The position numbers and the translations under genes were made by a program. Under the pieces are notes generated by a model. That model ran no database searches and had not been told where the DNA came from. It was given only the letters and a program-made list of their open reading frames with translations. Below are positions 1-64,000 of a stretch of DNA of 64,000 nt, piece after piece. The stretch's first letter is position 1, and every line of letters starts with the position of its first letter. The stretch spans positions 407,092,001 to 407,156,000 of the forward strand of contig CM097883.1 of the NCBI GenBank assembly GCA_044892505.1. Direction: 5' to 3'. The DNA is from Schmidtea nova (lineage: Eukaryota).

Positions 1-492
1 ATACTCCAAGATAATTTATTTAATAATTGAATCGGTTATTGTGTGTGATGCATGCTTACCATTTGTGACTAACAAAGTAATTGACCAATAATATTTGAGT
101 ATTCAATTCATAACTGTGAGTATGCATTGGTATCGATTGTTAATCATCATGCATTGAACAATTTTGATTCTTAAATTATGAATATTTATAAATATAAAAG
201 TTTTGATTTATAAATCTAAAATTTGTCTCGATTTTTATAAAGGATAAATGAAATAAATGCTAACAAATAGCGGTTACAATCTCATATTACTCGTGTTTGA
301 ATAAGCACAAATCTACAAAACTGGATTGCTAAATACTCTATTAATTCTTTGTTTTTGAATGCCACTCTTTCTCCTCATCAATCTTTCTATTCTTTTTATT
401 AATATTTACAATATAAGGTTATTTGATAATTTCCTTTTTCTGCTTTCATTTTCTGACTTTCAATTATCTGTGTAATTAGTTGCCCTGGAGTC

Positions 493-793
493 CAGGGATA
501 CCATCTTTGAGATTTAAATATGCGGGACAAAATTTTTACCAATTAAATGTTTACTTGAATACTTTTTTATCATTTGTCTTTGACCACAAGGACGAGAATG
601 ACGAACTGTCATCACAATTCAAAAGTCCCAGTAGGCAATTTGTACTGCACAAAATATCCCAACTCGTGAAATAAAAATCCAAATTAACCAAACCCCACCA
701 AACAAAATAAAGTGACAATTTTCGTTACAGGGCTTGTATATATCTTAGGTGTGTGGGACAATCCCACCTAGGGCGGGACAGATGGTAACCCTG
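493..793. mobile_element. hAT-like MITE (301 bp)
   Basis: TIRs CAGGGATACCATCT / AGATGGTAACCCTG (13/14 match); no coding capacity. Confidence 0.7.
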
Positions 794-1073
794 CCCTGGA
801 CAGATTAAGTTTTTACTCCACAGATTTTCCTATCTATAATAAAAATAACTAATTTCATCTTTACTTTCCCTGTGGCAATAATTATCCAGTTTATTTTCAC
901 ATTATGCTTTTTAGGCATTTTCTTTTACAATTGTCAAGAATCAGCAGTTGAAACACTAATGTCACTGAAGATATAAGATTTTGTTTGTCCTGTTTCATAA
1001 ACTTAGACATTGCCTAATAGAAATCAGCTTCATTCAATTAAATAATTCAAATTAAAAATAATTATATATTTAG

Positions 1074-3031
1074 ACAGTTTAACCGAACAGCCCGTAATCA
1101 GCCGCCAGAGCGAATCATCAAGGGTCCACGTGATCGCCGGTTTGATATCAATATTGGAGAATGTGATCGAAGTAAAAGTCAGTGACAGCATTCTAGAACG
1201 ATGCTCGAATTATGATTTCTTTTTCGAATTTATTCTTCATTTATTATCTCACACAAATGCTCTGGTTCGACAAAAGGTTTCGTTGTCTGAATCCTTTTTA
1301 TAAAAAATCTTTAAAATTTTATTTAGAGTTTATCATTATTTCGTGTCTATCTCTTTCGTAAGAAGCCTCAAATACAACAAAACCACAATCCACCGCTGGC
1401 CATAAATTTAGTCTCTCATGTCATTCATCAAAACCCAACAACGAAAGAAATATTAGCTGAAGCGGTTTCAATAATTTTTGGGCAAAATTTATTGAATATA
1501 ATTATGGACATTGATTGGGAAAATTATTCAATTTTTAACTCTGTAAGTAAATACGTTTATTTGGAATCAACAACCATTGTTTTAATGGGGGTAGCGGTAT
1601 AGGGTTACTTGAAAAATAACAAATGACAAGATTGACTTTATAGTAAGCACCGAATAATAATCTACAACAAACTTTTTAATATTCATGTTTTAACATGTGG
1701 TACAGGAAATAGATTAAGATATTTTGACTAACAAATAAAGGGGGTATTATCATGCCCATAGACAACCAAAGAGTGCTTATCTGTAAACAATACTGAATCA
1801 ATAATTCCTTGTAGACCTCAAACTGCACCAAACCAACAGAACTCACTAATATAAATTCAGAACTAAAATCAATTTGTAAACTTCAAGGAATTGTATCAAA
1901 TCAAACCGATAATTTGACGTTTTCAACAACTTTCGACGAATTAATCAATTCTAGCAATCATTTCGGTTTACAATATCAGAAAAGTGCCATTTTACTGCTA
2001 TCAATACTGAGCAACATCGACAGTGATTCAATGCTGTGGGCTTTCAAGTTATGCGGATGGCTATTTGTGGTAATTCAATCACCGAAAAATTTCATTGATT
2101 ATTGTTTCACATAGAATCATTCAACACTGCTTCAAGCTTGCTTGAAATCTGGATTCCTAGAATTTATGTGCAATTTCCCATCTTTGTTTTATAAAGAATC
2201 AATTACAAAACAAGACCCAAGATTCACAGCCTTCCTTGATTTATGCATCATAACATCGGTAAACATAGTTGCTTCGAACAGAATACAAGAATTCAAAAAA
2301 TTACTAGAGATGTGTGAAATATTGCATGGCTCCGCATTGAAAAGATCGAAACAATTAACAAAAACAGGTAGCAATTTTTTAAGATTTCAAAATAGCAAAA
2401 CTAGAAAAAAATTTATTATTTACATTTAACAAATTAGCTCATTTCAAATGTGAATTGAATTTAGGAAACCTCCACAGCACTGGAATTGTTGTGCAATACA
2501 TATTGGATAAAATACTAGTGACAATTATTGAAAGTATTTGTATTATTAATTCAAACGATCCGGCTTTCAACATCCCGATCAAAAGCACCTGCTGCATTCA
2601 GAAATTTCGTAAGTTTTTATAATTATTATAATTCTAAACACAAAGCAAATTATATCAAACTTTTATTTTATTAATATTAACACACAACAATCAATTTAAC
2701 ACAATAATATAAATAAATTTATTAAAACCTTCTAATAAACACTAATAATTTATACAACTAAGTCTTTTATTATCATTGAAAACAACTAAAAACAGTTTTG
2801 CAATAACCCAAAAGTGAATTACGAATATATGTATATATATAACAAACAAATATTGATTACTTTTACACAATACTTATAAAAACTACTAATATCATTTAAT
2901 TTAAAATTAATTTTTTTCAGTATTCAAATACAGGCTGCTTACGAATCAATTTGGATATCAGAAGAATTTAAACGAACAGCTTTCAGAAACAATTAAATCG
3001 ACAATTGGGATAATAATCAACACAGAAAAAT
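1074..3031 (+). CDS. LYST: LYST exon cluster upstream of the PIWI-bearing intron (6 exons, helical-repeat region)
   Basis: Six short exons join in phase (…[12 protein letters not shown]|[10 protein letters not shown]…; …CIQKF L FKYRLL…). The last donor is GTAAGT at 3032. Confidence 0.75.
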
Positions 3032-6000
3032 GTAAGTAATATTCTAAAAACGCCTTTTCACTCTCTCTCTCTCATTCTTTTCTTCTGTCTACAAATAAAA
3101 GAGGCGATTTCGTATTCTTTCATTAATTGCAACTGGATTCGATCCTTTATGCACTTTTCCAACTAACTCAGCCAATCTATGGGCATAATGAACTGGAACC
3201 GGAACACGAATGGTTCCCATCCAATTGAAATACAAATGAGTTAACGCATAGGTTATTTTCTGCAATTCATTTGGTGCCATTGGATCCATTGTTCCTTTTT
3301 TCGTAAGTAAACGAGTATCTTCCAACACGTTGTAATTAGTTGGGGTCGCTGTTCCTTTTGTTGTTCTTTGCGAAACGAGGAAAAATTCATAGAAATTAGG
3401 CTTGACAATTTCTTTATCAACAACCGTTCCAGGATTAGGATTATTGCCACGATTAAACAATTTAGTTCCAACTCGTTTTTTCACGATAACATAGATAATT
3501 TGCGGTACAGGAAATCCGTTCCCTTTGTAGATATTCTCTATCAACGGTTTCATCGCATCTACTTCAAAATTCTTTGTAAATTGCAATTGATTATCCCCGA
3601 CACCATCTCTAAACACCAGGATCCTTTGAGGCAATATATCGTAACGTTTTTTAAAATCTTCCAATGCCAAATTGAAATTTTTTCCCAACGTTTCATGAAA
3701 TTCCTGTCGACCTTTAGGGGAGTTTACAAAGCTCATATATTGTGTAAATGTACTATTAATTGAAAAAACCGATGCCTGAATTGATTTTTTACTAGATTTA
3801 TTATGGTAAGTATCCATTCCGACAATCATTGTTGGTCGCAATTTGATTTCCACGGTCCATGGATCATAACCGAATTTAGCAAAAATTTGCATTACGGTTT
3901 TACTGGAAACTACCTTTCTACGTTTATCATTTCTGTTAGTTCCATTACGTGTTGTTACACATTGTGTTAGAAGTCCAGTGCTCATTGTAAAAGATTTTAC
4001 CTTTGCATAAACTCTATCATCCGGTACAAATACCAACGCCATTTTAGCACAACCGCTGCCACTTCTTGCTGAATCATTCAAACACCGTTCAACATCGTTG
4101 GGTCCACAGGTATTGACCTTGCCAACTCTCGCATCAATTCTCATATTTCTTAACTCCTGTTCAACATCATTCATAAAATTCTTATATTGGAAATCATTCC
4201 TGTCAACAATAACAACATCAATTTCATGTTTTCTATCCCGTTTGATATCAAATTGCACTCGTCCGAATTTCCAATCATCCCCGATTTTCTCATTAATCTT
4301 ACTACCACCGCTAATAACATCACAAGGTGGCAGCTCTCTGCCTTCAATTTCTAGCGGCTTATTATCAATTTTCAATTGCCATTTATTACACATTCCAGTT
4401 GCAGCATCACTGTTCTTTATCCAATTACAATACGCTGGAATATCATCCAATCTTTCTCTTGGTTCTCGTTTTAACACACATCCCAAATTTTTCTGTAAAT
4501 CCATATTAGACTTTTCTTGATCTGAAAATCCACATAGAAAACACAACTCTCCGGGAATATTCAGTGTCATGTCTTTGTCTTCGGGTGCTTCCTTTTCTCG
4601 TTCTTTCTCTTTTTCCTTTTCTCCTTCGACTGCTTCTTCTCCTTCGGGTTTCTTTCTCCGTTCACGTCGCATGGGCTTTTTAACCCTAGTCAAAACAAAC
4701 GGTTGATCGCCTTGTGTCAAACGGATATTGTAACGCTCTTTAAAGTATTCAGAATAAGATAAGGTTCTTCCTCCCATCTCGAATTTTTCATCGACATTCA
4801 TTTCTTTTATCTCACTAATTCGATAAGTTTTGTTGTTATATTTCGTTATAATATCTCTCCCTATTAATTGATCAATGCTACGACGATTATAGGCTTTCAT
4901 AACTGAGTTATCATTTAAAACCCTATTAATTCGTTCAATATACAGCAACGTGGTTAATTCTCCAGTCGGTTTCGTACCTCGTTGCAACGTAGTTCCAAAT
5001 CCACCAAGAACTTTAAAACTATTTGTTTCGAAAAATGTCGGTCCAGAATTTCTAGGAACTTCATCTTTTGTTATATTTGGACTTAAAAAATATCCTTTTC
5101 CAATTCTTTCCTGACCTAACATGACTTGTAGATTGTTCAATAGAACGTTTATCATTTGATAGTATTCCTCGGTTTCCGGTAGGATTGTCGCTACTAATCT
5201 TAATGTCATTTTCTTTTCATCGTGACTGAATTCTTGGATATCCGACTCACCATGCCATTTTTCACTCGTGAACAACCGTCTACCATCGAAACAAAATGCT
5301 CCTGGAAGTTTGTTTTCCTGGCAAACTCGTACAATGAATTGCAATTTGACTTTCGGTGACAATCCGACTTGTGAGAATACAGAGTCGTACATCATGAATT
5401 TCTCAGAACGGAGAACGGAGAATTTTGTGAAATTTGATTGTAGTTTAACTGTTCTGCCGATGTTACCTGTTTTTTCGATTATATCGGCTGGTTGAAGGTT
5501 TGGCTCGACAATTCGAAATGTTCGTCGTAGGCCACCTCGGTTACCCATTTTACCACGCGTTTCACTGCCATTTGCTTCAAGTTTTGCTACTTTTATCGGT
5601 ACTAAATCACAAAAGAAGTTATAATATTAATAAAGTTTTTGTTTATTTTAGTAAAACTCACTTTCCTCCATATTTTTTTTCGAAAATTATAATATACTAT
5701 TAAAACAAATTGAATTATTTGATATTAAGTGCCTTTGTGTTTTATAAATATAAAATAAATATTTATATAAGTAATTGTAGATGAAATTGTTTTTAATTAA
5801 TTAAATTTTATATTTAAATTTAATTAAATTTTTAATTAAATTTAGGTTTCACGTCATATTATGGTGATCTTTGTGAAATTGTGGGTTTAAGTACATTATC
5901 CTATTCAATGGTTTTGATTAGCAACTGCTTGGTAATTTTTAATAGTTTTTAATTTTTACCTATTTATATTAAATTAGAATAATAAATTTATATTGCTAAA

Positions 6001-9000
6001 AATTTGACTAAGTTTTCATACTTTATACTTAGAATAATAAGAATGTAGTGTTTCTCATTTAATATTGTGATATTTGCATTTAATAGTGTTAATATTTAAT
6101 ATAATATTTAATAAATTTAGTATAAATTTTACAATAGTGGTTCTTAACCAGTAGTACGAGTGGTAACGATATGACTACCCTACATATAATAAATAAAGAT
6201 GTTGACGTAACCCTACTACCTGGACGAACCTGTGCAAACTTCTTTTTAATGTAAAGGAAATAAATCGAAATTCATTATGCTAATTTCATAAATATTATAT
6301 AATAAATAAAGTAATTAATTTCAAATGAATCTTTTGTGAGTGATAAAGGATTAAATTGCATTATCATGATTGCCTCACTCTTACAAAATGCGGATTATTA
6401 ATATTAAGTACATTGTGTAATAACATAAACTTTCAGTGCCACGAAAAAACAGGCCTTTTTGAACATGTTGTTATCAGACAAATCGACCAAAAAAACTTTT
6501 TTTAAAGTTACCGTCAGACAATTACGACTGACACAAAACTACAACTAAAACAGTGTAATGTATCATAAAAACCACAGTGTACTAAAATATTTTCGTATTT
6601 TCTCCGAGAAATAAAATACAGTCAGTCACTTTTGTTAACTTGATGGCCGCTAATTTAGAAATATCTGTATCTTAGCATATCTTATTACTAATTAAAATTT
6701 TAAAAAATCGATTCTTGTAAATTTTATCTTGAAAACGAATCTGATAGATTTAATGATGTTTAGTGAGTCTTTTTATTTGGACCTGACAAGTGATTTATCT
6801 ACGTCCTAACGTTGGGTATTAAATATAATCAGGTGATAATATTATATCAACCCCTACATAAAAATTCTATTTTTGGATATTTAGATTGAGAAATTATTGA
6901 ATTTTAGTTGTATTAATAAAGAAAAATTTAAACGAAGATAATTATTTAAATTTTCTAATGATTTCTGTTAATAAGTAAATAATTCTATTTCCTACACCAT
7001 CGATCAACTTTTTCATTTCAATTTCGTTTTCCTTCATTTATAGTTAGAGATCACAGGCTCCCGATCTTTTTTAGAATCATTTCCGCATTTTACGAAGGCC
7101 AAGTGATCTGTGACCAGGAAACAGAGACATATGGAAACAGAGACATATGGAAACAGAGTTAGGAAAGGGTACAATTAGATTCGAAATGCAAAATGTGCAA
7201 ATTTGAGGGGAAAATTAATAGGTGGTTAATTTATCGAAATTGAATGTGGAAAACGGAACAGGTATAGATTACCTAATGGCGAAGAACATAATGATTAGGA
7301 ATCTGTCAGAAAATGTTCAGAAAGGGTCGAAAAGCATGCAAATGCATAAAAACAGAAAATCGTTAATTTATTAATTAGTTGGGTAATGTAAAACATGAGC
7401 TAATGGGAAACCCGATCCGATGGAGAACCCATGAGATAAATAAAACAGGAGCTCGGCAAACAAAGAGAGTAAACAAAGTGGATTTCGAAAAAGCCATTAT
7501 CTCGACATTATGAGTAATGGGAGTAAATAAAATTGGTTTTTACGAAAGGATAACAGAAGAGAGTTATTAATCACTATTAGCTCTCAATATTCAAGAAAAC
7601 CGATTGTCAACGCGTTGCCAGTCAGAGGAAATTGGACCAAAACCTACTTAATCAAAATGAGTATTCTAGTAAAAAAAGAAACTCAGAATTGAAAACAATC
7701 GGCATTTTGCCTTAGTTAGGGAGAAGAAACAGAGATTAGGCTAAAGGTATTATAGTTGGAATGAATATGGAAACAAAGCGATTAGCGAAACGATCAATTA
7801 AAAAGACTAAAGAAAAAGAGTAAGAAATTTAGGAAGAGCTGAATTAAAGGAAAACCAAATTGTTATAAAGCGCACAAGGTCAAGACATCCCACCCTGGAG
7901 CTCGATCGAATAATTAGAACGCTGTATTATTGATGTGTATTGTAAAAAGATTGTATTAATTTAAAACAAATATACGTTGGTAGTGTTATTAATTTTTGAT
8001 TTGTTTGAACACGAGGAGTCAGACGCCGACGATTATTATCTGATTTAATTAAACCCAACACATGGAAGATGTTTGAACTTCATATCTTCTCTTGACCACG
8101 TCTTTCGTAAAACCTTTATCCTGGCCTGTTTCCATTTATCCGGACAAACAATATTTTACATAACTTTACCCAATTCAATTTGATCGGAAATCCCTCTTTA
8201 TAAAATTACTGAATTGTAAAGAAAGTTTCAAATTTGCCCATAGTTTTGAACGAAAACATTTTATGTGAGCAATTCCTAGTTTTTTCTCTAGTAAGATACC
8301 AGAAGGAGGAGTATGATTTTAATAGTGTAACACCGGAAATATATCTGCGTATTTATATCTTTCTAACTAAAATTTATTAATTTATATTTATCAGGCTTGT
8401 AATCAAACTCCTGATGAGTTTTCTGTTTTTCTGGGATGCAAGGAGGCAACCAAAAGTCATCTAGGAGATTTACTGATCTGTCTCACTCAGTCAAAATTGA
8501 GCATCCATTTGAGATTGGAAGCAGTGAAATGTGTTTTTAAATTTCATAATTTTGACAGAGTAGTTCGGTATTGTCTACTGGGGAATTCTTCGGTTGGGTT
8601 TTCAGGTGATTTGATTAAAGAAATTAAATTGTCAACATTTCAGGGATCATTGTGTTTGATTCTCAATGTCAAACAAATTCTCGAGCATGTTAGACGAACC
8701 GGAAACCAAACCGACGAGTTTGTCAAAAGTCTTTCTCAGTTGTTGTTTGCTATCAGTCCAGATTTCTCCGTTGAAGCTCTAACCGAAGACAACAGAAATC
8801 TTTGGATAAAAGAGAATGAATCCAAACTTAAGACCTATAAAGAGAAATTCAAAAGTACATTGAACACTTGGAATGTAAGTTAAATATAATTACATACCCA
8901 TTGCTATTTTACATTTTCCTCTTCAATACATTGCAGAAGGTTGTAAGAAAATAATCTGAACAGGATAGGGTAAAAGTTGCCTTTTTGAATTTAAAGTCTT

Positions 9001-12000
9001 GTTTTTCATAAGTTGTTTCCTTTATATCTTTAACTTTTCAATGACTGACCATCTTGTTGCAAGACAGAAAAGACAGAAAAGTTGTATTTCCCCTTTTCAA
9101 TATTATTCCAATATCACTTAATCCTTTTACCAAATCAGCTTTTAGAAGACCCGGCCAGTGGTCGCTGACCGGGATTCATGTTGGCTAGATAAACTTCGTT
9201 TATCCAGAAGTATCGGATAAACCAATACAAATAACCGACCTTATAAATGGAGACTTAGGACCTAAACTATAACCCATCGAAAATGTAGTCACACTGGTAC
9301 ATTTTACTTTCCATAATAGAATCTCAGTCATTACACAAGGTGTCACTTATTAGAGGCTTAGATCGCATATGATCCTTAAATCTTTTGTTTAGAAAGGGAC
9401 TCCCGCCTAAATCACCGAAAAAGTCAAATTTAAGAAGAATTTGAAAACCCAAATAATTGGGATCCCAGATAACCGAGGATATTCTGTGTTATAATCAGCT
9501 TAATGTATTTTACGCGCAAAATAATTATCGGGCCGCAGTTCCTTTCAATGTTTATAAATAATAACAATGCTAAATTTCTTTTTTTAGCAAAATGCTGACA
9601 GAAGATTTAATGAAGTCTCGATTCAAATGAAAAACTCTTACAACAATTATCGGACATATGCAAGAAAGAATCTACAGCACGAGTACGTTTCCAATATTAA
9701 AAACCAAAGAGCATCAGAATTCTATAGAAGATTATCGTGGAAAATACTAATTGCTACCTTTACCCAAGAGAAGTAATTAGAAAAAATTATTAACAGTCAA
9801 CAAAAATTAATGAACCTTCCAATTACAGTGAGATCTGGGATGATTCAAATAAGAAGTCACAAATCTACAGACTGGATCCCATTGAAGGTCCATCTAGAAT
9901 CAGGCGAAGAATGATCAAGACTACTCACAAGATTGACAATAAATATTTCGATCCAAAATCAACAGCTAGAAATGGTAAAATATCTCTTTATGTTGAATCT
10001 TTTGATTTTTGAAACTAATTTTATAAAATATATTAGTGAATTGTTAGAAATATCTATTGGAAATTTATTACAAAGATTAATAACAATTGATAAAGGCAGT
10101 GCTGAAAATTTGTGGTTACATTTAATAATTCTATCTATATACTATCATCCAATAAAAAACGTTATTTTCGATCAATGGTGAACAAAAATTAGATTAAATA
10201 TCTAACCGATAATATATCGCCCGCGTAACGCTCATCAAACTCCCTATAATAAAGTTCTATAATATAAAATACGCTCACTGTGTGTTAGCGGTGTACTAAC
10301 AATGAATAAATACTTCATTATCATGTAAAATCCTGCAGACAAGTAGGATAGAAAAATAAAATTAATCACAAAAAGCAGCAAATGTATGTTTTTTTTCTGA
10401 CAATGAAAACGTTGAAAATAGATTGCATACATGCATACATTTTATAATATTTGTTGCATTTCGTGTGTTAATTTGTGTGTATTATAAGGATATTATTCAT
10501 CGTTAGCACACCACTAACACACAGGTGAGTGTATTCAACTTCTATTTTATAATTTAATTTTATATCATAAGGTTTTAATGAGCGTTATACGGTCTAATAG
10601 TAAAATTTAAGGACTTGAAAGTAATTTTGCTTAATTAATATTTTTCTATTTACCTTTATTTCTGTTCATTAAGTCCACTCTCAAGTATTATAATCACTAA
10701 TTACTTATATAGGACGTACTCAGATTAGTTACCCTGTCAATTATATGGGCTTTTGATCAACCATTTTCCTTCTTTAGCCTTTCTGATATTTCTTTAATTA
10801 GAGGGTTAACAAACTAACGACTCGCGACCTAAATGATGTTTTTAGCATCTTGCGGCGATAAAAACAGAAACAATTATAAATTCTAAATGCTTTATGTAAG
10901 CTATAACATCAGAAATGCTACGAATTATCTGTAACCGATAGTATTTCAGATAAAATTGTGATTAAGAGTTACGTGCAGACTAATAGAAAATGGAAAGTTC
11001 AATGAGTCAATTCATATTCAGCACTAGAACAGCAAACACCTATTACAAGGTAACTCGTAGCTGGTGCCCAAAACAAGCCTTTAAGTACGAATTAACTCGT
11101 AGTCGACAGCAAACGTGTTAATTGTACTTTATAATCTTCACAATTTAAAACACTTACTCTTCATTATAATCTTTATTCAAATCACAAAACTAAATGTCGA
11201 ATATTTAAACAACTAATTATATAAATAATCGACCCAGCTCTTATATTATGCTCATTTACAGTTCAATATAAAAATACTAACGGTGAAAGCTTGACATTTC
11301 TGTTTGATTCCACATATCAGGTTGATAAAATTGTTTATGAAAACCCGATCGACTGTCAACTGTTAAAATGCATCGAGGATATCCAGATCTCTTGTCCGTG
11401 TATATTGGTCTGCGAATCCGGTCATTTCAAAGGAGAATTTTTTGTCGGAAATTGGAGAATTGGATTCTTAGAAGACCGAGTCAACAATCTGTACAGCGAA
11501 TATGATGAAGTTGTGACATTTTTTTCTTTTTTTCTTTTTACTTTTTGATTTAGTTGCCTAATTATTTGAAGGATTTTGGTTTCATAAATTGGCACTTAAA
11601 TGAAATAGAGTGGGTGCTTAAGAGACGATTCAAGTTAAGAGATTACGCCTTGGAAATGATTATGAAGGACGGCAGAAATTGTCTCATTGCAATGAATTCG
11701 ACCCTGGTTTTACATTTTTGCCAATTGATTTTGATATTGTATTGGTCTTTCAGGAAAGAGACAGAATCCTTAGTTTCATAGAAAATATTCTCCCACCAAA
11801 TGCCAATAGGAAGCCACGTCTTATTGACATACAGCGCGAATGGGCCGACGGGAAAATGAGCAATTTTGATTATCTTACATTTCTCAACACAGCCGCTGGA
11901 AGGAGCTACAATGACATTATGCAATATCCAGTGTTTCCTTTCATTTTGACGGTAACTTCTAATGCTATTTGATTCTAGGGCATATCAGGAGGGTATTAAC

Positions 12001-15000
12001 AATATACAACTGAAAAATCTCCAACATGTTTACAATTTTACAGTAGTCAAACCATTGAAAAGATTACAATAAAAATTAAATTTCTCAGCCAGCTAAAAAA
12101 ACTCATTATTTACATAGAAGTTAGTCAGACAAGGTAAATAAGATCAGCACGGCCGTCCTAAGAAATTCGGCGCTCGTGGGCTACTTAAAATAATGCGCGC
12201 TTCTTCGTAAGAAAATTCACAGAATAGCAAACGGGAGCCGGGTGTGCTGAAAAGTTAAACAAAAGTGAGAACTAAAAAAATCAATTTATTACCCTATATA
12301 CAAAACACAAAATTGAATTAAATTAAATTAAAACAACCTTTAAGAACAAAAACAAACCTTAACGCAAACAAGAAACAAGAGTAACTTTTATATTTATTTT
12401 CCTAGCTTTTGCTTTAGCAAACTAATAAAATTAAAGATGAATTTTTATAAAATTAATAATAACAGAAAACATATACATCGCAAATAAAAATTGCCGCCCC
12501 AAAAGGCTTGCGCCCTGGGGCTCTAGGCCATTTAGCTCTGTGATTATGGTGGCCCTGGTGGCATTGAAATACATTTTAGTACAGAAATATTTTAAGCAAT
12601 ACTATTGAATACAAACGTTTTTCAATTTATCTAGTAAAACAAGTTCTACGAAAACCGCTATTTGTATATAATTTTATATATTATTAAACTACTTTCAAAA
12701 GTAAGTAGTATAATAATTTAAAAATAATATTATTTTCAAGTTTATTATTATTATTATTATTATTATTTTTTAATAATTTTTATTATTACCATAAATATAA
12801 AATATCTCTATCTGTCCATATGTCTGCACTAACCCTAACCCTAAATCCCTGCAAAAATGCCCGACGGACCCTTATATGGACGGGTATAATTTAGAAATTT
12901 TAAGATACGCAACAAAACATTTTTAAATCTACAAATAAGAATTGTATTACTATGCCCATTTATTATTTTATAGAAGAGTTGTGGAAAATTTAGAAAATTG
13001 AACTTTTTTCGGAACCCTCTATATTAATTTTCGATATCCCACCATTCTAATTATGCCTTAACTTTTCCGTTTAAGTCATTTAAGCCTGTTTTATTTCTCC
13101 TAGGATTACACCAGTTCAACTCTTGATCTCACAAAGGAATCAGCGTTCAGAGATCTCAGTAAACCAATAAGCATTCAAAATGCACCTTTACGGGAAAAGG
13201 TCATCAACTGTTTTGCAGAGAAAGCTGAGGAGTATCAGAGACAATTACGAATGCTACAGACAAGCAGTAATACTGATGAAATGTCAGTTTGGGCAGTACC
13301 ACCTTACCATTATTCTTCCCTCTATTCCAACAGCGCCACAGTATTGTACTATATGATTCGAATTCCTCCATTTACTCAAAAGTTTATCCAGTTTCAAGGT
13401 AATGAACATCTTTTATAAGCAAAAATAATTTTGGGGATAATTCTTTTAATGGATAAAAGAGGTTAGACGTTTGATATCGAATGGACAAGATTATTTTTAA
13501 TTGAGCTATAAATTGAAGGAGGCATTAAGGTAGGTGTAAGGCAACACGTAGCAACACGTAGCGACACTTGGCAATACTAAATACTAAAGTTTTTTTCTGT
13601 CGGTTTTGACATGTTTTATTCTACGTTTTAAAAACCAGTAACAAAACAAAGAATATTCAAAAATATATAATCCATTATTTAAAATGACCCCGTTAACCTT
13701 TCTACAATTTCGACACCCAACTTTAACCTCTCCAAATGTCTCAAACTAGCGCCTGTGCAGAAAGTATTCTATCGACTGTAAAAGGTTATATTCTGAAGGT
13801 TGACGGTCAAAGCTATACATCAGCTGTGGTAAAACTGTAATTATACAAAACTAACTCTTTTGCTGTAAGTCAAACATTGTACATGGGACACAGTTGTTCA
13901 GGATTTTGTAAAGGAAAACAGTAAATACATCCTAGGACTTCCTTAGCTAAACTTTATCGAACAGCATCCTCGTACATACGAAAAACTAAGAGTCACCAAC
14001 AATTCATGCCTACTGGAAACCACAACAGATTCTTGCAAATTCATCAATGACATTATGAATTACACCATAACCTAAAATATTTTAAATGTTTTTTTTGACA
14101 AATTTAAATAGAGACTAAAATTCTATTTTAAGCGCCCTGTACAAGAGACGCCCATTGCTTTGCATCCATCGTTTCCAGCTAAAGTCGACTCTGATTATAA
14201 TACAAAATAAATGTATATACCTTACTTTTCGTAATTTGGTAACTTATACTTTTATTTTGTATTAAAATTCATCTAAAATATATATATATATATATATATA
14301 TTATCTTTTTTCACCTTTGATCTTTTTTTATTATTATTATCAATAATTCTCATAATGACTATAGATCAAAATTTTTTTTTTATATAAACAATAACACAAT
14401 ATTTCGGCACAGCCTTTATCAAGTGTGTATTATATATATATAAATTATCACAATTACCAAAATACACAAATAAATAAAATATTAACACTATCGAATGAAA
14501 TACTAACACTAATAAATGAAATATTAACACTATCGAATGAAATACTAACACTAATAAATGAAATATTAACTCTATCGAATGAAATACTAACACTAATAAA
14601 TGAAATATTAACACTATCGAATGAAATACTAACACTAATAAATGAAATATTAACTCTATCGAATGAAATATTAACACTATGATAATAAATATTAAATATT
14701 AACACTGATATTAAATATTAACACTATCTTATGCGGGTGTCATACTATCATATGAGAAACCCTACAAACAGCTGATTATTAGCTTAGTTTTGTCGAATGA
14801 ACCCGATGATAGCCTTTTATATAATCTCTGCAGAAAGAAATTTGATGATATTTTCATAATATTAAGCATTTTCCGATTTGATTGACCTTGTCTTCCAATA
14901 TACCATTAAACATGCAATAAAAATTGAAATTTGAGTCTTCTTTTCTTTTGCCGATATGCGGGTGTTAGCAAGCGATTTGATTGGTTCTTAATGGATGACA

Positions 15001-18000
15001 TCGTTACTACATGCCAAACAAGTGTATACGGATCAAAATATAGATCAAAATATAAAAGAGATCGAAAATCTCTACATTGCGTCATATACGATTGAGCATT
15101 ATGCTCCAGAAATTATTTTGGTGTTGTCGCATGAAAATCATACAAAAGTTGTTGCCAATACATAATGTTACCATTTGCATCTTACAGACGGGGAGTTCGA
15201 CAGACCAGATAGGATGTTTCACACGATGGCTTCTGCTTGGCATTTGTCGACGTCCTCTACATCCTGTATGAAAGAAATCATTCCGGAATTCTTTTATCTA
15301 CCGGAATTATTTATCAATGGCCAAGATTTTAGTTTTGGAGAAAGACTCAACGGAACGAAAGTGGATGATGTGATTTTGCCAGAGTATTTAGTATTCATGT
15401 AATTTAGTCTTATTATTATTTTTTTACCTAGCTGGTGCTCCGGAGACGCAAGACTATTCTGTTTGATTCATCGGGCGGCTTTAGAGAGTCCCTATGTGTC
15501 CAACCAATTGAACCACTGGGTCGATTTGATATTCGGATATAAGCAAACCGGGAAAGCTGCACTGGAGGCGATCAACCTTTTTCATCCCTATGTAAAAAAT
15601 TTATTACAAATTCAAATGTGTTTGAAAACTTTGATGCCAGACCTACTACAAAGCCATTTCTCCCGACGAAATAACAGAGGAAATTCGTAGATTTGCTGTT
15701 GAGCAAATGATTGAAAATTACGGGCAAATTCCAAAACAGCTTTTTATTAATAAATCCTTTCCAGCGAAAAAGATAAATTGGAGAAATGTCAAAACTTTTG
15801 CTCCAAGAAATATTCAATTTTCTCTCTCCACAGACAAGGGATATCTAGAAACTGAACAAATGAAGGATTCTTTTGATAGCAATTATGAATCCATTAAAAG
15901 TCTTTCAAAAGATAGGAAATGCTTAACCGTATTAAATAGCGTTGTTGGCATAGAATGGGGAGACTGGATCGGCAGTCCGAACAATCCCCAGGTGAGTTCC
16001 TTNNNNNNNNNNNNNNNNNNNNNNNNNNNNNNNNNNNNNNNNNNNNNNNNNNNNNNNNNNNNNNNNNNNNNNNNNNNNNNNNNNNNNNNNNNNNNNNNNN
16101 NNNNNNNNNNNNNNNNNNNNNNNNNNNNNNNNNNNNNNNNNNNNNNNNNNNNNNNNNNNNNNNNNNNTGGTAAGACTAAAGATCAAAATTTCTTTAAATA
16201 AGTACACAATATTTCGGCACAGCCTTTATTAAGTGTGTATTTATATTGTAAACACACTTGATAAAGGCTGTGCCGAAATATTGTGTACTTATTTAAAGAA
16301 ATTTTGATCTATAGTCATTCATTATGGGAATTATAGATATTAATAATAAAAAAAGATCAAATCAANNNNNNNNNNNNNNNNNNNNNNNNNNNNNNNNNNN
16401 NNNNNNNNNNNNNNNNNNNNNNNNNNNNNNNNNNNNNNNNNNNNNNNNNNNNNNNNNNNNNNNNNNNNNNNNNNNNNNNNNNNNNNNNNNNNNNNNNNNN
16501 NNNNNNNNNNNNNNNNNNNNNNNNNNNNNNNNNNNNNNNNTAACAAAATAAGCCTTTGCTGCAAAAACAATTGATTAAGTCAGAAAATTGTTATTGCAGC
16601 AAATGCTTATTTTGTTACTTATTTATTAATTTATTTAATACTTAATGCTGCTACCAAGGAATCATCATTTTATACTATTATTATTATTATTACTACTTAG
16701 ACGTTTATCAACGACATTCATAAAAAGAGAGAAAATATCATCGGAAAGCTATTTCTCCCACCAACATCTAAAATGACAAATAAAAGAACTCTACAAATGC
16801 TTGTGATCCCAGAATTATCAAATGTGCTCATGCTACCAACCACTGAAGATAGCAGTCAAGTTTTCATCAAATTTTCGTTAGCCACGGTTAGTTGTTTTTT
16901 AGTGTAATAGTTATTTGGAATTTTAAATTCGTCATATTTTCCCCATTGAAAATGTCTCCGGCATAGCAAAAAGTTTTTACAAAGTCATAATATATAATAA
17001 AAACGAATAGAAATTTTGATTTTTCATATAAAGACTATAGATCAAAATTGTTTTGTTTAAAAAAGGCTTTACCGAAAAATCGTGTTCTTTAAAAAACAAT
17101 TTTATATAAAAAAATGAAAATTTCTGAAATAGAAAGTAAGAGGTCAAAGGTGAAGAAAACAACATGTAAAAGAATTGAAATTTGTATTTTTTGATACATA
17201 ATCAAATTTTATTTAAACAGAGCTTCAAAAATTTTTAAAAAAATTATTTCTTCGACAATTACTTCTGTTTCATTAGATGAGAAGGGTCGCAGTTCCGATT
17301 CCAGTTCATTTTGGATATAGGTTAAATAGGTTTGGAAATATAAATTAAAGATTAAATTAAAACAAAAATAACTTTGGTTAATTTATGTTTGATGACCTTG
17401 GTTTACATTTAACTCCCTAGTGATGATAAGAAAGGTCAAATATATATATATATATATATGTGTATGTGTGTGTGTTACAGTTAAAGTAATAAATCCAGAT
17501 ATTATTTATAATATCCTCGTATTTTGGTAAATATAAATAATAAGTAGAGATTATTATATCTTCCGGTAAGTATTAATAATTACCCGTATGGATTGGTAAA
17601 TGTAATTAAAACCATTTCTTTTGATTTTCTTATATTTGTTATTAAAACTATGACAAAAAAAAACAAAAACTAAAAAGTTAAAGTTATATTTTTATGGTTA
17701 AATTAATCATTTATTTCTACGAAATTAATTTATTTAATTTAATAGGAACAACTTTTATGGCATTTGGAATTACAGTTGATATTTGACTTTGTACATTTGC
17801 AGCGATTTGAATTATCATCGAATTTACACTTGCAGTATTGGAATCCTTGACCACCTAGATTTGAATTCAATCGAGCACATTCTCTCAAACTTATTTCATT
17901 ATTTGGAACTTCTTCAATTGAAAGAAAAGTTTCTTTGCAAATATTGAATTCATTTCTTTCATGCAGTTGGTTCAAAAGTCCATATTTAGTTCCTAGTTGG

Positions 18001-21000
18001 TATTGACTATCATTTTGAGTTGATATTATAATAGCTATAATATTCCGACTATCTGATTTGCCTCTATCTACGTCGGTAATCCTTATGCGTACATTTTCTC
18101 CTACTTTTGCAACTTGAAATTTTACTTTCGAAATGGATAACATTTTATCAGCCTTCTTTTTTAGTGCCCGTTTGGCAGAGTCCAGCTTCAAAAATATTTA
18201 TTACTTAAACTACTGTAATTAAATCCACATTATTATTTCAAAATATTACATTTACCGAAGATGGGTGGGAATTATTAATAATTAGCGGCTTATGTGATAA
18301 ATTAAATAAATCATGTCTAAATTAATCACTTTTACATTTCTATTTGTTTAGTATTAATAATGACCGGCTATTATTAATAATAACCAATTCATTATTTTAA
18401 CCTAAACCATTTCTAAATTTGGTCTGAGAAAAATGTGAAGAAAAATCGAGGCATGCATACATACACATTAGTGACATGTAGCCAAAATCAAAGGACTGCT
18501 AGATAAGCGGATAAGAAATACATATAGATAAAAAAATGTCACGTGAACGTGACACACACACATATACATATAATAACCATATGATTAAGAATTACATTAA
18601 ACCTTCAATTCAGAATAAACGGCGAGTCCAAGTAGATTCCATGAATTACGGAAATACTAGCAATGAAATCCAATTAGAATCTTTGGGAAGTTTCCTTGTA
18701 TCGACAGGATCGGGTCAAGGAATCGTTTCAAGTATTGCTGTTTCTCAAAGATCCGGCCGAGTGTTTTTTGGAATGGATTCGGGTCTTATTATAGTTTATC
18801 AAGGAAATATGTTCAAATACTCCCAAATACGAGTATTGCGTTTTAAAATCTACAAAATCTGATAATAAATTCATTTCAGCCGTTTGTGGACAATTTCAAT
18901 CATCACAAGAAAACTTTATTAGGACACAAAACTTCCGTTGTTTTTCTTCAGCTGTGTGAATCGTTCGCAGTTCTTGCCTCGTGTGATAATCAAACGAATG
19001 TCGCCATTTGGGATTCCCAAACGTTACAACTCTTGCATTTCATTGACTGGCAGTCGGTGAAATATATTCAGTCGTCGAAAAAGTTCAAATTATCTTCAAG
19101 TGGCAGTGAGTATTTTAGTCTTTATAAACTAGTTTTAAAAGTGTTTTTTTCCTGCTACTCTGCGTGTCAAATATATACTGCTGATAAATGGACACTTGAA
19201 AAGAGGCACTGCCGAAAATTTGGGTTGTATATGGATATAATTAGTTCAGTGTCTTAAAATGTAAATATGTAATTGAAAAAAATGATCAAAAGCGATGATT
19301 ATTAAAGATGTAAATAAGGTGAATAGGGTCAATAAGGTCAATAGGGTGAATAAGATGAATAGGGTGTAAAAGTGAATAGGGTGAATAGGATGAATATGGT
19401 GTAATAGTGAATAGGATGAATAGGGTGAATAGGGTGATTAGGATTAATATGATATATAAGGTGAATAGGATAAATAGGATGTATATGGTGAATAGAGTGA
19501 ATAGGGTGAACATGGTGTATATAGTGAATAAGGAGAATAGGGTAAATAGGGTGAATAGGATGAATATGATATATAAGGTGAATAAGATGAATAGGGTGTA
19601 TATAGTGAATAGGGTGAATAGGATGGATAGGGTATGTGAGGTTATTTAGACATGATTACTAACGAGCATTAAAATTAAATAATTGTTTGGAGATAGTAAA
19701 AATAAGTTTTAAATGTTTTATTAAAAAATTTATATAGATATAATAATAATTGAAGTAAAATTTTATAAAAAATAATTTTACATTAAAATAGTTTAATTTA
19801 ATTTAAAAAGTTTTATCTTTAAAAACTAATAAATTTGAATAAAAATTTTATAAATAGATTTTAAATAAGTATTTTAAATAAAAATGCTCTTTTTCAAATT
19901 TGTTTAAATATCCTCAAAGAGAATAACATTTTCATTTATTAAATAATTTTTTTTGGATACTTTCAAAATCTGATCTAAACAAAGATGTTTTAACAACATC
20001 TAATAGGGTAAATAGAGTGAATAGGGTGAATAAGGTTTATATAGTGAATAGGGAGAGTATGATATATAAGGTGAATAGAGTAAATAGTTTGAATAAGGTG
20101 ATATGAAAAGATCTTTTCTGACTTTATAAACTAATAAACGTTACTCAAAATAGTTCATCATGAGAACTGGCTGCACACAAATCTATAATCGAGTGCTTTT
20201 CAAATGTTGCTGCCTTTAGTGGTATCTGGAAAATAAACAAAAAATATGTTATATACCATAAGAAGGATTTTATTATTAAATACATTTTTGTTGATATTCG
20301 GCTCTTCGCTTCAGCCAGAAATCACACTTTTTAAAATTAATATATTAATGTTTAATTTTACATGAGGCTCCAATTCTCCAAGCCTAATTACAAGGGTTTT
20401 TCTCTTTCAGCTCTTGTTTCTGATCTGATTTTTGGTACGCCAAAATTCAATTTTCCCACCTGGTGGTACAATAAACATAAAGTTTGAAAACCGCTGCTAT
20501 AATCTATTTATTATTAATTAGTTCGTTGATAATGATTAGCATGCGCACAGTGGCGTATTCAAAGGGGGGCTATCCTTAGTAATCGACCAAAGACTAGTTA
20601 TAAGTATTGCTTAACTAACAATTGAATAGTTATGGCTGTGAATGTGTAAAGGGAGTTGATAAAGTTATGAATAAGCTGGCTACAGGTTCTAGAAGATTAT
20701 GATACCGAATATAAGTTGTGCGGTAAATGCGGACTGGAGGTTTAGTCATATCTCGTAGAATAATTGGAAATTACGCGGTGCACCCAATAAGTGCTTAAAC
20801 TCGACAAGAAATAAGCAACCGATTTTATTCAAACTTTCAGCAATATGTAAAAGTTTATTTCTCAATGTAAGCTTCACCAGCTTCTACGCATTTTCGTTAT
20901 CGTGACAACAAGTTCAAAATGTCTTTTTTATAAATGGTTTTTGGCTATGAAATCGACTAATCCGTCCCATACTGCTGCAAATCACTGGCAAAATTAAATA

Positions 21001-22000
21001 ACTTTCCTCAAAATTATTTTTTCAGTTGTCCGAAGAGGTGAAAATCACTAGGGGTGACATCGGGGCAGGACAGAAGGCGAGATACCAGAGAGAATCCACA
21101 TATCCAAATATTCGATGTGTCCGGTGTGATGTGTAATTTGGAATGTTGTCATGCATTAGCCAGAGTTCATTATTTCCTCTTTTCTGTCACTTTTTCTTGC
21201 ATCCTTTATGAATTGTACATAATAATCAAAATGATTTTGACATCTGATGTAGCGAAATCCATTGTGAAAAAGCCTTTCATGTCCCAAAAAGATTGTGATC
21301 GTCCTACATTTCTTGTTAGATGTGCCAGTTCTCATTTTCAGTGATCGTTTCTCCTTTGGCATCTACTTTTCGACAGATTCCAGTTTAGTTTCAGGTATGT
21401 ATAGGCTCAGATGAGTCTCATGTTCTGTGATTATGTGTTTCAAAAAGGCATCACCAAGTTTTTCAAAGATTTCCAAATTTTTCTGACAATAATCAAATCA
21501 CCTTTGTTGCATTCCATCCGTAAGAAACCGTGAACACAATTTCTTGTAAGCCCATTCATTCAGCAAATTATGCAACATACTTTTGGAGATATTTAGACGT
21601 TGAGCCCGGTCTCTCGTTACAATGCAACTGTCTGTCATGATGATTTTTGCTAGCATTTCTTTTTTCTCATTTCCAACTTCCACAGGTTTGCCAGGCTTTT
21701 CCAAATCAAAAACACTAGTGAGTCAACTTTTAAAATTCCGAATCTAGTTGTAATTGGTTGCTTTACAAGGGCACCCACTCTAGTAAACATCCTGCACATG
21801 TGCAATAATTTCTTGGCTACTAGTTTTCTTCAAAACGTTTCGAAATTCAACGTTATCTGACATTTTCTGACGCAATATTGAAATAGCGTAATTTCTTTTT
21901 CAAACAAAAATAGCCTAGAAAAACAAAAACACTTTCATTACCCATACATATTTATGTATAATTGCTTGCAATATCTATTTTATGAAGGAATAATTTCTTG

Positions 22001-22039
<39 letters not shown>

Positions 22040-25000
22040 GGTGGTCCTTAATTTTGAAAAGTTGAAATCCTGTGCTCCCACCTCATAGAATTGTTTTTTA
22101 TTATGACAGGATGCTGTGCTAATTTTATTTTTATTTTTGGATGATGTTTAGAGGTCGCCCAAGCTTTGGAATTGGAAATTCATCAAAATCGCTGCAAATG
22201 AGCTTCTAGAAACTATTTTTTATTTTCTCACTACTTATTTTGGTCAGTTCTGTTAGTTAGTTGATCCCAAACAATTAATTTAACCTCTAATAAATAATCT
22301 TTGTTGATCAATAATACTGTCTGATTAAGAATTTGCAGTTTTATTAAGTTTTCTATGAAATGGCGTCATCTTTTTGGTGAGTAAACTTTTTCATGTGTTG
22401 TATGTTTTAGCTGCTGCTTTGCCATTCAGAACATTCAGTTATTATGCACTATTTGCCATTTTTTAGGCCAGAAAGTAAACATTCCACATGTAGACACAGT
22501 GACACACCAGTGTTAGTGTAATATTGTATTGTATGATATGTTGTTGTTGTGATGTAGTGAAGAATTTGATATAACAACACGAAGTCAAACTGCAGTTTAT
22601 CTACTGGGTCAACCCACTACTGTGCTTTCTACTCTCAGACTTGCATCAAATGGTGAAGCATTGGGTTTGTTTTTCCATCACCACCTAACCCATGGTCTGC
22701 AGACACGACAGGCATCAGCACATGTGATCGAACAGGTGACTGGAATTTGGAACAAGGCCCGCATACCGACATGTCGCAAAGACCATGCAATCACCAAGCT
22801 GGAGCAACTATTCAAAGATTAGACACAGCTAAAAAAGCACAAAGATCGCAAGACAGAGCTCCATGTTGCCAGAGAAGATGAGTTTTGCGCCAAAATGAAG
22901 AATCTTTTTGACATTGCACATGCCGACGCCCTAACGACTATGAAGATCGAGGAAGATAGAGAATTTCTGCTGGCACAGCGAGAACCAGGACGACGAGGTT
23001 ACCTTGGATTAGTTGATAGAGCATCAGCTGAAAAGGAAGAGAGAAAAGCAGTCAGAATAAACTTGGAGAGGAAGAGACGTGAAAGAGCAGAAAGCGAGGC
23101 ATCCGTTAGCACAATGGTTGCAGGATTTGGCAGCAGTAGTGAAGATGACAATAAACCTGAATCGGACACAGATAAGCCTGCTGAGTTCTCATCACCTCGC
23201 CGTAAGAAAAGCAGAGCAGCAACAAATGTGATTACCCCAAAGTTAGCAGCTGCCTTGGATCGTACCAAGTTGAGTGACAGAAAGGCTACGTTTGTCATTG
23301 CTGCGGCAGCTCAGAGCCTTGGGCATGATATTGATGAACTCAATATAAATCGGAGTTCTATAAAGCGTCACCGCGAGAAATACAGAGCTGAAATGGCAGC
23401 TGCATTAAAGGAAGATTTGTCTAGTGATGTTCCTTTGGTGGTACATTGGGATGGCAAACTAATGGTCGATCTCACTGGGAAGGATCACGTTGATCGCCTC
23501 CCTATAATTGTGACCGGCTTTGGGGTGTGTCAGCTATTGAAGGTGAGCAAGATGTCTGGTGGAACAGGTGAGAACCAGTCATCTGCAGTGGTCCAGGCAC
23601 TGAATGAGTGGAATGTGCAGGATCGTATGGTAGGATTGTGCTTTGATACAACTAGTTCCAACACTGGTATCCACAACGGTGCCTGTGTTCTGATAGAACA
23701 GAAGCTAGGCAAGGACTTACTACACTTTGCCTGTCGCCACCACATTATGGAACTGTTGGCAGGAGCCGAATTTACAGTAAGTCTTGCACCATCATCTGCT
23801 CCTGAAGTCCTTCTGTTCAAGAGATTTCAACAAAAGTGGTCAATCGTCGACCACAGTAACTACCAGACGGGAGCTAATTTGAATGAAATACCTGACGTGG
23901 TGAAGAACGAAGTAATGGAATTTGCACACAGGCAGCTGCTTCGTGACAACGTCCGAGAAGACTACAGAGAATTCATTGAATTATCTATCATATTTCTTGG
24001 TGGCTTACCCCATCGTGGGATTCATTTTATGGCACCTGGTGCAATGCACCATGCGAGATGGATGTCGAAAGTGATCTACTCACTCAAAGTGTGGATGTTT
24101 CGCTCACAATTCAAGCTCACATCGTTCGAGGAGAAAGGACTTCTCCACATGTGCATCTTTGCAGTGGTTATATACCTCAAGGCCTGGTTCACTGCACCAC
24201 TGGCTTCCAGTGCGCCTCGAAATGATCTGCAACTGCTTCAAGATTTGCACAATTACAAGCGTTACAATGAGAAAATCTCTATCGCAACATCCAAAAAACT
24301 TGAGCATCATCTTTGGTATTTGTCGGAAGATTTAGTGGGTCTTGCCTTCTTCGATCCCGATGTACCGGTCGATACAAAACGTCAAATGGTGAAAGCACTG
24401 AATTACTGTAGCAAGGATGCCGTCGACAAAGTACTTCTACCAAAAGGTCTGAAACGCATCACAATGTCTGCAAGCAGTGCATGCAACTACAGTTTGGAGG
24501 ATTTCATAACTGTCAGATCTCAGGAATTCTTTGATAAGCTCCATATTTCTCAAGACTTCTTGAATTACGATCCTGACACTTGGGAAACTCGACAGGAGTA
24601 CACAGATGGCATGTTGATCGTGTCTAAGCTACTAGTCGCCAATGATAATGCAGAACGTGGAGTTGCCCTTGTTCAGGAGCTAAACAAGTGTATCACATAC
24701 GATGAGGACCAGTTTCAGTTTCTGCTGCAAGTTGTGGCAGACCATCGTCGTCAGTATGCAACCTGTCAGAAGTCGTTATTACATTGACTTAGTTGCGGAA
24801 TGCGGAGTGCGGACATCGTCTTTGGTTGGACCGACTGACACTGACAGTCTAGAACATTTATTCCTATAAATAAATCTTAACAATAGATTCTGTACATTAC
24901 GGAGTTTCATATTTCCTAGTCATTTAATAACATAATAAAACGTTACCAATTTCAGTTTAGTAATAAAAATACTATACTATGCTCAAGTCAAATTTTTTGG

Positions 25001-25435
25001 TCATTTTAATAAATTGTGAGCTGTTGGGCGACCTCTAAACATTATCTGATCATTAAAAAAATTTGCACAGTATCTTATGGCATCAAATGGAACATTTTAA
25101 AAGGGTGGGAGACATCCAATTGTGAGAAAAAAATATTACCATTGGTCTAAGGACCACCCTAATATATATATATATATATATATTTAATCATAATTATCTT
25201 TTTGTTTAACCTTTGATCTTTTTTTATTATTAATATCAATAATTCCCACAATGGATGACTATAGATCAAAATTTCTTTAAATAAGTACACCTTAACTTGA
25301 TAAAGGCTGTGCCGAAATATCATGTACTTATTTAAAGAAATTTTGATCTATAGTCATCCATTATGGGAATTATTGATATTAATAATATATATTAATAATA
25401 TATTAATATTAATAATATATAATAATATTATTGAT

Positions 25436-25468
<33 letters not shown>

Positions 25469-27438
25469 TATTATTATCAATAATTCTCATAATGACTATA
25501 GATCAAATTTTTTTTATAAACAATAACACAATATTTCGGCACAGCCTTTATCAAGTGTGTATTTCTCAGAAATACACACTTGATAAAGGCTGTGCCGAAA
25601 TATTGTGTTATTGTTTATAAAAAAAAATTTGATCTATAGTCATTATGAGAATTATTGATAATAATAATAAAAAAAGATCAAANNNNNNNNNNNNNNNNNN
25701 NNNNNNNNNNNNNNNNNNNNNNNNNNNNNNNNNNNNNNNNNNNNNNNNNNNNNNNNNNNNNNNNNNNNNNNNNNNNNNNNNNNNNNNNNNNNNNNNNNNN
25801 NNNNNNNNNNNNNNNNNNNNNNNNNNNNNNNNNNNNNNNNNNNNNNNNNNNNNNNNNNNNNNNNNNNNNNNNNNNNNNNNNNNNNNNNNNNNNNNNNNNN
25901 NNNNNNNNNNNNNNNNNNNNNNNNNNNNNNNNNNNNNNNNNNNNNNNNNNNNNNNNNNNNNNNNNNNNNNNNNNNNNNNNNNNNNNNNNNNNNNNNNNNN
26001 NNNNNNNNNNNNNNNNNNNNNNNNNNNNNNNNATACAAATAAATTATTTTGTATTTTTCCTTTAGATTTGGAATTTAAAAATTTTAAATATATATTTGAT
26101 TAAATCAAGAAAAATGTTTTATTTCATTCATAAATTAATAAAATGAAAGATATTCAGTAATAATAATTAAATATATTAAAAATGTTTTTTTAAAATGAAA
26201 AATACAGCATAAATAATTAAAAATGACAATAAATCGTTGATTAATATAGTAATTCTTTATTATCCCAATATTCCAAACTATCTTCATTCAGAGAATCTTC
26301 TTTCTTTCGGCTCTGAAATGGAGGTTTGCCATCCTTTCCTTAACCATGAATCTCGGTCCAATAGAACTTTCCAGATATTAAGAATAAGACAGTAGACGCC
26401 TCTAATGCTAGACGCCTCTGCAAAGATAGTCAAAGTTCCTGATGTCCCGAGTCTCGCAAAACTGTCATTTTTATTTTCCTGGTGAACTTGTAACACTGAA
26501 AGGTTTACATTAGGATGTCGTGATGGAAATTGAACGGTCTGGGCTGAATTCACTAAAATGCAAATTGCAAAAAATCAAATTTTCCCGTTTAGAAGTAACC
26601 CGGGAAAATGCAAGTTTGTGAAGGTGATAATTGAAAACGTGGAAAAATAAAAAGACAAAATGCTAACGCTAAAAATGTTAAAAACAGCATAAACACGTGA
26701 CATGGTTTGCATTGGGTCGGCCCCTATTTGCGGACCTATTCAACTATATTTGCAATCAAATGCATATGACAAAAGTTTTTATTTTCAGATATAGATGAAT
26801 TACTTCACAATGAAATTCCCCCCTTACAAGCAGAATCTATGACTAAGGTGTCCGCTATGTCTTTCAGTGAGACTCTTGGAGATATGGTCATTTCCCGATT
26901 GACGAAGCAGAAAAGTAAGTATATATTTATCATATATTTATCATATATTTATCATATATACATCATATATATATATATATATATTTATATATCAATTGTG
27001 ACGCATTGGAACATTTCTAGCAGTAAACTCTCAATATATTTCCAATGTCAGTCTCTTCACCATCAATGGCAAGCATGTTGATTCTATAATGTTATCTGGG
27101 ACGGTCGTGTCTCTCACTTATACAAAACTTACTGAAGGATGCAATGTCAATTCAATAGCTGCTATTACCGACGAAGGCCGTCTGACGGTGATGAGTAGTT
27201 GGAATCTGCAAGTCGTCTGGAAAGTGAAAGTAATAATAAATAATTGTTATGAAATCGGTTTTATCCTAGATTCCGCATCTAGATTCCGCAACTCTACCAA
27301 CCAGATCCGATCAGTTCTATCCAATATACGCATTCCGGACGCGAGCTCTACGTTATTCACGAATCCGGTCACCTACAAGTTTTACAGTCAAATAGGCTAG
27401 ATCTAACATCTAGACAATTCATTTATTTTTGGTTATAA
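1074..27438 (+). CDS. LYST: LYST/CHS1-like BEACH-domain lysosomal trafficking regulator, 3' part of a multi-exon gene (5' part lies upstream of the window)
   Basis: GT-AG exons traced by hand with matching phases: 1074-1276, 1327-1542, 1815-2069, 2115-2367, 2465-2608, 2921-3031, 8292-8326, 8395-8874, 9588-9772, 9829-9974, 11262-11512, 11554-11706, 11754-11951, 13104-13398, 15188-15383, 15432-15591, 15641-15991, 16701-16886, (unresolved small exon(s) near 17277-17434), 18614-18832, 18880-19105, 26789-26914, 27021-27229, 27283-27438. LYST-type motifs: [97 protein letters not shown], then WD40 repeats. Confidence 0.88.
3089..5671 (-). CDS. piwi-2: PIWI-clade Argonaute, planarian PIWI-2 type (SMEDWI-2/DjPiwiB-like), 840 aa; exons 5671-5662 and 5601-3089
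   Basis: The 819-aa ORF has N, PAZ ([11 protein letters not shown]...[11 protein letters not shown]), MID (VY..VK...TQCV...K) and PIWI domains, with catalytic D(GMDTYH)-E(RQEF)-D(RDGVG)-H(YAHRL) and C-terminal LFYL. The frame stays open upstream to an acceptor (tttag, 5602). A GTGAGT donor at 5661 follows ATG GAG GAA A, giving a 60-nt intron and the N-terminus [27 protein letters not shown]. Confidence 0.96.
7020..8010 (+). mobile_element. Degenerate solo-LTR-like relic in the PIWI-bearing intron
   Basis: Shares segments such as ctaatgggaaa.ccga…tggaga.ccc with the LTR at 43250-44016. Boundaries are uncertain. Confidence 0.4.
8292..9974 (+). CDS. LYST: LYST exons downstream of the PIWI-bearing intron (pre-PH region)
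   Basis: Exons 8395-8874, 9588-9772 and 9829-9974 join in phase and encode [12 protein letters not shown] and [16 protein letters not shown], typical of BEACH proteins. The 35-nt exon 8292-8326 reconciles phase but has a weaker donor. Confidence 0.8.
10221..10591. mobile_element. MITE with long (~90 bp) imperfect TIRs
   Basis: taacgctcat…ctcactgtgtgttagcggtgtactaacaatgaata is mirrored by tattcatcgttagcacaccactaacacacaggtgag…atgagcgtta. Confidence 0.6.
11262..15991 (+). CDS. LYST: LYST PH-BEACH and BEACH domain exons
   Basis: [22 protein letters not shown] (PH); [44 protein letters not shown] (BEACH). Confidence 0.93.
12145..12557. mobile_element. Degenerate hAT-type MITE
   Basis: GC-rich ends (cagcacggcc… / …ggtggccctg) resemble CAGGGCC-type TIRs around an AT-rich core. 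Confidence 0.4.
14477..14727. repeat. Minisatellite, 21-bp unit organised as a 42-bp dimer
   Basis: Alternating aaatattaacactatcgaatg / aaatactaacactaataaatg units. Explains the spurious ORFs at 14366-14705. Confidence 0.9.
16168..16365. repeat. Foldback palindromic element (family copy) between two N gaps
   Basis: Arms gatcaaaattttctttaaataagtacacaatatttcggcacagccttta and their reverse complement flank a short spacer. Confidence 0.8.
16701..27438 (+). CDS. LYST: LYST WD40-repeat exons and stop codon
   Basis: [53 protein letters not shown]…SSWNLQVV and [20 protein letters not shown] match the LYST C-terminal beta-propeller. TAA at 27436-27438. Confidence 0.82.
17739..18191 (-). mobile_element. 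3' fragment of a Ginger2-type (KRBA2/SCAND3-like) integrase-transposase
   Basis: [21 protein letters not shown]…YQLGTKYG…EISLRECAR…[10 protein letters not shown]…RCKC…CNSKCH Cys-rich C-terminus. No catalytic core present. Confidence 0.65.
19312..19632. repeat. Degenerate 9-bp minisatellite (gaatagggt), with a second patch at ~20002-20101
   Basis: Tandem gaatagggt/gaataggat units. Explains the low-complexity ORFs 19286-19513 and 19407-19649. Confidence 0.85.
20772..21760 (-). mobile_element. Degenerate Tc1/mariner (mariner-type) transposon
   Basis: Interrupted transposase: HTH ([13 protein letters not shown]), [18 protein letters not shown] (TGDETW-like). A TIR-like end TACGCGGTGCACCCAATAAGT is at 20772. 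Confidence 0.72.
22037..25161 (+). mobile_element. Full-length hATm-type DNA transposon (3125 bp)
   Basis: Perfect 14-bp TIRs TAGGGTGGTCCTTA / TAAGGACCACCCTA, inserted in (TA)n with an ATATATAT 8-bp TSD. Transposase motifs [34 protein letters not shown]. Confidence 0.9.
22360..24787 (+). pseudogene. hATm transposase, spliced (22360-22376 + 22558-24787, ~748 codons), with a single in-frame TAG at 22820-22822
   Basis: ORFs 22622-22822 and 22895-24787 are in the same frame. The GTGAGT donor at 22377 and AG acceptor at 22557 join in frame ([23 protein letters not shown]). Confidence 0.8.
25210..25682. repeat. Two tandem copies of the foldback palindromic element
   Basis: 25468-25666 is a near-perfect palindrome centred at 25567. 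25210-25400 is an imperfect copy with an asymmetric centre. A half copy lies at ~14320-14445. Confidence 0.8.
26284..26730 (-). mobile_element. Possible PIF/Harbinger transposase relic
   Basis: …HQENKNDSF…[24 protein letters not shown] loosely matches the DDE_Tnp_4 pattern (HDS…LLGDSGY…WLMTP…E.RYN). A GGGGCC-type end lies near 26720. Confidence 0.4.
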
Positions 27439-28699
27439 CTATTCTTTTCTAAATGTTTTTCACTGATCAATTTTGTACGAAATTTGACATTTTATAATTA
27501 AATATTATTTTCTATTGTTTTTAAAAATTATTCTTTCTCTAAAAATAATTGCCATTTTCGATGTCTGATAGCCAAGGGAAAATATCTTGAAATCGAAAAT
27601 AAGGCAGACAGGAAGTCCTTTATCGAGAGGGTACATGGATTGATTTTAAAACAAAATTCTCCAGGTCCTTTAAAATGAGAGGGGGGTTAAAGCGACACAC
27701 TTACACAGGTAAATACACAAATTTCTTTTAATATTTACTTTCTGGGGATATTAATTGTAAATCTATACCCCATCTGTCTTAAAGAAAACTTTCTACGTCG
27801 ACTCCTTTACATTTTAGTTTGATCAAAATATCTGTGAATCGTGCTGCACATGCATCTGTAATATTAGACATTTTTTATTTTAACTTTTTACATTAGTTTT
27901 TGAAATCAAATTAATTTATGTTTCTTAAACAGCTGATTTTCTTTTTTTCTTATTTTTGAGTTTTTCTGGAAATTAATACGACATTTACTCCCAGCAAGCC
28001 TAACCCAATTAAAATTTTATAAATAATTCACTAGACTGTGCATTAGGGTAATAACAATTATCATTATTTTTCGTAACGAAACTGAAACGACTTACATTCG
28101 AGGAACAGTTGTATGCAGATGACAGTAGCAACAGTAATTTTTTGAAAAATTGAAAAAGTTCCCCTATCTTTTTATTTTTGTTTTTCACACATCGCGCAGT
28201 TTGACTATCGGTTTCCATTACACACTGGTTTTTTATATGACGTTCTAGACTGCTTTTAAACACATTACAGTCAGCTGTTTCCATTTGTTTATAAATTAGG
28301 CATTTACAGATGGTTGTTAATTTATTTCTTTGTTTTGATCCCAGCTATACCGTGTGAACTCGCTCCAGCGTTGGGCGAGTTCACTATACATTTTATTATT
28401 TATTATTGTTATATTTTATTTTATTCTCTGTTTCAGGTGCAAATATAAAATATATATTCTGGAATATTTTAGAACATTGTGGAATATTTCTGAATATTTT
28501 GGATAAACTATCTCGTTTTTAGTGCAAGATTGCAAGTCTTACAGAGAGGAAGAAAAGTGCAAGACGTTTAATAACTATTAAAGCACAAGAAAATATCTTA
28601 TAGAAATTCAAGTAACAGTGTAAAGTCAAGCAGGTGTATTTGGATGAAGAATCTACCCTCATCTTCTAAACAGAAAGGGATCCAAGGATTCCATTTGTT

Positions 28700-30700
28700 G
28701 AAAAGCTAACCAATCTCACACGGAGGCCGACACTGTCAAATTCTTGGAAACTTTTATTTTCTGTTCAATAGCGAGAAATGGTGACTAAATCAAATCAAAA
28801 TTATGATTACGGATATATAATTGCTCTGGAGGGAAATTCTAGACTTTTCACTATCATCCAGCGCACTCATCAGAAAGAATCTCAATAGCCTGATTGATCT
28901 ATTTGACAAAAACAAAAATAAACCGTTTGATAAATTCACTTCAACACTTTCTCAGTTATTTGATGTCACTAGTGTCAATGGAGAATGGAAAAGCACGGAG
29001 GATAAAGAGCTCTACCAGAGGCAAGTTAAAAGTGGAGAAAAGATTGGTTATTCAATGGTCAAACAAGACCCTTTGGAATCAATCCACTCAAGAAAATGAA
29101 TCCGACTATCAAAACTCAACCTCAAGCCAACTCTTCTCAATTGCAACCCACACAAACACATAAAACTGTCTCAGAATCTTCGGATTCTGAAACCTCTGCT
29201 TCTTCAACCGAGTCACCAACCTGTTCTTCCACGTCATCTTCTCCTGAATGCAAACCGAAATACCAAAGAGCAAGCACAACAACAGAGGGTTTACTAGTAG
29301 TGAAAAACAACATTTCTACACATAAAGCACATGACGTTCTTGCAAACATTGCTCAATGGTGTCATGATGTGCCGGTTCCAAGTCAGGCGGGTGTCTGGAA
29401 ACGAGTAATCTCTGAAGGACAGAATGTCGAAATCAAAATTGTTCAAAAACTTCACAGCAAAGATCCCTATTGTCTATAGTTTGATGGTAAACGACAGCAA
29501 GGGAAGAGTATCAAGTAGTTCTGCTGAAAAATATGACAACCGAAATCAAACTCGGTATTCTTAAATGTGAGAGTGGTTCTGCTGCGGCCATTCACAAGGA
29601 ACTACATTAGCTAACTGATGAATAATATGCTTGGAAAGTATTTGCATGATAATCTGCGACACGACCGCAGTAAATATTAGTCGTTTGCACGGGATCATGT
29701 CTTGAGCAAGGGCTTTCAGAAGCCACAATACATTGGTTGTCAGCACCATGTACTCGACCTCCCTCCGAATCATGTCATGAATTTTCTTTTTCAAGAGCCT
29801 ACGAGCAGACCGGAACTCAATTATTTCTTCATTGACAAATTAACAGAAAACTGTGCCTCTCTTCAGGCTGATTACCGTCTCATTGCGACAGATGATGTTA
29901 CCACAGACGAGAACCCTGGATGGCGAGATGATTTTAAATTCTTATATGAACTATGTCAGGCATATCTTTATCACAAAACAACTTCACATTGGCATCGAAC
30001 CGGCTGGAAGATACTCCTAAATTTACACCAAGCAAGATGGAACTCACGTGCGATATATGCATGTTATAGCATTATTTCTGATACTAGAGTGGCGCAACTT
30101 CCTCGCTCCAGCATGCTTACCTCACTCAACAATATAAAATGCAAGAAGGCAATTAAGTGTTTAAAGACGCATTGGTCAGTCGAGGAGTCATTAATTGACA
30201 TTCCCAGATCTAAACAAATTGATGAACGTGCTGTAAAACTGATGGAGGAACTTCATGTGAAATCGAGAAAAATTGAATTTTTGAAACGGAAGTTCCTAGG
30301 AAAAAAATATTTTTTAAACATTTCTTGTACTAACTGTTCTGTATTTTATTTCTTAATAAAAGTTGTTTATTTATTACTGTTACTTTTTTTGAAAGAAGCT
30401 AAAGTAAACTTGTCCTTTTTGAAAAAAAATATTTCTTCACTTTCTTCTTCCGAAAAAAAGGGGGACTTTTTTAAAAAAAATTCAAAATGCAATTGATATT
30501 CTTAAATTACACATAAACTTTCTTCGATTGCATGTGGCTTCATAAAGATTTTTTGTTATTACCCTACTGTGCATTGTTATTAAAACATAAGTCTTCAGAA
30601 TTATTATATAAAAATTGTCTAAAAATGGCTGCTTAAACTTTTTTCATTCGCGACCCCATTTATGATCGAGTTTTTGGCAACCCCATATAAATATAAAAGA
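28700..30700 (+). mobile_element. Degenerate hAT(m)-like transposon
   Basis: Frameshifted ORFs with YIGCQHHVLD, WRDDFKFLYEL, LHQARWNSRAIY and ERAVKLME, which parallel the CRHH/ARW/NAER motifs of the intact element. Confidence 0.62.
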
Positions 30701-31199
30701 TATATATAAATATTTTGTAATGATTTATTGTTTAGATAACAATATACATACACATAAAAAGTAGTTTTAAAATTTGTTAAGAAACATAAAAAAATATAAA
30801 CTGCAAAAAAGTTGTAAAATTGTATTTATTATAGTTACAAAAATTGTATGCCATATTTTGTCTAAAAAATTTGCAAAGTTCCTCGCGTGCAGCTTCATTC
30901 ATGCTTCAGTTTTAAACCCAGTCATACTTTATAAAAATACACTTGATTAAACAAAGTTTATTGCAAAACAAGACCAAAATAGAGTTCAAAACATTTGATT
31001 TACAATTAACAGAAAAACCTTTACATTGCGTAATATTTAAACAACTACTGAATAAAAATAATATTTTTTAATAAATAAGTTATACATTGTTTTATAAAGT
31101 ATCATTTTAAACTGTAAACTGGTGCCCTATTTTAATTAATTATATTAAAATAATTAATTAAAATAATTTTACTAAAATTTAATTAAAAAACGATCAACA

Positions 31200-32050
31200 T
31201 TGGATTTTTCCTCAACGTCTTGTTTATAAACTGTATTCAAAAATAGAGCGGATCCAAATCTCATTATCAATGAATCTGACACAAAACTACATCAAAATTA
31301 ATAAAAGGTTCCCAATAAAAACACAAATCTGTTGGTGTCACTAAATCCAATGTCCACCATCTAGAACTGTGCTGCTAGTCAGGTGCAATAATTTATGTAA
31401 GCAGCAGGCAGCTATTTGTGTCATATTTGTATATGTCACTGCTTGATGTTTTCAAAAATTAAGTCATTTTAATAATTTTGACACTTAAAAAATGCAAAAT
31501 CTCACAATTTGATGAAAATTTATTAAATTCAGAAAAATTGACTTTCTTGATTATATCATCATTTACAATAGCAGGGAACGTTAATATGAATATTCATTCC
31601 TTACGCTTTGGTGCCAATAGATTTTCTAATATCCAACTGGAATTCAACAAAATGTCCCAAATCAACAAACCAGTGGTTGGAGATTGGAATAGTGCACAAT
31701 TACATAAATTATTATTTAAACTGTCAAAGAACAAAACAATTAAAAACAATAACCTGCTGGTGTGCCACACGAATGTTATTCATTACCGTACTAGGGTTTT
31801 GATTGGCAACATTCATAAAAACTTCCCACAAGCATATACCAATGGAGTTTTGTGGTCCATGTTTGTACTGTATATGGTCGGACAACGAATTTAATCGTGT
31901 CAGCTGAGTTGAAAACAGACGGGAGAACTTTCACTGTTGATGGCGTCGATGTTGTCTAGCCCTCATATGATTATTTCTCCCAATACTTGTGGTAACTTCC
32001 AATGTGCTTCCAGTGGGTTGGGAAACTAATGTTAGAGATAGGCCCTTAGG
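31200..32050 (-). mobile_element. Highly degenerate piggyBac-like relic
   Basis: Minus-strand fragments TTSIGRNNHMR (GTIR.NR-like) and TWTTKLHWYML (KWW.PLF-like); many stops. Confidence 0.35.
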
Positions 32051-32249
32051 CCTCAATGTTTGATAAAGGCATAAAATAACAAATTAATTCAAAAATCTAT
32101 TTTTAATAATTTCTAATTACTAAGAATAGATTCGACATCATAAATAAATGCTAATTTTAAATAAAATATATTAATAGTAATTAATTTATATATAAATAGT
32201 AATTTTTAATTAATGATTGTATATTTATAGTAATTTAAGTAGTATTATT

Positions 32250-32993
32250 TTAGTATATAAACCCATGATTTTTTAGTAGAAGGGACCATAAATTTTAGGT
32301 TTACCAAAACCAATATTTACCTTAAAGAAAAGGACGAGAAAAAATTAGGTTTAGAAAAACCAATATTAAATTTAAAATGAAAATTATTATTTGGAGAAGT
32401 AGTGCGAAAAATCAATTTAGTTAATAATTTATAAGCGATTCAGGGCAGTAGATCGATTGTAAATTAATAGTGGTGATACTATCAGATAGGTAAATCATCT
32501 GACTAGTGAGAAAATTACAGCAACTGACTTTGAAAGTGAGAAAGAAATTATATCTAGCAGTAATTTATCAACTGACTAGTAGAAACATAAAGAGTGTGGT
32601 GAGAAAATATCGATTACAACCCGATTCGATTAGTATTTAAGCAGAGAGTAATTTAGAAACTTTCAGTACATCGTTACTAGTTTTACTGTTTAACAAAGCA
32701 AGGTATATAATTTTATTCGTATACAAGATATAAGACAGTCTTCGTATGCCTGGGTAGCCCCAAAATCATTTGCTTCTTACCCTCTGTTATATTTATTTAT
32801 TCAACGGTGATCTGCCATTAGAAGGCATCGTATAGCTTGGGGATCATTGAGGGATTGATCAGTTGATCACGATCTTTGTTATTCTGTATTAAATTTGTAC
32901 ACATTGTTATTTAATAAAAGTATTTCAAGAGAGAAAGAGTTTCTTTTTATTCTATCATTCGATAGTGAGCTCAAACTATTACAATATTACACA
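32250..32993 (+). mobile_element. LTR-like sequence (5' or solo LTR)
   Basis: TATA-like gtatttaag (~32634), AATAAA near 32915, ends in ACA followed by TGG. Shares agtaatttatca motifs with 44050-44850. The left boundary is uncertain. Confidence 0.45.
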
Positions 32994-34329
32994 ATTTGGA
33001 GTCAAATAAATAACTAAATAGATAAAATAAAAAAATAATTAATTAATTAACAACTTAATCTCTCTTAACATATTATTTCTGTTACTTTCAACCTTTTCCC
33101 CGTTGATCCTAACACTAATTCTGTTGGTGACGGGCCCACCCATTTCTCGTAAGTCAGCGGGCTTATTAATCTTTTAAATTTTCTTCCACGAAAGATTTGG
33201 AAATTTGCCTCTGACAATTCTTGAGTTCAATTTTCACTGCGTCCAATTCCCACTGTACATCTACTAACACTCTGTGAGTTCATTGGGTCCTCTTCATCTG
33301 CTCCTGTATTTGACTGGGAGAGAAAAAAGTCTCTCCCAAAGTAATATGTGGCGTCTTAATCGTCCCATTTTTGGTTCGGGTTCGTGGTTGTTCGGACGTA
33401 CACATTTGCATTTCTTTATATCGTTCCGCTTTACTGTAGGGGACATTCTGAATGTAAATCTATCATTATTTCGATCGAGTATTCTATTGCCCCCTTTAAT
33501 ATTTGAATTCTTTTTTCGTTCCGCCATAATTTCAATAAATTAGTTAACATTTAGTACCCAAAATATAAAATCGACTAAACAATGAAGAAAATTTTATTAA
33601 ATACTAAATGTATGAAATGTTGATAAGCCAACGGGCGGTTGTTTATTGATCGTCGAGGGATATTTCGACACTTATTAACGTGATTCCTTCTCCCAATTTG
33701 AGGTCCTTGGGTGAATTGTTTACCTCAAAATTTTCGGTGGAAGTTGATTCTGGTAGAGACTTGATGAGAGATTCTTTGGAATCATCAACAAGGCTCCATA
33801 GTATTCGTTTTCTCGATGGACGGGGAGAGTCCATGATTATGATCCCCATTTTCGCAAATTCCCGATGCGAGATGTTTCCAAATGAGATAATGGTATCCAC
33901 TACCTCGTCGAGACTCGCTAACCGCATTTGCTTCCTCCGGAGTCATGGGTCATCTGGGACTTCCTTGGCACCAGATCCTATCCAGATTCCCATTCCATAT
34001 GAAAAATGAACATTTTTGACGGCGCTCTCAACGCCACTGTCTCAACCTCAACACAGAAGACGTTTTTAAAACATTATTTCTTCAACAAAAATATGATCAG
34101 TGGCACTTACAGTGTTTTTAAAAAGATCCTTTATCAGTCATACAGATCATTCTACCATAATTTAACAATAAAACTATAATGAAAAAGTCTTTTCTCGACT
34201 CACTCCCACAAACAGCGCAGGTGGTATTGCTAGGGTCAAGGCATCTGACATGGTTAGCTACAAATTACAAATTTAACAGAAAAATTTCAAGGCTAGAAAA
34301 TTCACTGTGATGCTTTCTCAGCTGTTGTT

Positions 34330-34750
34330 GACATAACATTTTACCATTCTCACGCACTTTGCTGCCAATAATTCAATCGTCAAAACGTACTCGCAAACTG
34401 CTCTAACTTTCACACTGCTTCCATCAGCCGCTACCTATAACAGTAAAATCACTGTGGCAAATACTACAAGACCTATTCTTTGAGAAGATTTTCTCAAGCA
34501 CTTCAAATTACTCGTTAATTGCGCGAATCAGAAAATAGTCCTTGCAACAAACAAATGGTAGGTTATTAATTTTATATATAACCTTGATAAAATGACTACC
34601 ACAAACCTCAAGGCTCAATATTCCCAGATGATACCCGTCACTAGTTGACGCTGGCACTGTACCAACTGATTTAGAGTTTAAGAAAAGATGAGCTGCGTTG
34701 CCACAACAACTAATCTTAATACTCTCATGGGTTCGGAGTGACTGATAGAT
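34330..34750 (+). mobile_element. Ty3/gypsy pol (protease region) relic
   Basis: AANNSIVKTYSQTALTFTL…RPIL*EDFLKHFKLLVNCANQKI matches gypsy AANG…ILGADFL..F.LLVD. Confidence 0.6.
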
Positions 34751-37700
34751 AGTCTTTAGATTTTATTTTTTGGCTAGGTGTCCCTGCATTACTTTCAATT
34801 ATATCAATACATACAAAACATACGTTCGAGAGGAATTACGTGATACATTTCTCTTTATTTCATTCGAATTACATAAAATTTGAGAATAATTAAGTCAAGC
34901 TTTAGTTTATTTATGAAAAATTTGTCATATTTATGTGAATAATCGAGTGGATACTCATATATCAATTGAGTTAAATAATTTTCAGTGTTAGCTCGTATCT
35001 ACGACTGGCCATCCAGGCAATTCATTGGGTTCAGGTACCACCAATAAAAAGATATTGGTACTCTTTATTCTGGTTCCATCACTATGTATCTAATTTCTCT
35101 TTATTCCTCATTGCTTCCCAATAACTATTTTACATCTGAATTTAATCGCAAACGTTTAATATGAATATTTCATGCCTTTAAAGCTTATCTAAACTCATCA
35201 ACTTAATCATCTCTAGCAACATCAGTTCTCTCATTTCTTATAACTAACGCATCAAAACAAAAAATAAAAATTCATAACAACAAAATTCACAATAAAAGAA
35301 AATTTTATTTCCTAAAAAAATAATTTAATTTCAGTTATACAAAACTAATGTTTCCGGCGATAGGAGCCATCTTTCATAATTGCAGCCTCTTCCTTTCACA
35401 TCTTGCTTAATTTAATCTTTTTCATTGGTTTCCTTGGATGAGCTCTGCGAAGCTAGTTGGCCATTGCTTGAGAATAATTAGCTCTCTCCAAAGGATTTAG
35501 GTTTGATTGCCTTTGTAATAGCTTCGTGTACCAAGCTCTTAATTTTCTGCGACCGCCTTTTAGCGGCTGAATTTCTACCTCCTGCTGCTTAACTTTTAAT
35601 TTCTACTTGTTCCCTAATAGGCTCTGCTCATTTTGTCCTGGCTAAACGATGGTTGTTCCAGCTTCCGGCACCTTTGCAGAATATTGCCTGACATACGCTC
35701 GTTTCTCATCTAGGTTTCTCATCTTCCCTTGTTTCCGTTTCCTTGGTTCTTTGTGTGGCAACGCATCTATAAATATTTAAATAAAGTTTACATCTCTGAG
35801 TCTAGCAAATCTTTTATAATAAAGTTTTCCGTCAAACAAAACTGCCATTTACTTTCTTTATTAGAATAAAAGTGAAATAAAAAGGAACTAAAGACAAAAA
35901 CATGTAAAATCTATTTCATCACACGACTCTACTTCCTCAATGATTATACACTTTCTGTCACTACTTCTCCATCTTTCAGCTTCATTCTCAAATTCCTTCG
36001 ATGACTCTTTTTAGGACCAGTGGTGTCGTCTGTTCTTACTCAATTTCTTCCTTCAGGTTCTGATAGGTCCTGTGGTCATAATTTAATTTTTGAGGACAGT
36101 CCCACTACTTCTTTGCTATTGTTGCTTCACCGTTCGATCCTTGTTTTGCCCTGATTATTCGACTATAGACGTTTGTGTTTCTTCGTCCATGAGTTCTCTA
36201 TTTAGAATACCCAATTTTGGAAATTGGCTAGGTTGATAGCTTTCTATTGATATAGGGTATCCGGTTTCGCCTTCCAGAATAACTACGAAACCAAACTCTC
36301 GGAAAATGTTCTGTACGATGGGTGTTTGAATGACCGTATTTATTATTTGCATCAGAGCATCTCCTAATAATTTATATGATATATGACTGCAAACATGATT
36401 TCAGTGATTCTAAGAACTGGCAAAAATTATTCGGCCTTGTAACTTTTATACCTATTGTCTTATTTTAGTAGAAGTCGGTGTGTGCTCCCTTACTGAGTGA
36501 TATCTCACGTAATTATCTTTCTATTATTGAGCTCATCAAATATAGGTTAAGACCCCAGGAAAATCTTTTTATGTAGGTCAATGTAAGAACGCTTTAAGGT
36601 AAAAAAGTTTGCGACAAAAATATAGATTACAAGCCACTTTACAGGAATCGTGCAAATATGTATTAATGAAACAGGAAATTAGCTCAAATGGGCATGACCA
36701 TATGGAGTGTATGCTCATTTTAAATAATTCTTCTACATACTGGGCGGTTCGGAAAAAATTTGAATTCAATTTCGTACTCGGATTCGAATAAAAGAATGTT
36801 ATGTTGTGTCAATAGGAAATTAGGTATCGTAACGAAACAATTGTTTTATGCGAATCGATAAAAATATTCATACCTTCTACGATTCAATCCGAGCCTTCGA
36901 GACCTTGGATGATCTATGAAGAAACATTAGTGTAGTAAGACATGATTAATTTGCATGCAATTTTGATAACGTAGTAGTATTATTTTTTACATTTATTCAT
37001 TGTTATCAGTCATAGTATCATCAATGTTCATGAAACTGCTTTCACGATGAAAGAAAGGAAGAATCAATTTGATTGGCTAACACTAAAAGACAAGGGGTGT
37101 AGGAAATAGGATATAGAAAATTTGAAAAAGGAAGCGCTAATCCGTTAAACTTAAAACTTTTTTTAAAAAAAATAAATCCTATTTCAAAATTGNNNNNNNN
37201 NNNNNNNNNNNNNNNNNNNNNNNNNNNNNNNNNNNNNNNNNNNNNNNNNNNNNNNNNNNNNNNNNNNNNNNNNNNNNNNNNNNNNNNNNNNNNNNNNNNN
37301 NNNNNNNNNNNNNNNNNNNNNNNNNNNNNNNNNNNNNNNNNNNNNNNNNNNNNNNNNNNNCTTTAGGCACTCCATCTTAACCCTAGCTTCAAAATTTAAT
37401 TGATAAAACTTTAATTATAAATATTTTATAAGAATGGAGCAAATTCAATGGGCAAGAATCACATTAGACAGCTACGCAAAGCTGCAAAAACGTCATGCAG
37501 GGCAAAAACTCCAAATCACCGACAACTTGGAAATTCCAAATTATTTCTGAATAGACGATAGAAAAATCAAAATACTTCGAATACACCGAAATATGGGAAT
37601 GAAGTTAACGGACGAAGTTCAAATATCCAACAAAGAACAATACTACCTGCATATTATCAAAGGAGCAGTGAAAATAATGGACGGCAATCAACCGTGGTTA

Positions 37701-38043
37701 GAAATAAAGAAATTGTTGTCCTGGAAAATCCAAAAGGAAATCATGGCAAAACTTATACGTGCAGCGAACGAGGAAACGATTATTGTTTTAGAAACAAGAA
37801 TAGAGAACGAGCCAAATTAAAGACCAAGCACACAACCATCAGAGGTATAGGATTCAACGTTGATGAAAATAACAGCAGAAATGTTGCGAGGATAAATTAC
37901 TATGGTAAAATAGTTAAAGACGTATGTTTGACCTCAAGAGGAAAAATTGGCTTTTTCAATTCCAAGATTCATGGGATTACGGAAGTGGCCAGCAGAAATC
38001 AAAATGATCAATATCCTGAAATGAAATATATTCAGAGGCTAAC

Positions 38044-41000
38044 GTGGGGGAAATATTAATAGGCCACGATAGATCAACTGTATGGGACACGGGATCTCGC
38101 AGCCGCTCAAATACTGCAAAGAATGAACATAGCCCGATAATGAAGAGTCCGAAAAAAATTTTTGATGATACACCCGCCGTTAACCAGTGCTTAGTTGAAT
38201 GTCTTCACATAGACATTCCTAGCACTGGTCAGAAAGAAGATCCTGATCAAGCTATTATTTTATATAAAAACAATAACTTAATTTTTCCTTCTAGAACATC
38301 ATCCTTACAACCTCTCGAAACTATGAAGAAATACAACAAAACCCAGAATTTTTCCATCAACATTAAACTATCCTTATCAAACCCTAATCCCAATTCTACT
38401 TTTGTAAATACCACCGATGGAACTCTCAACCCAAATGATCATAAAATAATATCCCAAAAATCAGAGAATTTGAAATCCAAAAAAATTACAGAATCTATAA
38501 CTAAGTCTGAAGAATTCAATTCTAATTTAGAAATTTTTACTAATAAAAATTTCAAAAATGAAAATAGTGGAAGTCATCACTACTTTAATAATAAAAATTA
38601 CCATTCAAATCAAGAAACTTCTAATAAATCCTATAGCAAAGAATATCATAATAAAAATTTAAAAAATAAAAATTTCAATTTCGAAAACTATGAAAAATAT
38701 GATAATAACACCAATTATTATAAAAATACTGAAGAACCTTATAAAAAATATCAACTTAAAAACTATGAAAATAATAAAAATAAAATACCAAAATTTGAAA
38801 ATAAAGAAGAATATTATAACACCAATGTAATGAATACAGAAGATTATATAAAAATTAAAAAATTTAACTTTTTAAATGATTATTATCAAAAAAATCGAAA
38901 ATATTTTAAAAGACTCGAAAAAATTCCTATAAATAGAATTATTTTCGAAATTTTAAAATCAAAAGCATTTTTTGAAAATAGGGAAAATTTGTTTAAATTA
39001 AAAGCAAATTTCAGAGTTCCCGATAATGAAGAGTCCGAAAAAAATTTTTTGCCCCCCTGCGGGGGGCAAAAAACTCGTCCGCCTTCGGCGGACAAACAGA
39101 ATGTAAATATCCCAGCAACTGAAAAGAAAGAACTATTCGGTTTTGAGAAAGAACCAAGATATCGTAACATCAGAAAAATTAAAACTAATCAATCTATTAC
39201 TCCTACAAAATCAACAACAACATCAATCATCCCATCTACTTCAATGGTCCCACCAACATCAAGTGTCCCACCAAACTCAATTGTCCCAGCAATATCACTC
39301 GTCCCTTCAACATCAAAAGATCCTTCAACATCTAATGCTTCTCCTACATCTAATGCTTCTTCAACATCAAAAACTCCTTCAACATCAAATAACCCATCAA
39401 AACCAACAGATCTTCGATCTTCAACTGCCCCTACAACATCAACTAATCCTTCAACATCTACTAAGCCTTCAACATCAACTGCTCCCTCAACATCAACTGC
39501 TCCGTCAACATCAACTGCTCCGACAACTGCTCCGTCAACATCAACTAATCCTTCAACATCAACTGCTCCCTCAACATCAACTGCTCCTTCAACATCAACT
39601 GCTCCCTCAACATCAACTGAACCTTCAACCCCAACTGCTCCTCTTAAATCCCTCCCAAACATAAATACCACACAAATTACTACCCCCACTGTCCCGAATG
39701 ATATTGCCAAAGCAAATCTGTATTACTCATTTTATAAACCCTCTATACAGATCAAAGGAAAACCTGATGAAATATTCCAAATCATTGAAAAAACTCCAGT
39801 TAACTGGGATATCTTTAATCAGGAAAGGCTTATAAAAACTGAAGAAATCAAAAATTTTAACAATTCACAAATTAGAGTATTAGTGAAAGAATATGCCTCG
39901 CTCCTCTTCTCACTGAACAACATTAAACAAGAAAATTTGAAACTACTTCAAGCTGCAAATGAAAACTTTATTGTCTGGAAACCAATACTCGAAAAAATAG
40001 GTGGAATCAGAGATTTCATTAAAATTAAGAACTTACAGAAAGAAGTCATTGAAGATTTATTTAAAAAATATCACAATTTTTACACCACTCCATCAACTAC
40101 TCCATCAACATCTACTATTCCCCTAACGTCAACCACTAACTCAAAATGTACGGGTCCTTCAACATCTACTGACCTTTCAACATCTACTACTCTTTCAACA
40201 TCTACTACTCTTTCAACATCTACTACTCTTTCAACATCTACTACTCTTTCAACATCTACTACTCTTTCAACATCTACTACTCTTTCAACTTATTCTACTC
40301 CTTCAACATCTACTGGTCTCTTGACCTGTACTGCTCCTTCAACAACGACTAACCCTTCAACATCTAATGATCCCTCAACCTCTACTGCTACTCCAACAAC
40401 CACTGATCTTTCAACATCTACTAATCCCTCAACTTATAAACAATCAAACAATATCTTCATCTTCGGTTCTACACCCTCAAATCCTACAAATCTTTCATGT
40501 AACACTAATATCCACAAATACAATACCAGATTGAATACTAAAATTATCTCTCTCCCAGATAAAGAACAGACTGCTTCCTATTACAGAACTTATAATCCAA
40601 TACCCTCCGAAAAAAGAAAACCACTTGAAATATTTAATATCATCCATAAAACTCCAATTTTCTGGGATATATTTAACAAAAATAAGAAACTCACCACTAA
40701 GGATATTTGCTCGATGAATGAAAAAACAATTGAAGACCTGATAAATCACTATATCGTTTTCTTCTCCTCCCCTCCACTTCATCTGGATAAATCAAAAACT
40801 TTCCAAGTAATTCATAACGATATATACAACTGGCTCCCTGCCTTGGAACTATGTGGAATCACAGACTACCTTACCCTATGCAACTTATCAGCAAACGACA
40901 TGAATAAACTTAACTTTGAATACAACAATGAAAGTACTCAATCACAAAAAGACCTCATTGAATTTGCAGGAGAATCCATGTTCAATACTACCCAAAGACC

Positions 41001-41304
41001 TATTGAGAAAATTTATGCATCAGTTAGCATTATCGACCTGATGTATGACATCTCCAAATTAAAAAATAAAATGATTAATAATGAAGAAAAGAGAATTTCA
41101 ATATCACACTGCAAACCCCCAACTTGGTTCCCTCTCTTATGCATCCTAGGTGAGGACGCCATCGATTATCTAGAAATATCAAAATCTGAATTCATTAAAA
41201 TGTTGATTAAAGCCCAAACATTTCATAAAGAAAGTCACTTTGTATCAATTGACCCTCCTGAAGATGACCTGGATAAAATGATGTGTGAATATTTACACAT
41301 ATAA
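38044..41304 (+). CDS. Uncharacterised 1086-aa protein with N/K/Y-rich and PST-rich segments and a duplicated ~120-aa domain
   Basis: An uninterrupted 3.26-kb frame in very AT-rich DNA, with internal repeats at ~39712-40080 and ~40570-40923. Confidence 0.6.
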   Translation: MGEILIGHDRSTVWDTGSRSRSNTAKNEHSPIMKSPKKIFDDTPAVNQCLVECLHIDIPSTGQKEDPDQAIILYKNNNLIFPSRTSSLQPLETMKKYNKTQNFSINIKLSLSNPNPNSTFVNTTDGTLNPNDHKIISQKSENLKSKKITESITKSEEFNSNLEIFTNKNFKNENSGSHHYFNNKNYHSNQETSNKSYSKEYHNKNLKNKNFNFENYEKYDNNTNYYKNTEEPYKKYQLKNYENNKNKIPKFENKEEYYNTNVMNTEDYIKIKKFNFLNDYYQKNRKYFKRLEKIPINRIIFEILKSKAFFENRENLFKLKANFRVPDNEESEKNFLPPCGGQKTRPPSADKQNVNIPATEKKELFGFEKEPRYRNIRKIKTNQSITPTKSTTTSIIPSTSMVPPTSSVPPNSIVPAISLVPSTSKDPSTSNASPTSNASSTSKTPSTSNNPSKPTDLRSSTAPTTSTNPSTSTKPSTSTAPSTSTAPSTSTAPTTAPSTSTNPSTSTAPSTSTAPSTSTAPSTSTEPSTPTAPLKSLPNINTTQITTPTVPNDIAKANLYYSFYKPSIQIKGKPDEIFQIIEKTPVNWDIFNQERLIKTEEIKNFNNSQIRVLVKEYASLLFSLNNIKQENLKLLQAANENFIVWKPILEKIGGIRDFIKIKNLQKEVIEDLFKKYHNFYTTPSTTPSTSTIPLTSTTNSKCTGPSTSTDLSTSTTLSTSTTLSTSTTLSTSTTLSTSTTLSTSTTLSTYSTPSTSTGLLTCTAPSTTTNPSTSNDPSTSTATPTTTDLSTSTNPSTYKQSNNIFIFGSTPSNPTNLSCNTNIHKYNTRLNTKIISLPDKEQTASYYRTYNPIPSEKRKPLEIFNIIHKTPIFWDIFNKNKKLTTKDICSMNEKTIEDLINHYIVFFSSPPLHLDKSKTFQVIHNDIYNWLPALELCGITDYLTLCNLSANDMNKLNFEYNNESTQSQKDLIEFAGESMFNTTQRPIEKIYASVSIIDLMYDISKLKNKMINNEEKRISISHCKPPTWFPLLCILGEDAIDYLEISKSEFIKMLIKAQTFHKESHFVSIDPPEDDLDKMMCEYLHI

Positions 41305-41339
41305 AAAATCTCTATCTCCCAATCAATCCTATCTTCCTG

Positions 41340-41830
41340 AATCCAATCTCCTGCTCTTAGATTCACACCTGCTCAACATTTTCAATCTCCCAATCAATTG
41401 TTGATCCTACTCACACAATTCCACAACATGTTCACCGAAACAAACTACTACCTCCTGCTCTAAGATTCGCACCTGCTCAATATTCTCAATCTCTCAATCA
41501 ATATTCACACCGATCCTCAATATTCACACCTGCTCAACATTTTCAATCTCCCAATCAATTGTTGATCCTACTCACACAATTCCACAACATGTTCACCGAA
41601 ACAAACTACTACCTCCTGCTCTAAGATTCGCACCTGCTCAATATTCTCAATCTCAATCAATATTCACACCGATCCTCAATATTCACACCTGCTCAATATT
41701 CTCAATTTCCCAATCAATAGTCAATCCTACCCACACCATTCAACAACATGTTCTCCGAAAAATACTAATACCTCCTGCTCTTAGATTCACACCTGCTCAA
41801 TATTCTCAATCTCTCAATCAATACTCTCCT
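41340..41830 (+). repeat. Tandem ~180-bp repeats in the 3' region of the poly(A)-tailed element
   Basis: Repeated cacctgctcaacattttcaatctcccaatcaattgttgatcctactcacacaattccacaacatgttcaccgaaac… units. Confidence 0.85.
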
Positions 41831-42008
41831 CCTGATCCAACAATCCAGTGTCCCTAAACCAGACATTGGCTAGAAGTTTATGAAAATGCTAAAATAAGCT
41901 GGAACTAATGTCTCTGCCCTCAGGGGTGGGACTCGTTAGCCTGTCTCCTCGGAGCAGAAGTTTTTTTTTAAATAAAATTTGTAGGCCCACTTATCAGGGT
42001 GGGTCGCC

Positions 42009-42052
<44 letters not shown>

Positions 42053-42099
42053 GTCGCGAGAATGGTTTAAACTACAGACTGTAGCATGGTGAATATGCG

Positions 42100-42847
42100 G
42101 AGTTTGGGATGCACACTGCGCTGGAGAATGTCATAACGATAAGGAAAATATACAAACGGATGGAAAACCATTAGATTTACGACAGTGATTCCCAGAAAAC
42201 AACCGTCAAAAAAGTATTATCTAAAGTTTAGATATTCTTGAAATGATGAAACAGCATGTATTCGTTCTTAGCAAAGAAATGTCTCACTATTTTCCTGATC
42301 TGCGAGAATTAGAAAAACACCATCGTTTTATCACTAACCCATGTGAAGTATCCATTAGTGACCTGCCTTCGGACGACAATTTAGTTCAGGAACAATTTAT
42401 TGATTTAATAAACGATGAGGGTGCAAAACATGTTTTCCGTGGAACTTGCTGTAGTAACTTTTGGATTGAAATGGCACTGTCCTATCCTGATGTTGCAAAG
42501 ATGGCTCTAAGAGTCCTCATTCCATTTGCAACCACCTATGAGTGTGAGTCGGCTTTTTCTACACTACTTACAATTAAAACAAAAGCAAGAAATAGATTAT
42601 GCGCGACAAATGATATGCGAGTTGCACTGGCCAAGACAAAGCCAAACCTAGAAGCTCTAGTTCTGGAAAAACGCCTGCATTCGTCGCATTAAAATTGTTA
42701 TTTAACTTTTACGATGTAATATTTTCTCAATATATATGTTTTATTTGCTATACCTTTTTTATTTTTTATTATTAGGGGTCCGCAAGCTATCTAACAACTT
42801 TTAAAGCGACCGCCTCGCAGAAAATTTCAAAGAATTTGAGAACCGCT
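42100..42847 (+). mobile_element. 3' end of a hAT (Buster/Charlie-type) transposon
   Basis: ORF 42243-42692 encodes the hAT dimerisation domain (FW…YP…A.RVLIPFATTYECESAFS). The right TIR TTTGAGAACCGCTG ends at 42847. Confidence 0.85.
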
Positions 42848-42936
42848 GATCTAAACGAATACAAAAATTTTATATACCAACATATCCAAATCAACTCGGA
42901 ACCAATGGGCAAAAGTTAGCACAAATCCCGGAGAAC

Positions 42937-43182
42937 ATGGCTATGGAACCAATCGATCTGACAAATGAAGACATAGTAATGGAAGAAAGTGAAGTTCCTC
43001 CTATTGATTTGAGTTGGGCACTGGAAACACAGATAGATCCAATTGAATTTGGCCCAATATCTAGAGAGATTAACGAAATGAAAAGTAAAGCAGATATAAC
43101 AATCGAAGTCAGCAAGACCATATTATACAGCGGTGTTATCTATGAGCGAGAAGAAACGATTGTTCGGTACAAAAATGGATAA
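42937..43182 (+). CDS. Small acidic ORF (81 aa) just upstream of a PPT/3' LTR; putative LTR-element accessory ORF
   Basis: Intact ATG-to-stop ORF, MAMEPIDLTNEDIVMEE…, followed by a PPT. Confidence 0.4.
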   Translation: MAMEPIDLTNEDIVMEESEVPPIDLSWALETQIDPIEFGPISREINEMKSKADITIEVSKTILYSGVIYEREETIVRYKNG

Positions 43183-43249
43183 ATATTTACTTATATGTAT
43201 AAATAAATATATAGATTCGAAGTCGAATCTTAAGTAAAGGGGAGAGGTA

Positions 43250-44016
43250 TGTTACGGTTTAGTAAAAATTAGTCAAATACAAAAGCAAAAACCATAAAAA
43301 CTTAGCAAAAATCAATAAAGTATAAAATTTTAAAAATTAATTAAAATTTAGAAAAAAAGATAACAGAGAATTAGAGGGGTAAATTGGTATAGGTGGATGC
43401 CGAATACTGAGACGAATTCAAAAATAATAAAACAAAATTAAGGGGGGGGGGGGTCCCGAGAATAAAAGAATGAACAAATTAATTAAGAATTAATTGTCTA
43501 ATGGGAAAACCGAGACAATGGAGAGCCCGAATAATGTGTGAAGCTCGGACGAGCAATATGACAGAAAAAGAGTAACTTAAAAGGAGACCCGAAGAGAGTA
43601 GCCGACAGATAGATAATAAGTAATTTAGGAAATGTCAAATCGGAAACTACCGTCAGACAGCTTCAGCATGAGCAATATAAAAAGGAGAGGCAAACAACAA
43701 ATTTTGTCAGAATGGTCGAAGAAAAAAGTAAGTAAATTTCGAACGAGAGAACCAGGTAAACGAGTTAGGAGCGACTGTTAAAAAGTTAGAAGTTAAATTC
43801 ATTCTTCAAGCGTACCAGAAAGGGAGATTTTCCTTTGGGAGACTTATCCCTACGCTGAATTAGAAAAGTAGTTCCATAAAAGTTATTGTGAAATTTTGTA
43901 GAGACTTGGTGTGTTAGAAATTGTGTCAGAGAATTGTGATAGTTTCGAATAAATTTTTCTGTATTGGGTTATTTCATTGAATTTAGTTTAAAGAATACCG
44001 AGGGTTCAGACTAACA
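43250..44016 (+). mobile_element. 3' LTR of an LTR retrotransposon (767 bp)
   Basis: Polypurine tract AAAGGGGAGAGG (43236-43247) immediately before TGTTA…TAACA inverted termini; AATAAA near the 3' end. Confidence 0.8.
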
Positions 44017-44941
44017 GCACCGACTAAACAAGCAAAACCCACCAATTATAAATTATAGATAAGTAACAATAATAGTAATAAATAAACAGATGATATTTCT
44101 ATAGGTCAGAAATAACCAAATTAGTAATGCTAATGTCAAATCAACCCACGCGAAATTTGCAAACAACTATATAAGCTGATTACAAAACCAGTTGAGTAGA
44201 AGTTAATTTTAGAAATAAAATTTGTTGAGAGAAAGTGTAAGAGAATTGATTAACTAGAAGTTTTGAAATCTGAATTCTGTTAGAGAAATTTTGCTAGAAA
44301 CTTATCAATCACGAAAAATATCATAGTTGAAATCTAAATCAATTGAGGAATTTACTTAGGTAATAATTATTTAATTATAGCACTAGTAATTTATCACTGC
44401 TAATCTGTATTTTTTGAAGAAATAAATTGAGTGGAAAACATTAGTATTCGTACTATTTTGTTTTCTCCTAGATCAAAGTTTTAGAAGGGTTGAGACAATC
44501 GCGTAAGATTTCTGGAACTCCACCATTTTATTACCTTCCTCTTAGTCGGAGCTGTTGAGCCAATTAGGTCCAGCTTTCGTTGCTTAATTTTCTGAGGACG
44601 GTTTGAATAATCGATATCTAACTAAGATAAATCTTTTGCAACAATCGTGCTATTTTTGGAAATACTGAAACATATTTTTTAATTGTAAATTGTAATATTT
44701 CAATGAATTTATTTGTAGAAACATTTGTTCTTCTTTACATGCAACACATACATTTTATTTATAAAAGGGGTTATCGTTTGGAGTCCGATAACCGAGTGAT
44801 TTATCAAAACAATTCAGATCTTGTGTTCACTCGTAACCACTGATACGAACCGAACAATTGGTCAAAAATGGTATTCCAAGTTATTTCCAAGTTATTTTGC
44901 CCCTGGTTGAACGATGAAATCAAAAACCGATAGCAGCGGGG

Positions 44942-46830
44942 TTGTTACTAGTAAATAATTTTACAGTACAGAAAAAATATATGGAATTTATTGGACAATT
45001 TTATCCAACGAAGAAAAAATGGCATTTCAGTACAGCAATTAATTGTTACCTTTGTAAAAAACCAATAATGGAAAAAGTGAGAGACCATGATCACTTAACC
45101 GGAAAATATCTAGGAGCTGCATGTAATTTATGCAATAAACAACGAAAAGTTAGCGAAGCATTACACCATATATTGAAATACGGACTCAATAAGTTTCCTC
45201 ATTGGAGTCTCAGTTGCATTCCAACATTAATCGCGTGATTGGGCAATTTCACAGTACGATTTATTGACTCATACCAATTTGCAAACACATAGTTATGAAA
45301 AGCAGTAAAAAAATTAACTATTTTACCATTCACTCGATCAGAATTTAATATACAAACAGTAATTGACAGTAAAGAAATATTTCCATACGATTTTGTCACC
45401 AGTCAGGAAATCCTTGAAACAACAACGGAGTTGCCACTTATTTGGGAAGTAGTTACCATAGAAGAATATCAAAATGCACAATAAATTTGCCAAGAAACAA
45501 TGTGTGAAACATTAATGAATGCGTTTTTGCTTGCTGATTTCTTCCAACAATTTATAGAAAGATCAAAGGCACATAATGGAATGGAATACCTTGAAGGTCT
45601 TGGGCACCTACATTCATGATTTTAAAAGAAACAGTGGAATTATTAACTGATATGGAAATGATAATAATTCGACTTCATTATAAATCTACTCAAAATTCCC
45701 ACAAGGCAAGTTTTATTTACAAATGTGAGAACACCACGAATCCAGCGTTCGAAGAAATTATACATCATTATCATATGGATACACCTTGGAAGTGGACTTG
45801 GTGATTCCTAACAGCATTCAAGATTTATTAGATGATTTTCCAGTCGCAGCTGAAAAAATGTGCCCACCGAATTCAACAGTACCTAAATTATTATTATTAA
45901 CACATAATCAGAAAAATAATTATGTTATTCATTGGCGACTTTTAAAATTATATATAACCCTCGGAGTGGAAGTTGCCAATATACATAGGGCAATTAAATT
46001 TACAAGAAAAGAAATACTGAAAGATTGCCGAATCCCTCAACAGTTTAGACCAGGATTTCTATAAATTATTTAATAATATCGTTTACGGAAAAACCGTTGA
46101 GAATTTGAATAAGAGAATAAATCTCAGATTATGTAGCAACGCAGAAAATTTGATTACATACACATCAAAACGAACATTTAGGAGATCTATAAAAATTGAG
46201 GATGATTTGATAGCGCTTTTGCTAAATAAAGAAATAGTATGTTTAGATAGGCCTAGCTATATCGGACAAACAGTGCTGAACTTATCTAAACTTAGAATGT
46301 AAGAACTACAGTACATTGGACTGGCAAAATATCGAGCACAGTTCAACTGTCAAATAAATATTATCGCCGGAGATACAGATTCACTCTTCCTTAAATGCTA
46401 TTATGTGAAACTGAGAGCACAATTATTTCCTGCAATGATTGCTGACAGATTATTAGACAAGAGCAATTACGATCCAAATGATCTATTATATAGCAGAAAC
46501 TTGTATTCGATAATTGGAAAATTTAAGGACGAGAGCAAGGGGAAGGCTTATAAAGAATGGATATTTCTCAGACCCAATTGTTATAGCCTTTTAGTAGAGG
46601 ATGATGATGCTGTAAATAAAGTAAAGGTGTAACATTGAAAGGAACAACAATTACACATCAAACATATGTAGATTGTTATCATGGAATAATATAGCGAAAG
46701 TTAAACAATCACGGTTTGTTTCAAGAAATCATCAATTCTTCACATTTAGAATAGAAAAGGTAGCCTAACAAATAATGACGATAAAAGGGTTTGGGATAAT
46801 AAGAGCTCCACACATGGGCATTTTAATATT
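44942..46830 (+). pseudogene. Polinton/Maverick-type DNA polymerase B pseudogene with an N-terminal endonuclease-VII-like Zn domain
   Basis: CYLC…VRDHDHLTGKYLGAAC..CN; DDFPVAAEK; PKLLL; YGKTVEN; LDRPSYIGQTVLNLSKLRM; AGDTDSLF; IGKFKDE; FLRPNCYS. Many frameshifts and stops. Confidence 0.82.
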
Positions 46831-46834
46831 TTAG

Positions 46835-47640
46835 ATGAGGAAGCGAATAATATTTTTCCAGATTATGAGGAATCAAATAATATTTTTCCAGAATATGAGG
46901 AATTTGATTATAACGATCAATTATAGTGATAATATTATTATTAAAAATTTTCTGTTGATGTTACAATATGCCCGATTTTGTATTTATTTGTGTAAATTTA
47001 ACTATTATTATTATTTTTTTAAAGATATTAAAATGTGATTGCCCAGCTAACAGATAATTGCATAGCTAACTGATGATTGCCTAGCTAACTACTGATTGCC
47101 TATCTAACTGTATCTGATCGACAAAAAATTGCCCAACAATCAATTCAAACAATCCAAAACAATGAGAACGCACCAACAGTCCTCTTCAGGGCCACAAATA
47201 TTGATTGAATATGACCAAAATTTAGTTTATCAGAGATATAAAAGTTTTTTGTCAATTTATTGTTTTTTGTCGTTTTTATTTATTGTTTTTATTATTATTT
47301 TTTAAGCTGCTGTTCGAATATACACGACAGAAATTCTGATGCTGCTCGCGATGGTGATGAAATTTTCAATTTGGTAATTTTTATTATTATTATTTTTTTT
47401 AAACTGATGTTCCAATATACAAAAAATTCTGATTGCCATACAATCAATTCAACTAATTGATTCGATTCAATCAATCAATAATAACGCACCGCCGGTCCTC
47501 TTTAGGGCCACAAATAATGATTGATAAAAATATTAATAACTTCTAATAAATCATGTGTCTTTGTTAGTCATGCACATTAGAGCATGTGTTTTTGTTAGCT
47601 ATGCGCTATTAGTGCGTGTGTCTTTCTTAATCATGCATGT
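46835..47640. repeat. Cluster of short tandem and dispersed repeats after the PolB relic (30-, ~20- and ~32-bp units)
   Basis: atgaggaa…aataatatttttccaga x2-3; gcctagctaact units; aacgcacc…gtcctct..agggccacaaata x2. Confidence 0.6.
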
Positions 47641-48145
47641 ATATTTCAATGTCATAGTTAATGTTTCAAAGACAATAAAAGAAAAAACATAATAAAACAT
47701 TTATTTAAACAATGACATTATATTTTAACATCCTTTCTTCACATGTTGATATGACTTTCCAATGGATGTGTTATGAATTGTTACCTCCCGTTAAATTTTG
47801 TTATTATTATTTTTTTTAATTGTTAAAATAAATTAAAATAAAATACGAATTACAAATTATTACAATAGAAAAATTCTATAGAAATAAAAAAGCCAATTAT
47901 AAAAATTTGAAAATTAACTAAAGAAGCGATAACAAACAGAAATTATATAATAACAAGAGAAATTAAAAAGAAAAAGCATCAACGAAGCCAGAACCACAAT
48001 TATCTATTTTCTTTCCCATCGAGAATATTGATAGAAGATAAGAAAAATCAAAGAAATAACTGAAAATTAAACAATCCTATACGTGAGTAGTGGTTCAGTT
48101 ATATAATATTTTATTAAATAAAAGTTGTTAAATTATTTTTTGTTT

Positions 48146-51100
48146 TGTTACGTTTTGTAGTTACTACAAATTTACATACACGCGCACGCATTCACCCAGC
48201 TGTACATAGCACTTACCCCAACTGTCCCGACACATTTTACCGGAGACTCTGTTGGGCTCTACAATTTCCTCCACAACAAACATATTCACTAATACCATGG
48301 ACATACAACAAAATAAATTATCATCAATACAACTAAGTAGCACATAATAACTGGTGTCAGAATAAAAACCAATTCTCTCAATCACGATCCCTTTTAGAAT
48401 AGTTATTTATAGAACTATAAAGGGTAGTGACACTTTTGGTCGAACACGATAGACCGTATTCTTGATTCAGACTAATATTTTTACAGCAAACAACAAAAAC
48501 TAACAATTAAACAAAAAGGCAAATGGCAACAAATCAACCAAACACACAACAATATTGAAAACACCCAATAAGAGAGAAGCAACTACTATTACACCCCTGA
48601 CAACCATCACACTATAAATTCAATCATAAACCCAAAAGCAAAAATCCAAAATAATTTTACCGACGAAAATGGCACCCCACAAAAATGGCTAATGTTCACC
48701 AAATTAACATTAACCATTTCAGGAATCAAATCATCCAAAACATTATGCTCACACATAATCACTGCACTGCCCAGAAAAATAGTAGACGAAATAGCTAACA
48801 GGATAGACGAAATATCGAAAATGACAACCTTTTCGAAACTCTATATACAACCTTATTAAACAGAAATAGGATGAACCGAAGGGAAATATTAGGTAACGAC
48901 AAACTCAGCGATTTATTACGAAACCTGAAAGCAAAATTAGAATTCTTACAACCCAAAATAACAAATTCGGATTCAAATGACTTCGTTAAAGATTTATTCA
49001 TGAGAGCGGCACCCCACAAAAATGGCTAGAGTTCGCCAACTTAACATCGGACATCTAATAATGATTAAGACTAGGTATTAGTGCAGTATGAGGCAGCATA
49101 TGAGGTAGCATACATCTTACCGTCCAAGTAGTCAGAACCAGTTTCAACGCCCAACACAGAAATCCACATTTCCAACCTCGCATGCACTCAACAATTTTAT
49201 TGATATCAACAATAAGTCGGCGTAAAACCACCTAGTCACGCGGCACCTAGAGATTCACAAACCGATATAAAGAAACCACCGATCAGCGAGAATTGATGAA
49301 TTATATCCATTGATCCGCATTATACCGTAACTCATTCACAATAGAGGTCACGCCGTTGGCAAATTAACCGCGGTACACGACTAGTCATGAGAATCTTCCG
49401 GAAATACCAACGCCTGAAATTTTGGCGAGTTCACTTATTGCAGAAATACGAGATGGTATGTTGTTGTTTATGATAATAAATAATAAATCGACGTCAGTGT
49501 CGAATGTTGATGTTTGGTGAAATGAATGGATTGATTTGTAGAACCAGTGTCGTATATAAATCGAATTTATATTGTTTCAATTGAATATCGAATCAGAAAT
49601 GATCGAAATTCCCGTACGGAACGAATAGGGAAATGGATTATTCACTCTCGTTAAGATCAACAAATATAAAACTAAAAACCTAGTGACCGACACAAACCAC
49701 TCTAGGTCATTGTACATTTCAGAGCGGAGTTCATAAATACAACTAACTCAACTGATCAACTAGGAGAAATTCAATCAAGTTCTGTTGACTTTGTTTGTTT
49801 AGTGTTCAATTGTTCAGCCAAATCTAGTCAATATGATCTATAGAGTTCGATTCGCTTGTCTTTCGATTCGTGGAATTTTTTATTAAATCAACACTCGAAC
49901 TAACCAATCAAGACCACGGCAGAAAACCATCTACTTTCTTAATGGGCGGGTAAATCGAAAGGACGAGCCACCTGAAATACTAAATCAGGTCTCAAGGCAG
50001 ATGCGGTTGTGGCGAAATCAGTTTAGAATAAAAGCCCCATTCAGCATTATGGTAGACGATACCGAGTTGTTGATATATGAAGGAAGACCTCTGTGGCCCT
50101 CCGTGCAAACGGAAAACCGAGATCCGCTATGGTTTAAAGTCAAACTGGACGAGGAAAGTATCACGCAGTGGGTAATATTTTTCAACGTAGTCAAGGTAGC
50201 CGAATTCCACCGCCTAAGCTACGTTACGTTGACCAATCCAGAAACATCAAAACCGGGGCAGTAATGAAATATGCGAATCTGCCCTTCAGCTTTCCGAAAG
50301 GAGGGATCACCCACTCCGAATGGGCCAACTCAATTCATGTCCAGGAGGTGTTCCGGTACAAGTCACACTTGTGCTGGGCATCCAACCCGGAAATATACCG
50401 CCCAAATGGAGTTATCAAAGATGAGGCCAAGCAGACACAGGATTGCGTCCGCGACAAGGCAGATGACGAATGGAAATGTGGTGACGATGCTAATGTGACA
50501 TTAGAGCTATAATCCGAATCTTGGTAGACTGCAACACCAGATGGCCCAAAACCATCCCAATGCAAAAAAATGAATACAGAAGCAATTATCAATATCTTCA
50601 TAAATAACTGGATTGCATGTTTCGGTACTCAAAAGTACATCATAAAAGACCAAGGTAGAAAACTCAAATTGCAGTAGTTCAGTGACCTTACCAAAATACT
50701 GGAATCAGACAATAAGGACAATTAATTTTCACTTTCAAACAAATGGCCTAATAGATGGATTTGACAGAACACTGAAAACTTTATACGAGCACTCTCAATG
50801 AATCATGATTCGTCACGGACACTTCCACTTATTGTATGGTGGAATATTCTCAATAGTCGTCACGGTGCATCCTCAGCACAGCTTCTCTTCTAGTCCAACA
50901 TAGCACGATTAAATGATTTGTTCTACATAAGTAAGCCATCAGACAAAATACATTTTAAAGGCACTAAAGAATACTTTCAAAATCTTAAAACAATACCAAA
51001 TTATCTAGGCGAAGTACATGTGCACATTCCAAACAACTGATTGAATGCAAAATATGCCTGGCTTCTTAGATAATAATACACATAATTACATTCCCCGATA

Positions 51101-51270
51101 CAAAGGACAATTAAAAGTTATAAAGATATCACCAGAAAGCAACAAAATAACCAAAAAGCTCAATATATACAACGTAAAACAATCTTTTAGTCTTGACGAC
51201 ACTAACGCTGCTTACATAACGGAATAACATTCGTTCAATTAATTCCACACCTTAGCATGGGACTTGTGTG
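48146..51270 (+). mobile_element. Degenerate Ty3/gypsy element: 5' LTR (~48146-48432), gag relic (~48520-49020), integrase relic (~50530-50800), interrupted by an unrelated insert
   Basis: TGTTAC…GTGACA then TGG. Gag-like KW…SGIKSSKT..SHIITALP and DKLSDLLRNLK. Integrase TRWPKTIP…WIACFG…DQGR…QTNGLI..FDRTLK. Confidence 0.7.
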
Positions 51271-51619
51271 ATTAATCTACTCCAATTAAAATTTTATAAA
51301 TAATTCACTATGGACTGTGCATTGTTATTAAAACAGCAGTCTACAGAAAAATAATATAAAAATTGTTTATTGTCTAAAAGATGGAAAATTAATGCAATAA
51401 GAAATCGTGTATGCTAACAATCATTAATTGTTGATAGTTGATGTTATTTATTAATTTATAATAAATGCAAATATTAATTCAATTGTAATTGCAAATATTA
51501 GCTGGTTTCAATATATGAATATGTTGGGTTATAATGAAAAAGTTGGTTAATCTGTGACTAATCGTGTCCTTTCTTTATAAATCAAATAATTGAAACCCAA
51601 CACAACAAATTTATTGACT

Positions 51620-52170
51620 TTTTTGTTTGTTTTTCTACTAATTTTACACCAAGCCTCTAGCTTGTAACTCAATGATTGAATCTCAGTCTCTGCTACCAGG
51701 TTTTTTTGCTGTCCTTGACTTTCAGCAGCTCTTCTTTTTACACCATCACTATGAAAATATTATGATCGGTGTTTGACAATCATTTCCGTAATTCCGGAGT
51801 AATTGCTTTCCAAACAAGCAAATTGCTAGGGTCGGTTCTTGGGGGTAATTTACCATAAATAAAATTAATTATTTTAACGATAACCCAGCTTTCCATACAG
51901 CTCTCTACACGTCTCGGGTTTTCTATTAGTAGATTAATTAATTTGTTTTTTCTTATAAATTTCTTTAGGAACCCATCACTAAATTTTTATTATTATATCT
52001 GAATTCTTCTCTATATATTATCCATATTTGTTTCATACGAAAAATATAAATTTTTCTGAAATTTTAATTAATTTTTGTACTTGATTATTTTTGAAGTTTT
52101 TATCGATGTCTTTGGTTTTCTGTGCGTTTTATTTCCATCATTTTATATCAACCACAACGAATATTTGTTC
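51620..52170 (-). mobile_element. Degenerate LTR relic related to 43250-44016
   Basis: The reverse complement shares the aaaattaattaaaattt…aacaaattaattaa…aaaacccgagac layout. Confidence 0.4.
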
Positions 52171-53175
52171 GATTGCAATTGCAAATATTAACTGATTTCA
52201 ATATAATTTTTTTTATTATTCAATTTAATTTTTACAACAATGTATAAATATACATTTTATACATATATAAACACATCCATTCACATCCACGATCAAACAA
52301 TAAAATATAACAAAATAAGAGTGATAATAAGGTGATCTACTGACTTTATTTCGCTCAACTTTTCACGCGGGTACACTAAAGCTGTTGTATGTACCATCGA
52401 GCAAAAGTATCAATTCCAACTAGTTGATATTTGATAAAATCTTAAAAATGCCGATCCCAAAAACAATATGTCAAGGCTAATTTACTATTGAAGAATTGGT
52501 AAGTTTTTTAAAATTTAATTTTAATATTTAAAATTTTCATTTCATTTTAATACAATATTAATATTAATATTACAAATTTTTAATTTTTTTTAATTTTTAA
52601 TATTATTGTTTTATACACACCTATTCAAAAAATGTCAGAATAAGTTGATCATAAAAGTAATAAATGTCAAAATGAATTTACAGATAAATGTTCTATATTT
52701 GTTTATTACTCTGCAATTGCTCAGTTACCTTTGCCATTGAAAATCGATTATTATTTCAAATAATTGTTCACAAGAAATATGTTTTCTAAATTTTAAAATA
52801 TTTACTTATATCAAATATTTCAATGATCTGAGAGCACAACTTACAAAAAAAATATTTTTAAGAGACTGGTCGAGTAAATCTGCCAATAGAGTTAACCAAG
52901 GGATTTCTTCGATTTTTAAAAAATATTATAGTAGTAAACCTAAGTTATAATTATAATGCAACCTACTGATGTTTCAATAGAACTCTTGTTGCAAATAAAT
53001 AAATGAATTTCCATTTTAAACTGAAAATATTGTTTATATTTTTATTGAAAACCAGTTTTAAAACGACAAAACCATGTTACCCTCCCGCCAATTAATTCCA
53101 AGCTACTAAACTATATTGAATAAAATTTAAATATCCATGTATTACATAATTTTATCATAACTGTTAATCAAAATA

Positions 53176-53179
<4 letters not shown>

Positions 53180-53254
<75 letters not shown>
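53180..53254. repeat. (TA)n microsatellite
   Basis: Uninterrupted TA run. Confidence 0.95.
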
Positions 53255-53258
<4 letters not shown>

Positions 53259-53507
53259 TTTAAAATGCTAAGATAAATTGAATATATTATGTATTATATA
53301 ATAGAAGAAAGCTGATTATCAGAAAACATTGAAATAAAAATGTCATGTTGTCGATTAAAATTAAATGTTAAAATATAAATTTTTCATATGAAGGTTATGT
53401 ATCAACTAGCTATAATACTGGCCTTCGCCCAAGATTTAGATTTTGTAGAGTTCTTTTTAAATTCTATTATATTTCACTGAAAAACGCTGAAAAAATTCAT
53501 GCTTGAA

Positions 53508-53671
53508 AGAAATAAGTGAAACAAATCAAATCATCACAATTTATTTATTCATACTGTGATCATTTCATCACTGCTTGTGCTTCTGCATCAGAAATAAGTG
53601 AAACAAATCAAATCATCACAATTTATTTATTCATACTGTGATCATTTCATCACTGCTTGTGCTTCTGCATC
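53508..53671. repeat. Exact 82-bp tandem duplication
   Basis: agaaataagtgaaacaaatc…gcttctgcatc occurs at 53508 and 53590. Confidence 0.9.
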
Positions 53672-54899
53672 AGTGACAATTTATAATTCACCATCAAATT
53701 AATTTCCAACAATGATGATGACGATTTCATTGACTACTGGTACAGTAAAGACATACATAGTGTTGTGTTAGTTAGAATAAACAAAACGGCTTTTCAAATT
53801 TGCATAGGTTGTGGAAATTACGTTATAACCCAAAAATAGTTATGTTGACCTAGAAATTCCGGAAAAAAGAGTTGTGCAAATTTTAAGACCATTAAACTTA
53901 AAATTCAAGAAAAACAAACAGTTTTTTAATTTGGAGTCAAGAGATATGCATAATACTTAAATTTTAAGAACTGTCACAAATATTTTGCTAACATTTTGCT
54001 AATCTTTCCTCGTTTTCATAAAACAGATTTGAGATAATTATTATAATGTTCCATAAAATTTAGTACAATAACTATTGATCTATCTAGCAAAGACACAAAA
54101 AATTACTGTTACAAAAAATACACCCGAGATGCTTTATTAATTTTTGCTTTTAATTACAAATTTTACCTTCGCAATGATGTTAGTGATAGACAAGCTATTT
54201 ATATGATAGCTACATATATTATGTGTCTAATCACCTTTAAAATTAATTAACTCAATTCGAGAAAAGAATAAAGTAGAGAGCTGAAAAAAGTTGTATTGAC
54301 CTAGAAATTTTATTACGAATTAGTGTGTAAATTTCATTATTCTAAAGTTAAGCGTTCAAGAGTTTTTTGGTTCAAACAAACAAACTGAGTAACAGTTTTT
54401 TTGTTTTATAGTTAGGATTAATTAAGCCTCTAACCCTAAAGATAAAGATAAATAAGAGCCGAAAAACTTAAAACATCTTCTATCACAAACTAATACACTT
54501 GTCTATTAAATTGATTAGTTTATGCGATCTAATCAATCATCTTTATTTTTAATTTTATGGAACTTTAAATAATTTTTTTCCACTTAGTGGTAATTTCTCT
54601 ATGTTGCGGTTAAGAGAAATTGTTTTACTATTCTAAACATTAAATTAATAGAGAACAATCCGACATGAAGGGACTCCGAATAAAGCTGACGAAGAAGACA
54701 TCATTTATGTTGTTAATGATTTAATTTGAATAAATTAATAATATTAATTGTAACATTATTAGAAGTCATTACTCATTTTTATGAAAAAAAATTAATAAAA
54801 ATGTATGAAAAAGAATCATCTATAAACCTGCCCTAATTGAATTCTAAACACATCATATTCAATGCCAAATGTTTGATTGGTCGTAAATTCTATAATCTA

Positions 54900-56300
54900 C
54901 CAGTCAAAAATAATTTAAAACACTTTCATACAAATTCGTCAATGTTGTCAATTTTCCAGAAACTTAAGTTGATTTTTATGTGAAGTCAAATTTTTTCATC
55001 AGAAAAAACATCTTCAGTAGCGATCAAAAAAATATGCGAGCCAAAATCAATAATTCTACCCCTTCTGCAATAAAAAAGGGTTACGGGAAATTATTATCGG
55101 GTCATCTAAAATTACTCTTTTAAGACAATTTTTATTGTAATGAATATTACACACATCACAAATTCTAATTAATTTATAGATAAAGATTTGTTTTAATAAA
55201 ATTTTCGTCAATTGATCATTTTAAATTTTAACGCTTCCATAAATTTAAGTATCTTCATCTGGACAACCAACAGCTTTGCCTATATTAATTTTCATAACCT
55301 TTGAAACAAAATTTATTATCGTGGGCCTAAAATATTTTCTAGTAATAAAATTGATAAAATTCATTATTTAAATACTGAAAATTCAACAACAGTGAGAACT
55401 GTCAAACATATGCATGAGTATCAGATTAATTAGGAGCACTATTTAACCAATAAATACCCTCCATATTTTATTAGAACAGAATACAAAATCTATATCTGGG
55501 AACAGGATGAAATAAGAGATCTTGAACTTGAAGATGTTTTTAATAAACGGCTATCAAAATCCCGGCTATTTATCAAAAATATAAAGGATACATGTATTGA
55601 AAAATGACTGGTTCTCATATATTATTTAATCCCAAACATTGTTCAATATATGTTTCCATCAGTGCATACTGAAATTATGATCGATATGGTGGATCTTTCA
55701 AAAAGTGACCCACTTTATCAAAAAAATCGGAGATTCTGTACCAATCAACAACAGACAACGTAATCTCGAAGAAGGAGAATGAAATTAAGACAGCCATCAA
55801 TACATAATTTGCCGATTTAATGAACAATTATTTAAAAATATAAACCTGATACAGAACTATAGTGACATAAAAATTAAAGGCATCGTATTTAGAAGCAGGA
55901 AGATCCTTACAAAGGGCCGAAAAAAGAAATTCCTCTCAGGATAACATTGAAAAGAAAAAAACAACGTTTTGGTAACTATTATCTTCAATTAAATATGTAT
56001 TTATTAAATTGGAATGGTTATTCATAATCACTGCCGTCAAAACAACCTGTATGATTTTTGAACTGTTTTTGATTAATTAAATCATGTTCATCAAATGTTT
56101 ACAGATGTTTTCTGATATCCAAATGAGTAATTTAATATCAATATTCACCAAATTAAGACTTGCTGATAAGCCACGGCACTCATATCTGGGCAACCAACGG
56201 CTTTGTCTATATTAAATTTTATAATCTTTGAAACAAAATTCTCTAATCATGGGCCTCATATGTTTTATTCTTTGCATAAAGAACATTGTTTGATGGAAGA
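54900..56300 (-). mobile_element. Highly degenerate LINE reverse-transcriptase relic with a local duplication
   Basis: Minus-strand IIKFNIDKAVGCPD (KA.GPD motif), LINQKQF and ILRGISFFGPL (PQGS.LGP-like). The 55261 and 56188 segments are near-duplicates. Confidence 0.4.
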
Positions 56301-56949
56301 TTATCATTCGACTTTATTAGAATTAACGTAATCACCTCATTAATTTATTTCCATTTGTTGATTTACATACAAAATATTCACACTTAATAATTTTTAAATA
56401 TTTTGATAAAATCGTCAAAGGATTCAGCATAAATACCTTTAAGTCAACTGGATCAAACAAAAATGCATATGCTATTCATTAGCAACTTCCGATTCTCTTA
56501 TTTTATTTTAACTTAAATGATAAAAAAATTGTTCTCTCATTATAAAAATAGCAATACCGAAATAATTTATAGGTTATTCGAGCTTAACGCTATTCATTAA
56601 CGAGATCAATCTCAAAATTATCTCAGCTTTTACAGGGAACTCTTTGTAATGTTAGTCATACTTCAATTTTTCTACTAGGCACGAGTCACAATGTTTTTAT
56701 TCTATATACAGCAACACTGAATACTTCAAAAAGTGAATAATAATCTGTAGACAAAATCGATTTTTTAAAAAATAGTGATTTTTAATTTTTATTGTGATAA
56801 GAAACTGTTATGAACACTAATATTTTTCAATAGGTCATTTTACCAAAATTTATTTCACATTTGCTAAAAAAAACGATTTATAATACAAGTTAGTAAATAT
56901 GTAGAATATCTGTCATACTGCAAAATAATTTTATATCTTTGATATTCTG

Positions 56950-57480
56950 GGGGTGTGTCTAAAAACACACAAAATTAAATTAAATTCACAGAAAATTTAG
57001 TGAAAATCGATAATAGTAGCAAATTCAAAAAGTAATAAATAAAGTGCAAAATTAATTTAAAAATTAGAAATCAATATTGTGAGGGTTTAAATGGTATTGG
57101 TGGACGCCAAATGATGAGACGAATCCAAATTTAATAATATAAAATTAATGAGAGGTCCAATAAAAAAGATATTTAAAAAAATACAAGTTAAATAAAAACT
57201 TAATTAATGGAAAACCCTAGATGTATGGGGAACGCAAATTATCAGTAAAATGATTCAATTACCTCGAACAAATTAATTTTTTGAAGACTCCGAGGTACAA
57301 GAAAACCTTAAATGTAGGGTTAACCTGCATTTTTAATAAATTAATTTGTTTTAGACAAATTAGCTGAGAATAGGAAACCCAAGAGATGTGAAAAACTCAA
57401 ATTATAATAATAATGACACACGAGAGGCGCCTGCCAGCAATCAAATTAAAGTTGAAAAAAGGAACCACTATAAAACTGTC
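56950..57480 (+). mobile_element. Degenerate LTR relic related to 43250-44016
   Basis: gagggtttaaatggtattggtggacgccaaatgatgagacgaatccaaa aligns by eye with gaggggtaaattggtataggtggatgccgaatactgagacgaattcaaa. Confidence 0.55.
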
Positions 57481-58698
57481 AATTAGTCAAAGACCAAATA
57501 TTTTGGCTATTCAAGAATTTATCAAAATACAGGATAAGACATAGTTAGTTTGGATCAGAGCGTTTTAAAAAGTCCATATAAAGTTGAAATTTCAACGGAA
57601 TATTTATTTGAGATGCTAATGTAAGGCAAAAGTGCATAGCTATTCATATCAAGCTGCTTACCCTTTGGAAGACCTACACTATCGCAAGTAAAAGTGCAGA
57701 TAAAAGATAGAAATACTGTTAATAAATTTGTTGTGATTGTGATACAATTAAAATAAATTTCTTTATGATGGATGTTATCATATTTATATCAAAGAGAACA
57801 CGTGGAGTCAGAGTTGTCATACTTACTTTATAATTAATCGAACAATATAAACTAAACATAAGAGCTACAATACAAACTAGAATTAGGTAAATGTTTAGGT
57901 AAATGCTGAAAACAATTTAAGATAGCGTATATTTATTAATATTTTTGATATTGTCATCAATAGTTCGAGATATAAAGGGCTTTCTTGACATCCAAAAAGA
58001 ACCAAAATTAGCCTCCAAAGTGAGACGCGAGCATTCCGGGGCATGCGAATAATGTGTTTTATTAATAATTTATACTACAAAAGAGCATTAAGATTTTAAA
58101 GGAGTTTAATTTAGAATAAATCTATAACATTTTTTAATTATATAATATTTTTTATAATTATAAATTATTTAAAATTTTTTGAGGATGTACGTTAATCATT
58201 AATTTGGGTGTGAATTATTCATGAATTATTTTAAAATAAGGATACTTGGAACGTACTTAGAAACTAATTGAAGTCACTCGGTGTCCCAACACTACGTAAC
58301 CTTATTCAAGTAAACAATACAATGCGCAAACATAAAATCAAAAAATATCCTGTAAAGTATCTGTGAAAAACGAGGGAAATATTTCATAGTCTTTAATGAC
58401 AACTTATCCTCGGATAAATAATTTCTGGGAAACAACTGCAGGAAGCCCTCGGTTTACAGCGATTCAATTTACACCGATACACAATAACGCCGCTGCGCAA
58501 TCCGCCGTGTGATTTTCCTACTTTGACTGATAATATAACATACTTAAAACTGATTTTCGTTTCACTGTTTACCGAGTAGCAGCCAATGTGCATTCGTTAA
58601 ATCAAATATTTAAAGTTTTGTTTAATATTGTTAGGTATGTATGCATTTTTGTTATATTAATATTGAAATTATTAAAATACGTAAATGTTTAAGTACTC

Positions 58699-58935
58699 AT
58701 GTATAAAAGAATAAAGGGGGTCATTATATCAGATAAAATAAGTGTATCAGAGTTATCTAAACATTGTGCTAAAAAGACATTGAAATCTATATATATTAGA
58801 AAAAAATCGAAGGTAATTCGAAGAATGGAAGATGGACAGACACTTCATGTCTATAGATATTTATACTTACCTCCATACACTGTTACTATCATTATAATAA
58901 ATGCTGATAGAATTAAAACATGTGCAACAGTCTAA
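58699..58935 (+). mobile_element. pogo/Tigger transposase N-terminal (HTH_psq-like) relic
   Basis: KSIYIRKKSKVIRRMEDGQT…LYLPPYTVTIII.NADRIK pattern. Confidence 0.6.
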
Positions 58936-60539
58936 AGCAGTAAATGTAAAACATGTAATTATAACAGATAAAATTTTGAAAAAATGAAAAAATTGCTATT
59001 GTTATTGTGATTCAAATGAAGAAAAAACATTCCTTTGACTTTCCTAAGGCATTCAAGATTCGGCAAGTTAAAGGGTACTCCCCACTAAGTGATCTTTTTA
59101 TTTTATTTGTACACGACCGCATTTTAAAGAAACTTAGTTATTCTTGCTTAATTGCTGCAGATTTGGAAGTATCTCTCAACTATTAGGCGATAGATCACAG
59201 TATTTCGTGACACGTGTTTTACAACACGTCTTTAATTGTCTAAACTGCTGTCAAAGTTTGAGTACAATAAACGGTGCAACATCAATGCAGAGGACAAATT
59301 AAATAGTTGTACACGACAACTGAGTCTGAAATATCCTGACAATAACATAAATTACTTGATCTCTTTCTGACTCTTATTTGTGTATATTATATGAGGGGCG
59401 TGCTACATGTGAGCACTATCCTGTTGTAAATTTTTCAAGTTTTATTTAAAAATAAATGTTTTACTGGTGACATTTGGGCGTAGTTAATAGGCTTAAAAAA
59501 GTTAGCTCGGCTTTTTTATAGTAATTTTTAAAACATATTTTATCTTATCATTTTTTTAAATTCTAGTACTTCAAATTATTGGAATCGTTTGATCTTATTT
59601 TAAAAATATTATTATTTTTCTTAAATATACATATATTTATTTATATCAATATTTTTATAAAAAATTTGAGAGTATCAAGAAACTTTTAAACTTTGATTTA
59701 GTAGATCTGGATATTTTAATAACTGCAAATAAGAAATGAGTTATTTATTTTTAACTCGTTCTATATAGTGTACATTTTTATTAGTCATTTTAAATTTTTT
59801 ATATTTCGACTAGATTTTGCAAGGAACCTGTCGTAGAAGCCTCATAAATAGATTTTATCAATATCTACAACATTCAAAAATATTATTCTACAAATCCTAA
59901 CAACTACTCGGGCATCATCTTCAATTGAGATTATGTCTGCTTTTGTCACTGGCTGACGTTTTTTTTACTTTAAGATACCGCTAAAAATATCAACTACTAG
60001 TAAGGTTTGAAGATAGTATCATCATTTTATATTTGTGTTTGTATAGGTCCAAGAGCTGAACAGTCGAAGAACTTTCTTTGCAGTTAAATTAAATTTTCTG
60101 CATTTTTAATTACACAAGTATCATTTCCCATGATATTAATGTTTTGGGTCAAAATATTACACATTTTAGAATTGTATCTTTCGATTTGCTCCAGTGTCAA
60201 AATACTTTGTACAATTTCACTTCATAAAAATAGCCATCTTAAAAATATAATTTAGTAATATAATAATCTTATTATCTCGAAATAAGTGTCAAATTTCTAT
60301 ATTCGCTGGAACTTAATTGTATTTTGAAACGTCAATTGCAATTGTTTATTACGTCAAGTGACATCAAAAAGCCTAAACACGTTAGCTTGACTTTTGGATT
60401 GTAATTTTAAAAACCAATTTTATCTTAGCCTTCTTTTAAATGCCTATGTAGAAACAATATGAACAGTAAAGAAGTACCTGTAGTTGCATCAAAGAAAAAA
60501 GCTGTTTGATATTCCGTATCAAAGAAGGCTGTAAGTCGA

Positions 60540-60650
60540 ATATGGCATTTTTTGTCATTCAGACACTACAATATCAAACTGCCGCTAGAAATATTGACGA
60601 AATAATTAATGCCGTAACTGACGCTTTAAGCGAACTGAGTCGTAATTAAC
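60540..60650 (+). mobile_element. Possible IS630/Tc1-like transposase C-terminal relic
   Basis: FFVIQTLQYQTAARNIDEIINAVTDAL resembles the C-terminus of Tc1/IS630-like transposases. Confidence 0.3.
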
Positions 60651-63600
60651 TCAACAAGGCCTTTCTTTCGCATCAACAATGTATGATTTCATTTAGGCAA
60701 AAACAAATTGAAATGACTATGACACTTATTTTGGGAAGGAGGGAGAAAAGATAACATATTTTTTAGTGTCAAAAGAATGTTTGTCTGAGTATTTATTTGG
60801 ATATTCTCAGACAACTATTATTATTTTTAAGTTTATATGTTGCATTGCATTTTGGCAATCTGTAATACAGTCTGGCTCGAAGCGTATGATCGTATTTATG
60901 CATTCATTTGACCCAGATTATAGAAAGCAGATAAACTTAAGCTTGCTGGGCCAACCTCCCGAAGAGTACCTGAACAATACAGAATTTGGCATACCCTCTA
61001 TAAAGTTTCCAACAGACCCCTCCTAAATCTCGTTTTTATTTTCCTGTATTGCTACCATTTTTCTATAACTTGTTTGATACGGAATTAACTACATTGTGAA
61101 ATCAAAAATTGCTTTATTTTTCTTTTACCTTAAAAACTTTATTATCATGCGTTTGTTTTACGCAATCACTTTTTAACTTTGAATTGGCTTTCTTTAAATT
61201 GTGATTTGTAGTATTTTTTTGAGTTTTCATTTAAATAAATATTTGAGAACAATGTTGTTTTCTAAAATTTAAATGATAATGAGTTACAAAGTTTATGTAA
61301 ATCATTTTTTAAGTGTGTGTATGTAATTGAACGATAAATTTTCTATGAATCATTCACTTTCATGAATACTTTCAACCTTTAAAAATATTCAATTAATTTT
61401 TTGTTGTATATTTCATCAATAAATTCACTTACAATTTTCACAATATTTCAATGAAAATTTCTATAATTAAATTTCACTTGAATAATTTTACAGATCAAAT
61501 ATTACAACTGATTATTTTTCATCATTAAGAAGTAAATTTTTTCTCCGTAATAATTATTTACAAATATTTTCAATTTTTATGAATATACCACCTATTTGAG
61601 TAATTTACTTATTTTAAATCTTTTAAGAATAATTATTTAAATAAATTTTAAGTAATCTAATAGAAAATATTTTCTCTATTTGTAATTTAAATTTAAAATT
61701 TCATTTAAGTTTTTATTGTCATTTTATCTAATTTATTTACAAATTACTTTATTTTCAGTGTTATCATTCAGTTGGGTATCATTGAAAATTATGATTTAAA
61801 ACCGATTTTTTTTTATTTTTAGGCTGAATTGCATAGTGTGAATCCTTTGAAAAAGTCGTATATTCCATTAAAAAGGGCTAAATCCAATGAAAAGGATTAA
61901 TTCCATTGATAGTGAAGAAAACCTCTGAAAAAAGGTTCAATCCGATCAAAGAGGAAAATTCTATTTAGACTGATGATTTCTAGTCGGAAAATACATCAAA
62001 GGGGGTATTTTTAGAATGAAGTATATTCAGAGAAATTAATTCATACAGAAAAACTTTTGAAGTGAAAAATATCACTTTGATGGGAAACCCATTTAAAGGA
62101 TGAATTTATTAGGGAAATTATCATTCAGATTGGTAATTTCTGTAGTTGGAAATAAATTAAAAGGTTAAATCCGTTCAAAGGAGAATTCCACTGAAATTGA
62201 AATAGAGACAATCCATTGAAAGTGAGGCAAACTATTGAAAGATAGGCGATCCAATGAAAGAGGAATGTATTGTGTTTGCTACGAATTATTCTACATGTAT
62301 CAGTAATTTTATTTAAGTGTTTATTATTGCACCCCCATACGGTTTTTCTTATTGTGACAGAAAGAATTATTGAAATTTGTGATTTAAATTTTAAATTTTA
62401 AGAAGAATAGAATATAAAAATTAAAAACTTGAAATAAGAAAATATACAGTCTAATTAATGTTTTGAAGATTATGCAAAATTTTAGGTTTATTTTCTGTGT
62501 TGTATACTTACGTGAGTAGGTGTTGTTTTTATATTTTTTATATTTTTATATTCTTTTTCGAAAAATAAATGATAAAAAATAATTTATTGAAATGGGTGTG
62601 GTGGCGAACCGGGGATGGTTGTCACAGTCTTTCGAACACACCTGGGATCGATCCCCAATTTGTGAGAGTTTATTTCGGTTTGGTTACGTGCTTTCGGTAA
62701 TGTGCTTAAAACACCGTTGAGCGAGAAGTGATAATAATGCACATTACAAGTATTGAAGAGGTTCTGGTGTATGAGTCTGGCCAGCTTGTATATTGGGATT
62801 AATTCGATACACAAAAGGGGTTAAAATAAAAAAACTAAAAAAACATGTTCCGGAACATAAAAGAAAACAAAAAAAACACTGCCAAGAGGATAGTGGTAAA
62901 AAAACAAAAAACCACTATCCTAAGAGCGGTTTTACTATTTTTTAAATTAAAATTCATAGGCGCATAGGTGCATATTTTTGGTACTCAAACACACCTTCAA
63001 CACATCAACAGAGTTGGGTTTCACCATCTTTAAATTATCTAATCAAAAATGGAAAAAAGTATTGAATTCGCTGTAAAGTATTCAAATACTGATCCCAATA
63101 TATTCAAAAAGAATAGTGAAATAATAAAATTAAATGAATTTATTCAAGAAAAAATGGAAAATCCACATTTAAATGAAAGACAACTTTGTAAAAAGATATA
63201 GAATTTTGTAAAAAAGTACTCTAACAAGATATAGAATGGATACAAATTGTTCAAGTTTTTATAGATATTTTATACCAGCTAAAAAACAGGCTAAACATAT
63301 TCCAACAGAAGAGGAAATTGAAATTAAAAAGAAATAATTAACAAAATGTCCAAAATGTAATCAACAATGTTCATTCAAAGAAAAAAACAGTTGAAGAATT
63401 CTTCTGCGTAATTTACAATCAAAATAAGAATTATTTAGAGAAATCTTAGAGCGAATTCTATACAAGAGGAGAATTCTTATTAAATGACTTATTCTTAGGT
63501 CTAAGTATATTCAAAAAGAGAAATCTAGAGTTGAAAATTACATAAAAATGGCGAAAATAAGACTAATAGGAAATTCATTCAAATAAGGAATTTATGAATG

Positions 63601-64000
63601 AAAATAGCATTCAGATCGAGAATTTCTTAATGATAAAATACATTAAGAGAATTTTTAAAATGAAATCATAAAAGGTAAAATACATTGAAAAGTATGAATT
63701 CAGGTGGAAAATCATAATATATATTCAGATGTAGGAATTCTAAATGGAAAATGAAAAAGTGTACATCCAATGAAAGGAAAATTTTATTGATAATTTCTAA
63801 TAGGAAAATTGTCAGTGAAAAATGACTCAATGCTGAAATATTAATTTAAAGGTTAATGGTGGATTTTTATCGATTATCATTAAAGTAAGGATTTTATGAA
63901 ATTTAGAAACATTTAATTCAGAGAAAATTTCATTACTGTTTTTGTTATTGTTTATTTTTAAAGGTGATAACATCCTATTTATTTGTCAATAGTAACCAGT

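Follow-up and report, generated by a model that had tools for sequence, protein, structure and literature searches.

In the window analysed here, a 64,000-nt stretch of the Schmidtea nova genome (GCA_044892505.1 CM097883.1:407092001-407156000), smedwi-2, the stem-cell PIWI gene of planarians, very likely lies within LYST, a lysosomal-trafficking gene, the two forming a host/nested pair on opposite strands. The host, which encodes a giant BEACH-domain protein, is split into many short exons and would be transcribed left to right, its transcription starting before position 1 and reaching about 27.4 kb. On the other strand, smedwi-2 would sit between exon 2921-3031 and, most likely, microexon 8292-8326, which is followed by exon 8395-8874, and its promoter would be located in the host intron (Table 1). 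The sequence itself shows which genes the two are, the phases of the exons, and colinear LYST homology on both sides. The searched literature holds no description of this arrangement for smedwi-2, as the initial annotation had surmised, and opposite-strand nesting as such is already known.

Table 1. Features of the LYST/smedwi-2 locus, with positions counted from the first letter of the window
Feature	Position	Strand	Details
LYST exon A	1074-1276	+	AG acceptor, GT donor; in phase with next exon
LYST exon B	1327-1542	+	AG/GTAAGT
LYST exon C	1815-2069	+	AG/GTAATT; phase 0
LYST exon D	2115-2367	+	AG/GTAGCA; preceding intron 45 nt
LYST exon E	2438-2608	+	AG/GTAAGT; in phase
Poly(A)-signal hexamer AATAAA	2771-2766	-	Hexamer scan downstream of smedwi-2 stop
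Poly(A)-signal hexamer ATTAAA	2900-2895	-	Hexamer scan; first after smedwi-2 stop
LYST exon F	2921-3031	+	AG acceptor, GTAAGT donor; no stop; last host exon before smedwi-2
Proposed LYST intron	3032-8291	+	5,260 nt; holds smedwi-2 CDS, promoter side and high-copy repeat
smedwi-2 coding exon 2	5601-3089	-	2,513 nt; PAZ + Piwi; stop codon 3091-3089
smedwi-2 sole intron	5661-5602	-	60 nt; GT-AG (GTGAGT...TTTAG)
smedwi-2 coding exon 1	5671-5662	-	10 nt; ATG + 7 nt
High-copy repeat	7100-8100 (about)		Word depth about 320-1,460 vs about 27 in flanks
Putative LYST microexon	8292-8326	+	35 nt; GTAACA donor; 68-nt downstream intron; restores frame
LYST exon	8395-8874	+	AG/GTAAGT; 160 aa, no methionine
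Open frame with LYST pre-PH exon	9794-10009	+	Profile 2772-2815, E 7e-8; tblastn matches of annotated LYSTs
PH-BEACH + BEACH exons	11225-16002	+	Pfam PH_BEACH, Beach; profile matches
C-terminal WD40 exons	18847-19254, 27002-27397, 27283-27435	+	Profile positions 3443-3618

Identity and structure of the PIWI gene

On protein identity, the minus-strand PIWI gene is smedwi-2, as first proposed. An 819-aa ORF on that strand (3089-5548) is 98% identical to SMEDWI-2 of S. mediterranea over 820 aa and carries PAZ and Piwi domains in one polypeptide (Pfam, 1.7e-15 and 1.5e-64, respectively). With the 60-nt intron removed, 820 of 841 positions aligned to the UniProt entry PIWI2_SCHMD are identical. The product is 840 aa long when the short first coding exon is included, and its N-terminus, read across the splice that joins the two coding exons, agrees with that of the UniProt entry, which derives from cDNA. 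The same intron (5661-5602) rules out a reading of the gene as an intronless PIWI. The 5'UTR and the transcription start lie further right than coding exon 1 (5662-5671).

The window copy and PIWI2_SCHMD differ at about 20 positions; specifically, the window copy has a Lys/Glu-rich stretch that is 8 residues longer and lacks one Val. These differences probably reflect strain or allele. The Dugesia japonica orthologue (PIWIL_DUGJA in UniProt; DjPiwiB) shows 75% protein identity to the window gene. SMEDWI-2 is reportedly the nuclear PIWI of planarians, and the identity to it makes it likely that the catalytic slicer residues and nuclear localisation are kept in the window copy. Exact look-ups with the 819-aa ORF and with DjPiwiB returned no record. 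One Logan contig was found, from a piwi-1/DjPiwiA-type gene that is 80% identical to SMEDWI-1; RNA and DNA are indistinguishable in this contig, and it is therefore uninformative on intron content.

A LYST orthologue on the opposite strand

The domain content and profile matches of the plus-strand host identify it as a LYST orthologue of the BEACH-domain type, which again agrees with the initial annotation. Host exons match Pfam PH_BEACH (PF14844, 8.4e-9), and four consecutive exon pieces match Beach (PF02138) over profile positions 2-237 of 276. The nearest full-length relatives in a similarity search are annotated LYST proteins, and not NBEA, LRBA or WDFY, from Mizuhopecten, Haliotis, Babylonia, Patiria, and Taenia. 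The PH-BEACH, BEACH, and WD40 exons span 11.2 to 27.4 kb on the plus strand, the open frames for the first two domains being 11225-11545, 11554-11778, 11622-11969, 13104-13415, 15166-15399, 15403-15687, and 15635-16002. The last of these runs into an assembly gap, and gaps (N) interrupt the LYST model at 16003-16167 and 16366-16540. Pfam matches of the WD40 type are weak in the C-terminal exons, where a LYST profile matches at positions 3443-3486 (1.4e-7) and 3515-3581 (3.4e-11). The long introns between these WD40 exons contain transposon-like ORFs.

The profile is LYST-only, covers 31 species and has ~3,650 positions. Its pre-BEACH matches fall at 2087-2310, 2566-2713, and 2772-2815, and all profile matches along 1.3-27.4 kb are colinear and on the plus strand. 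As such, the host has in common with the LYST/Beige family of molluscs, echinoderms, and Taenia both the C-terminal PH-BEACH, BEACH, and WD40 domains and the LYST-specific region that precedes them. It differs from the family in the strong divergence of its N-terminal region. The window, which opens within the gene, holds the last ~1,550 of the ~3,650 profile positions, with ~2,000 LYST residues falling upstream of it.

The LYST exons to the left of smedwi-2 were reached only by profiles and a spliced exon model; tblastn with single LYST proteins gave no match upstream of 9,800, and a Pfam search of these exons gave none either. All six exons (1074-3031) are bounded by GT-AG introns and in phase, encoding 402 aa without a stop, and the last of them, exon F, ends in phase 1, i.e. 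after the first codon base. Spliced together, they match LYST profile positions 2087-2310 at 27.1 bits (E 3.8e-8, Z = 1,937), a score reached by none of 300 shuffled controls (0/300; maximum 3.7 bits). Within this match, exon B alone aligns to positions 2146-2198 (E 0.02 among 1,937 pieces), the spliced model including exon A extends over 2087-2198, and exons C and D together cover 2214-2310.

To the right of smedwi-2, exon 8395-8874 matches profile positions 2566-2713 with an E value of about 0.02-0.03, weak when taken alone, at 7.8 bits vs a maximum of 5.1 in 300 shuffles. A word search with this exon gave no match. The upstream exons, exon 8395-8874 and the BEACH exons are thus colinear on the LYST profile, and these ordered matches on both sides place smedwi-2 between LYST coding segments. 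The proposal that LYST coding exons flank the PIWI gene, antisense to it and with phases that fit, is therefore borne out.

The proposed host junction across smedwi-2

The smedwi-2 CDS (3089-5671, minus strand) lies between plus-strand LYST-homologous exons that end at 3031 and start at 8292 or 8395. Exon phase, colinear homology and the lack of any start codon on the right-hand side suggest that a single LYST mRNA joins the exons of the two sides. The initial annotation had the host exons splice in phase to either 8292 or 8395, and this holds only in part. Spliced directly to 8395, the 3031 donor gives a shifted frame that runs into a stop two codons on, which leaves 8292 as the sole workable alternative; the path from 3031 through the putative microexon 8292-8326 to 8395-8874 is open and in frame. 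The 3' boundary of the proposed intron, 8291, is set by assuming this microexon, which was picked for fit: formally, 123 intermediate exons would be open and in phase, 6 of which come with reasonable splice signals. Scans of 1-30,000 for Rfam families and tRNAs gave no match, which argues against a hidden RNA gene in the intron.

The choice of microexon bears on a rather unlikely alternative, namely that smedwi-2 is nested and the intron is drawn wrongly. Another or an additional intermediate exon, or an alternative acceptor, would then apply, and the true intron or introns would not be 3032-8291. The six intermediate exons with acceptable signals all preserve the frame, and in the stretch separating the two matched blocks, Haliotis LYST has ~80 residues more than the planarian model. 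Such exons could even lie antisense inside the smedwi-2 coding region, for example at 3531-3640 or 4355-4494. However, 8292-8326 has the best pyrimidine tract (13/15) among the six, the 68-nt intron after it is typical of the introns of this gene (45-312 nt), and no plus-strand piece in 3032-8291 matched the LYST profile colinearly. A still less probable reading divides the host into two separate plus-strand genes with smedwi-2 in the space between them, convergent with the left-hand gene and divergent from the right-hand one. The upstream gene would then be LYST-like in its N-terminal and middle parts only and end, through donor read-through, at the stop 3037-3039, and the downstream gene would encode PH-BEACH-WD40. 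Termination at this stop, within two codons after the 3031 donor, is formally possible, and the out-of-frame direct splice also fits two genes; yet stops just inside introns are expected in AT-rich DNA, and exon F has a consensus GTAAGT donor. Furthermore, methionine is absent from the microexon and from the 160-aa exon 8395-8874, so no separate gene starts there, and in 31/31 LYST orthologues the upstream-exon and BEACH regions are both within one polypeptide.

It is also conceivable, with a very small probability, that the repeat at 7100-8100 led the assembly to fuse two unrelated regions, in which case the BEACH exons would not truly flank smedwi-2. Four sequencing runs from one study, all of which behave as DNA (flat depth over exons and introns), yield contigs that cover about 765-7194 and 8031-8690 at single-copy depth and connect LYST exons A-F with smedwi-2. 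These short-read contigs break at the repeat; none bridges 7194-8031, where depth is about 12-55 times that of the flanks. No second copy of the repeat is found within the window. Against a false join, three unique short pieces inside the repeat region (7386-7480, 7588-7707, and 7794-7888) are at single-copy depth in the DNA runs, and the LYST matches to the left and right of smedwi-2 share one strand and keep the correct order and the expected spacing, which would be unlikely had unrelated sequences been fused. Nesting of smedwi-2 within one LYST gene, most likely with the microexon, is the reading that we favour.

The 3' end of smedwi-2

The stop codon of smedwi-2 is 57 nt from the donor of LYST exon F, and a hexamer scan finds no poly(A) hexamer between the stop and this exon. 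Because the first hexamers (2900-2895 and 2771-2766) fall beyond exon F, the smedwi-2 3'UTR probably runs antisense through it (2921-3031). This overlap means that smedwi-2 is probably not wholly intronic; the original claim that the whole PIWI gene sits in the intron stands for the CDS and probably fails for the 3'UTR.

Origin of the nested gene

Given how few introns it has in surroundings rich in them, smedwi-2 may have originated as, or been reshaped by, a reverse-transcribed copy. Specifically, 2,513 nt of its CDS lie in one exon and the 60-nt intron is near the 5' end, and nearby LYST exons measure 111-255 nt. No A-tract was seen by eye downstream of the candidate poly(A) signals on the minus strand, and no direct repeat marks the 5' flank of smedwi-2 in the range searched (5600-8400). 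A missing poly(A) remnant and missing target-site duplications are expected if retrotransposition is old. For the nuclear PIWI of triclads, the contrast between this nearly intronless gene and its intron-rich host hints at a retro-origin.

The LYST pre-mRNA would carry the full smedwi-2 antisense, and the mature mRNAs probably overlap over 2921-3031. For these reasons we also considered that antisense LYST pre-mRNA could feed a piRNA/siRNA or nuclear dsRNA loop, an idea to which we attach very little probability. If true, the loop would give the nuclear PIWI a means of adjusting, at its own locus, the gene that encodes it or LYST. In a milder form of this idea, smedwi-2 could be a retrogene that became fixed in this LYST intron in the ancestor of triclads.

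Implications for planarian data sets

Few neoblast-related genes are used as often in planarian research, or expressed as highly, as smedwi-2. In unstranded or 3'-end-counted RNA-seq, LYST may be credited with smedwi-2 reads, and probes or dsRNA covering the smedwi-2 3'UTR may have complementarity to coding sequence of a LYST exon. Likewise, ATAC or histone-mark peaks at 5.7-6.2 kb would belong to the smedwi-2 promoter, despite their position in a LYST intron. Polymerase collision, sense-antisense RNA pairing and mis-assignment of unstranded reads follow from the geometry as possibilities, and remain speculative. The transcriptional interference and coupled chromatin states raised in the initial annotation are likewise speculative. 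Animal genomes commonly contain nested genes on opposite strands, and the arrangement alone therefore predicts no special regulation; it leaves the current understanding of PIWI or LYST function unchanged.

Comparison with known nested genes

In mouse H13/Mcts2, a gene is nested in a host intron and transcriptional interference reportedly drives intronic polyadenylation (PMC13309782). The likeness to LYST/smedwi-2 is an active nested promoter within a host intron, and the interference described is of the kind that the initial annotation proposed for the planarian locus. The two differ in that nothing at LYST/smedwi-2 points to intronic polyadenylation of the host or to any epigenetic switch, and a retro-origin of smedwi-2 is tentative. 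Other nested systems include Drosophila 2mit, an opposite-strand gene in intron 11 of timeless2 (PMC3786989), an opposite nested gene pair studied in C. elegans (PMC12274878) and mammalian host/nested gene pairs (PMC11694760). Like the nested members of these pairs, smedwi-2 would have a complete CDS and its own promoter, placed antisense between two coding exons of a larger host gene with many exons. Unlike in pure intronic nesting, only 57 nt separate its stop codon from a host exon, and the 3'UTR probably extends over exon F; given this overlap, LYST and smedwi-2 are likely also a cis-natural antisense pair.

Identity of the PIWI gene

The minus strand from 5548 to 3089 harbors an 819-aa ORF with PAZ and Piwi domains, which is 98% identical to Piwi-like protein 2 of Schmidtea mediterranea (SMEDWI-2; P0001, UniProt PIWI2_SCHMD), 75% to the Dugesia japonica orthologue PIWIL_DUGJA (DjPiwiB in the initial annotation), and ~54% to SMEDWI-1. 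The N-terminus of P0001 extends 21 residues beyond the start of this ORF, and its beginning is encoded by a short first exon across a small intron, its remainder by the first bases of the large exon (see table). The spliced product has 840 aa and, because 820 of 841 aligned positions are identical to P0001, the gene is on sequence grounds smedwi-2, in line with the planarian piwi-2 identity proposed in the initial annotation. The single intron rules out a fully intronless gene, leaving it nearly intronless.

The genomic copy (3089-5671) differs from PIWI2_SCHMD at ~20 positions, including a Lys/Glu-rich stretch longer by 8 residues and the absence of one Val; these probably reflect strain or allele variation, or mistakes in the earlier cDNA sequence. 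A Logan contig from run SRR8558719 (L001:575-3020) also contains a full piwi-1/DjPiwiA-type gene with 80% identity to SMEDWI-1; its reading frame is nearly continuous, changing near 877-880, and the contig may be RNA or genomic DNA.

Coding exons of smedwi-2 and of LYST to its left, in window coordinates
Feature	Position	Strand	Details
LYST exon A	1074-1276	plus	AG/GT sites, compatible phase
LYST exon B	1327-1542	plus	AG/GT sites, compatible phase
LYST exon C	1815-2069	plus	AG/GT sites, compatible phase
LYST exon D	2115-2367	plus	AG/GT sites, compatible phase
LYST exon E	2438-2608	plus	AG/GT sites, compatible phase
LYST exon F	2921-3031	plus	AG/GT sites, compatible phase
smedwi-2 first coding exon	5671-5662	minus	ATG + 7 nt; encodes start of P0001 N-terminus
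smedwi-2 intron	5661-5602	minus	60 nt, GTGAGT...TTTAG
smedwi-2 large exon	begins 5601	minus	2,513 nt coding sequence; stop codon 3091-3089

LYST coding exons flank smedwi-2

From 11.2 kb on, the plus strand has stop-free pieces that encode PH_BEACH and then, in four consecutive parts, the BEACH domain; WD40-like pieces lie downstream, at 18.8-19.3 kb and 27.0-27.4 kb. Queried with the first BEACH exon, an exhaustive search returned an S. mediterranea fragment of 584 aa at 97% identity, spanning only 9.6-13.4 kb, and full-length proteins of 2,950-3,821 aa from Mizuhopecten, Haliotis, Babylonia, Patiria, and Taenia solium, all named lysosomal-trafficking regulator by their sources. As in LYST, the BEACH domain lies near residues 2,900-3,300 in the four relatives of 3,600-3,800 aa and near 2,300-2,700 in the Taenia protein of 2,950 aa. 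The domain content and these relatives bear out the naming of the host gene as LYST. Assembly gaps at 16003-16167 and 16366-16540 directly follow the last BEACH-domain exon piece (15635-16002), so the LYST model is incomplete there.

Exons A-F, chained by hand, are separated by introns of 45-312 nt and yield a stop-free model of 402 aa. Single LYST proteins gave no tblastn match in this region. Against a profile of 31 LYST orthologues (~3,650 positions), the spliced model scored 27.1 bits (full-sequence E 3.8e-8, database of 1,937 pieces), aligning to positions 2087-2198 and 2214-2310, while 300 residue shuffles reached a maximum of 3.7 bits. On the other side of smedwi-2, exon 8395-8874 aligned to positions 2566-2713 (E ~0.02-0.03; 7.8 bits vs a shuffle maximum of 5.1), and all later pieces are colinear with the profile—i.e. 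2772-2815, PH, BEACH to 3315, and WD40 to 3618. Since the matches are colinear on both sides, smedwi-2 is, by homology, flanked by opposite-strand LYST coding segments at roughly profile positions 2430 and 2550, as had been claimed.

The splice junction and the assembly

An in-phase LYST splice from 3031 to 8292/8395 had been proposed. Exon F ends one base into a codon (donor GTAAGT), and a direct splice to 8395 is ruled out by a stop after two codons; the proposal stands only by way of a putative 35-nt microexon (8292-8326; pyrimidine tract 13/15, donor GTAACA, 68-nt intron to 8395), which keeps the frame open. In total, 123 in-phase open intermediate exons are possible, 6 of them with acceptable signals, and the five besides 8292-8326 are all antisense within the smedwi-2 CDS. 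The microexon is thus a plausible frame-restoring exon, one of several candidates. Neither it nor the 160-aa exon 8395-8874 contains a methionine, which rules out the start of a separate BEACH gene at these exons. An intron at 3032-8291, resting on the putative microexon, is most likely and is the model we favour.

Assembly was checked against contigs of four sequencing runs from one study, none recorded as RNA and taken as DNA because contig depth is even over exons and introns. These contigs tile about 765-7194, which confirms that smedwi-2 is a true neighbour of exons A-F, and they also contain 8031-8690. Within the proposed intron, 7100-8100 is a high-copy repeat (word depth ~320-1,460 vs ~27) that none of the contigs bridges; it lacks a long ORF and occurs only once in the window. 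A false join here is unlikely, given that the LYST matches on its two sides keep the expected order and strand. The interval separating the smedwi-2 stop codon from the exon F donor contains a (CT)n microsatellite (3056-3075) whose length is polymorphic: 1 of 4 runs has an extra CT at 3060.

The 3′ end and origin of smedwi-2

The smedwi-2 stop codon lies 57 nt from the exon F donor. Among eleven common poly(A)-signal variants scanned on the minus strand, none occurs between the stop and 2900; the first hexamers are ATTAAA at 2900-2895 and AATAAA at 2771-2766 (189 and 318 nt past the stop), both beyond exon F. Because of these positions, the 3′UTR most likely crosses all of exon F and its two splice sites in antisense. 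The initial annotation had placed the whole gene inside the LYST intron, which is true of the CDS but probably not of the transcript.

The single 2,513-nt coding stretch of smedwi-2 contrasts with an average of ~200 nt in the six adjoining LYST exons. In other animals, PIWI genes are rich in introns. This relative paucity of introns, together with the antisense intronic position, fits an origin by reverse transcription (a retrogene) or the loss of introns through retro-conversion, for which the chances are about even; neither a poly(A) remnant nor a flanking duplication could be seen.

Other sequences in the window

A 654-aa ORF lies in a late LYST intron (22823-24784; ~41% G+C vs a background of ~31%) and a 271-aa ORF downstream of LYST (29681-30493). 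Neither matches Pfam; they are weakly related (24% identity, E 9e-4), have C-x-H-H and H-A-R-W motifs in common, and resemble an unclassified family of transposon proteins. Two LYST introns contain tandem repeats of minisatellite type (14395-14679, "NEILTL..."; 19389-19646, "NRVNRV...") that can be read as long, repetitive open frames but are probably non-coding.

Relation to known arrangements

Our literature search found no paper linking smedwi-2 with LYST, nesting, or intronlessness, nor any in which planarians and "lysosomal trafficking regulator" occur together, and the arrangement is not discussed in the 2024 comparative planarian genome paper or a 2025 annotation preprint, which agrees with the earlier statement that no description was known. 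It should be visible in public annotation browsers. At sequence level the nested arrangement is real, and both gene identities are right. The transcriptional interference suggested in the initial annotation would be a hypothetical consequence of it. Opposite-strand nested genes are common, and smedwi-2/LYST is a new, practically useful case of this well-known arrangement rather than a new mechanism.

What the first reader, a model, noticed from the sequence alone, without database searches (positions are those of the whole stretch)
39712..41232. Unrecognised ~120-aa domain duplicated inside the 1086-aa ORF
Seen: copy 1 is ANLYYSFYKPSIQIKGKPDEIFQIIEKTPVNWDIFNQERLIKTEEIKNFN…WKPILEKIGGIRDFIKIKNL and copy 2 is TASYYRTYNPIPSEKRKPLEIFNIIHKTPIFWDIFNKNKKLTTKDICSMN…WLPALELCGITDYLTLCNL. 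They align nearly gap-free, conserving YY..Y.P, KP.EIF.II.KTP..WDIFN and W.P.LE..G.I.D. A third partial copy (WFPLLCILGEDAIDYLEI) follows. The copies are separated by long STAPST/STTLST linkers, a beads-on-a-string layout. Motif conservation despite broad divergence suggests past protein-level selection. I cannot assign the domain to a known family.
Basis: seen in the sequence. Interest (0 to 1): 0.75.

Follow-up and report, generated by a model that had tools for sequence, protein, structure and literature searches.

The report
Orphan domain pair in planarian retroposon gene
The two look-alike 120-residue segments are real and have been kept by selection, but they belong to the only gene of a roughly 3.9-kb mobile element with a poly(A) tail and no reverse transcriptase, present in over 100 copies in the flatworm Schmidtea nova; the protein resembles nothing known.

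Summary
D1 (39694-40080) and D2 (40540-40935) are 35% identical over 119 residues (E 4e-20). They are separated by 18-bp Ser/Thr/Pro repeat arrays. The third partial copy is not significant.

The ORF is not a single-copy host gene. It is the only gene of a ~3.9-kb element (38130-42051).
- The CDS probably starts at the ATG at 38140 (1054 aa).
- The 3' UTR is repetitive. A structured ~190-nt 3' tail and a poly(A) run follow.
- The genome, identified as Schmidtea nova schNov1, holds at least 135-143 domain matches, 14 of them 92-100% identical.
- 5' ends vary. I found no reverse transcriptase or endonuclease and no target-site duplications.

Selection acts on the two domains: shared substitutions are 16 nonsynonymous to 17 synonymous against a neutral 4.1:1. 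The N- and C-terminal parts look neutral among these young copies. An older single-domain lineage shows that the conserved module is about 245 aa, the domain plus the C-terminal extension. The window's two-domain ORF joins two ancient types.

Pfam, PDB sequences, a profile search of 1.84 billion proteins, AlphaFold and fold searches gave no relative.

Best reading: a new Gag/ORF1-like protein of a non-autonomous retroposon. The function is inferred, and no RNA data were available.

The scan had already noted this same stretch (s1-429399).

The parts
38130..42051 (+). One copy of a ~3.9-kb poly(A)-tailed retroposon that lacks a reverse transcriptase
   Evidence: blastn against 14 other genomic copies: the shared sequence starts at 38109-38660 (mostly 38133) and ends at 42051. 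5' ends compared. No target-site duplication of 6 bases or more.
38140..41304 (+). Probable coding sequence, 1054 aa plus stop, the only long ORF of the element
   Evidence: First ATG of the open frame. Three copies share the same 11 bases just upstream of GATAATG and then diverge. Pfam finds nothing in the whole protein.
38140..39192 (+). N-terminal Asn/Lys-rich region (351 aa, pI 9.4)
   Evidence: Composition. Near-neutral pN/pS of 0.7-0.97. Found at 88% identity in a copy whose domain is only 48% identical, so the family is modular.
39193..39693 (+). Ser/Thr/Pro linker 1, including an 18-bp tandem array at 39304-39642
   Evidence: Tandem Repeats Finder: period 18, 19.2 copies. 71% S+T+P. 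Length differs between copies.
39694..40080 (+). Domain copy D1
   Evidence: 35% identical to D2, E 4e-20. pN/pS 0.34-0.59 for the copies with 10 or more differences. dN/dS 0.21-0.58 between subfamilies.
40081..40539 (+). Ser/Thr/Pro linker 2, including an 18-bp tandem array at 40091-40433
   Evidence: Tandem Repeats Finder: period 18, 19.1 copies.
40540..40935 (+). Domain copy D2
   Evidence: BLASTP. pN/pS 0.18-0.44. The D2 type is the commoner type in the genome.
40936..41301 (+).
   Evidence: D2 plus this extension aligns end to end with the D1-type domain plus extension of an older single-domain copy (L017): 34% over 245 aa, E 9e-38. 115 genomic matches. Not significantly similar to the domain itself.
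41361..41823 (+). 3' UTR tandem repeats, 159 bp x 2.9
   Evidence: Tandem Repeats Finder, 93% matches.
41830..42016 (+). Conserved 3' tail: two stem-loops (41910-41932, 41940-41960), a T run, AATAAA (41971-41976) and a terminal hairpin (41984-42005)
   Evidence: 89-95% nucleotide identity even in copies whose domain is only 48-55% identical in protein. The tail core is found 72 times in the genome against 0 for the reversed control. Compensatory base-pair changes in the terminal hairpin in L020 and L017.
42013..42051 (+). Poly(A) tail, 39 A
   Evidence: All 12 copies with a 3' end carry an A run at the same point, 16-48 A in the six copies measured.

Best explanation
The ORF is the single gene of a non-autonomous, poly(A)-tailed non-LTR retroposon family of Schmidtea nova.

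Shown:
- The unit is about 3.9 kb. It has a 5' leader of only 5-16 bases, one 1054-aa ORF, a repetitive 3' UTR, a structured and conserved ~190-nt tail, and poly(A).
- It is dispersed on all three chromosomes in over 100 copies, from near-identical to badly decayed. 5' ends vary, and it encodes no reverse transcriptase or endonuclease.
- The two ~120-aa domains are under purifying selection, while the rest of the protein drifts among young copies.
- The family's conserved protein module is the domain plus a ~120-aa C-terminal extension. It exists in two ancient types that are 34% identical. The window's subfamily carries one domain of each type.

Inferred: the protein acts like a Gag/ORF1 protein. 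It binds the element's own RNA in cis and forms a particle. That particle borrows the reverse transcriptase of an autonomous LINE, which recognises the structured tail and/or the poly(A). The Ser/Thr/Pro arrays would be disordered spacers.

The confidence of 0.6 is for the whole statement: about 0.85 for the retroposon reading and about 0.4 for the Gag/ORF1-like function.
For: - Copy number and decay series.
- Shared boundaries, poly(A) and 5' truncation.
- One copy (L016) is polyadenylated about 8 bases after AATAAA. This shows the A tails come from mRNA 3' processing.
- No RT or EN: Pfam finds nothing in the ORF. In the diverged copies the spacing from D2 to the tail stays about 0.9-1 kb, which leaves no room for a second ORF.
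- The tail is far more conserved than the protein (against 15 and 50), with hairpin covariation.
- Mosaic copies exist: one has the N-terminal part at 88%, the domain at 48%, the C-terminal part at 56% and the tail at 93%.
- Selection: dN/dS 0.21-0.58 between subfamilies. Shared substitutions in D1+D2 are N16:S17, p 4e-5. The N- and C-terminal parts give N35:S9, p 0.70. Fisher test between the two, p 0.007.
- Genome identity: 283 contigs, 1,251,382,582 bp and N50 455,729,997 match schNov1 in Table 1 of PMC11410931.
Against:
- No autonomous partner was found. The top 150 of 27,911 RT candidates are not next to tails.
- No target-site duplications in six complete copies, unlike L1-type insertion.
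- None of the hallmarks of known ORF1/Gag proteins (RRM, CCHC knuckles, coiled coil) was detected.
- The fold is unknown: pLDDT 54.7 and 42.9.
- D2 and the C-terminal part are acidic to neutral (pI 6.5 and 5.2), which is not typical of RNA binders.
- Only 4 of the 14 closest copies keep an open frame of 1055 aa or more.
Confidence: 0.6

Rival explanations
1. The copies are processed retrocopies of one highly expressed host gene (or a small host gene family) that encodes a planarian-specific protein. On this view they are dead on arrival and selection acted only on the parent gene.
For: - The 5' leader is very short, so no obvious internal promoter is carried along.
- Poly(A) tails and no introns.
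- dN/dS below 1 between copies born at different times is also expected under this model.
- Most copies are broken.
Against: - The ~190-nt tail stays 89-95% identical, with compensatory changes, across lineages whose proteins are only 34-55% identical.
- Several old lineages each have many copies.
- Modules are recombined between lineages.
- All 12 held copies with a 3' end have poly(A).
Confidence: 0.12
2. The ORF is a decaying repeat with no protein function. On this view the similarity between D1 and D2 and between copies only reflects recent copying.
For: - No homologues outside this genome.
- No expression data.
- Low-confidence structure models.
Against: - Purifying selection is specific to D1 and D2.
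- Open frames of 945-1130 aa are kept in several diverged lineages.
- 34% identity is kept collinearly over 245 aa up to the stop codon between ancient lineages.
Confidence: 0.05
3. The protein is a secreted or surface mucin-like host protein in which the domains are binding beads between O-glycosylated linkers.
For: Two Ser/Thr/Pro hexapeptide arrays that are 66-71% S+T+P. The same genome holds many giant mucins (earlier notes listed).
Against: - The N-terminus has no hydrophobic signal-like stretch (sequence).
- The gene sits in a poly(A) retroposon present in over 100 copies.
- The linker arrays vary freely in length between copies.
Confidence: 0.03

Closest known systems
HeT-A of Drosophila (telomeric non-LTR retrotransposon that encodes only a Gag-like protein); recalled from my own knowledge, not tested with sequence here
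   Same: Poly(A)-tailed non-LTR element with a single Gag-type ORF, a long 3' UTR and no reverse transcriptase of its own, so it depends on an RT supplied in trans.
   Different: No sequence or domain similarity: there are no CCHC knuckles. The planarian element is dispersed rather than telomeric. It has a very short 5' leader and its protein carries an orphan helical module.
HAL1 (half-L1) elements of mammals, ORF1-only derivatives of L1; recalled from my own knowledge
   Same: A non-autonomous LINE-type element that keeps only the first ORF under selection and is mobilised by a partner's ORF2 protein.
   Different: HAL1 ORF1 is plainly L1 ORF1 (Transposase_22). Here no Pfam family matches, no partner is known and there are no target-site duplications.
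SINE/LINE pairs that share a 3' tail, and internally deleted derivatives of R2-type LINEs. LINE/R2 is reported as a prominent LINE class in Schmidtea (PMC11410931).
   Same: The structured 3' tail is more conserved than the rest of the element, with compensatory changes. Target-site duplications are absent.
   Different: This element is 3.9 kb long and encodes a selected 1054-aa protein. Sharing of the tail with any RT-encoding element was not shown.

Membership tests
Non-autonomous ORF1-only non-LTR retroposon (HeT-A / HAL1 kind) | 3' poly(A) at a fixed end, with variable 5' truncation, in dispersed copies | tested here: met
   All 12 copies with a 3' end finish at the same point in an A run. 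5' ends lie at 38109-38660. Copies are found on C1, C2, C3 and C55.
Non-autonomous ORF1-only non-LTR retroposon (HeT-A / HAL1 kind) | No reverse transcriptase or endonuclease inside the unit | tested here: met
   Pfam finds nothing in the 1086-aa frame or its parts. Only about 0.75 kb of repetitive UTR lies between the stop codon and the poly(A).
Non-autonomous ORF1-only non-LTR retroposon (HeT-A / HAL1 kind) | An autonomous partner that shares the ORF1 type or the 3' tail | tested here: inconclusive
   About 22 of the 72 tail-core matches are not next to any listed family ORF, but their sequence could not be fetched. The top 150 RT hits are not adjacent to tails.
Non-autonomous ORF1-only non-LTR retroposon (HeT-A / HAL1 kind) | Target-site duplications flanking complete copies (L1-type insertion) | tested here: not met
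   In six copies with both ends, no shared word of 6 bases or more that could be a duplication, apart from a satellite match and one chance 6-mer.
Known LINE ORF1 / Gag protein families (L1 Transposase_22; CCHC-knuckle Gag-like; RRM types) | A match to the family's domain models | tested here: not met
   No Pfam family at E 1 or below for the whole protein. Only scattered chance hits at E 10 or below across 12 domain variants.
PD-(D/E)XK / Cas4 nucleases (lead from the ESM Atlas feature search) | Alpha/beta core with a conserved D...(D/E)xK motif | tested here: not met
   Atlas scores are 0.91-0.93 with only 118-144 shared features. The models are all-helical. The invariant columns contain no D...(D/E)xK pattern. 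Pfam gives no match.
Secreted mucins | Signal peptide plus Pro/Thr/Ser arrays | tested here: not met
   The arrays are present, but the N-terminus is hydrophilic with no signal-like stretch (sequence; by inspection, no predictor was run).
Processed retrocopies of a host gene | One parent locus with introns or a promoter and without poly(A) | not testable with these tools
All held copies carry poly(A).

The most novel reading that the evidence does not exclude
The ~245-aa module (domain plus C-terminal extension) would be a new, planarian-restricted class of retroelement particle protein with a new helical fold, built from a ~50-residue 'P-x-x-W ... I-x-x-L' sub-repeat. It would let a whole radiation of elements without reverse transcriptase parasitise a LINE through a shared structured 3' tail. 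That would make it a fifth or sixth kind of ORF1, unrelated to the RRM, CCHC and esterase types.
Probability: 0.35. Interest if true: 0.6.

Novelty: new variant of a known kind. Interest (0 to 1): 0.5.

Why it matters
Planarian genomes are about two-thirds repeats, and the paper that published this assembly leaves the expanded element families of S. nova for future work (PMC11410931).

- This family shows that a protein-coding element without a reverse transcriptase can persist and diversify for a long time. Selection is focused on one orphan domain and on a structured RNA tail.
- That gives a defined protein-RNA pair for studying how non-autonomous elements capture a LINE's machinery.
- It is also a warning for annotation. 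The 1054-aa open frames could be called as mucin-like orphan genes.
- The domain itself adds a candidate new fold family, but it cannot be assigned until a deeper alignment or a structure exists.

Tried and rejected
- Pfam on the whole ORF, its parts and 12 domain variants: nothing consistent.
- PDB sequence profiles for the domain and for the domain plus extension: best E 0.21-0.22.
- Exhaustive profile search of 1.84 billion representatives: three hits, all low-complexity repeat proteins.
- Word search with the domain-plus-extension profile: none.
- AlphaFold on D1 and on D2 plus the extension: pLDDT 54.7 and 42.9, all-helical.
- Fold searches: Foldseek against PDB gave no match. VIA-align wide gave best Z 4.2, generic helices. 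Atlas shape search gave TM 0.35 or less.
- Atlas feature search pointed to Cas4/PD-(D/E)XK. I rejected it because there is no motif and the predicted secondary structure does not fit.
- Rfam on 37000-42400: one sub-threshold snoRNA hit outside the element.
I did not try to read them by other means.
- Partner search through RVT_1 was uninformative.
- Target-site duplications: none.
- A spliced-leader or upstream-exon origin of the 5' end: I considered it and dropped it, because the bases upstream of the shared 11 differ in every copy.
- A weak N-terminal 'zeroth' copy of the domain motif near residues 290-330 scored only E about 100.
- Internal half-domain duplication: suggestive only, hhalign P 0.007.
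- Paper searches found no description of this element.
- The N run at 37193-37360 was left untouched.
Full report
**1. The observation**

The window holds an open frame at 38044-41304 on the + strand. Copy 1 begins at residue 557 (base 39712) and copy 2 at residue 843 (base 40570). BLASTP of the two segments gives 42 identities in 119 aligned residues, two gaps, E 4e-20. The duplication is therefore real and well beyond chance.

The linkers are genuine tandem arrays of an 18-bp (six-residue) unit, about 19 units each, at 39304-39642 and 40091-40433.

The proposed third partial copy near 41125 does not reach significance. BLASTP gives E 0.59, and a profile-profile comparison of the C-terminal part with the domain gives P 0.07.

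**2. The genome**

The tool reports 1,251,382,582 bases in 283 contigs, with contig C2 of 455,729,997 bases. These three numbers equal the total length, contig count and N50 of assembly schNov1 of Schmidtea nova in Table 1 of PMC11410931.

**3. The ORF belongs to a dispersed repeat**

- Searching the genome with D1 gives at least 143 matches and with D2 at least 135. They range from 100% down to about 25% identity, and many carry stop codons.
- I fetched 14 copies with flanks. They share the sequence from about 38109-38133 to 42051 and nothing outside it. Some start later (38169, 38301, 38660).
- Every copy with a 3' end stops at the same base and continues into an A run. The run is 16-48 bases long in the six complete copies measured.
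- Three copies share the same 11 bases immediately upstream of GATAATG and differ completely before that. The window copy keeps only the last three of them.
- The unit therefore starts 5-16 bases before the ATG at 38140, and the coding sequence is 1054 aa.
- The 32 codons that the mechanical ORF adds upstream belong to a different repeat. It spans 37361-38106 and has at least 40 copies at about 87% identity.
- Downstream, 42052-42229 is unique. From 42230 a hAT-type element begins.
- No target-site duplication of six or more bases flanks any of six complete copies.
- The unit has no other ORF, and Pfam finds no reverse transcriptase, endonuclease or any other family.

**4. The 3' tail**

The last ~190 bases before the poly(A) have at least 40 scored matches out of 235 candidates.

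The tail stays 93-95% identical in copies whose domain is only 48-55% identical in protein. Examples are C1:339775532, C1:209963760, C2:365951234, C1:265162186 and C2:16481955.

A strict pattern for the tail core occurs 72 times, against none for the reversed control. It is also found behind the oldest lineages, whose C-terminal parts are 33-41% identical.

An alignment of 13 tails predicts two internal stem-loops and a terminal 9-bp hairpin.
- In the hairpin, L020 changes C-G to U-A and L017 changes C-G to A-U.
- L034, L019 and L028 show one-sided changes that keep pairing.
- No true homologue breaks it.
- The apparent exceptions come from L016. That copy was polyadenylated about eight bases after the AATAAA signal and so lacks the hairpin. 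This shows that the A tails derive from mRNA 3' processing.

I could not tell whether it is the same one.

**5. Selection**

Between subfamilies, D1 has dN/dS of 0.21-0.58. Against the window copy, pN/pS is about 0.2-0.6 for D1 and D2 wherever there are enough differences to measure. It is 0.7-0.97 for the N-terminal region and about 0.7-0.9 for the C-terminal part.

I split substitutions among the 12-14 young copies into shared ones, which arose in active lineages, and private ones, which arose after insertion.

| Region | Class | Nonsynonymous : synonymous | Test against neutral |
|---|---|---|---|
| D1+D2 | shared | 16 : 17 (neutral 4.1 : 1) | binomial p 4e-5 |
| N- and C-terminal parts | shared | 35 : 9 | p 0.70 |
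| D1+D2 | private | 20 : 10 | p 0.07 |

The Fisher test between the two shared classes gives p 0.007. The domains are therefore what selection preserves among the young copies.

**6. The real module and the origin of the pair**

Older D1-type copies at 57-68% identity are followed directly by a piece that is 33-35% identical to the window's C-terminal part.

In L017 the D1-type domain plus its own extension runs to a stop codon. It aligns end to end with the window's D2 plus extension: 34% identity over 245 residues, E 9e-38. The family's conserved module is thus about 245 aa, in two ancient types.

The window's subfamily has a D1-type domain without its extension, placed upstream of a complete D2-type module and joined by the repeat arrays.

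Copies are also mosaics. C1:3397... has the N-terminal region at 88%, the domain at 48%, the extension at 56% and the tail at 93%. L031 and L029 have a C-terminal part almost identical to the window's, although their domains differ by 2-4% (pN). This fits template switching between co-expressed lineages. I infer the mechanism; it was not observed.

Within a domain, the two halves align weakly to each other, W to W and KEY to KKY (hhalign P 0.007). This hints at a ~50-residue ancestral unit and no more.

**7. What the protein is**

No search found a relative:
- Pfam.
- PDB sequence profiles.
- The exhaustive profile search of 1.84 billion representatives, which returned three spurious repeat proteins.
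- The word search.
- Foldseek, VIA-align and Atlas shape searches on the models.

The models are all-helical but of low confidence (pLDDT 54.7 and 42.9), because only shallow alignments could be built. A Cas4/PD-(D/E)XK lead from the Atlas feature search fails on motif and secondary structure. These libraries did not return the window's own protein, so they say nothing about other planarians.

**8. Mechanism**

Shown: a single-ORF, poly(A)-tailed unit without a reverse transcriptase, with a structured and strongly conserved tail, many lineages, recombination between them, and selection on the domain.

Inferred: the protein works as a Gag/ORF1-type partner of its own RNA, and a LINE's reverse transcriptase copies that RNA. 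LINE/R2 elements are prominent in Schmidtea (PMC11410931), and R2-type enzymes are known to recognise 3' RNA structure (from my own knowledge). This is a candidate only. No partner was identified, and the L016 copy shows that the hairpin is not indispensable.

The Ser/Thr/Pro arrays vary in length between copies and most likely act as disordered spacers.

**9. Rivals**

- Host gene with retrocopies. This is hard to reconcile with a tail that is far more conserved than the protein across lineages, and with the modular recombinants.
- Dead repeat. The selection tests contradict it.
- Secreted mucin. There is no signal-like N-terminus, and the gene sits in a retroposon.

**10. Limits**

- No RNA data could be obtained.
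Diverged copies and tail-only loci could therefore not be read, and I did not try to get them another way.
- The N run at 37193-37360 was not touched.

**11. Verdict**

The domain is a true orphan under selection. Its setting is a known kind of genetic element (a non-autonomous coding retroposon) with a new protein and a new variant of architecture. Interest is moderate.

Noticed in passing
window 37361-38106: A different high-copy repeat (at least 40 copies at about 87% identity) abuts the element's 5' end. It holds the 121-aa frame 37694-38059 and supplies the first 32 codons of the mechanical 1086-aa ORF.
   Followed up: partly
window 42230-42700: A young hAT-type element: at least 35 copies at 96-98% identity, and the ORF 42243-42692 matches the hAT dimerisation domain at E 1.2e-9.
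   Followed up: partly
G000:C1:442368971-442380011: One family copy carries about 12 tandem repeats of a 750-bp piece of the N-terminal coding region. Open frames run up to about 1,780 aa and are followed by D2, the extension and the tail.
   Followed up: no
L034:2753-4165 (+), inside an old family copy on the opposite strand: A 471-aa frame with FLYWCH zinc finger and MULE transposase domains is inserted between D1 and the tail of this copy.
   Followed up: partly
G000, e.g. C1:156977899, C1:293145095, C1:439962296, C2:261252140, C3:144835846: About 22 exact matches to the tail core, several with identical spacer variants, lie at places where none of the four protein searches listed a family ORF. 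They could be truncated copies, another cargo, or the autonomous partner.
   Followed up: no
L023 both flanks and L033 3' flank; window 42052-42058 and L021:7359-7365: Two copies are flanked by the same satellite-like repeat. Two other copies both continue with CGTCGCG right after the poly(A). This may be a target preference or coincidence.
   Followed up: no
window 37193-37360: A run of 168 N lies just upstream of the neighbouring repeat.
   Followed up: no
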